Assembly (NCBI GenBank): GCA_002269645.1
Contig: NIVC01000215.1
Coordinates: forward strand, 720,086-784,085
DNA length: 64,000 nt
Direction of reading: 5' to 3'
Source: Macrostomum lignano
Taxonomy: Eukaryota
Shown here: positions 1 to 64,000 of the stretch, one piece after another
How the letters are laid out: the number at the start of each line of letters is the position of its first letter
Position numbering within the stretch: the stretch's first letter is position 1
Position numbers and translations under genes: made by a program
Notes under the pieces: model-generated
What the model was told of the DNA's origin: nothing
The model's input: only the letters and a program-made list of their open reading frames with translations
Database searches by the model: none

Positions 1-1784
1 TATTGCAGCTAGCGTATTATAACTACTGTATTCTAGAAACTTCCGCGTAAACACGCACTTTCCATATTTGGCATTTTGAATTTCCGCGCACCACCTTTCT
101 AGAAACTGCTTCTCGAACTTTCCGGATTCCGGAATGTTCCATCAACACGAATATAAATATACAGCACCCTAGCACGCAATTACTCAAGCCCGTTCTCTCT
201 ATTCTTTTCCACACGGAAAACAATCAAAGAAAAATTAAAGCAAACGAACCACCGCGTTCCACGCCTCAATTATTTTCGTAATACTACAACCTCACTTAGC
301 ACAATTTTTCACTTTCTTCTTGGCGATTGTCATTCAATAATAAAAACTTTATAGCACGTATCTCCCTCTAGTTATGGAGACAAAAAGTTATACTTCACAA
401 ATTGGTTCTGGTTCTGGAACCAGAACAAGCGATATGAAAAGGCCCTTATAGTATCTATTTAATATTTAGGTGAAACATTAAAAATCGCCTCGACTCGAAA
501 CCACAGTGAAATATCAAGCTCAAATTAGCAACAAATGTTCGTTTTCTTGTTGCAGTTTGTAGTGCGAAAGGTTATTCGTCAAAGTATTGGTTTTTTATAC
601 TTTTTTGTTAAAGTTCTACATTTATAGATGTATCAATACAAATTAGCAAGGGACCCAAATGCGTGACACGTGAATGACGTGTTAGTGGTACTAGGCAGTG
701 CGTTGTGGCTGCGGATCTTCGTTCGATTCACTGCTTCAACCATGCAATATGCATGAGTCATGACATTATATTGACAAGTCATTTGAAGTCTAAAACTAAA
801 ACCCAACTGTCAATAACTTTTCGTTGTCATTAACCATTATCAGCTGATGGTTTTGTTGTCAGGCCCTAATACTAGGCCTAGTAATAGTTGCGTTTTATTA
901 TGTAACTAAATATTTTCTATTCTATAGTCGTGAATTTGCATTTTCTAGAAATTTCTGGCACACAATTTTTATTTGAATTTAAGTCTTGTGCTGCATATAT
1001 GCCTGAATTTTGGTATATAGCATATACTGTATGGGCTAGGCCTATGCTATAGCCAGTATAGCACATATAAATTTATTCAAGCAAAAAGGCTGAACAATGC
1101 CACTATTGTTTGTACAAGCATGAAAATCATATTTAAGTTATAAAAAATTTATTTTGTCAAAAAATTAATAATAAAAGTTATACCTATATAGCATAAAAAA
1201 TAAATATATAGGCCTAGACATAGTTGAACCATTTCTAATATATTGTTGTTAGCCTAAAGTGTAGGGCCTAAATACACAAAGGATAATAGGGCCTAGCTTT
1301 ATCAAGAAGCATGTAGGCTAGGAGATTTTAGACTCATTGCTAATAGTTGGCATATTTGCCTATCCAATGCATTAGGCCCTAGACCCCTACCTTAGGGCCT
1401 AGTAAATTTTGTCTAGGACTCTAGGGCCTAGGCCCTAGCATACTAGGCCTATCTATGTTTAAGACAAAAACTTTCTGCCCCTATGCCCTAATTCCTAAAA
1501 ACTAAAATTCAAAATCTATCCTAATGCCCTATTGAAGTAGGTCTAGTCTTAATTTCTACCTTTAGCTAAGCTATGGGCATTGAGGTCTATCCAATTTAGG
1601 CCTAATTATTTAGTCATTTACTTCCAAATCTATATTGCAATATTGGCCAATTAATAGCAACATGGCTTGGCTCTAGCATGCCAGTTGACCACTTTGCTGT
1701 TCTTTATCATACTTTGCCCTTGACTTAGCCTTACCTACCCTGCCTTGCCCTGATTTATCCTCAAAGCTACCTTGATTGGGTGAT

Positions 1785-3992
1785 GGTCATTTTGTCAACT
1801 GGCGTTTTGTCAACTCGGTTGACAAAGTGACCAAAGTATTGGGGCGACTTTACTTGCAGTTGACGAAATGACCAATGCCTAGGTCCTTCCCATTTGCTTT
1901 TTGACGAAGTGACTAAAATTTTCATTATATGAATGATAACGTATGTAGCTGATACAGCTGCATATCTTGTATAGCTTACAATTATTGTTATATTGATGAC
2001 TTGTTTTATTAATTGCCTTATTTTTTAAAAATGAACAAATTTTGCAATACCAGACTGCATGTCCATTAGGTTAAATGTTTTGATGCAAATATTCTATGCA
2101 AATGCGTCACCCTATGCGCACTCATACCTATATGCGTCCGGGCATTAATGAATATTGAGTATTTGTATGTTATGTGACCATACACGCAACTACATAACAT
2201 GGGTATTTCTTCTATCAAAATGCATTGAGGACTGCTATAAAGTCCCCTATACGAGTATATGGAGTCATGAAAATTGGTGGACTGTGTGCGCCTAATTCCC
2301 ACGCCTCCACCCTGCTGTACACAGTCAACCAAAGCCCCCGCAGCAAATCTTGCTATCCGGTAATGCTCTTGATCGGAGTATATAATTTACGCACGATTCA
2401 CGCGCGCTCATTGATCGATCATGCCATATAAAGTATTTCACTCCGCTGTCATGCTTAACTAAAATGTACAATATGCACTGTAAGAAGGCACAAGCAGACA
2501 GACGCAAAGGCACAGGCAGACGACAGGCAAACTGATCGGCGATATTGGGTGCAGTACCACAGCGGCGTGCTCTTGATTTGTGCATTAATTCTTGCTTATG
2601 TAGCTGCACAAGACTTGGCCATGTGCCTAAGCCTAGTGCTTTTACGTGTAGGGTTAGCAAACTTTTTACCTCAAGGGCCAGATTGAGAACCTAGCACAAT
2701 GACTGCCCTTCTGGGTCCGCTTCGCTGGGCCCCTAAGCAAAATGCACCCAGGAGTCCCTGATGATTGCAAGCCATGCAAAGGAGGGAGAGAGGATAGGAA
2801 TAGAGAAGAGAAATATGAGCTGGCGTACTCGTAGAAGAAAGGAAGGCAAAGGAATAAGGATAAGAAAGTATACGATCGAGAGGAGAGATGAAATAGGAGA
2901 GGATCGATCGAGAGGAGAGGAGAGGAGAGACGAAATAGAGAAGAGAGGAGAGGAGCTGAGGATTGAGAGAGGAGGGAAGGGAGAAGAGAATGGCTACTCC
3001 AACACAGAATTGAATATTGGCCTGGGCCCTGGATATGTCATAATGCCACAAACTAACAACAGGAGTTTGGGTGCCCTTAGATTAGAAGAAATTATGTGCA
3101 ATGTGCCCTCCCATCATTAGCCCTCCCCCACTCTGAAATGTTCCGACACTACTGGCTTGAGCTATAGTACATTTACATGGTAGTCTGGGGAGTCCTGCAG
3201 TCCGAGGCCAGCTTAATGTACAGCTGACCGCTAGAGGGCAGCGTTGTTCCAGGCGAGGCGGTGATCGAGACCATCCTGCTGTATACTGTCAAGACCTGGA
3301 CGCTGATGAAGTTGCTCGAGCAACAAGTTGACGCGACGCACGCTGGCCTGCTGCGCGCCGCCTTCAAGATCGCCTATGCGAGTGACCAACACGGCTTTTG
3401 TATCACCGCGCCGACCTGTTCCGTCCAACAAGCAACCTGCTGCGCAGTCATACATGACCACATTCATGTATGTAATGGCTTGATTTGGAATGCTTTCTAT
3501 ATGTATGTTTTGCGAATAGAGGACCCGGCCACTTCAAGCGTTATCTTTGGTCTGGGTTCTCCTCAACTACATGTACTACTTCTTAATTAACTTCTGCATT
3601 CAAAATTTAAAATATACAAATGTGCACACGGCATGTCAACCCCGTCATGCTGCACACGTTTCAAACACATGAGCACATTATATTTTGTTAGTACATGTAC
3701 AAGCGTATAACAGAGACGCATCGATCGAAAGCCGGCAGATGTTGCAGAGGGTATGAATATTAATTAGCCTGTCGACTTAGTCATTTCAGGGTTCAGTTTT
3801 ACTTTTTTGTGGCTGCGGGGGGTAGTTTATTGGCAGTTGACGAAGTGACCAATGTTGGAACACTTCCTGTTGGCCAGTTGACAAAGTGACCAAGGTTTGA
3901 GATCGCTTCATTGGCTAGTTGACGAAACGACCAGTGATAAAACCAAGTTGATGAAATGGCCAGTTGACGAAACGCCAGTTGACAAAATGACT
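1785..3992. mobile_element. Non-autonomous TIR DNA transposon (superfamily not assigned)
   Basis: 1786-1815 GTCATTTTGTCAACTGGCGTTTTGTCAACT is the reverse complement (1 mismatch) of 3962-3991. Subterminal GTTGAC(G/A)AA(G/A)TGACC-like motifs recur at both ends (1818, 1859, 1904; 3836, 3877, 3918, 3947). The same CCTTG/CCCTG low-complexity tract lies on both flanks. No clear TSD. Confidence 0.65.
3180..3385 (+). pseudogene. Decayed non-LTR retrotransposon (RTE-like) RT C-terminal fragment nested in the TIR element
   Basis: Translation (RAALFQA)/AVIETILLYTVKTWTLMKLLEQQVDATHAGLLRAAFKI resembles the 'LF.A.V..VLLYG.ETWTL' motif downstream of RT domains of RTE-type LINEs; frameshifted and truncated. 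Confidence 0.55.
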
Positions 3993-4381
3993 AGGACCCC
4001 CCTGATCTACCTAGACCTGCCTTTGCCCTACTTTACCCTGCCCTGTCTTGCCCTTCTGCTCTGCCCCATGCTAAATTTGCCCCAAATTTTTAGTGAAAAA
4101 TCCATCCTCTTGACTATATTCTATACTCTATAGAATGTATAATTGATATATATTCAAGGCTAGGGCCTAGTTAAGATTGTTATTTTTTATTAGAAAATAG
4201 ACCTTTTCTCTTAAGACAAAAAATCAAATTAATTATAGATCTACACATGTTATTGATCTTAATATGCATGATAATTTAGTTGTTAAAGTCATATATATTT
4301 AATATTTAACCTAAATTTTTCACATATAAACAAATAGGCCCCATTCAAATTTATAGAATCTACTCAACTTCTAAAAATACC

Positions 4382-7300
4382 ATGGAGACTAAAGAAATCA
4401 CAGATGAGGTATGTTCATTTTCAATTCATTTTTTCATTTCCAAAAAAGAATCAAAAGATATATTTAAAAATCAACTATTGATATTTTAGAATCCTTCCAA
4501 GGTTGTAATCAATGAGACTGCTTCTCAAAAGGAAGAAATTGATTCTATTTCTAAGGAATCTGATTTGATTAATCAATTGTCTGAAGCTGCTGTTGAGATT
4601 AATCTATGTGAAGCACTAGCTGGAGGCCCTGATGATGCTGAAGATGATATTGAAGAACATGAAGCTGTTCTTGCTGCTGTTGAGACTGAGTCAGCCAGCT
4701 ATGATGAAGAACCGGTCAAACATGAATCTGGCATACCTGCTGAAAGTGATTCTTTAAAGGTATCTATAATTTCTATCTTGCATATAGAAGATAGAAAAAC
4801 TATTATCTACAAAATTTGCATACTCAAGATTAAAAGTCATTTTTTTTCTAATCTAATTTTCAGGATGTGAAACCCAAGCTATGTTTTATTTGTCAAACAG
4901 CTGTGGCTTCTCTGTTCTGCGAAAGCTGCAGTTCAGGTGAGCACTTTTTAACAAATCCACATTAAAGAATAGCCTAACATTTATAGAATTTACATTAAAG
5001 TTAGTAAACAATAATTTAACAAAAATGAATTTCAGAGCACATTTCGACCAATTTATGCCTGCATTGCTTTATTAAGTATCACAAAGGTGACATTAAGCAT
5101 GGAGCTCGTGTGCTTTCAGCCGATGTAAGCAATTTATTGAATTATTGGTTGTTTGTTCTAAATATTACTAATATGCTGTTAATAATGCTTCCCTACTAAA
5201 TTATGTTTTAATCTAGGAAATAATTAAAAATCTACAAGCTGAGATCAACACTTTGGAGATGCCCTACTCGCTTAGAGACTATGACAGCCTCATTGACAAT
5301 AAAGTGTTTAAAAACAGGTATTTTGTTACTGTTACTTGTTACGCTAAATTGATTCTTCAATAGGCTACATGTCCTTCATTAGGCTACATCTTCACTTCAT
5401 TAGGCTACATCTATCCTTCATTAGGCTATATCTATCCTTCATTAGGCTATATCTATCCTTCATTAGGCTACATCTTCACTTCATTAGGCTACACCTATCC
5501 TTCATTAGGCTACATTTTTCCTTCATTAGGCTACATCTAGGCTACATCTATCCTTCATTAGGTTACATCTACCCTTCATTAAGCTACCCAATCCTTCATT
5601 AGGCTACACCTATCCTTCATTAAGCTACACCTATCCTTCATTAGGCTACACCTATCCTTCATTAGGCTACACCTATCCTTCATTAGGCTACACCTATCCT
5701 TCATTAGGCTACATCTATCCTTCATTAGGCTACATCTACCCTTCATTAGGCTACATCTATCCTTCATTAGGCTACCCAATCCTTCATTAAGCTACCCAAT
5801 CCTTCATTAAGCTACCCAATCCTTCATTAGGCTACACCTGTCCTTCATTAGGCTACATCTGTACTTCGTTCTACTCAATGCTTCATTAGGCATACATCTA
5901 TTCTTCAGAAGGAACCTTCCTCCCACCCCCTAACGCTCCCCCTCAGTTACCTGGCTCTGCTCACCGAGTGCAAGGGCGTCACGGCTGAGTTGATAGGCCG
6001 AGCCCAGCGCTTCATAAACGCATTGCAAGAGCGCGACTCCGTAGAGTGCAGAGAATTGCGTAACGCTTGGCGAGAAAAAGAGGACCGATTGAAATTCGCT
6101 CGCAGTGTGCAGCAAGCCAACTGTGCCAAGGTTCAGCAGTACCAGTGCCGGCTGGCTGCGGCTATCACCCGGCTAGAGAAGCTGAGAGACGGCGGCGGTC
6201 AGGGTGACGGCGAGGCTGCCGAACTCACTGATGACGGCGACTGTAGTGGTTTGCTGGAACAGCTGACCAATATTTATCAAGTAAGCTGGCTTCCTGCGGG
6301 GTTGGGATCTGATTCCCCGTAGTTGGGATCTGATTCCCCGTAGTTGGGATCTGATTCCCCGTAGTTGGGATCTGATTCTCCGTAGTTGGGATCTGATTCT
6401 CCGTAGTTGGGATCTGATTCTCCGTAGTTGGGATCTGATTCCCCACAGTTGGGATCTGATTCTCCGTAGTTGGGATCTGATCCCCCGTAGTTGGGATCTG
6501 ATTCTCCGTAGTTGGGATCTGATTCTCCGTAGTTGGGATCTGATTCTCCGTAGTTGGGATCTGATTCCCCACAGTTGGGATCTGATTCTCCGTAGTTGGG
6601 ATCTGATTCCCCGTAGTTGGGATCTGATTCCCCGTAGTTGGGATCTGATTCCCCGTAGTTGGGATCTGATTCTCCGTAGTTGGGATCTGATCCCCCGTAG
6701 TTGGGATCTGATTCTCCGTAGTTGGGATCTGATTCTCCGTAGTTGGGATCTGATTCTCCGTAGTTGGGATCTGATTCCCCACAGTTGAGATCTGATTCTC
6801 CGTAGTTGGGATCTGATTCCCCGTAGTTGGGATCTGATTCCCCACAGTTAATATCTGATTCCCCACAGTTGGGATCTGATCCCCCGTAGTTGGGATCTGA
6901 TCCCCCGTAGTTGGGATCTGATTCTCCGTAGTTGGGATCTGATTCTCCGTAGTTGGGATCTGATTCTCCGTAGTTGGGATCTGATTCCCCGTAGTTGGGA
7001 TCTGATTCTCCGTAGTTGGGATCTGATTCCCCGTAGTTGGGATCTGATTCCCCGTAGTTGGGATCTGATTCCCCGTAGTTGGGATCTGATTCCCCACAGT
7101 TAATATCTGATTCCCCACAGTTAATATCTGATTCCCCACAGTTGGGATCTGATCCCCCGTAGTTGGGATCTGATCCCCCGTAGTTGGGATCTGATTCTCC
7201 GTAGTTGGGATCTGATTCCCCACAGTTAATATCTGATTCCCCACAGTTGGGATCTGATCCCCCGTAGTTGAGATCTGATCCCCCGTAGTTGGGATCTGAT

Positions 7301-10300
7301 TCTCCGTAGTTGGGATCTGATTCCCCGTAGTTGGGATCTGATTCCCCGTAGTTGGGATCTGATTCCCCACAGTTAATATCTGATTCCCCACAGTTGGGAT
7401 CTGATCCCCCGTAGTTGGGATCTGATCCCCCGTAGTTGGGATCTGATTCTCCGTAGTTGGGATCTGATTCTCCGTAGTTGGGATCTGATTCCCCGTAGTT
7501 GGGATCTGATTCTCCGTAGTTGGGATCTGATTCTCCGTAGTTGGGATCTGATTCTCCGTAGTTGGGATCTGATTCTCCGTAGTTGGGATCTGATCCCCCG
7601 TAGTTGGGATCTGATTCCCCGTAGTTGGTATCTGATTCCCCACAGTTAATATCTGATTCCCCACAGTTGGGATCTGATCCCCCGTAGTTGGGATCTGATT
7701 CTCCGTAGTTGGGATCTGATTCCCCGTAGTTGGGATCTGATTCCCCGTAGTTGGGACCTGATTCCCCACAGTTAATATCTGATTCCCCACAGTTAATATC
7801 TGATTCCCCACAGTTGGGATCTGATTCCCCACAGTTGGGATCTGATTCCCCACAGTTGGGATCTGATCCCCCGTAGTTGGGATCTGATTCTCCGTAGTTG
7901 GGATCTGATTCCCCGTAGTTGGGATCTGATTCCCCACAGTTAATATCTGATTCCCCACAGTTAATATCTGATTCCCCACAGTTGGGATCTGATTCCCCAC
8001 AGTTGGGATCTGATCCCCCGTAGTTGGGATCTGATTCCCCGTAGTTGGGATCTGATTCCCGATAGTTGGGATCTGATTCCCTACAGTAGGGATCTGATTC
8101 CCCACAGTAGGAAACTAATTCCCCACAGTAGGGATCTGATTCCCCACAGTAGGGATCTGACTCCCCACAGTAGGGATCTGATTCCCCACAGTAGGGATCT
8201 GATTCCCCACAGTAGGGATCTAATTTACCACACTTGGGAATTAATTCAAACAGTTCGCACAAAAATCCGCTGCAACCCCTCAGTCCAAGCCGCAGCCGCA
8301 GCAGCAGCCAGTTCTGTCCCCAGACGAGCCGTTGCTTCTCATACAGTTTGCCGCTCCCAGCAACCTAGCGGATCTGCTGGACCGATTCTCCTCAGTTTGC
8401 AGCGAAATCGAGCGAGTATTCAGCGTCCCCTATACTCGCCATCCGGTCAGCTCCGGTACCCTGGTGAGCCGTGGCTCCTCTCTGCTAACCGGATTGCCAA
8501 CCTCCGTGTCACCGGGCGACACTCTCACCTATCGATTGATTGACAGTCGCGTATTGGGCTACGGTCTGTTCGGCGCCGCTCTGGATCATCCTCATCGGTC
8601 CTGCCTGTTGCGGGCTATGGCTACTGATGTCTCGCTTAAATTAGCTAGCGGCCAATTGAATCTATCCAATCAATTATTGTCTGGCTATGTACCGAAGATT
8701 GGCGACCAAGTGTTGGCTAGGTGCGAGGGCTTCTGGCGTCGCGGTCGGGTGGCTTATTCTCACGATTCGGGCTTTTCATCTGCTAATAGCGGCCTTACCT
8801 ATTGGGGAGTGCAGCTAACTGATATGGTTCGGATTGAGAAGGTTGCGTCCAATGATATCATCGATGTTAGCAGGTTAGTGTTCTTTTTTAGCCCGTGTTT
8901 TAACTACCTAGAACGTTCAGATCCTTCAGGTTCAGCTCAGATCCTTCACGTTCAGCTCAGATCCTTCAGGTTCAGCTCAGATCCTTCACGTTTAGCTCAG
9001 ATCCTTCACGTTTAGCTCAGATCCTTAACGTTCAGCTCAGATCCTTCAGGTTCAGCTCAGATCCTTCAGGTTCAGCTCCAATGCTTCAGATTCAGCTCCA
9101 ATGCTTCAGGTTCAGCTCAGATCCTTCAGGTTCAGCTCCGATGCTTCAGGTTCAGCTCAGATCCTTCAGGTTCAGCTCAGATCCTTCAGATTCAGCTCCA
9201 ATGCTTCAGGTTCAGCTCAGATCCTTCAGATTCAGCTCCGATGCTTCAGGTTCAGCTCAGATCCTTCAGGTTCAGCTCCGATGCTTCAGGTTCAGCTCAG
9301 ATCCTTCAGGTTCAGCTCAGATCCTTCAGATTCAGCTCCGATGCTTCAGGTTCAGCTCAGATCCTTCAGATTCAGCTCCGATGCTTCAGGTTCAGCTCAG
9401 ATCCTTCAGGTTCAGCTCAGATCCTTCAGATTCAGCTCCGATGCTTCAGGTTCAGCTCAGATCCTTCAGATTCAGCTCCGATGCTTCAGGTTTAGCTCAG
9501 ATCCTTCAGATTCAGCTCCGATGCTTCAGGTTCAGCTCAGATCCTTCAGATTCAGCTCCGATGCTTCAGGTTCAGCTCAGATCCTTCAGATTCAGCTCCG
9601 ATGCTTCAGGTTCAGCTCAGATCCTTCAGATTCAGCTCCGATGCTTCAGGTTCAGCTCAGATCCTTCAGGTTTCAGCTGATGCTTCAGGTTCAGCTCAGA
9701 TCCTTCACGTTTAGCTCAGATCCTTCACGTTTAGCTCAGATCCTTAACGTTCAGCTCAGATCCTTCAGGTTCAGCTCAGATCCTTCAGGTTCAGCTCCAA
9801 TGCTTCAGATTCAGCTCCAATGCTTCAGGTTCAGCTCAGATCCTTCAGGTTCAGCTCAGATCCTTCAGTTTCAGCTCAGATCCTTCAGATTCAGCTCCAA
9901 TGCTTCAGGTTCAGCTCAGATCCTTCAGATTCAGCTCCAATGCTTCAGGTTCAGCTCAGATCCTTCAGATTCAGCTCCAATGCTTCAGGTTCAGCTCAGA
10001 TCCTTCAGGTTCAGCTCCGATGCTTCAGGTTCAGCTCAGATCCTTCAGGTTCATTTCAGATCCTTCAGGTTGAGTGCCAGTGCTTTAGGTTGAGCTCCAA
10101 TGCTTCAGGTTCAGCCCCAATGCTTCATGTCCAGTTCCAATGCTTCAGGATCAGCTCCAATGCTTCAGGTTGAGTTCCAATGCTTCAGGATCAGCTCCAA
10201 TGCTTCAGGTTGAGCTCCAATGCTTCAAGATCAGCTCCAATGCTTCAAGATCAGCTCCAATGCTTCAGGTTAAGCTCCAATGCTTCAGGTTGAGCTCCAA

Positions 10301-13300
10301 TGCTTCATGTCCAGTTCCAATGCTTCAGGATCAGCTCCAATGCTTCAGGATCAGCTCCAATGCTTCAGGTTAAGCTCCAATGCTTCAGGTTAAGCTCCAA
10401 TGCTTCAGGTTGAGCTCCAATGCTTCAAGATCAGCTCCAATGCTTCAAGATCAGCTCCAATGCTTCAGGTTGAGCTCCAATGCTTCAGGTTGAGCTCCAG
10501 TGCTTCAGGTTGAGCTCCAATGCTTCAGGTTGAGCTCCAATGCTTCAGGTTGAGCTCCAATGCTTCAGGTTAAGCTCCAATGCTTCAGGTTAAGCTCCAA
10601 TGCTTCAGGATCAGCTCCAATGCTTCAGGTTGAGCTCCAATGCTTCAGGATCAGCTCCAATGCTTCAGGATCAGCTCCAATGCTTCAGGATCAGCTCCAA
10701 TGCTTCAGGTTGAGCTCCAATGCTTTAGGATCAGCTCCAATGCTTCAGGTTGAGCTCCAATGCTTCAGGTTGAGCTCCAATGCTTCAGGTTGAGCTCCAA
10801 TGCTTCAGGTTAAGCTCCAATGCTTCAGGATCAGCTCCAATGCTTCAGGATCAGCTCTAACGCTTCAGGATCAGCTCCAATGCTTCCGCTTTAGCTCTGG
10901 TATCTTATTATTGATATGCCATTTAGTACTTAAACCACTTATTACAAAATTTATTAAGTTATTAACACAAGCCCTCATTAACCTGAAATCTCCGCAGTAC
11001 CCCAAACGGTTACGGCCGTTTCCCGGACATTCCTCAGCTGGCTATTCTCGCCTGCCTAGTTGAACCGTACGAAAAGAGCCCGTTCGAGGACAGGGCTTGG
11101 CTGGCCCGCTGGCTGGCTGATCGCGGCGTCGACTTGCCCGACTGCGGCGGTGCAACGGCCGTCAAGCAGGACGACTTTGATGACGCTGCCAAGGGGCCGC
11201 CGGTTAGGATTCGGATTGTACGACAGATTGAATTCCGCCAGAAGTTGGCGCACCTGGTGCAGCTGTGGCCCTGCGGCACGGACGAAAGCGACAAGGATAA
11301 GGTTTGTGCGGTTTATTTAGCGACATCTTCGACATCATTCATCGACTCATTTACCGACATCATTCATCGACTCATTTACCGACATATTCATCGACTCTTA
11401 TCGACATATTCATCGACTCTTATCGACATATTCATCGACTCATTTTATCGACATATTCATGGACTCATTTACCGACATATTCATCAACTCATTTACCGAC
11501 ATATTCATCGACTCATTTACCGACGTATTCATCGACTCATTTACCTACATATTCATCGACATATTATCGACTTATTCACCGACTCATTTACCGACATATT
11601 CATCGATTCATTTACCGACATATTCATCGACATATTATCGACTTATTCATCGACTCATTTACCCACATATTTATCGACTCATTTACCGACATATTCATCA
11701 ACTCATTTACCGACATATTCATCGACTCTTATCGACATATTCATCGACTCTTATCGACATATTCATCGACACATTTATCGACTTATTCATCAACTCATTT
11801 ACCGACATATTCATCGACTCATTTACCGACATATCCATCGACTCATTTTATCGACATATTCATCGACTCATTTACCGACATATTCATCGACTTATTTACC
11901 GACATATTCATCGACTCATTTATCGACATATTCATCGAAACATTTATCGACTTATTCATCGACTCATTTACCGACATATTCATCGACTCATTTACCGACA
12001 TATTCATCGACTCATTTACCGATATATTCATCAACTCATTTACCGACATATTCATCGACTCATTTACCGATATATTCATCAACTCATTTACCGACATATT
12101 CATCGACTCATTTACCGACATATTCATCGACACATTATCGACATATTTATCGACTCATTTACCCACATATTCATCGACTCATTTACCGACATATTCATCG
12201 ACTCTTATCGACATATTCATCGACTCTTATCGACATATTCATGGACTCATTTTATCGACATATTCATCGACTCATTGACCGACATATTCATCGACTCATT
12301 TACCGACATATTCATCGACTTATTTTATCGACATATTCATCGACTCATTTACCGACATATTCATCGACTCATTTACCGACATATTCATCGACATATTATC
12401 GACTTATTTATCGACTCATTTACCGACATATTCATCGACTCTTATCGACATATTCATCGACTCTTATCGACATATTCATCGACTCTTATCGACATATTCA
12501 TGGACTCATTTTATCGACATATTCATCGACTCATTTACCGACATATTCAGCGACTCATTTTATCGACATATTCATCGACTCATTTACCGACATATTCATC
12601 GACTCATTTTATCGACATATTCATCGACTCATTTACCGACATATTCATCTACTCATTTTATCGACATATTCGACAGATATTTATATATTGAATTTGAGCA
12701 TTATATTAAGCGACAATTTGATGGATAAGTAAATCAAGCAAACTCAAAACAATCCTCCAGATCCAAGCCTGCTCAATCGACTTTGCAAACGAGTTGGAGC
12801 GTCAAAAAAAGGCTCAGGCAGCCGCGTCTCAGTCTGTCTGCCGCGACATCCGACTTGGCACGGATCCCACTGTCAGCTGCTCCAGGGCCATGTTCAATGC
12901 CCCAGCTGGTGAGTGTGTCCAGAGAGAGAGGGGCCTCTAGGAGTGTATTGTGTCAGACTAGACAAGTGTTTTGCATTGACATTGACGCACAACCGGTGAG
13001 AGGCATTACTGCCCATTCGGCCGACTCCCCATAAGCAGGCACACGTATGCAGTCATACGCACAGACACACACAAGAGTGTACAGCCCTAACTTTATTTAT
13101 CGTTAGGCATGTACACTTCACTGTGCCTTGGGGGTTGGTCAAGCCGAAAGTTCAATTTAGCCCCAAATTAATGTGCCAGACCACTTTGCTACGGCCCACC
13201 CAGTCCTGCAAGTGATGTCTTTTGTAATTAGATCCGCCCTTAATTATTCCGTGAGAGTCTTCTCTATAATTTAAAAAAAATCGCTAAATATCTGAAATAA

Positions 13301-37327: not shown

Positions 37328-40300
37328 AATTTGCCTCTGCCGTATTTGTCTTGTCGATTATTTTCGAGGCCGCCACATTATTCGTCATAGTGCGCTAAAG
37401 ATTTTTTGATCAGCAAAGACTGCAGATAACTTAAACTTAGTATTCTTTCCAACTTCGCAATAGCATCCATGTACGTATTAATAGAAGGAAACAAGACCCC
37501 GTTACAAACCGCAGAAAATAAGTAATGAAATAATATTTTTTTAACAATTAAACTATCGTGAATATTAAAATTTGACATCATTTTTCAGACATTTGTTAAA
37601 ATCTGAACTAAATTTTGTGTCTTACGAAACAGTACTTTTCAGCGAAACCTGGAGAGACTGACTGACTGCGTCTGCGCATGATGGCGTTTTCAATATATTA
37701 TGCTATGGGCCTATGGTCTATTGATGTACATATACAGTATATACTTCTTGAAAAAACTACAGTATAGTATTATGACTACATTATTACACTGTTTCAGGCA
37801 TTCAGGCTATATTATAGGCTAAAAAATTATAATACTTTCATTAGTAATCTATAAAAGAATCTGTAAAGAATGTAAAGAATCTATACTGTGTTAAAAAAAT
37901 GCCAAGTCTGCTAAATGCCAACTCTGAAAATTTTGAGGGTCAGCAAGGATTAGCAATAGTAAGGTACAATAGAGTCAAGATATTTGTGTTTGCTTTGATT
38001 TTGAGTTTGATTAATGTTAGGCCCCTAATTAGCATCCTAGTTTTTTTATTTTGGGCATCCTAGGAATTCTGGAGCTTAGTCCTAAGATGCCAAATGCCAC
38101 AATGATCAGGGGTTGTATTTTGGATATTGTGGTAGGTCAATAGGTGTTTTTGTTCTTAATTATTCTATACCACTAAGGCCACCAAGTTGTAAGTAAGGCC
38201 TATCTATCTAGGTAGGTAGGTATGTGCTCAATTTTATCAAAATAGTCCTAAATTTAGGCTAACCCTAGATTGGAGTTGCCCAATGAGGCACATTTCTTAC
38301 TCTTGCTGTCTCCTAATAGTTATTACTTCTTTCTTCTATTAGCTTAAGCTTAGAAAATAGTAAGTCAGAATGCTTGCTTTATTTCTTAGACCAAATTGTA
38401 GTGATATAGCCAAATCTAAAATGAGGCAAAATTTGCTTGTATTTATAGCCTTATAGGGAGGTGGGGTGCATCAGTGCATAAAACAAGTATAGCAAAACAA
38501 AGTCATCAATTAAAAAAAAATTAGCAAAAATAGTTCTTGTCAAAATAATTCTCCTATTTATAACAAGTTTAGAATTAAGTTATATAGAATGGCAAAGTTT
38601 AGACTTTGTAGTCATAGATCTAGATATATATCCTAAACTTAAATATGCCCTAAAAAATCAAATTATTAGGCTCCCTAGTGTCATGGTGACCCATAATCAG
38701 GATCAAGATCATGACATGACATACCTATGCCAGAACAAATCCTATCAAAAAGTTGGATTGCACTATGCACCAGAATAAATCCTATCAAAAAAGTTTGCTT
38801 GCACCATGTACCACAACATTATAGAAAAAACTGCAAAAATCTATAATTTTCCATTTGAAAAATACTAGTAAAACTTGTATTTGAATCTGTTTCATAGAAA
38901 TGAAATGTTGATATAAATTAATAAAAAAAGCCATCAATACACTGGTAAACAAAAATTGCTAATAAAAAGAAATTATATATAATTTTCTGTTCGAGAAAAT
39001 ATTGTCTTGTCTGAAGTTTTTGTCTTGCAACAAGTTGTGCCAATTTTTTGTCTTATGTCATACTGCGCTAGACTTTTCTCCTTTGCCTGCTATTGCGCCA
39101 GAGTGCGTCAGTGCAGCGCACATCCAACCCCTTTTTGTTCTGGAATTTTCAATGAAAAAGGCAGTCTTCCTATCTATAGAATTAGTGTCTTGGTAAGGAA
39201 TGGTTATAAACTATAAAGGTCATATCCAATACTATAGAAGTAGCCTAAATTATATGAAAAAGAAAAATGTATCATTAAAATTGTATTTGAAAAATTAAAA
39301 TATCAAAAACTAAGTCAATATCCAGGGACCAAGGTCTAGATCATATAGTTCATAGTTCAGAACACTGTATGTATCCCAGAAAAAATATGACCAATTTTTG
39401 GTATATGCCAATTTATGCTAAACATATAGAATCTTATTGTAGCTAAAATGTCAATAGGGTGCCTGACCGTGCCTATATACTAACAAATAGAAAATTTCCC
39501 CAAAATGTACACTAAAATTTCTCTTAAAAAGAGGCTATTTATCTTTGACAATGAGTTTCCTAAGAAAGGTCATTTTTAAGATAGGGCCTATCAAAAATAT
39601 TAACAGTTTATTTTTTAGATTACTTTTAGAGGTAAAATAAAATCAGACCTTAGAAAATAATGATGCATAATTGTAGTAGTGCTTCAATACTGTACAAATT
39701 TTGAGCAATAAAGGTATGTTTTCTTAGAAACTAAACTTGTGCGAAATACTAGATAAATATTTTGTTTTACCATACCGAATATTTTTGTTTTACTGCGCGA
39801 AATAAATTGGGGAATTATTTTTTTGTTTTAATTGTATGCCCTATTGGAATAAGTTTTCAGACACTGTGGACAGTGCATCTAGTGCGCCATGGCAATCATA
39901 AAGTGGCCTGGACGGTGCGTCATGACAATCTTCAAATCCTAAGGTGGTATGGACGATGTGTCATTCAAATCTTCAAATCCTAGGGTGCCATAGCACTCTA
40001 GGTTTAGGTGATATTGTGCATGACTCCAGTCTCTATCATGTTCATTCTGATGATGCATCACTCGTTTTTGAGAGATTTAAAGAGATTGAGAGAAAGTTGT
40101 GTGTTTTACCGCACTTGTGTTTTACTGCACTCTGTTCTGTACTGTACTTCTGCCCCCTTCTGTTGTAGTTGTATCTATTTCTTAATTCTTAGTCTACTGT
40201 CTACTCGTCTTTTGACTTACAAAGTTACATTGTTGGTCTATTCAAAGAAAAATAAATAATGTAAATAGTGTGGCAATTGCATCAGTGAGTACTTAAAATA

Positions 40301-42544
40301 ATTACGAACACTGAAACCCTTTACTTCAATTTGGCTAATCGGTTAATACAAAATGAAGAAACTCCGTGATGAACAACACAGAGTTCACGAACAAACAAAA
40401 TTGTCTTTGCCTTATCCACACACTTTTTCAGTAGTAGTTGTAGCACTTTGGCTCGGGTCGGGTTATCAAATCTGATAACTATTTAGCATGGTGTTTCGAA
40501 GAATATTTTCACATTTAAATGTCAGCATAAATAAATGTACGCGCAACCAATCAAAAAGATAATTAAACAAAGCAGAAAATTTGTTGAGACTTTTAATAGA
40601 ATTTAGTTTACTTTTTTATTTCTTGCAACTGCGTTATAAGAGAACATTAAGAGCAATTAGCATTTGGCACTATGTTATAATGTTTATGAGGCAATAAAGA
40701 ACATTTCTGCTGCGATCTTTCAACTACAATTTCCAATTTTACGATTAACTTGCATGCATATTCTAGATGACACAGCAATCAATACATATGATAGGAGATA
40801 TGCTATACTATAGCCCATAGCAATATTATCAAAGTTATAGAAATTAGAAAAACAAGTTTTACTTACAGTTTGCTGAATTTCCACCGTGCTGCTGACTTTC
40901 TCCTGTGCATGCTTCTCATCCTTGTTCAGCAGCGCTGTATGTAGCGCGTGATGTCCTCCTTGCATCTTACCTGTGAGCTGCTGTGCGTCATGGCGCATGG
41001 CGCGCGTAGCGCGCCATGCGCCATGACTATGAGGAAAAAGAAAAAGTGCGCCGGACGCCGTCCGCGAAAATACCACTTATTCCAATAGGGATTGTATGGG
41101 GGGGGGGAAACCACTATATATAGGAGCGATTTTATAGCAAATAAACCAACTGTCTTTTACCCGTGAGCAAATAATTGCAAACAGAATAAGCAGTTCAATC
41201 TAAAACTATTTCAAAGTCTTCAAGCTAAATAGCGACTTATTCATTTGCAAAACCTGTGAAACGATTCCAAGAAATTTGCTAAGAGAAGGGAATTGGGACT
41301 AATTCTTGGAGATATACTAAGAGAGGCGCCGTGACCCTCTAGTCTTGGTAACACCCTATTAGGACTATACACTAATACATATACCAGTACTAGACCGCTC
41401 AGGCCATAAGCTACCAGAACGCTACCAGAAACGCTACTAAGAACGCTACCCAGAAATATTTAAATGAAATTCTAAGAAATAGTTAGGGAGTTAAAACAAG
41501 TATAATCAGGATAACTGTAGGAATAACACCAGTTACAACTTGGTGGCAGCTTGTAGGACATTTAATAAATACTAATAGTTAGAAGTTTAGAAAGACAGAG
41601 CCAGAAGGCCTGTCACATAATTTTAGTTTTCAATGATCATTTTTACTAATTTTATTAAATATTAGCTAATTGTAAAAGAACAAAAAAATTATCACTGATT
41701 GTTTAGAGTATATGAATCATTCTTTTCTTTATATAAAACTATTAATATTTATATTGTACATTTTATTTACATCAAAATTTATATGCACTCAACAATTTTT
41801 GTTTTTTGCATGTCAATATGTGTGTAGTGTATGCAACTTTGCAAGAGGTTATTTGTACATTATATTCAGATTATATGCCATTGGCCCTAGCAAAATAAAT
41901 AGTCACTTTGTATTAAAAATTGAAACTATCTATTAAATGTCTCAATTAATTTTTGCTATCTATTTTTTAGGTGTATTCAAGATGTTTAAGGTGTTTTTTT
42001 CATTTTAAGAATAAAAGTTTATTCATTATCATATCATTTTCATGATTTATGATAAGTTTGATCAATATTTACTAAATAATTAACAACTCTTAAATTGCAT
42101 TATGGTTTCAGCCTATTTTAATCTTTAGACAACTAAAATGAGCAAAAACTTCTCTAAATCAGATAAGAGTCTGCTTTGCAATACAATAGCCACTATTGCT
42201 ATCACAGCTAATAGTGATAGCTCTGTAAATAGCGGATGCAAAGTTTTGTCAAAGCATTTGCTTCCTCTAAAGCCATATGATTGGGTTGAACTTTATAAGG
42301 TAATAATTGATTACTGCTTTTAAGTCTTAGTAAAAAATTTAAGCACATTGATTCCAATTTTAAAATAAAGAACTTTCCATTGTAGACAAATCATAATGCT
42401 AATGAAGTCAATGCATTTACACTAACACTATCAACTAAAAAAGTTTTTGTAGACAACTTGTTGGAGTCAGTAAGTTTAAAATGTTGTATTAAAATGATTC
42501 TTGCATAAATAATTTAAATTAAAGAATGGGGATTTGATATTTGT

Positions 42545-43015
42545 TATACCTTGAAGGGGATTTAGAATCTCAATCATACCTTGAATGGGATAAGGATCTC
42601 AGTCATACCTTGGAGGGGATTTGAGATCTTAGACATACCTTGGAGGGGATTTAGGATCTTAGACATACCTTGGAGGGGATTTGGGATCTTAGACATACCT
42701 TGGAGGGGATTTGGGATCTTAGACATACCTTGGAGGGGATTTGGGATCTCAGTCATACCTGGAAAGGGATTTGGGATCTCAGTCATACCTGGAAAGGGAT
42801 TTGGGATTTCAGTCATACCTGGAAAGGGATTTGGGATCTCAGTAATACCTGGAAAGGGATTTGGGATCTCAGTCATACCTGGAAAGGGATTTGGGATCTC
42901 AGTCATACCTGGAAAGGGATTTGGGATTTCAGTCATACCTGGAAAGGGATTTGGGATCTCAGTCATACCTGGAAAGGGATTTGGGATCTCAGTCATACCT
43001 CGAAGGGGATTTAAT
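42545..43015. repeat. 30-bp minisatellite (CAGTCATACCTGGAAAGGGATTTGGGATCT)
   Basis: Tandem copies; 10-aa ORF period. Confidence 0.95.
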
Positions 43016-43138
43016 AACAATCTGTCATAACTAATCCCAGTCAATCAGCCATTCTCTCTCTCGCCCGAATAGACAACCAGATCCCTGTTGCGCAACCACC
43101 TGGCTAGCCAGTTCGGGCCACTGTCCAGCCTCCACTTG

Positions 43139-46100
43139 ATGAGGCGCAATCGCGGCGGTGGCAGCCGTCTAACCGGCAGCGCCATAGCTGAGTTTGCCTC
43201 GCCTCAGTCGGCCACCAGCTGCTTGGCAGCGGAGCCTCCCCAGCTGACCATTCACGGGTCGCCGTGCCCGCTACTCGACGAAGATCCCAGCGGCTGCGGC
43301 GACAGCGGGCGACCAAAGCGACGTCGATGTAATCTGCTGCGAGCGTCGCCTTTCTATGAAAAAGCTATCCGTGAAACTGATCCCAGCCCCATAAAATCTG
43401 TTGATCCTAACAATTTCTATGGCCAAGATGACGGAGAGGAGGCTGAGGACAAATTGGCAATTCATCAACGTCGAGCTGAACACGCCAATCAGTGCCTGCT
43501 GTTCAAACTTAATCCGATGGCTTTTAGAGCCATTTTGGAGCGACTGGATTTGAAAGATTGGTTTAGACTGTTGGTGAGAGACCTTGCTGTGCTTGTTTCA
43601 TAACCCTTAAATTAATTCTCAGGTGAGAATCTCCCCAGAATGTCTCTTAGGTGAGAATCTCCCCCCCCCAAGAATGACTCTCAGGTGAGAATCTCCCTCA
43701 GAATGACTCTCAGGTGAGAATCTCCCCAGAATGATTCTCAGGTGAGAATCTCCCCAGAATGATTCTCAGGTGAGAATCTCCCTCAGAATGATTCTCAGAT
43801 GAGAATCTCCCCAGAATGATTCTCAGGTGAGAATCTCCCCAGAATGTCTCTCAGGTGAGAATCTCCCCCCCCCCCAAGAATGACTCTCAGGTGAGAATCT
43901 CCCTCAGAATGATTCTCAGGTGAGAATCTCCCCAGAATGTCTCTTAGGTGAGAATCTCCCCCCCACAGAATGACTCTCTGGTGAGAATCTCCCCCCAGAA
44001 TGACTCTCAGGTGAGAATCTTCCTCAGAATGATTCTCAGGTGAGAATCTCCCCAGATGGTTCTCAGATGAGAATCTCCCCAGAATGATTCTCAGGTGAGA
44101 ATCTCCCCAGAATGTCTCTCAGGTGAGAATCTCCCCCCCCCAAGAATGACTCTCAGGTGAGAATCTCCCTCAGAATGATTCTCAGGTGAGAATCTCCCCA
44201 GAATGTCTCTTAGGTGAGAATCTCCCCCCCACAGAATGACTCTCTGGTGAGAATCTCCCCCCAGAATGACTCTCAGGTGAGAATCTCCCTCAGAATGATT
44301 CTCAGGTGAGAATCTCCCCAGATGGTTCTCAGATGAGAATCCCTCCACAGAATGATTCTCAAGTGAGAATCTCCTCCAGAATTATTATCAGGTCAAAGCA
44401 AAGCGCCCACAACCCCGTCGGTGTCCGCAGGAGGTGTGCAGCTGCACACATCACCGGGTACGCCTCGCGCTGACAGCTACCCGTCAGTTCCGACTGGATG
44501 GGTCGCTGTTCCGACGCGGTTTTCCAGTCCCTTCGCCGCCATTAAACGACAGCCTCTGTATGCGATTGCTGGGCCAATTATCCACAACGCTGACTTGCCT
44601 AACTGTCAATCTGGCGGATTACAGTCAGCGCAGCATTAGCGGCAAACTGCTGATTGACATTGCGCGACAATTCCCTGCTTTGGAGAGTCTGGAACTCGTG
44701 CCTGTACAGCTAAGCGCGGCCGACTGCCGATCAGCTGGTATTGCGGGGCTTCAGCGACTCGCTCGACTGCGCCTGCTGATGCCGCCGCCCGAGCAGAGGT
44801 TTGTCGCTAGCAGGGGAGCTTACGGTGGCCTTGGCTTCAGCAGCAGCTTCAGCAGCGGCTACGGCGACTGGACTGGGGACGAGTGTCGAATCACTGAGGA
44901 TGGCCTCTGGCACCTGCTGAAGGTGATGAATTGTTTGATGAGTTGATAACGGATTCTGGGTTTCGGTAGAGATGATGGATTCTGTGTTCTGGTAGAGACT
45001 AAGGATTCTGGGTTTCGGTAGAGATGATGGATTCTGGGTTCTGGTAGAGACTAAGGATTCTGGGTTTCGGTAGAGATGATGATGGATGCTGTGTTCCAGT
45101 AGAGATGATGATGGATGCTGGGTGTCAGTGGAGATAATGATGGATTCTGGGTGTCAGTGGAGATGATGATGGATGCTGGGTGTCAGTGGAGATGATGATG
45201 GATTCTGGGTGTCAGTAGAGATGATGATAGATGCTGGGTGTCAGTAGAGATGATGATGGATGCTGGGTGTCAGTAGAGATGATGATGGATGCTGGGTGTC
45301 AGTAGAGATGATGATGGATGCTGAGTGTCAGAACCTAAAGCCGCTCCCCACCGCACGCAGACCGTGGGTCCCAGACTGGAGGAGCTTCGCGTCCCGGCCG
45401 CCGGCCTCAGCGGCAAGTGCTTCCACTTCCTGACCGACCGCCTGACCATCCTGGAGCTGGTTGGTGTCGTCTCGCCGCGCGTACTTCGCCGATTGACCGA
45501 AGCCGCCTGCTGTCGGTCGCTTCGCTGCCTCCTGGTTGTCGCCGCTCCGCCAAGCCGAACTCCCGCTGGCTGTCGTCTTGCCGACTGGCTCGACTGGCAG
45601 CCAAGCGACCTCTACGCCCGATTGCCGCGTCTGTGCATCGCCGACTTTGCCGGCCGCGGCGTCAGCTGCTCGGCTCGTCACGTTGAGCTGCCGGTCGGAC
45701 AGGAGATCGGCTACTTCGGACGTCGGCACGGCGATTTGGGATCGGCAGATATTGGACAGGCCAGGCGTGGCGAGAGATGGCTGAGCGTGCTCACCGCGTT
45801 CACCTGCGTTTCCTGCCTGGTGCTCACGGATACGTCTGTGAGTTGGTTGATGGATGATGGGATTTTGGGATTGATGGATGATGGGATTTTGGGATTGATG
45901 GATGATGGGATTTTGGGATTGATGGATGATGGGATTTTGGGATTAACGGATGATGGGATTTTGGGATTGATGGATGATGGGATTTTGGAATTGATGGATG
46001 ATGGGATTTTGGGATTGATGGATGATGGGATTTTGGGATTGATGGATGATGGGATTTTGGGATTAACGGATGATGGGATTTTGGGATTGATGGATGATGG

Positions 46101-47554
46101 GATTTTGGGATTGATGGATGATGGGATTTTGGGATTGATGGATGATGGGATTTTGGGATCGACGGGTGATGGGATTTTGGGATTGATGGATGATGGGATT
46201 TTGGGATTGACAAATGATGGGATTTTGGGATTGATGGATGATGGGATTTTGGGATTGACGGATAATGGGATTTTGGGATTGACGGATGATGGGATTTTGG
46301 GATTGATGGATGATGGGATTTTGGGATTGACGGATGATGGGATTTTGGGATTAACGGATGATGGAATTTTGGGATTGACGGGTGATGGGATTTTGGGACT
46401 AACGGATGATGGGATTTTATGATTGTTGAATGATGGGTTTTGGGGATTTGAGGATAAAGATTGGAGATTTGGGTTGAGATCTTTAGACTGGGTTTAGTTG
46501 CATTGCATTGTGCATTGGGTGATGGCGTGTTAGGCTGTTGCATGTTTAAGTAAGTCGATGTGGGTTCTCTCGGATCGTGTCTAGAACATGCACTGCCCGC
46601 TACCCCTGGCCATGGCCAGGTGGACGACCAGTGTCTGCAGGCGGTGAGCCAGCGCCTGTCCAGCAGTCTGCAGGCCCTGTGCCTCACCCACTGCACCCGG
46701 ATCAGCGCCTCAGGCTTTTGCACGCTCGCCGAGTGCTCCAAATTGCGTCGGCTCCGAGTTTCCTGCACGCAGTTCGACCTCGGCGTTTCAACCCGTCTGC
46801 CTCCGCCGGGACTGCAGGAGCTGGCGGTGGCCTCCTGCCACCGGCTGGGCCAGCCTGTGCAGCCCGACGTGCTGCGACGCCTCCTGGCACTTCGCCAACT
46901 CGTCAGTCTCGACCTGTCCTTCTGCGTCGGACTGCCGACTGCCGACGAGATTGCCGATTGTCTTCGTCGGACCGACAGCGTCGCCGCCGCTGCTAAGCTA
47001 ACCATCTACTGTAGGGGTGTCAGCGTGCCGATTGCGCAGGTGAGTACGATGAAGCTTTGGCGTCTCAGCCTCGGCAATCCCATTTAACCCGTTAAAAACG
47101 TTACCGTGACAAGAATCTTGTGACTTCTCTTCAATTTCTTGACTAACTGACGATCTGAATGCGGTTATTCTTACTGTTAAAGAGTCATACCTTATGAAAC
47201 TTTCAGGAGCAACTGGACTCGATGAACCTAAATAGGCCAGTCGAGTTTAACAACCATCGATATCCATCGTCGTCATTGTCTTGTACTCAGCAGGACGGCT
47301 GGTCCAATAGCGACTGGACCGCAACAGCTGCCCAGTCGGTGCGGCCAATGTGCCTGCCGACACACTGGGTTCACCCCACTGCCACCGAAGCAGCTCGCCA
47401 GCAGGACCTGGAAGGCGGCTACGAGCACTATGTGGGCGAGTTTGACCTCATAGAGGACGAGCACGACTTCGATTTTGACGATACGGACGATGAAGATTAT
47501 ACAGACGAAGACTTAATCGACTGGGTTGACGACGGATCAGATTTTAGCTATTGA
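43139..47554 (+). CDS. F-box/leucine-rich repeat (FBXL-like) protein, ~723 aa, 5 exons, acidic C-tail
   Basis: Phase-0 GT-AG exons 43139-43573, 44431-44922, 45361-45837, 46620-47039, 47207-47554. F-box across the first junction: [25 protein letters not shown]|EVCS. AMN1-type LRRs: [18 protein letters not shown]...[22 protein letters not shown]. The true start may lie in an upstream exon. Confidence 0.8.
43616..44392. repeat. ~28-bp minisatellite (CTCAGGTGAGAATCTCCCCAGAATGATT) in F-box intron 1
   Basis: Tandem copies with variable C-run. Confidence 0.95.
44952..45325. repeat. ~29-bp minisatellite (GTAGAGATGATGATGGATGCTGGGTGTCA) in F-box intron 2
   Basis: Tandem copies. Confidence 0.9.
45848..46422. 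repeat. 24-bp minisatellite (GATGATGGGATTTTGGGATTGATG) in F-box intron 3, ~24 copies
   Basis: Tandem copies; 8-aa period DDGILGLM. Confidence 0.95.
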
Positions 47555-48058
47555 TGACAGAAGGCTGCGATGATGCTGACAGCATGCTCTGTGTTGCATT
47601 TTGCTCACCCTTTAAACCAGTTTAAATATACAAACGTTAGAAACTATTAACTACGAATAACAACACTAAAAAGCTGCACTTCAAAAGTTTTATAATAGTA
47701 CAGACCACTTGAACTTTATATGCTTCCCGATATATATTGTAAACGTCATTGATAAACGCTTAAAACAGATCCGATACCTTATGTTACTTTAGTATAGAGC
47801 ATAGCTGACAGGCTACGATTTACGTACTGTATAAAATGCGTCTGCGCTTTACAGTGCAGAGCTGTAGAGACTGCAGTTGTGTAGTATGTAACTGAGTATG
47901 ATGCAACATTGATTAGTAAACGGCCAGCACATGTAATTACAGTTCACTATAAGTTGCAGTTTGATCAGCAGGCATCCAGCAACTCGTACAGGTCGGTAGG
48001 AGCGCCGCGATCAAGCCAGCATACAGGTTGGTATAGCGCGATCCGCAACGCACATCGA

Positions 48059-48181
48059 TCACTTCTTCTTATGACCGCCCTTGGCAGCGGCCTGCTCGCC
48101 CTCGGCTTTTTCCGGCTGCTGCTTGGCGTCCTTGCTGGCATCGGCGGCCTTCTTGTCGGCGGCGGCTTTCTTGGCAGGCAT
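48059..48181 (-). CDS. Microprotein A, 40 aa: MPAKKAAADKKAADASKDAKQQPEKAEGEQAAAKGGHKKK (copy 1)
   Basis: ATG in AAACATG context with an in-frame TAA 18 nt upstream; GC3-rich codons (GCC, AAG, GAC, CAG); frame-preserving homology to microprotein B. Not in the ORF track (<60 aa). Confidence 0.8.
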   Translation of the reverse strand: MPAKKAAADKKAADASKDAKQQPEKAEGEQAAAKGGHKKK

Positions 48182-48905
48182 GTTTGTCTGTTGAGATTAG
48201 GAAGCTGATGCTTGGAGCTGCAATTTGAGAAGCGAGCAGCTGAGGTTTGCAACGTGACCAACGTCAACTTCAAGTATAGCTAGCTGGCTGTACATCCTCA
48301 TTAGAAAAACTATCTAGATATATTCTCACGGGCACTTCTTCTTCTTTAACCGCTTATTGGAGCAGTGCAGTTCTACAAGGACCATTGGTGCATATCTAGC
48401 CTCTAGTTGGATGTGCTGGACAACGAAATCTAGAGGATGCTATATCAAGCCAAATACAAGTAATGCCCCCTTTCTCTGTCTGCAACTGCTGATCTAACAC
48501 AAAACATGCTAAGCATATAGGGAAACAGAGAGCATTTAAAGAACGAGAGCCGAAAACACCTGCTTGCTTTAAAAATACTGTCCAATATGTAATTTGGAAA
48601 TGCTACTGTAATTATTCTACAATCAAACAACTTTTTTCAATGGATCAATTTACAACTATAAGCTTTCGTCAGCACGTGAGTAAGGTTAGTACAGTACAGA
48701 ATACAGTAAGTAACCTTGCAGTTTCAGAGCTGGGTGCTGCGACTCTTTAGCCCCAACAAAGACGATACGCTAATGCGGACAGATTATAGTATACTGTATG
48801 TACAGGTATAGAGATAGCTCAGAGTTCCACTCAGTCACGCCAATAGTAGGCCTGGCTGTCATGCGGTGCAGAGCACACCTAACAATTGATCTCTCTGAAA
48901 TCGCA

Positions 48906-49046
48906 TCACTTCTTCTGACCGGCCTTGGCGGCAGCGCCACCAGCCTGCTGTTGTTGTTGCTGCTGCTTTTGCTGCTTGGCGTCCTTGTTGGCATCGGCTG
49001 CCTGCTGCTTGCCGGCTCCCTGCTGCTGGTTCTGCTTGGCTGGCAT
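48906..49046 (-). CDS. Microprotein B, 46 aa: MPAKQNQQQGAGKQQAADANKDAKQQKQQQQQQQAGGAAAKAGQKK (copy 1)
   Basis: First ATG within the TTG-started 67-aa ORF; A at -3; paralogous to A at both ends and in the core. Confidence 0.8.
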   Translation of the reverse strand: MPAKQNQQQGAGKQQAADANKDAKQQKQQQQQQQAGGAAAKAGQKK

Positions 49047-49928
49047 TCTGTGTTTTGCTTTTTGTGCTTGAGAGCTGCTTAGAGCTGCAATCGGGGCGAC
49101 AGTAAGCAAGTCATATAGTGCTCACACAACAACACACACACAGCAGCGAACGAAGTCTGTGTGCATCTTAATCAAGTAGCTAGCTACAATTTTTAAGTGC
49201 TACCAACCAGAGTATAACTTAGCTAACTACCAAAGGAATTTCACTCTTTCTACTCATACAACTAATGATCGACGCTGGTTGCATTGATAAACCTGATAAA
49301 CCTGACCAGCTCGCAAGGGATGCCTAGAAATTATACATTTACGAGCCGTACACTCCATTTCCACAGATTAGAACACAAAAGCCCAGTAGCTAGTTATTGC
49401 ACTACAAAATGTCTAACTCTTATACATAAACTGAAACAGCCCCACTGTCAGCCTGTGAGCGAGAGGCCCCTAAGCCTTGAGGAGCATGAAACTATATACG
49501 TGACTAGGAAGCAGCAAAAATATTGGTAAAAGTAGAGCTCAAGCCGAAAAACGATTGTTGGTTGTTGCAACAACTTTGTAAGTAACTGATGCACCCAGTA
49601 CAACAATGTAATTTACGACAAGTACATGACTGCCCATCAGAACAGAGCAGCTGGTACCATAGTATAGAGCATGGCTGACAGGCTACGATTTACGTACTGT
49701 ATAAAATGCGTCTGCGCTTTACAGTGCAGAGCTGTAGAGACTGCAGTTGTGTAGTATGTAACTGAGTATGATGCAACATTGATTAGTAAACGGCCAGCAC
49801 ATGTAATTACAGTTCACTATAAGTTGCAGTTTGATCAGCAGGCATCCAGCAACTCGTACAGGTCGGTAGGAGCGCCGCGATCAAGCCAGCATACAGGTTG
49901 GTATAGCGCGATCCGCAACGCACATCGA

Positions 49929-50051
49929 TCACTTCTTCTTATGACCGCCCTTGGCAGCGGCCTGCTCGCCCTCGGCTTTTTCCGGCTGCTGCTTGGCGTC
50001 CTTGCTGGCATCGGCGGCCTTCTTGTCGGCGGCGGCTTTCTTGGCAGGCAT
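49929..50051 (-). CDS. Microprotein A copy 2
   Basis: Same ORF as copy 1. Confidence 0.8.
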   Translation of the reverse strand: MPAKKAAADKKAADASKDAKQQPEKAEGEQAAAKGGHKKK

Positions 50052-50780
50052 GTTTGTCTGTTGAGATTAGGAAGCTGATGCTTGGAGCTGCAATTTGAGA
50101 AGCGAGCAGCTGAGGTTTGCAACGTGACCAACGTCAACTTCAAGTATAGCTAGCTGGCTGTACATCCTCATTAGAAAAACTATCTAGATATATTCTCACG
50201 GGCACTTCTTCTTCTTTAACCGCTTATTGGAGCAGTGCAGCTCTACAAGGACCATTGGTGCATATCTAGCCTCTAGTTGGATGTGCTGGACAACGAAATC
50301 TAGAGGATGCTATATCAAGCCAAATACAAGTAATGCCCCCTTTCTCTGTCTGCAACTGCTGATCTAACACAAAACATGCTAAGCATATAGGGAAACAGAG
50401 AGCATTTAAAGAACGAGAGCCGAAAACACCTGCTTGCTTTAAAAATACTGTCCAATATGTAATTTGGAAATGCTACTGTAATTATTCTACAATCAAACAA
50501 CTTTTTTCAATGGATCAATTTACAACTATAAGCTTTCGTCAGCACGTGAGTAAGGTTAGTACAGTACAGAATACAGTAAGTAACCTTGCAGTTTCAGAGC
50601 TGGGTGCTGCGACTCTTTAGCCCCAACAAAGACGATACGCTAATGCGGACAGATTATAGTATACTGTATGTACAGGTATAGAGATAGCTCAGAGTTCCAC
50701 TCAGTCACGCCAATAGTAGGCCTGGCTGTCATGCGGTGCAGAGCACACCTAACAATTGATCTCTCTGAAATCGCATCGCA

Positions 50781-50921
50781 TCACTTCTTCTGACCGGCCT
50801 TGGCGGCAGCGCCACCAGCCTGCTGTTGTTGTTGCTGCTGCTTTTGCTGCTTGGCGTCCTTGTTGGCATCGGCTGCCTGCTGCTTGCCGGCTCCCTGCTG
50901 CTGGTTCTGCTTGGCTGGCAT
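50781..50921 (-). CDS. Microprotein B copy 2
   Basis: Same ORF as copy 1. Confidence 0.8.
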   Translation of the reverse strand: MPAKQNQQQGAGKQQAADANKDAKQQKQQQQQQQAGGAAAKAGQKK

Positions 50922-51805
50922 TCTGTGTTTTGCTTTTTGTGCTTGAGAGCTGCTTAGAGCTGCAATCGGGGCGACAGTAAGCAAGTCATATAGTGCTCAC
51001 ACAACAACACACACACACAGCAGCGAACGAAGTCTGTGTGCATCTTAATCAAGTAGCTAGCTACAATTTTTAAGTGCTACCAACCAGAGTATAACTTAGC
51101 TAACTACCAAAGGAATTTCACTCTTTCTACTCATACAACTAATGATCGACGCTGGTTGCATTGATAAACCTGATAAACCTGACCAGCTCGCAAGGGATGC
51201 CTAGAAATTATACATTTACGAGCCGTACACTCCATTTCCACAGATTAGAACACAAAAGCCCAGTAGCTAGTTATTGCACTACAAAATGTCTAACTCTTAT
51301 ACATAAACTGAAACAGCCCCACTGTCAGCCTGTGAGCGAGAGGCCCCTAAGCCTTGAGGAGCATGAAACTATATACGTGACTAGGAAGCAGCAAAAATAT
51401 TGGTAAAAGTAGAGCTCAAGCCGAAAAACGATTGTTGGTTGTTGCAACAACTTTGTAAGTAACTGATGCACCCAGTACAACAATGTAATTTACGACAAGT
51501 ACATGACTGCCCATCAGAACAGAGCAGCTGGTACCATAGTATAGAGCATGGCTGACAGGCTACGATTTACGTACTGTATAAAATGCGTCTGCGCTTTACA
51601 GTGCAGAGCTGTAGAGACTGCAGTTGTGTAGTATGTAACTGAGTATGATGCAACATTGATTAGTAAACGGCCAGCACATGTAATTACAGTTCACTATAAG
51701 TTGCAGTTTGATCAGCAGGCATCCAGCAACTCGTACAGGTCGGTAGGAGCGCCGCGATCAAGCCAGCATACAGGTTGGTATAGCGCGATCCGCAACGCAC
51801 ATCGA

Positions 51806-51928
51806 TCACTTCTTCTTATGACCGCCCTTGGCAGCGGCCTGCTCGCCCTCGGCTTTTTCCGGCTGCTGCTTGGCGTCCTTGCTGGCATCGGCGGCCTTCT
51901 TGTCGGCGGCGGCTTTCTTGGCAGGCAT
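51806..51928 (-). CDS. Microprotein A copy 3
   Basis: Same ORF as copy 1. Confidence 0.8.
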   Translation of the reverse strand: MPAKKAAADKKAADASKDAKQQPEKAEGEQAAAKGGHKKK

Positions 51929-52657
51929 GTTTGTCTGTTGAGATTAGGAAGCTGATGCTTGGAGCTGCAATTTGAGAAGCGAGCAGCTGAGGTTTGCAAC
52001 GTGACCAACGTCAACTTCAAGTATAGCTAGCTGGCTGTACATCCTCATTAGAAAAACTATCTAGATATATTCTCACGGGCACTTCTTCTTCTTTAACCGC
52101 TTATTGGAGCAGTGCAGCTCTACAAGGACCATTGGTGCATATCTAGCCTCTAGTTGGATGTGCTGGACAACGAAATCTAGAGGATGCTATATCAAGCCAA
52201 ATACAAGTAATGCCCCCTTTCTCTGTCTGCAACTGCTGATCTAACACAAAACATGCTAAGCATATAGGGAAACAGAGAGCATTTAAAGAACGAGAGCCGA
52301 AAACACCTGCTTGCTTTAAAAATACTGTCCAATATGTAATTTGGAAATGCTACTGTAATTATTCTACAATCAAACAACTTTTTTCAATGGATCAATTTAC
52401 AACTATAAGCTTTCGTCAGCACGTGAGTAAGGTTAGTACAGTACAGAATACAGTAAGTAACCTTGCAGTTTCAGAGCTGGGTGCTGCGACTCTTTAGCCC
52501 CAACAAAGACGATACGCTAATGCGGACAGATTATAGTATACTGTATGTACAGGTATAGAGATAGCTCAGAGTTCCACTCAGTCACGCCAATAGTAGGCCT
52601 GGCTGTCATGCGGTGCAGAGCACACCTAACAATTGATCTCTCTGAAATCGCATCGCA

Positions 52658-52798
52658 TCACTTCTTCTGACCGGCCTTGGCGGCAGCGCCACCAGCCTGC
52701 TGTTGTTGTTGCTGCTGCTTTTGCTGCTTGGCGTCCTTGTTGGCATCGGCTGCCTGCTGCTTGCCGGCTCCCTGCTGCTGGTTCTGCTTGGCTGGCAT
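52658..52798 (-). CDS. Microprotein B copy 3
   Basis: Same ORF as copy 1. Confidence 0.8.
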   Translation of the reverse strand: MPAKQNQQQGAGKQQAADANKDAKQQKQQQQQQQAGGAAAKAGQKK

Positions 52799-53682
52799 TC
52801 TGTGTTTTGCTTTTTGTGCTTGAGAGCTGCTTAGAGCTGCAATCGGGGCGACAGTAAGCAAGTCATATAGTGCTCACACAACAACACACACACACAGCAG
52901 CGAACGAAGTCTGTGTGCATCTTAATCAAGTAGCTAGCTACAATTTTTAAGTGCTACCAACCAGAGTATAACTTAGCTAACTACCAAAGGAATTTCACTC
53001 TTTCTACTCATACAACTAATGATCGACGCTGGTTGCATTGATAAACCTGATAAACCTGACCAGCTCGCAAGGGATGCCTAGAAATTATACATTTACGAGC
53101 CGTACACTCCATTTCCACAGATTAGAACACAAAAGCCCAGTAGCTAGTTATTGCACTACAAAATGTCTAACTCTTATACATAAACTGAAACAGCCCCACT
53201 GTCAGCCTGTGAGCGAGAGGCCCCTAAGCCTTGAGGAGCATGAAACTATATACGTGACTAGGAAGCAGCAAAAATATTGGTAAAAGTAGAGCTCAAGCCG
53301 AAAAACGATTGTTGGTTGTTGCAACAACTTTGTAAGTAACTGATGCACCCAGTACAACAATGTAATTTACGACAAGTACATGACTGCCCATCAGAACAGA
53401 GCAGCTGGTACCATAGTATAGAGCATGGCTGACAGGCTACGATTTACGTACTGTATAAAATGCGTCTGCGCTTTACAGTGCAGAGCTGTAGAGACTGCAG
53501 TTGTGTAGTATGTAACTGAGTATGATGCAACATTGATTAGTAAACGGCCAGCACATGTAATTACAGTTCACTATAAGTTGCAGTTTGATCAGCAGGCATC
53601 CAGCAACTCGTACAGGTCGGTAGGAGCGCCGCGATCAAGCCAGCATACAGGTTGGTATAGCGCGATCCGCAACGCACATCGA

Positions 53683-53805
53683 TCACTTCTTCTTATGACC
53701 GCCCTTGGCAGCGGCCTGCTCGCCCTCGGCTTTTTCCGGCTGCTGCTTGGCGTCCTTGCTGGCATCGGCGGCCTTCTTGTCGGCGGCGGCTTTCTTGGCA
53801 GGCAT
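53683..53805 (-). CDS. Microprotein A copy 4
   Basis: Same ORF as copy 1. Confidence 0.8.
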   Translation of the reverse strand: MPAKKAAADKKAADASKDAKQQPEKAEGEQAAAKGGHKKK

Positions 53806-54534
53806 GTTTGTCTGTTGAGATTAGGAAGCTGATGCTTGGAGCTGCAATTTGAGAAGCGAGCAGCTGAGGTTTGCAACGTGACCAACGTCAACTTCAAGTA
53901 TAGCTAGCTGGCTGTACATCCTCATTAGAAAAACTATCTAGATATATTCTCACGGGCACTTCTTCTTCTTTAACCGCTTATTGGAGCAGTGCAGCTCTAC
54001 AAGGACCATTGGTGCATATCTAGCCTCTAGTTGGATGTGCTGGACAACGAAATCTAGAGGATGCTATATCAAGCCAAATACAAGTAATGCCCCCTTTCTC
54101 TGTCTGCAACTGCTGATCTAACACAAAACATGCTAAGCATATAGGGAAACAGAGAGCATTTAAAGAACGAGAGCCGAAAACACCTGCTTGCTTTAAAAAT
54201 ACTGTCCAATATGTAATTTGGAAATGCTACTGTAATTATTCTACAATCAAACAACTTTTTTCAATGGATCAATTTACAACTATAAGCTTTCGTCAGCACG
54301 TGAGTAAGGTTAGTACAGTACAGAATACAGTAAGTAACCTTGCAGTTTCAGAGCTGGGTGCTGCGACTCTTTAGCCCCAACAAAGACGATACGCTAATGC
54401 GGACAGATTATAGTATACTGTATGTACAGGTATAGAGATAGCTCAGAGTTCCACTCAGTCACGCCAATAGTAGGCCTGGCTGTCATGCGGTGCAGAGCAC
54501 ACCTAACAATTGATCTCTCTGAAATCGCATCGCA

Positions 54535-54675
54535 TCACTTCTTCTGACCGGCCTTGGCGGCAGCGCCACCAGCCTGCTGTTGTTGTTGCTGCTGCTTTTG
54601 CTGCTTGGCGTCCTTGTTGGCATCGGCTGCCTGCTGCTTGCCGGCTCCCTGCTGCTGGTTCTGCTTGGCTGGCAT
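54535..54675 (-). CDS. Microprotein B copy 4
   Basis: Same ORF as copy 1. Confidence 0.8.
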   Translation of the reverse strand: MPAKQNQQQGAGKQQAADANKDAKQQKQQQQQQQAGGAAAKAGQKK

Positions 54676-55557
54676 TCTGTGTTTTGCTTTTTGTGCTTGA
54701 GAGCTGCTTAGAGCTGCAATCGGGGCGACAGTAAGCAAGTCATATAGTGCTCACACAACAACACACACACAGCAGCGAACGAAGTCTGTGTGCATCTTAA
54801 TCAAGTAGCTAGCTACAATTTTTAAGTGCTACCAACCAGAGTATAACTTAGCTAACTACCAAAGGAATTTCACTCTTTCTACTCATACAACTAATGATCG
54901 ACGCTGGTTGCATTGATAAACCTGATAAACCTGACCAGCTCGCAAGGGATGCCTAGAAATTATACATTTACGAGCCGTACACTCCATTTCCACAGATTAG
55001 AACACAAAAGCCCAGTAGCTAGTTATTGCACTACAAAATGTCTAACTCTTATACATAAACTGAAACAGCCCCACTGTCAGCCTGTGAGCGAGAGGCCCCT
55101 AAGCCTTGAGGAGCATGAAACTATATACGTGACTAGGAAGCAGCAAAAATATTGGTAAAAGTAGAGCTCAAGCCGAAAAACGATTGTTGGTTGTTGCAAC
55201 AACTTTGTAAGTAACTGATGCACCCAGTACAACAATGTAATTTACGACAAGTACATGACTGCCCATCAGAACAGAGCAGCTGGTACCATAGTATAGAGCA
55301 TGGCTGACAGGCTACGATTTACGTACTGTATAAAATGCGTCTGCGCTTTACAGTGCAGAGCTGTAGAGACTGCAGTTGTGTAGTATGTAACTGAGTATGA
55401 TGCAACATTGATTAGTAAACGGCCAGCACATGTAATTACAGTTCACTATAAGTTGCAGTTTGATCAGCAGGCATCCAGCAACTCGTACAGGTCGGTAGGA
55501 GCGCCGCGATCAAGCCAGCATACAGGTTGGTATAGCGCGATCCGCAACGCACATCGA

Positions 55558-55680
55558 TCACTTCTTCTTATGACCGCCCTTGGCAGCGGCCTGCTCGCCC
55601 TCGGCTTTTTCCGGCTGCTGCTTGGCGTCCTTGCTGGCATCGGCGGCCTTCTTGTCGGCGGCGGCTTTCTTGGCAGGCAT
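55558..55680 (-). CDS. Microprotein A copy 5
   Basis: Same ORF as copy 1. Confidence 0.8.
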   Translation of the reverse strand: MPAKKAAADKKAADASKDAKQQPEKAEGEQAAAKGGHKKK

Positions 55681-56409
55681 GTTTGTCTGTTGAGATTAGG
55701 AAGCTGATGCTTGGAGCTGCAATTTGAGAAGCGAGCAGCTGAGGTTTGCAACGTGACCAACGTCAACTTCAAGTATAGCTAGCTGGCTGTACATCCTCAT
55801 TAGAAAAACTATCTAGATATATTCTCACGGGCACTTCTTCTTCTTTAACCGCTTATTGGAGCAGTGCAGCTCTACAAGGACCATTGGTGCATATCTAGCC
55901 TCTAGTTGGATGTGCTGGACAACGAAATCTAGAGGATGCTATATCAAGCCAAATACAAGTAATGCCCCCTTTCTCTGTCTGCAACTGCTGATCTAACACA
56001 AAACATGCTAAGCATATAGGGAAACAGAGAGCATTTAAAGAACGAGAGCCGAAAACACCTGCTTGCTTTAAAAATACTGTCCAATATGTAATTTGGAAAT
56101 GCTACTGTAATTATTCTACAATCAAACAACTTTTTTCAATGGATCAATTTACAACTATAAGCTTTCGTCAGCACGTGAGTAAGGTTAGTACAGTACAGAA
56201 TACAGTAAGTAACCTTGCAGTTTCAGAGCTGGGTGCTGCGACTCTTTAGCCCCAACAAAGACGATACGCTAATGCGGACAGATTATAGTATACTGTATGT
56301 ACAGGTATAGAGATAGCTCAGAGTTCCACTCAGTCACGCCAATAGTAGGCCTGGCTGTCATGCGGTGCAGAGCACACCTAACAATTGATCTCTCTGAAAT
56401 CGCATCGCA

Positions 56410-56550
56410 TCACTTCTTCTGACCGGCCTTGGCGGCAGCGCCACCAGCCTGCTGTTGTTGTTGCTGCTGCTTTTGCTGCTTGGCGTCCTTGTTGGCATCG
56501 GCTGCCTGCTGCTTGCCGGCTCCCTGCTGCTGGTTCTGCTTGGCTGGCAT
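56410..56550 (-). CDS. Microprotein B copy 5
   Basis: Same ORF as copy 1. Confidence 0.8.
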   Translation of the reverse strand: MPAKQNQQQGAGKQQAADANKDAKQQKQQQQQQQAGGAAAKAGQKK

Positions 56551-57432
56551 TCTGTGTTTTGCTTTTTGTGCTTGAGAGCTGCTTAGAGCTGCAATCGGGG
56601 CGACAGTAAGCAAGTCATATAGTGCTCACACAACAACACACACACAGCAGCGAACGAAGTCTGTGTGCATCTTAATCAAGTAGCTAGCTACAATTTTTAA
56701 GTGCTACCAACCAGAGTATAACTTAGCTAACTACCAAAGGAATTTCACTCTTTCTACTCATACAACTAATGATCGACGCTGGTTGCATTGATAAACCTGA
56801 TAAACCTGACCAGCTCGCAAGGGATGCCTAGAAATTATACATTTACGAGCCGTACACTCCATTTCCACAGATTAGAACACAAAAGCCCAGTAGCTAGTTA
56901 TTGCACTACAAAATGTCTAACTCTTATACATAAACTGAAACAGCCCCACTGTCAGCCTGTGAGCGAGAGGCCCCTAAGCCTTGAGGAGCATGAAACTATA
57001 TACGTGACTAGGAAGCAGCAAAAATATTGGTAAAAGTAGAGCTCAAGCCGAAAAACGATTGTTGGTTGTTGCAACAACTTTGTAAGTAACTGATGCACCC
57101 AGTACAACAATGTAATTTACGACAAGTACATGACTGCCCATCAGAACAGAGCAGCTGGTACCATAGTATAGAGCATGGCTGACAGGCTACGATTTACGTA
57201 CTGTATAAAATGCGTCTGCGCTTTACAGTGCAGAGCTGTAGAGACTGCAGTTGTGTAGTATGTAACTGAGTATGATGCAACATTGATTAGTAAACGGCCA
57301 GCACATGTAATTACAGTTCACTATAAGTTGCAGTTTGATCAGCAGGCATCCAGCAACTCGTACAGGTCGGTAGGAGCGCCGCGATCAAGCCAGCATACAG
57401 GTTGGTATAGCGCGATCCGCAACGCACATCGA

Positions 57433-57555
57433 TCACTTCTTCTTATGACCGCCCTTGGCAGCGGCCTGCTCGCCCTCGGCTTTTTCCGGCTGCTGCTTGG
57501 CGTCCTTGCTGGCATCGGCGGCCTTCTTGTCGGCGGCGGCTTTCTTGGCAGGCAT
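57433..57555 (-). CDS. Microprotein A copy 6
   Basis: Same ORF as copy 1. Confidence 0.8.
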   Translation of the reverse strand: MPAKKAAADKKAADASKDAKQQPEKAEGEQAAAKGGHKKK

Positions 57556-58284
57556 GTTTGTCTGTTGAGATTAGGAAGCTGATGCTTGGAGCTGCAATTT
57601 GAGAAGCGAGCAGCTGAGGTTTGCAACGTGACCAACGTCAACTTCAAGTATAGCTAGCTGGCTGTACATCCTCATTAGAAAAACTATCTAGATATATTCT
57701 CACGGGCACTTCTTCTTCTTTAACCGCTTATTGGAGCAGTGCAGCTCTACAAGGACCATTGGTGCATATCTAGCCTCTAGTTGGATGTGCTGGACAACGA
57801 AATCTAGAGGATGCTATATCAAGCCAAATACAAGTAATGCCCCCTTTCTCTGTCTGCAACTGCTGATCTAACACAAAACATGCTAAGCATATAGGGAAAC
57901 AGAGAGCATTTAAAGAACGAGAGCCGAAAACACCTGCTTGCTTTAAAAATACTGTCCAATATGTAATTTGGAAATGCTACTGTAATTATTCTACAATCAA
58001 ACAACTTTTTTCAATGGATCAATTTACAACTATAAGCTTTCGTCAGCACGTGAGTAAGGTTAGTACAGTACAGAATACAGTAAGTAACCTTGCAGTTTCA
58101 GAGCTGGGTGCTGCGACTCTTTAGCCCCAACAAAGACGATACGCTAATGCGGACAGATTATAGTATACTGTATGTACAGGTATAGAGATAGCTCAGAGTT
58201 CCACTCAGTCACGCCAATAGTAGGCCTGGCTGTCATGCGGTGCAGAGCACACCTAACAATTGATCTCTCTGAAATCGCATCGCA

Positions 58285-58425
58285 TCACTTCTTCTGACCG
58301 GCCTTGGCGGCAGCGCCACCAGCCTGCTGTTGTTGTTGCTGCTGCTTTTGCTGCTTGGCGTCCTTGTTGGCATCGGCTGCCTGCTGCTTGCCGGCTCCCT
58401 GCTGCTGGTTCTGCTTGGCTGGCAT
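58285..58425 (-). CDS. Microprotein B copy 6
   Basis: Same ORF as copy 1. Confidence 0.8.
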   Translation of the reverse strand: MPAKQNQQQGAGKQQAADANKDAKQQKQQQQQQQAGGAAAKAGQKK

Positions 58426-59307
58426 TCTGTGTTTTGCTTTTTGTGCTTGAGAGCTGCTTAGAGCTGCAATCGGGGCGACAGTAAGCAAGTCATATAGTGC
58501 TCACACAACAACACACACACAGCAGCGAACGAAGTCTGTGTGCATCTTAATCAAGTAGCTAGCTACAATTTTTAAGTGCTACCAACCAGAGTATAACTTA
58601 GCTAACTACCAAAGGAATTTCACTCTTTCTACTCATACAACTAATGATCGACGCTGGTTGCATTGATAAACCTGATAAACCTGACCAGCTCGCAAGGGAT
58701 GCCTAGAAATTATACATTTACGAGCCGTACACTCCATTTCCACAGATTAGAACACAAAAGCCCAGTAGCTAGTTATTGCACTACAAAATGTCTAACTCTT
58801 ATACATAAACTGAAACAGCCCCACTGTCAGCCTGTGAGCGAGAGGCCCCTAAGCCTTGAGGAGCATGAAACTATATACGTGACTAGGAAGCAGCAAAAAT
58901 ATTGGTAAAAGTAGAGCTCAAGCCGAAAAACGATTGTTGGTTGTTGCAACAACTTTGTAAGTAACTGATGCACCCAGTACAACAATGTAATTTACGACAA
59001 GTACATGACTGCCCATCAGAACAGAGCAGCTGGTACCATAGTATAGAGCATGGCTGACAGGCTACGATTTACGTACTGTATAAAATGCGTCTGCGCTTTA
59101 CAGTGCAGAGCTGTAGAGACTGCAGTTGTGTAGTATGTAACTGAGTATGATGCAACATTGATTAGTAAACGGCCAGCACATGTAATTACAGTTCACTATA
59201 AGTTGCAGTTTGATCAGCAGGCATCCAGCAACTCGTACAGGTCGGTAGGAGCGCCGCGATCAAGCCAGCATACAGGTTGGTATAGCGCGATCCGCAACGC
59301 ACATCGA

Positions 59308-59430
59308 TCACTTCTTCTTATGACCGCCCTTGGCAGCGGCCTGCTCGCCCTCGGCTTTTTCCGGCTGCTGCTTGGCGTCCTTGCTGGCATCGGCGGCCTT
59401 CTTGTCGGCGGCGGCTTTCTTGGCAGGCAT
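59308..59430 (-). CDS. Microprotein A copy 7
   Basis: Same ORF as copy 1. Confidence 0.8.
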   Translation of the reverse strand: MPAKKAAADKKAADASKDAKQQPEKAEGEQAAAKGGHKKK

Positions 59431-60159
59431 GTTTGTCTGTTGAGATTAGGAAGCTGATGCTTGGAGCTGCAATTTGAGAAGCGAGCAGCTGAGGTTTGCA
59501 ACGTGACCAACGTCAACTTCAAGTATAGCTAGCTGGCTGTACATCCTCATTAGAAAAACTATCTAGATATATTCTCACGGGCACTTCTTCTTCTTTAACC
59601 GCTTATTGGAGCAGTGCAGCTCTACAAGGACCATTGGTGCATATCTAGCCTCTAGTTGGATGTGCTGGACAACGAAATCTAGAGGATGCTATATCAAGCC
59701 AAATACAAGTAATGCCCCCTTTCTCTGTCTGCAACTGCTGATCTAACACAAAACATGCTAAGCATATAGGGAAACAGAGAGCATTTAAAGAACGAGAGCC
59801 GAAAACACCTGCTTGCTTTAAAAATACTGTCCAATATGTAATTTGGAAATGCTACTGTAATTATTCTACAATCAAACAACTTTTTTCAATGGATCAATTT
59901 ACAACTATAAGCTTTCGTCAGCACGTGAGTAAGGTTAGTACAGTACAGAATACAGTAAGTAACCTTGCAGTTTCAGAGCTGGGTGCTGCGACTCTTTAGC
60001 CCCAACAAAGACGATACGCTAATGCGGACAGATTATAGTATACTGTATGTACAGGTATAGAGATAGCTCAGAGTTCCACTCAGTCACGCCAATAGTAGGC
60101 CTGGCTGTCATGCGGTGCAGAGCACACCTAACAATTGATCTCTCTGAAATCGCATCGCA

Positions 60160-60300
60160 TCACTTCTTCTGACCGGCCTTGGCGGCAGCGCCACCAGCCT
60201 GCTGTTGTTGTTGCTGCTGCTTTTGCTGCTTGGCGTCCTTGTTGGCATCGGCTGCCTGCTGCTTGCCGGCTCCCTGCTGCTGGTTCTGCTTGGCTGGCAT
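60160..60300 (-). CDS. Microprotein B copy 7
   Basis: Same ORF as copy 1. Confidence 0.8.
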   Translation of the reverse strand: MPAKQNQQQGAGKQQAADANKDAKQQKQQQQQQQAGGAAAKAGQKK

Positions 60301-61184
60301 TCTGTGTTTTGCTTTTTGTGCTTGAGAGCTGCTTAGAGCTGCAATCGGGGCGACAGTAAGCAAGTCATATAGTGCTCACACAACAACACACACACACAGC
60401 AGCGAACGAAGTCTGTGTGCATCTTAATCAAGTAGCTAGCTACAATTTTTAAGTGCTACCAACCAGAGTATAACTTAGCTAACTACCAAAGGAATTTCAC
60501 TCTTTCTACTCATACAACTAATGATCGACGCTGGTTGCATTGATAAACCTGATAAACCTGACCAGCTCGCAAGGGATGCCTAGAAATTATACATTTACGA
60601 GCCGTACACTCCATTTCCACAGATTAGAACACAAAAGCCCAGTAGCTAGTTATTGCACTACAAAATGTCTAACTCTTATACATAAACTGAAACAGCCCCA
60701 CTGTCAGCCTGTGAGCGAGAGGCCCCTAAGCCTTGAGGAGCATGAAACTATATACGTGACTAGGAAGCAGCAAAAATATTGGTAAAAGTAGAGCTCAAGC
60801 CGAAAAACGATTGTTGGTTGTTGCAACAACTTTGTAAGTAACTGATGCACCCAGTACAACAATGTAATTTACGACAAGTACATGACTGCCCATCAGAACA
60901 GAGCAGCTGGTACCATAGTATAGAGCATGGCTGACAGGCTACGATTTACGTACTGTATAAAATGCGTCTGCGCTTTACAGTGCAGAGCTGTAGAGACTGC
61001 AGTTGTGTAGTATGTAACTGAGTATGATGCAACATTGATTAGTAAACGGCCAGCACATGTAATTACAGTTCACTATAAGTTGCAGTTTGATCAGCAGGCA
61101 TCCAGCAACTCGTACAGGTCGGTAGGAGCGCCGCGATCAAGCCAGCATACAGGTTGGTATAGCGCGATCCGCAACGCACATCGA

Positions 61185-61307
61185 TCACTTCTTCTTATGA
61201 CCGCCCTTGGCAGCGGCCTGCTCGCCCTCGGCTTTTTCCGGCTGCTGCTTGGCGTCCTTGCTGGCATCGGCGGCCTTCTTGTCGGCGGCGGCTTTCTTGG
61301 CAGGCAT
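61185..61307 (-). CDS. Microprotein A copy 8
   Basis: Same ORF as copy 1. Confidence 0.8.
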   Translation of the reverse strand: MPAKKAAADKKAADASKDAKQQPEKAEGEQAAAKGGHKKK

Positions 61308-62036
61308 GTTTGTCTGTTGAGATTAGGAAGCTGATGCTTGGAGCTGCAATTTGAGAAGCGAGCAGCTGAGGTTTGCAACGTGACCAACGTCAACTTCAAG
61401 TATAGCTAGCTGGCTGTACATCCTCATTAGAAAAACTATCTAGATATATTCTCACGGGCACTTCTTCTTCTTTAACCGCTTATTGGAGCAGTGCAGCTCT
61501 ACAAGGACCATTGGTGCATATCTAGCCTCTAGTTGGATGTGCTGGACAACGAAATCTAGAGGATGCTATATCAAGCCAAATACAAGTAATGCCCCCTTTC
61601 TCTGTCTGCAACTGCTGATCTAACACAAAACATGCTAAGCATATAGGGAAACAGAGAGCATTTAAAGAACGAGAGCCGAAAACACCTGCTTGCTTTAAAA
61701 ATACTGTCCAATATGTAATTTGGAAATGCTACTGTAATTATTCTACAATCAAACAACTTTTTTCAATGGATCAATTTACAACTATAAGCTTTCGTCAGCA
61801 CGTGAGTAAGGTTAGTACAGTACAGAATACAGTAAGTAACCTTGCAGTTTCAGAGCTGGGTGCTGCGACTCTTTAGCCCCAACAAAGACGATACGCTAAT
61901 GCGGACAGATTATAGTATACTGTATGTACAGGTATAGAGATAGCTCAGAGTTCCACTCAGTCACGCCAATAGTAGGCCTGGCTGTCATGCGGTGCAGAGC
62001 ACACCTAACAATTGATCTCTCTGAAATCGCATCGCA

Positions 62037-62177
62037 TCACTTCTTCTGACCGGCCTTGGCGGCAGCGCCACCAGCCTGCTGTTGTTGTTGCTGCTGCTTT
62101 TGCTGCTTGGCGTCCTTGTTGGCATCGGCTGCCTGCTGCTTGCCGGCTCCCTGCTGCTGGTTCTGCTTGGCTGGCAT
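62037..62177 (-). CDS. Microprotein B copy 8
   Basis: Same ORF as copy 1. Confidence 0.8.
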   Translation of the reverse strand: MPAKQNQQQGAGKQQAADANKDAKQQKQQQQQQQAGGAAAKAGQKK

Positions 62178-63059
62178 TCTGTGTTTTGCTTTTTGTGCTT
62201 GAGAGCTGCTTAGAGCTGCAATCGGGGCGACAGTAAGCAAGTCATATAGTGCTCACACAACAACACACACACAGCAGCGAACGAAGTCTGTGTGCATCTT
62301 AATCAAGTAGCTAGCTACAATTTTTAAGTGCTACCAACCAGAGTATAACTTAGCTAACTACCAAAGGAATTTCACTCTTTCTACTCATACAACTAATGAT
62401 CGACGCTGGTTGCATTGATAAACCTGATAAACCTGACCAGCTCGCAAGGGATGCCTAGAAATTATACATTTACGAGCCGTACACTCCATTTCCACAGATT
62501 AGAACACAAAAGCCCAGTAGCTAGTTATTGCACTACAAAATGTCTAACTCTTATACATAAACTGAAACAGCCCCACTGTCAGCCTGTGAGCGAGAGGCCC
62601 CTAAGCCTTGAGGAGCATGAAACTATATACGTGACTAGGAAGCAGCAAAAATATTGGTAAAAGTAGAGCTCAAGCCGAAAAACGATTGTTGGTTGTTGCA
62701 ACAACTTTGTAAGTAACTGATGCACCCAGTACAACAATGTAATTTACGACAAGTACATGACTGCCCATCAGAACAGAGCAGCTGGTACCATAGTATAGAG
62801 CATGGCTGACAGGCTACGATTTACGTACTGTATAAAATGCGTCTGCGCTTTACAGTGCAGAGCTGTAGAGACTGCAGTTGTGTAGTATGTAACTGAGTAT
62901 GATGCAACATTGATTAGTAAACGGCCAGCACATGTAATTACAGTTCACTATAAGTTGCAGTTTGATCAGCAGGCATCCAGCAACTCGTACAGGTCGGTAG
63001 GAGCGCCGCGATCAAGCCAGCATACAGGTTGGTATAGCGCGATCCGCAACGCACATCGA

Positions 63060-63182
63060 TCACTTCTTCTTATGACCGCCCTTGGCAGCGGCCTGCTCGC
63101 CCTCGGCTTTTTCCGGCTGCTGCTTGGCGTCCTTGCTGGCATCGGCGGCCTTCTTGTCGGCGGCGGCTTTCTTGGCAGGCAT
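63060..63182 (-). CDS. Microprotein A copy 9
   Basis: Same ORF as copy 1. Confidence 0.8.
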   Translation of the reverse strand: MPAKKAAADKKAADASKDAKQQPEKAEGEQAAAKGGHKKK

Positions 63183-63909
63183 GTTTGTCTGTTGAGATTA
63201 GGAAGCTGATGCTTGGAGCTGCAATTTGAGAAGCGAGCAGCTGAGGTTTGCAACGTGACCAACGTCAACTTCAAGTATAGCTAGCTGGCTGTACATCCTC
63301 ATTAGAAAAACTATCTAGATATATTCTCACGGGCACTTCTTCTTCTTTAACCGCTTATTGGAGCAGTGCAGCTCTACAAGGACCATTGGTGCATATCTAG
63401 CCTCTAGTTGGATGTGCTGGACAACGAAATCTAGAGGATGCTATATCAAGCCAAATACAAGTAATGCCCCTTTCTCTGTCTGCAACTGCTGATCTAACAC
63501 AAAACATGCTAAGCATATAGGGAAACAGAGAGCATTTAAAGAACGAGAGCCGAAAACACCTGCTTGCTTTAAAAATACTGTCCAATATGTAATTTGGAAA
63601 TGCTACTGTAATTATTCTACAATCAAACAACTTTTTTCAATGGATCAATTTACAACTATAAGCTTTCGTCAGCACGTGAGTAAGGTTAGTACAGTACAGA
63701 ATACAGTAAGTAACCTTGCAGTTTCAGAGCTGGGTGCTGCGACTCTTTAGCCCCAACAAAGACGATACGCTAATGCGGACAGATTATAGTATACTGTATG
63801 TACAGGTATAGAGATAGCTCAGAGTTCCACTCAGTCACGCCAATAGTAGGCCTGGCTGTCATGCGGTGCAGAGCACACCTAACAATTGATCTCTCTGAAT
63901 CGCATCGCA

Positions 63910-64000
63910 TCACTTCTTCTGACCGGCCTTGGCGGCAGCGCCACCAGCCTGCTGTTGTTGTTGCTGCTGCTTTTGCTGCTTGGCGTCCTTGTTGGCATCG
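63910..64000 (-). CDS. Microprotein B copy 9 (3' part; start lies beyond the window)
   Basis: Same sequence as the C-terminal part of copy 1. Confidence 0.75.
   Translation of the reverse strand, partial: DANKDAKQQKQQQQQQQAGGAAAKAGQKK

What the first reader, a model, noticed from the sequence alone, without database searches (positions are those of the whole stretch)
47790..64000. Tandemly amplified two-microprotein cassette (at least 9 copies each): candidate undescribed system
Seen: a ~1.875-kb unit repeated head-to-tail at least 8.6 times. It encodes no recognisable histone, rRNA, 5S or snRNA, only two short minus-strand ORFs: A (40 aa, 11 Lys, net about +5) and B (46 aa, 16 Gln, 8 Lys, net about +6). 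Both are intact in every copy, lack Cys, aromatic and large aliphatic residues and have no signal peptide. Established: fixed-stoichiometry tandem cassettes typify products needed in bulk (histones, rDNA). Inference: an abundant, intrinsically disordered basic peptide pair made 1:1, e.g. a sperm chromatin/structural, stress-protective hydrophilin or cross-linked scaffold component. I recognise no family.
Basis: partly seen in the sequence, partly recalled or inferred. Interest (0 to 1): 0.9.

Follow-up and report, generated by a model that had tools for sequence, protein, structure and literature searches.

The report
Tandem microprotein gene array in Macrostomum
A flatworm (Macrostomum) genome carries long head-to-tail arrays of a 1.9-kb unit holding two related genes for tiny (40 and 46 residue) lysine/alanine/glutamine-rich proteins of unknown function; the genes look real and transcribed, exist in GenBank only as garbled "hypothetical proteins", and sit just downstream of the ribosome-associated microprotein gene TMA7.

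Summary
From about 47782 to the window end there are 8 full copies and one 0.65 copy of a 1870-1877 bp unit, about 99.9% identical. ORF A (40 aa) occurs 9 times. ORF B (46 aa) occurs 8 times, plus a ninth copy cut by the window edge. Intactness in every copy proves nothing, because the copies barely differ.

The evidence for real genes is different. A and B are paralogues. Inside the unit only the two ORFs and a 16-nt TTGCAG acceptor motif upstream of each ATG are conserved. Codon usage matches a bona fide gene in the window, and dN/dS between A and B is about 0.35. Four Macrostomum lignano contigs (GCA_002269645.1) carry the same arrays. Their RNA-seq-derived gene models use exactly this acceptor. 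B is nucleotide-identical in two array types that differ by 3% elsewhere.

In M. lignano an intact TMA7 gene and a non-coding leader exon lie just upstream of the array. This suggests polycistronic transcription resolved by cis- or SL trans-splicing.

No known family matches: not Pfam, not PDB, not TMA7. No homologue was found outside Macrostomum.

It is one duplicated orphan microprotein gene amplified for dosage, not a two-part "system". Function is unknown and interest is moderate.

The parts
47782..64000 (-). Tandem array: 8 full units of 1870-1877 bp plus a 1218-bp partial unit, running off the window end. In the sense (minus) direction this is the 3' end of the array.
   Evidence: unit starts on the + strand at 47782, 49652, 51529, 53406, 55281, 57156, 59031, 60908, 62783
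48059..48181 (-). ORF A copy 1 (40 aa + stop)
49929..50051 (-). ORF A copy 2
51806..51928 (-). ORF A copy 3
53683..53805 (-). ORF A copy 4
55558..55680 (-). ORF A copy 5
57433..57555 (-). ORF A copy 6
59308..59430 (-). ORF A copy 7
61185..61307 (-). ORF A copy 8
63060..63182 (-). ORF A copy 9
48906..49046 (-). ORF B copy 1 (46 aa + stop)
50781..50921 (-). ORF B copy 2
52658..52798 (-). ORF B copy 3
54535..54675 (-). ORF B copy 4
56410..56550 (-). ORF B copy 5
58285..58425 (-). ORF B copy 6
60160..60300 (-). ORF B copy 7
62037..62177 (-). ORF B copy 8
63910..64000 (-). ORF B copy 9, cut by the window end (residues 18-46 and the stop are present)
50079..50094 (-). Conserved splice-acceptor motif ATTGCAG|CTCCAAGCA; the exon starts 36 nt upstream of the A ATG. 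Representative copy; the others are at 48209, 51956, 53833, 55708, 57583, 59458, 61335 and 63210.
   Evidence: It matches the M. lignano trans-splice acceptor motif [T/C]TNCAG (PMC8629364). Its use in front of A is inferred.
50951..50966 (-). Conserved splice-acceptor motif ATTGCAG|CTCTAAGCA; the exon starts 38 nt upstream of the B ATG. Representative copy; the others are at 49076, 52828, 54705, 56580, 58455, 60330 and 62207.
   Evidence: Its use as an acceptor is shown by GenBank models PAA49765.1 and PAA92363.1, and by the 58-aa model whose 5'-partial CDS begins at the first full codon after the AG.
49686..49704 (-). Splice donor ACA|GTACGT, 232 nt downstream of the A stop. It is joined to the next B acceptor (intron about 613 nt) in M. 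lignano model PAA49765.1. Representative copy; the others are at 47816, 51563, 53440, 55315, 57190, 59065, 60942 and 62817.

Best explanation
The array is a dosage amplification of one lineage-restricted (so far Macrostomum-only) microprotein gene. That gene first duplicated into two paralogues, B (46 aa) and A (40 aa). The B-A pair, a 1.9-kb unit, was then amplified head to tail and is kept homogeneous by concerted evolution.

Both genes are read from the window's minus strand. Each ORF is preceded at 36-38 nt by a conserved TTGCAG acceptor.

Shown for M. lignano, by its RNA-seq-derived gene models: the acceptor in front of B is used, and transcripts reach it in three ways.
(i) From a non-coding leader exon about 1.5 kb upstream of the array and about 0.6 kb downstream of TMA7.
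(ii) From a GT donor in the 3' region of the preceding A.
(iii) As a transcript 5' end lying exactly at the acceptor, which is what a spliced-leader trans-spliced mRNA looks like after leader trimming.

Inferred: the array is transcribed as a long polycistronic precursor from the promoter in front of the leader exon. That precursor is cut into A, B or A-B mRNAs by cis- and SL trans-splicing.

The products are about 4-5 kDa, basic (pI about 10) and extremely hydrophilic. They have no signal peptide and no hydrophobic core, and are predicted to be a single helix or disordered.

Inferred with low confidence: they act in bulk inside the cell as soluble polycationic, hydrophilin-type peptides, most plausibly on RNA or ribosomes. 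The only grounds are their charge and their position directly downstream of TMA7, itself a 64-aa Lys-rich ribosome-associated protein ending in GKK.

My confidence applies to 'real, transcribed, coding, amplified paralogous microprotein genes processed through these acceptors'. For the biochemical role I would give no more than about 0.2.
For: - Array: its existence and homogeneity are shown.
- Paralogy: within the unit the only self-similarity is ORF against ORF (73% over 111 nt) plus the 16-nt acceptor motif. The proteins are 59% identical, with the start, the AADA[SN]KDAKQQ core and the AAAKxGxKK-stop aligned. The Smith-Waterman score is 90 against 41.7 +/- 6.0 for shuffles, 0 of 5000 reaching it.
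- Coding signature: dN/dS is about 0.35. Differences by codon position are 11, 7 and 14.
- Composition: the ORFs are GC islands (62-63% against 45.7% for the unit). GC3 is 72-78%, and the GCC/AAG/CAG preferences match the PKA-R gene in the same window.
- Not RNA structure: there is no excess folding energy (z = +0.9).
- Independent assembly: four M. lignano contigs end in the same arrays. Units are 98.5-99.7% identical to the window on two contigs and 97.1% on the other two.
- Constraint between array types: substitutions run at 2.0% outside the ORFs and 0.4% inside (1 in 264 nt; binomial P = 0.038). The only ORF indel is 3 nt and in frame. All 28 B copies in the window and in L001-L003 are nucleotide-identical. 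The neighbouring TMA7 CDS shows 1 difference in 195 nt, and the single-copy flank is 91-95% identical.
- Transcription and splicing: GenBank proteins PAA49765.1, PAA92363.1 and PAA46468.1 contain B or A. Their junctions fall exactly at GT donors and at the TTGCAG acceptor. These models come from stranded RNA-seq transcriptional units cut at experimentally mapped trans-splice and poly(A) sites (PMC5730564).
- Operon criteria: the acceptor fits the published trans-splice motif, and the 694- and 847-nt spacings fall under the <1 kb operon criterion of PMC8629364.
- TMA7: an intact copy lies upstream of the array in three loci.
- Fold: one helix is predicted for each peptide, with pLDDT 73 and 76.
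Against: - I could inspect no RNA-seq, SL-read, poly(A)-site, Ribo-seq or peptide data directly. Transcription is inferred from other people's gene models, and those models are visibly confused by the repeats (ranges spanning 9-22 kb, junk N-terminal extensions).
- The sense strand of the unit has no AATAAA or ATTAAA, although TMA7 next door has a canonical AATAAA. So 3'-end formation is unexplained.
- Conservation is shown only between paralogues and between homeologous arrays of one species. The statistics are modest (P about 0.04-0.06). Both changes seen in A alter the protein.
- No homologue was found outside M. lignano among 1.84 billion cluster representatives, or in viral, prokaryotic or metagenome contigs. 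ORFs this short are rarely called, so this absence is weak evidence either way.
- A few copies in the PacBio-based M. lignano assembly are frameshifted or carry D14Y.
- A and B show no similarity to TMA7 beyond composition, and the helices are not amphipathic. The functional guess rests on charge and neighbourhood alone.
Confidence: 0.6

Rival explanations
1. The array is a transcribed satellite or long non-coding RNA. It is a 1.9-kb satellite that happens to be transcribed and spliced. The two GC-rich segments are conserved for an RNA- or DNA-level reason, or only by gene conversion. The ORFs are not translated into functional peptides.
For: The genome around the array is extremely rich in tandem repeats. 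M. lignano is reported as 15% simple and tandem repeats (PMC5730564). Several other frames across the A and B segments are also open. No poly(A) signal is seen. No homologue exists outside the species. The only two changes between A alleles are non-synonymous.
Against: The conserved block between A and B starts at the ATG and ends a few nucleotides after the stop. Both keep ATG-CCN-GCC-AAG at the start and AAG-AAG-TGA at the end. Indels between the paralogues and between alleles preserve the frame. dN/dS is about 0.35, and codon usage matches a real gene. There is no thermodynamic sign of RNA structure. The antisense hydrophobic ORF has an ATG in the A segment only.
Confidence: 0.2
2. A and B are not stand-alone microproteins. 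They are exons of one or more larger spliced, repetitive proteins, as the 87-, 100-, 124- and 153-aa GenBank models would imply.
For: Annotated M. lignano products are longer than A or B and span several units. The frame upstream of the B ATG is open back to the acceptor.
Against: Both ORFs end in a conserved in-frame TGA. The frame upstream of the A ATG has a stop (LQASAS*). The extra N-terminal parts of the models come from the 3' region of A or from the leader exon, are not conserved between A and B, and look non-coding. PAA46468.1 owes its length to a 1-nt deletion. An annotation pipeline that selects long ORFs would produce exactly these artefacts (my inference).
Confidence: 0.07
3. The array is an assembly artefact: a single-copy or low-copy locus inflated by the assembler.
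For: The copies are nearly identical, and the array runs off the window and off every M. lignano contig that holds it.
Against: An independent assembly (GCA_002269645.1) has the same arrays on four contigs, with up to 11.5 units on one. There are two sequence types 3% apart, unit-length polymorphisms (the GATGC and AC indels) and two different array/flank junctions.
Confidence: 0.02

Closest known systems
Spliced-leader trans-spliced operons and polycistronic tandem arrays (M. lignano operons, PMC8629364; nematode operons; trypanosomatid tandem gene arrays - the last two from general knowledge)
   Same: Co-oriented genes lie less than 1 kb apart. A [T/C]TNCAG acceptor lies shortly upstream of each ORF. 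Annotated transcripts cross from one gene into the next. One gene model carries the '.g3' suffix that this annotation gives to genes within a transcriptional unit.
   Different: Published M. lignano operons have 2-9 different genes. This would be dozens of alternating copies of two paralogous 40-46 codon ORFs. Trans-splicing at these sites has not been seen directly here. No poly(A) signal is recognisable between the genes.
Dosage tandem arrays of small abundant proteins (histone gene clusters; winter flounder type I antifreeze protein arrays - general knowledge)
   Same: The repeat is head to tail, kilobase-sized and homogenised. It encodes short basic or Ala-rich helical proteins. It has fixed gene stoichiometry, and concerted evolution keeps copies more than 99% identical.
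   Different: There is no sequence relation to either. The 11-residue Thr periodicity of type I AFPs is absent, and there is no histone fold. Abundance of the products has not been shown.
TMA7 (Pfam PF09072), a 64-aa Lys-rich translation-machinery-associated protein
   Same: Both are tiny, intronless, very hydrophilic Lys-rich ORFs ending in G-x-K-K. TMA7 sits directly upstream of the array, in the same orientation, in all three M. lignano loci where the 5' flank is visible.
   Different: A and B do not match PF09072 even at E <= 10, although HMMER's filters drop most matches above about 0.1. BLASTP gives no alignment, and Smith-Waterman scores are no better than shuffles. The TMA7 region and the unit share no DNA similarity.
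Hydrophilins / LEA-like and 'Hero'-type heat-soluble proteins (definition from general knowledge: Gly >6%, very high hydrophilicity)
   Same: The composition fits: Gly 7.5% and 10.9%, GRAVY -1.48 and -1.81, no hydrophobic core and no signal peptide.
   Different: A and B match no LEA or other Pfam family. Stress induction or protective activity is unknown. Hydrophilin is a compositional class, not a homologous family.
Polycistronic smORF genes (tarsal-less/polished rice/mille-pattes of insects - general knowledge)
   Same: Several very short related ORFs lie on one transcription unit.
   Different: The insect peptides are 11-32 aa and lie on one short mRNA from a single-copy gene. Here there is a genomic tandem array of 1.9-kb units with splice sites between the ORFs.

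Membership tests
TMA7 (PF09072) | Significant match to the family profile or to a member sequence | tested here: not met
   Pfam scan of A and B: 0 families at E <= 10. The neighbouring M. lignano ORF scores 72.5 bits, E = 4.9e-20. BLASTP of A against Mlig TMA7 gives no alignment. Shuffle test P = 0.28-0.86.
TMA7 (PF09072) | Association with ribosomes or the translation machinery | not testable with these tools
   This needs polysome or ribosome co-sedimentation, or cryo-EM.
SL trans-spliced operon (as defined for M. lignano in PMC8629364) | Adjacent same-strand genes less than 1 kb apart | tested here: met
   B stop to A acceptor is 694 nt. A stop to the next B acceptor is 847 nt. The criterion is quoted.
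SL trans-spliced operon (as defined for M. lignano in PMC8629364) | [T/C]TNCAG acceptor at the 5' end of the downstream gene's first exon | tested here: met
   TTGCAG lies 36 nt (A) and 38 nt (B) upstream of the ATG and is conserved between the paralogues. The motif is given.
SL trans-spliced operon (as defined for M. lignano in PMC8629364) | Reads carrying the 35-nt spliced leader joined at that acceptor | tested here: inconclusive
   No read data are available. Indirect evidence: the 58-aa GenBank model's 5'-partial CDS starts at the first full codon after the AG, and the pipeline cuts transcripts at mapped trans-splice sites. The SL sequence itself is absent from the window, as expected.
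Hydrophilin (compositional class) | Gly >6% and very high hydrophilicity | tested here: met
   A: Gly 3/40, GRAVY -1.48. B: Gly 5/46, GRAVY -1.81. The thresholds are recalled from the literature and were not re-read here.
Hydrophilin (compositional class) | Accumulation under, or protection against, water-deficit stress | not testable with these tools
   This needs expression and in vitro protection assays.
Histone H1 / sperm nuclear basic proteins / protamines | Match to linker-histone or protamine families; very high Arg/Lys content | tested here: not met
   No Pfam or PDB match. There is no Arg. Lys is 27% (A) and 17% (B), and net charge is only +5 to +6.
Type I antifreeze proteins | Ala above about 60% with 11-residue Thr periodicity | tested here: not met
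   Ala is 30% (A) and 24% (B), and there is no Thr. The family definition is from general knowledge.
Known structured RNA genes usually found in tandem arrays (5S, snRNA, SL RNA, rRNA) | Rfam covariance-model match | tested here: not met
   No hit at gathering score in the whole window. In a permissive scan of one unit the only hit is a 16-bit chance match. No tRNA. No SL sequence.

The most novel reading that the evidence does not exclude
A and B are a previously unrecognised class of translation-associated microproteins. On this reading they are co-transcribed with TMA7 from one polycistronic unit and released by spliced-leader trans-splicing. They are amplified to dozens of copies because they are needed at roughly ribosome-level abundance, for example as ribosome or RNA coating or storage factors. 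This would be the first tandemly amplified microprotein operon described in an animal.
Probability: 0.12. Interest if true: 0.75.

Novelty: new variant of a known kind. Interest (0 to 1): 0.5.

Why it matters
Microproteins under 50 residues are systematically missed. TransDecoder (named) picks long ORFs, and I infer this is why the annotation kept only artefactually lengthened versions of A and B. As a result, what may be one of the most highly amplified protein-coding loci of a regeneration model organism sits in GenBank as three garbled hypothetical proteins.

If A and B are translated, they are an orphan family with an unusual genomic design: a paralogous pair, amplified in tandem, apparently fed by an upstream leader exon, with alternative cis- and trans-splicing at a conserved acceptor. 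That makes the locus a convenient natural case for studying how SL trans-splicing resolves very long repetitive precursors, and how dosage is set by copy number. The adjacency to TMA7 gives a concrete, cheap hypothesis to test.

If they are not translated, the locus is a spliced, transcribed satellite with two oddly constrained segments. That would be of interest mainly to Macrostomum genome annotators.

Tried and rejected
- Exact-sequence look-ups of A, B and the PKA-R ORF in the 153-billion-gene index found nothing on record.
- A word-indexed homology search with A alone found no candidates. The same index with a 5-sequence profile returned only the three M. lignano entries.
- Pfam and PDB searches with A or B found nothing.
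- Back-translated pattern scans of viral, prokaryotic-genome and JGI metagenome contigs produced pattern matches, but none was confirmed by tblastn.
- Bacterial promoter and terminator scans were uninformative for a eukaryote.
- A structured-RNA explanation was rejected: z = +0.9 and no Rfam match.
- Derivation from TMA7 was tested at protein and DNA level and is not supported.
- Amphipathic-helix character is not above shuffles.
- Fold search was not run, because a lone helix gives meaningless matches.
- Literature searches for the locus tags, for peptide strings, for Macrostomum satellites and for Macrostomum microproteins returned nothing relevant.
- The locus tags do not occur in the held supplements of PMC5816591 or PMC5730564.
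- A search for TMA7 ribosome structures returned nothing useful, and Mlig TMA7 has no PDB match.
- Pfam on the neighbouring ORFs gave no hits.
- I could not reconstruct the 124-aa and 153-aa multi-unit gene models and left them aside.

Full report
**1. The observation.** Direct-repeat analysis finds families of 8-9 copies spaced 1870-1877 bp apart from 47782 to the window end. Aligning the copies gives eight full units and a 1218-bp partial one. Only 13 alignment columns vary: four at the array edge, one SNP, one 1-nt deletion, a 5-bp GATGC indel just 3' of the B stop, and an AC dinucleotide indel. None lies inside ORF A or B.

An ATG-only ORF census shows A (40 aa) nine times and B (46 aa) eight times, all identical. 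The ninth B is cut by the window end. No Rfam family, tRNA or SL RNA is present. The description is therefore accurate.

However, about 17 other ORFs of 25 aa or more are equally 'intact in every copy'. The copies are about 99.9% identical, so that argument has no force.

**2. Are the ORFs genes?** The decisive observation is internal. A self-comparison of one unit finds only two similar places: ORF A against ORF B (73% over 111 nt), and a 16-nt motif ATTGCAGCTC[C/T]AAGCA about 30-45 nt upstream of each ATG. Forced alignments of the upstream and downstream 250 nt show nothing else.

- The proteins align over their whole length at 59% identity. They share the start MPAK, the core AADA[S/N]KDAKQQ and the tail AAAKxGxKK-stop. 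The score is 8 sd above shuffles, with 0 of 5000 shuffles reaching it.
- A and B are thus old paralogues whose flanks have diverged beyond recognition, while the ORF from ATG to TGA has been kept.
- Gaps are whole codons. dN/dS is about 0.35.
- The ORFs are GC islands: 62-63% against 45.7% for the unit.
- Their GCC/AAG/CAG codon preferences and their GC3 (72-78%) match those of the PKA regulatory-subunit gene in the same window (GC3 82%).
- The segments fold no better than shuffled sequence (z = +0.9).
- The antisense hydrophobic ORF has an ATG only in the A segment.

**3. Organism and independent copies.** A 393-aa intronless PKA RII ORF at 19362-20543 has its best matches in Macrostomum lignano, at 84%.

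A profile of A+B was scanned against 1.84 billion cluster representatives. It found three proteins and no others. All three are M. lignano 'hypothetical proteins' from assembly GCA_002269645.1: PAA49765.1 (Mlig030344g1), PAA92363.1 (Mlig001540g3, partial) and PAA46468.1 (Mlig029044g1).

Their contigs, plus a fourth found with the 58-aa form of B, all end in the same array.
- On NIVC01004846.1 and NIVC01001226.1 the units are 98.5-99.7% identical to the window.
- On NIVC01003793.1 and NIVC01000056.1 they are 97.1% identical. NIVC01000056.1 holds at least 11.5 units.

The window is therefore M. lignano or a very close relative. The array is not an assembly artefact, and every copy count is a lower bound.

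**4. Constraint between the two array types.** Between the window type and the 97% type I count 33 substitutions in the 1613 non-ORF positions (2.0%), but one in the 264 ORF positions (0.4%). The binomial P is 0.038, or 0.059 if indel events are included.
- The only ORF indel is an in-frame GCC (Ala) insertion in A. With S16N it gives a 41-aa allele.
- B is nucleotide-identical in all 28 complete copies in the window and in L001-L003. The five B copies of L004 encode the same protein.
- For scale, the adjacent TMA7 CDS differs at 1 of 195 positions, and the single-copy flank is 91-95% identical.
- A few M. lignano copies carry a 1-nt deletion or D14Y. These may be real decay or long-read errors.

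This evidence is consistent with purifying selection, but it is statistically modest.

**5. Transcription and splicing.** The GenBank products are informative precisely because they are wrong.

- PAA49765.1 is a junk ORF from the 3' region of A (MLHH...ILY) joined to LSSFQAQKAKHR + B. In the genome the junction runs from ACA|GTACGT, 232 nt after the A stop, to ATTGCAG|CTCTAAGC, 38 nt before the B ATG. The intron is about 613 nt.
- PAA92363.1 joins a 123-nt exon with donor T|GTAAGT, lying 1.5 kb upstream of the array, to the same acceptor.
- A 58-aa model starts at the first full codon after that AG.
- PAA46468.1 is A run into the +1 frame by a 1-nt deletion.

According to the assembly paper, these models derive from RNA-seq transcriptional units (merged with an option that leaves unstranded transcripts out). 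The units were cut at experimentally mapped trans-splice and poly(A) sites, and ORFs were called afterwards by TransDecoder (PMC5730564). I infer that this ORF calling is why only lengthened versions of such short ORFs survived.

The acceptor fits the published M. lignano trans-splice motif [T/C]TNCAG. The intergenic distances of 694 and 847 nt fall under that paper's 1-kb operon criterion (PMC8629364).

If the 35-nt leader, which ends in ATG, is added, its ATG is closed after 2 codons before B and after 7 codons before A. This follows directly from the sequence.

What is shown: sense-strand transcription, and use of the B acceptor in cis. What is inferred: SL trans-splicing at both acceptors, and a polycistronic precursor.

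One thing is unexplained. The sense strand of the unit has no AATAAA or ATTAAA. There is only AATATA about 100 nt before the A acceptor, and two TTTAAA. TMA7 next door has a canonical AATAAA. This leaves open a dicistronic A-intron-B mRNA that ends shortly before the next A acceptor.

**6. Context outside the window.** In the sense direction the window shows only the 3' end of the array. It abuts, convergently, an unidentified ORF with an acidic tail at 47222-47554.

The 5' end is visible in three M. lignano loci. It consists of an intact, intronless 64-aa TMA7 gene (PF09072, E = 4.9e-20), then its poly(A) signal, then about 520 nt of AT-rich DNA, then the leader exon, then a 1.2-1.8 kb intron, then the first B.

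TMA7 resembles A and B in size, charge and its G-x-K-K end. There is no similarity beyond composition, and the DNA shares nothing. So A and B cannot be filed under TMA7. The adjacency is a lead, not evidence of function.

**7. The products.** A and B are 4.1 and 4.8 kDa, with pI 9.8 and 10.2 and GRAVY -1.5 and -1.8. They have no hydrophobic segment, and therefore no signal peptide or membrane anchor.
- AlphaFold2 from the single sequence predicts one helix each, at moderate confidence: A residues 3-33, pLDDT 73; B residues 8-42, pLDDT 76.
- The helices are not amphipathic.
- The peptides meet the compositional definition of hydrophilins but match no LEA, histone, protamine or other family.

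I commit to 'soluble intracellular polycationic peptides needed in bulk, possibly on RNA or ribosomes', with low confidence.

**8. Verdict.** The finding is real and more than chance, and the ORFs are probably genes. It is one orphan microprotein gene, duplicated and then amplified, not a two-component system. It is already present, mis-annotated, in GenBank.

The design resembles known things: dosage arrays and SL operons. Its particular combination has no described counterpart that I could find: alternating paralogous 40-46 codon genes in long arrays, fed by a leader exon next to TMA7. Interest is moderate, at 0.5. It would rise sharply with evidence of translation and of ribosome association.

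Noticed in passing
L004:7523-7717; L002:9185-9379; L001:6090-6284 (M. lignano contigs; outside the window): An intact intronless TMA7 gene (PF09072) with a canonical AATAAA lies about 1.9 kb upstream of the array and about 2.3-2.6 kb upstream of the first B ATG. It has the same orientation as the array in all three loci where the array's 5' flank is visible. It is followed by a 123-nt non-coding leader exon that is spliced to the B acceptor.
   Followed up: yes
window 19362-20543 (+): Intronless 393-aa cAMP-dependent protein kinase type II regulatory subunit ORF. Its best hit is an M. lignano protein at only 84% identity, and no exact match is on record. It may be an unannotated paralogue or a retrocopy.
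   Followed up: partly
window 5355-46448: A mosaic of more than 25 minisatellite arrays, with periods of 12-53 nt and up to about 110 copies. It includes (ATAG)368 at 23919-25389. Many arrays create long spurious ORFs.
   Followed up: no
window 30807-31725 (-): Two overlapping ORFs, one with the motif HSLRRGGATWAA. To me this reads like the catalytic region of a tyrosine recombinase of a Crypton/DIRS-type element. There is no Pfam hit at E <= 0.01.
   Followed up: partly
window, +1 frame of each A and B copy, e.g. 49835-50011 (-) and 50729-50869 (-): Arg/Pro/Ser-rich overlapping ORFs (MPARTPSSSRKKPRASRPLPRAV..., MPTRTPSSKSSS...) start at a shared internal ATG. They are probably a by-product of the GCC/AAG/CAG codon composition. 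GenBank PAA46468.1 is A fused to this frame by a 1-nt deletion.
   Followed up: partly
window 47222-47554 (+): A convergent neighbouring ORF ends in a strongly acidic tail ([32 protein letters not shown]) 230 bp from the array edge. Neither it nor the ORFs upstream of it (43088-47087) has a Pfam match.
   Followed up: partly
window 50770-50774 and 51007-51008; L002 units: Unit-length polymorphisms. A GATGC copy directly after the B stop is missing in window copy 1 and in the 97% array type, and an (AC)n run varies by one repeat. These are useful markers for unequal exchange within the array.
   Followed up: no
L004:9626 versus L002:11630 / L001:8535: The array begins at different unit phases in the homeologous loci: position 198 versus 281 of the unit in sense orientation. 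The upstream flanks are otherwise 91-96% identical.
   Followed up: partly
L002:17552-27111 and L004:13042-17653: GenBank gene models of 153 and 124 aa span 4.6-9.6 kb of the array. I could not reconstruct their exon structure. They are probably multi-mapping artefacts but might record further splice forms.
   Followed up: no

What the first reader, a model, noticed from the sequence alone, without database searches (positions are those of the whole stretch)
48059..49046. A and B are diverged paralogues showing coding-type conservation
Seen: both start MPAK, share AADA(S/N)KDAKQQ (GCCGATGCCAGCAAGGACGCCAAGCAGCAG vs GCCGATGCCAACAAGGACGCCAAGCAGCAA) and end AAAK(G/A)G(H/Q)KK(K)-TGA. Differences include synonymous changes and frame-preserving length changes, while most flanking DNA does not align. 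Inference: an old duplication under purifying selection, then specialisation (A Lys/Glu-rich, B poly-Gln), then amplification of the pair. This is the best sequence-only evidence that these tiny ORFs are real.
Basis: partly seen in the sequence, partly recalled or inferred. Interest (0 to 1): 0.75.

Follow-up and report, generated by a model that had tools for sequence, protein, structure and literature searches.

The report
Amplified flatworm micro-protein gene pair

Summary
ORF A (48059..48181, minus) and ORF B (48906..49046, minus) share MPAK, AADA(S/N)KDAKQQ and AAAK.G.KK-TGA. Their DNA similarity is far above chance.

The window is Macrostomum lignano. The A+B pair forms a 1870-1877-bp unit repeated at least 9 times, with units about 99.9% identical.

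A/B homology covers about 190 nt. It starts at ATTGCAG|CTCYAAGCA, which matches the published M. lignano spliced-leader acceptor motif [T/C]TNCAG, and it ends a few bases after the stop codon. The flanks show no similarity.

The "coding-type" substitution test is suggestive but fragile. dN/dS is 0.35 (p=0.02) on the protein-guided alignment and 0.60 (p=0.29) on the DNA-guided one. Open frames are trivial here because the sense strand is only 5-6% T. The indels lie in CAG/CAA-repeat-like sequence.

Better support for coding:
- The homology block runs from the acceptor to the stop codon.
- The ATG and TGA are conserved.
- Codon usage matches a bona fide gene in the window.
- GenBank gene calls exist on this strand, and the one for B starts 2 nt after the acceptor.

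No homologues were found. A TMA7 gene lies about 2.3 kb upstream, but A and B are not detectably TMA7. The function is unknown and only inferred from composition. Verdict: a real orphan micro-protein gene pair of modest interest.

The parts
48059..48181 (-). ORF A, copy 1 (40 aa plus TGA). Identical copies lie at 49929..50051, 51806..51928, 53683..53805, 55558..55680, 57433..57555, 59308..59430, 61185..61307 and 63060..63182.
   Evidence: GC3 is 0.78 and the codon choice (GCC, AAG, CAG, GAC) matches the PKA-R gene in the window.
48182..48217 (-). A leader: 36 nt between the acceptor and the ATG, with no other ATG. Only its first 9-10 nt (CTCCAAGCA) are conserved with B.
48218..48223 (-). TTGCAG splice acceptor in front of A. 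A/B homology starts one base upstream of it (ATTGCAG).
   Evidence: The motif [T/C]TNCAG at M. lignano SL trans-splice junctions is reported in PMC8629364.
48906..49046 (-). ORF B, copy 1 (46 aa plus TGA). Identical copies lie at 50781..50921, 52658..52798, 54535..54675, 56410..56550, 58285..58425, 60160..60300 and 62037..62177.
   Evidence: GC3 is 0.72. A gene call on the NCBI M. lignano assembly covers the same ORF in L001, L002 and L004.
49047..49084 (-). B leader: 38 nt between the acceptor and the ATG, with no other ATG.
49085..49090 (-). TTGCAG splice acceptor in front of B.
   Evidence: In L001 and L002 the 58-aa, 5'-partial gene call for B starts at the first in-frame codon 2 nt after this AG.
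47790..64000 (-). Tandem array of A+B units (1870-1877 bp, at least 8.6 units). Its 3' edge is at 47790, 269 nt after the last A stop. It runs off the window at 64000.
   Evidence: The same array is found in M. lignano contigs NIVC01004846.1 and NIVC01001226.1.

Best explanation
A and B are two paralogous, lineage-specific (orphan) micro-protein genes of the free-living flatworm Macrostomum lignano.

Each gene is a single short exon. The exon begins at a TTGCAG acceptor of the type used for spliced-leader (SL) trans-splicing in this species. It carries a 36-38-nt leader and a 40- or 46-codon ORF, and its conservation ends at the stop codon.

The A+B pair is the unit of a head-to-tail array with at least 9 copies here. 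The copies are kept nearly identical, and all genes face the same way with spacers of about 0.69 and 0.84 kb. The array is therefore probably transcribed on the minus strand as long precursors that are resolved at the acceptors, giving a high dose of both mRNAs.

The products are very hydrophilic, basic peptides with no hydrophobic core:
- A is rich in Lys, Ala and Glu/Asp (pI 9.8).
- B is rich in Gln, Ala and Lys (pI 10.2).
- They have no signal peptide, no Cys and no aromatic residues.
They would therefore be cytosolic or nuclear, and either disordered or a lone helix. They would act in bulk (stoichiometrically), most plausibly by binding nucleic acid or ribosomes, or as hydrophilin-like protectants.

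What is shown: the paralogy, the amplification, the acceptor motif at the start of the homology, the codon usage, and the existence of gene calls on this strand.
What is inferred: SL addition, polycistronic transcription and translation.
What is a guess from composition alone: the biochemical role.
For: Organism: the only database relative of A (P0001, E=4e-6) is PAA46468.1, 'hypothetical protein BOX15_Mlig029044g1 [Macrostomum lignano]'. It is a frameshifted copy of A in the same array, and the assembly's identity is confirmed.

Paralogy.

Conservation is confined to the stretch from the acceptor to the stop, and the flanks are random.

Acceptor: TTGCAG matches [T/C]TNCAG, the top motif exactly at M. 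lignano SL junctions (PMC8629364).

Transcript start: on two contigs the gene call for B is 5'-partial. It starts at a non-start codon (CTA) 2 nt after the acceptor AG. This is what an ORF caller gives for a transcript that begins at the acceptor.

Transcription along the array: a 124-aa multi-exon gene model on the same strand spans 2.5 units and ends exactly at a B stop codon.

ORF bounds: the ATG and TGA sit at aligned positions, and the ATG is the first ATG in each exon.

Codon usage: GC3 is 0.72-0.78, against 0.82 in the PKA-R gene of the window. The same codons are preferred. The spacer DNA mostly runs 0.33-0.52 GC per 60-nt block (range 0.27-0.58).

dN/dS: the sense frame has the lowest value of the six frames, 0.35.

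Operon criteria: spacers of 693 and 844 nt are below the 1-kb criterion used for M. lignano operons.

Not a structured RNA: fold z-scores are 0.06 and +1.65, and Rfam gives no match.

Physico-chemistry. AlphaFold on the single sequence gives a helix at residues 3-33 with pLDDT 73.
Against: The substitution test is not robust. dN/dS is 0.60 with p=0.29 on the alternative alignment, and the synonymous count is not above the permutation null (P=0.45).

ORF openness and frame-preserving indels are expected from the T-poor, trinucleotide-like composition alone.

No orthologue or other relative was found. Conservation across species is therefore untested. A 40-aa query could not detect orthologues at about 60% identity in a library of 1.8 billion proteins.

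No AATAAA or ATTAAA occurs anywhere in the unit, although the neighbouring TMA7 gene has AATAAA shortly after its stop.

No RNA-seq, ribosome-profiling or peptide data could be examined here. The gene ID was not found in any searched paper or supplement.

The exact 40-aa and 46-aa products are not in the protein collections.
Confidence: 0.65

Rival explanations
1. The 1.9-kb repeat is a non-coding tandem repeat, or a source of non-coding transcripts. A and B are chance ORFs in a GC-rich, T-poor, low-complexity segment that is conserved for an RNA- or DNA-level reason, or kept similar by local gene conversion.
For: - ORF openness is trivial: 93% of composition-preserving permutations stay open.
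- The dN/dS result depends on the alignment.
- The synonymous count is not enriched.
- The unit has no canonical poly(A) signal.
- No homologues were found.
- The genome is extremely rich in tandem repeats.
Against: - Conservation starts at a splice acceptor and stops within about 5 nt of the shared stop codon.
- The ATG and TGA are aligned.
- Third-position GC and codon choice match a real gene of the window.
- There is no unusual RNA structure and no Rfam match.
- Gene calls exist on this strand in GenBank.
Confidence: 0.2
2. The functional reading frame is the codon-aligned antisense (plus-strand) one. It gives Leu/Gly-rich hydrophobic peptides, for example 47909..48208 and 48798..49082.
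For: Both antisense frames are open for more than 90 codons, and they share LGVL(A/V)GIG(G/C)LL.
Against: - Their openness follows automatically from a sense peptide that lacks Leu(TTA/CTA) and Ser(TCA) codons.
- dN/dS in that frame is 0.81.
- The start and stop are not at homologous positions. The ATG in A's antisense is the complement of a His codon, which is CAG in B.
- The GenBank calls are on the other strand.
Confidence: 0.03
3. A and B are highly diverged duplicates of the neighbouring TMA7 gene (translation machinery-associated protein 7) and keep a TMA7-like, ribosome-associated role.
For: - A TMA7 gene (PF09072 family) lies about 2.3 kb upstream of the array's 5' edge, on the same strand, in NIVC01001226.1.
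- The three proteins are similar in size class, composition, pI (9.8-10.2) and GRAVY.
- All three ORFs end in AAGAAGTGAT.
- There is a weak local DNA match between TMA7 and A (P about 0.01, uncorrected).
Against: - BLASTP gives E=1.6 and E=19.
- The profile-profile probability is 1.2%.
- Pfam gives no hit even at E<=10.
- The invariant TMA7 motifs GGKKKPLK and GP are absent.
- The DNA match needs frame-breaking gaps, and B shows none (P=0.17).
Confidence: 0.07
4. A and B are not complete genes but terminal exons of longer spliced coding sequences that run across repeat units.
For: - The B frame stays open upstream through the acceptor (67-codon ORF).
- GenBank holds a 124-aa multi-exon model that ends at a B stop.
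- GTGAG donors lie 41 and 112 nt upstream of the two acceptors.
Against: - Homology between A and B starts at the acceptor, and the shared ATG is the first ATG of each exon.
- For A, the frame upstream of the ATG is closed.
- The 124-aa model lies in a repeat at a contig end, where transcript assemblers commonly chain units. Its exon structure could not be reconstructed uniquely.
Confidence: 0.05

Closest known systems
SL trans-spliced genes and operons of Macrostomum lignano (Wudarski et al. 2017, PMC5730564; PMC8629364)
   Same: - The acceptor is [T/C]TNCAG at the first base of the exon.
- The genes have the same orientation.
- The spacers are under 1 kb.
- The gene call begins at the acceptor.
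   Different: Here the 'operon' would be a tandem array of two alternating micro-genes repeated at least 9 times. Described operons hold 2-9 different genes. SL-containing reads were not examined.
TMA7 (PF09072), translation machinery-associated protein 7
   Same: It is a small (64 aa), Lys/Ala/Gly-rich basic protein that ends in ...GKK. It is the physical neighbour on the same strand in the M. lignano assembly.
   Different: There is no detectable sequence or profile similarity. The invariant GGKKKPLK and GP motifs are missing. A and B are shorter and are tandemly amplified.
Hydrophilins and small disordered 'protectant' proteins (definition recalled from Garay-Arroyo et al. 2000: Gly >6% and high hydrophilicity; also Hero-type proteins)
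   Same: Gly is 7.5% in A and 10.9% in B. GRAVY is -1.48 and -1.81. There is no hydrophobic core, and high gene dosage is implied.
   Different: This is a physico-chemical class, not a homologous family. No stress-linked expression is known for A or B, and there is no LEA or other Pfam match.
Tandemly arrayed genes for small abundant basic proteins (histone clusters, protamine-like sperm proteins)
   Same: Head-to-tail amplification of short genes for Lys/Ala-rich basic proteins, with concerted evolution of the units.
   Different: A and B have no histone fold or H1 globular domain. They lack Arg (none in either), contain acidic residues (A) or poly-Gln (B), and have no Pfam match.

Membership tests
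Protein-coding paralogues under purifying selection | An excess of synonymous over non-synonymous change (dN/dS significantly below 1) in the proposed frame, and better there than in other frames | tested here: inconclusive
   dN/dS is 0.35 (p=0.019) and the lowest of six frames on the protein-guided alignment. It is 0.60 (p=0.29) on the DNA-guided alignment. Permutation gives P=0.04 for amino-acid identity and P=0.45 for the synonymous count.
Protein-coding paralogues under purifying selection | Homologous start and stop codons, with conservation bounded by the ORF | tested here: met
   The ATG and TGA are aligned. Similarity ends about 5 nt after the stop, and upstream only the acceptor core is conserved.
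Protein-coding paralogues under purifying selection | Host-like codon usage | tested here: met
   GC3 is 0.78 and 0.72, against 0.82 in the PKA-R gene. GCC, AAG, CAG, GAC and GGC are preferred in both.
M. lignano SL trans-spliced gene | [quoted passage not shown] | tested here: met
   TTGCAG lies at 48218..48223 and 49085..49090. The B gene call starts 2 nt after the AG on two contigs.
M. lignano SL trans-spliced gene | RNA-seq reads that carry the 35-nt SL joined at that site | not testable with these tools
   No read data are available here. The gene ID was not found in any searched paper or supplement.
M. lignano operon (criterion of PMC8629364) | Adjacent genes in the same orientation that are less than 1 kb apart | tested here: met
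   All copies are on the minus strand, with spacers of 693 and 844 nt.
TMA7 (PF09072) | A match to the family profile, and the invariant GGKKKPLK...GP motifs | tested here: not met
   Pfam gives no hit at E<=10. hhalign probability is 1.2%. BLASTP gives E=1.6 and E=19. The motifs are absent.
Hydrophilin (physico-chemical class) | Gly above 6% and a high mean hydrophilicity | tested here: met
   Gly is 3/40 in A and 5/46 in B. GRAVY is -1.48 and -1.81. The definition is taken from memory.
Hydrophilin (physico-chemical class) | Accumulation under water-deficit or stress conditions | not testable with these tools
   No expression data could be reached.
Structured non-coding RNA | A fold more stable than shuffles, or an Rfam match | tested here: not met
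   Fold z-scores are 0.06 and +1.65. There are 0 Rfam matches at gathering score and no tRNA.

The most novel reading that the evidence does not exclude
A and B are flatworm-specific, very abundant ribosome- or nucleic-acid-associated micro-proteins. They would have arisen beside TMA7, possibly from it and now diverged beyond recognition. Their amplification into a trans-spliced array would supply a bulk translation-linked or protective factor. The true 40-aa and 46-aa products are absent from current protein databases.
Probability: 0.1. Interest if true: 0.6.

Novelty: new member of a known kind. Interest (0 to 1): 0.35.

Why it matters
Micro-proteins under 50 aa are routinely missed by annotation. 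In GenBank these loci appear only in distorted forms: a 71-aa frameshift artefact, a 58-aa 5'-partial call and a 124-aa chained model. The likely real 40-aa and 46-aa products are in no database searched.

If the genes are confirmed, M. lignano would have a highly amplified, probably highly expressed pair of orphan basic peptides next to TMA7. That makes them candidates for abundant, lineage-specific cell components. M. lignano has transgenesis and RNAi, so this can be tested.

The case also carries a methodological caution. In T-poor, trinucleotide-like sequence, open frames, frame-preserving indels and a two-sequence dN/dS are weak evidence for coding. Exon bounds and codon usage were more informative here.

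Tried and rejected
Homologue searches all came back empty or uninformative:
- Pfam at E<=10 found nothing.
- The word-index searches with A and with B found nothing.
- The exhaustive HMMER search with A found only P0001, a copy from the same array.
- PDB searches with A and with the A+B profile gave only a chance hit at E=4.3.

Exact look-ups of the 40-aa, 46-aa and 67-aa forms found nothing on record.

A literature and supplement search for Mlig029044, PAA46468 and A0A267DB07 found nothing.

TMA7 descent was rejected.

The shared upstream motif AGCTAGCTA..CTTGA is not above chance (P=0.28).

The antisense hydrophobic ORFs were rejected.

A structured RNA was rejected.

Variation between units is too low to test constraint: 1 event in coding sequence against about 12 outside it across 13 units. 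Against the second contig there is 1 non-synonymous and 1 synonymous difference.

No extra diverged copies exist elsewhere in the window.

The attempt to reconstruct the exons of the 124-aa gene model gave 20 equally possible solutions and was abandoned.

The SL RNA gene is not in the window.

Full report
**What is there.** On the minus strand, 48059..48181 encodes MPAKKAAADKKAADASKDAKQQPEKAEGEQAAAKGGHKKK (A, 40 aa). Also on the minus strand, 48906..49046 encodes MPAKQNQQQGAGKQQAADANKDAKQQKQQQQQQQAGGAAAKAGQKK (B, 46 aa). The two loci are homologous well beyond chance. blastn gives E=8e-15. The local alignment score is 79, against 18.9 +/- 3.1 for shuffles. The A+B pair is the unit of a tandem array with units of 1870-1877 bp. 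The window holds 9 A and 8 B copies, all with identical coding DNA. The array runs from 47790 to the window end.

**Whose DNA it is.** An exhaustive HMMER search with A found a single protein, P0001 (E=4.4e-6). It is PAA46468.1, 'hypothetical protein BOX15_Mlig029044g1 [Macrostomum lignano]', on contig NIVC01004846.1 of GCA_002269645.1. That accession is the Mlig_3_7 assembly of the free-living flatworm M. lignano. The contig carries the same array at about 99.9% identity. P0001 is a copy of A with a 1-bp deletion and a mutated acceptor. It lies about 440 nt from a contig end, so it is either an assembly artefact or a degenerate edge copy. A second contig, NIVC01001226.1, holds the 5' edge of the array. 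The window is otherwise typical of this repeat-rich genome. It has dozens of minisatellites and an intronless PKA regulatory-subunit gene at 19362..20543.

**Anatomy of the homology.** A/B similarity is limited to about 190 nt.
- It begins 43 nt (A) or 45 nt (B) upstream of the ATG, at ATTGCAG|CTCYAAGCA.
- It ends about 5 nt after the shared TGA.
- The 400 nt further upstream and the 400 nt further downstream are no more alike than shuffles (P=0.28 and 0.77).
- Within the leader only the 16-nt core around the AG is clearly conserved. The remaining leader gives P=0.15.
- TTGCAG fits [T/C]TNCAG. That is the motif reported exactly at exon/outron junctions of SL trans-spliced genes in M. lignano, where about 30-39% of genes are trans-spliced and many lie in operons (PMC8629364 and PMC5730564).
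- On two contigs the gene call for B is a 58-aa, 5'-partial CDS. Its first codon (CTA) lies 2 nt after the acceptor AG (L001 1406, AG at 1402-1403; L002 3001). An ORF caller produces this when the transcript model begins at the acceptor, which is how the published TBONE pipeline cuts transcripts at SL sites.

I infer that both genes are single exons headed by an SL acceptor. This rests on motif and annotation coordinates, not on reads. The spacers (693 and 844 nt) and the uniform orientation satisfy the published operon criterion.

**Is the conservation 'coding-type'?** Only weakly.
- With the protein-guided alignment there are 11 synonymous and 21 non-synonymous differences. dS is 0.76, dN is 0.27 and dN/dS is 0.35, the lowest of the six frames. 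Fisher p=0.019.
- With the DNA-guided alignment, dN/dS is 0.60 and p=0.29.
- A permutation that keeps composition and the substitution spectrum gives P=0.04 for the number of identical residues and P=0.45 for synonymous codon differences.
- Differences by codon position are 11/7/14.
- The 0.12 value inside the three conserved blocks is circular, because the blocks were chosen by amino-acid identity.
- The sense strand has 5-6% T, so stop codons are rare in every frame. 93% of null sequences stay open.
- The length differences (12, 9 and 3 nt) lie in CAG/CAA/AAG-like repeats, where slippage keeps the frame regardless of selection.

**Evidence that does favour real genes.**
1. The homology block runs from a splice acceptor to a shared stop.
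2. The shared ATG is the first ATG of each exon.
3. GC3 (0.78 and 0.72) and the preferred codons (GCC, AAG, CAG, GAC, GGC) match the PKA-R gene (GC3 0.82). The spacer DNA mostly runs 0.33-0.52 GC per 60-nt block, with a range of 0.27-0.58.
4. GenBank gene calls lie on this strand. One is a 124-aa multi-exon model that spans 2.5 units and ends exactly at a B stop. This indicates transcript models along the array on this strand.
5. The exons show no unusual RNA structure (z=0.06 and +1.65), and there is no Rfam or tRNA match.
6. The antisense codon-aligned ORFs (Leu/Gly-rich) are a by-product of the sense composition. They have dN/dS 0.81 and non-homologous starts and stops.

**Evidence against, and gaps.**
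- No relative exists outside this array in Pfam, PDB or the large protein libraries. A 40-aa query cannot reach orthologues at moderate identity in 1.8 billion sequences, and such short ORFs are rarely called, so this absence says little.
- The unit has no AATAAA or ATTAAA, whereas the neighbouring TMA7 gene has AATAAA soon after its stop.
- Units are too alike to test constraint within the array.
- I could not reach any expression or peptide data.

**The neighbour.** In NIVC01001226.1 the array starts (with B first) about 1.9 kb after a gene on the same strand. That gene encodes [64 protein letters not shown]. This is a clear TMA7 (PF09072), with 239 relatives at E<=0.001. TMA7 resembles A and B in size class, composition and pI, and in the ...AAGAAGTGAT ending. 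Homology is nevertheless not detectable:
- BLASTP gives E=1.6 and E=19.
- hhalign gives a probability of 1.2%.
- The invariant TMA7 motifs are absent.
- The one weak DNA match (P about 0.01) needs frame-breaking gaps.

I do not file A and B under TMA7. The adjacency is recorded as a lead.

**How it most likely works.**
- Shown: an old duplication produced A and B. The pair was then amplified or homogenised as a unit. Each copy keeps an SL-type acceptor, a short leader and an intact ORF with host-like codons.
- Inferred: minus-strand transcription through the array, resolution by SL trans-splicing at each TTGCAG, and translation from the first genomic ATG. The SL's own terminal AUG would open only a 2-codon (B) or 7-codon (A) upstream ORF that ends in TAA before the main ATG. 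I read this from the SL sequence and the leaders.
- Guessed from composition: the products are 4.1-kDa and 4.8-kDa peptides that are basic (pI 9.8 and 10.2) and extremely hydrophilic. They have no hydrophobic core, Cys, aromatic residues or signal peptide. AlphaFold on the single sequence gives one helix at moderate confidence. Such peptides act by mass, so the amplification fits a demand for dosage. The two readings I consider most plausible are a nucleic-acid- or ribosome-associated role and a hydrophilin-like protective role. Neither was tested.

**Verdict.** My best reading is a real, orphan micro-protein gene pair in an SL-acceptor-headed tandem array (confidence about 0.65 for 'transcribed and coding', and low for any specific function). 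It is a new member of a known kind and of modest interest.

Noticed in passing
L002 523..717 (= L004 7523..7717; NIVC01001226.1), about 2.3 kb upstream of the first B exon, same strand: A TMA7 (PF09072) gene sits immediately upstream of the 5' edge of the A/B array. It is similar to A and B in composition and ends in the same AAGAAGTGAT, but shows no detectable homology to them.
   Followed up: yes
L001 442..657, and L004 16517 onward: The only GenBank protein for A (PAA46468.1, 71 aa) is a frameshifted copy that also has its acceptor mutated (TTGCTG). A second frameshifted A lies near the end of the other contig. Both sit at contig ends, so assembly error is as likely as real decay.
   Followed up: partly
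L004 13042..17653: A 124-aa multi-exon gene model spans about 2.5 repeat units on the A/B strand and ends exactly at a B stop codon. Its exon structure could not be reconstructed uniquely (20 candidate solutions).
   Followed up: partly
L002 3902 (= L004 10902): One A copy carries D14Y (GAT>TAT) inside the most conserved A/B motif (AADASKDAKQQ). One B copy carries a synonymous GCA>GCT change.
   Followed up: partly
window 47790..64000, any unit (for example 48182..50051): The 1.9-kb unit contains no AATAAA or ATTAAA on the coding strand, so the poly(A) signals of A and B are unknown. A 5-nt GATGC duplication directly after the B stop, and a TG dinucleotide in a (TG)n tract, vary between units.
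   Followed up: partly
array edges: window 47790 (unit position 392) and L002 2629 (unit position about 601): Unit positions 393-600 occur only at internal unit junctions and are absent at both outer edges of the array. The first duplication junction therefore seems to include about 200 nt not found in either flank.
   Followed up: no
window 47909..48208 (+) and 48798..49082 (+), and their copies: Long antisense ORFs encoding Leu/Gly-rich hydrophobic peptides overlap A and B in the codon-aligned frame. They are explained by the sense composition (AAG>CTT, GCC>GGC, CAG>CTG).
   Followed up: yes
window 5355..46448: More than 20 minisatellite arrays are present (periods 12-91 bp, up to about 2 kb each, plus an (ATAG)n of 1.5 kb at 23919..25389). 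They create many long spurious ORFs.
   Followed up: no
window 19362..20543 (+): An uninterrupted 393-codon ORF for a cAMP-dependent protein kinase regulatory subunit (RIIa plus two cNMP-binding domains). I used it as the codon-usage yardstick.
   Followed up: partly
window 43088..47554 (+): A run of plus-strand ORFs, some leucine-rich-repeat-like by eye and with no Pfam hit. It ends in an acidic C-terminus (47222..47554) and converges on the 3' edge of the array. It is probably the exons of one gene interrupted by minisatellites.
   Followed up: no
L002 2155..2370: A 71-codon hydrophilic Lys/Ser/Thr/Ala-rich ORF (ending ...KPAARKRRH) lies between TMA7 and the array. It has only a weak, low-complexity resemblance to A (E=0.017 in a tiny search space).
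   Followed up: no
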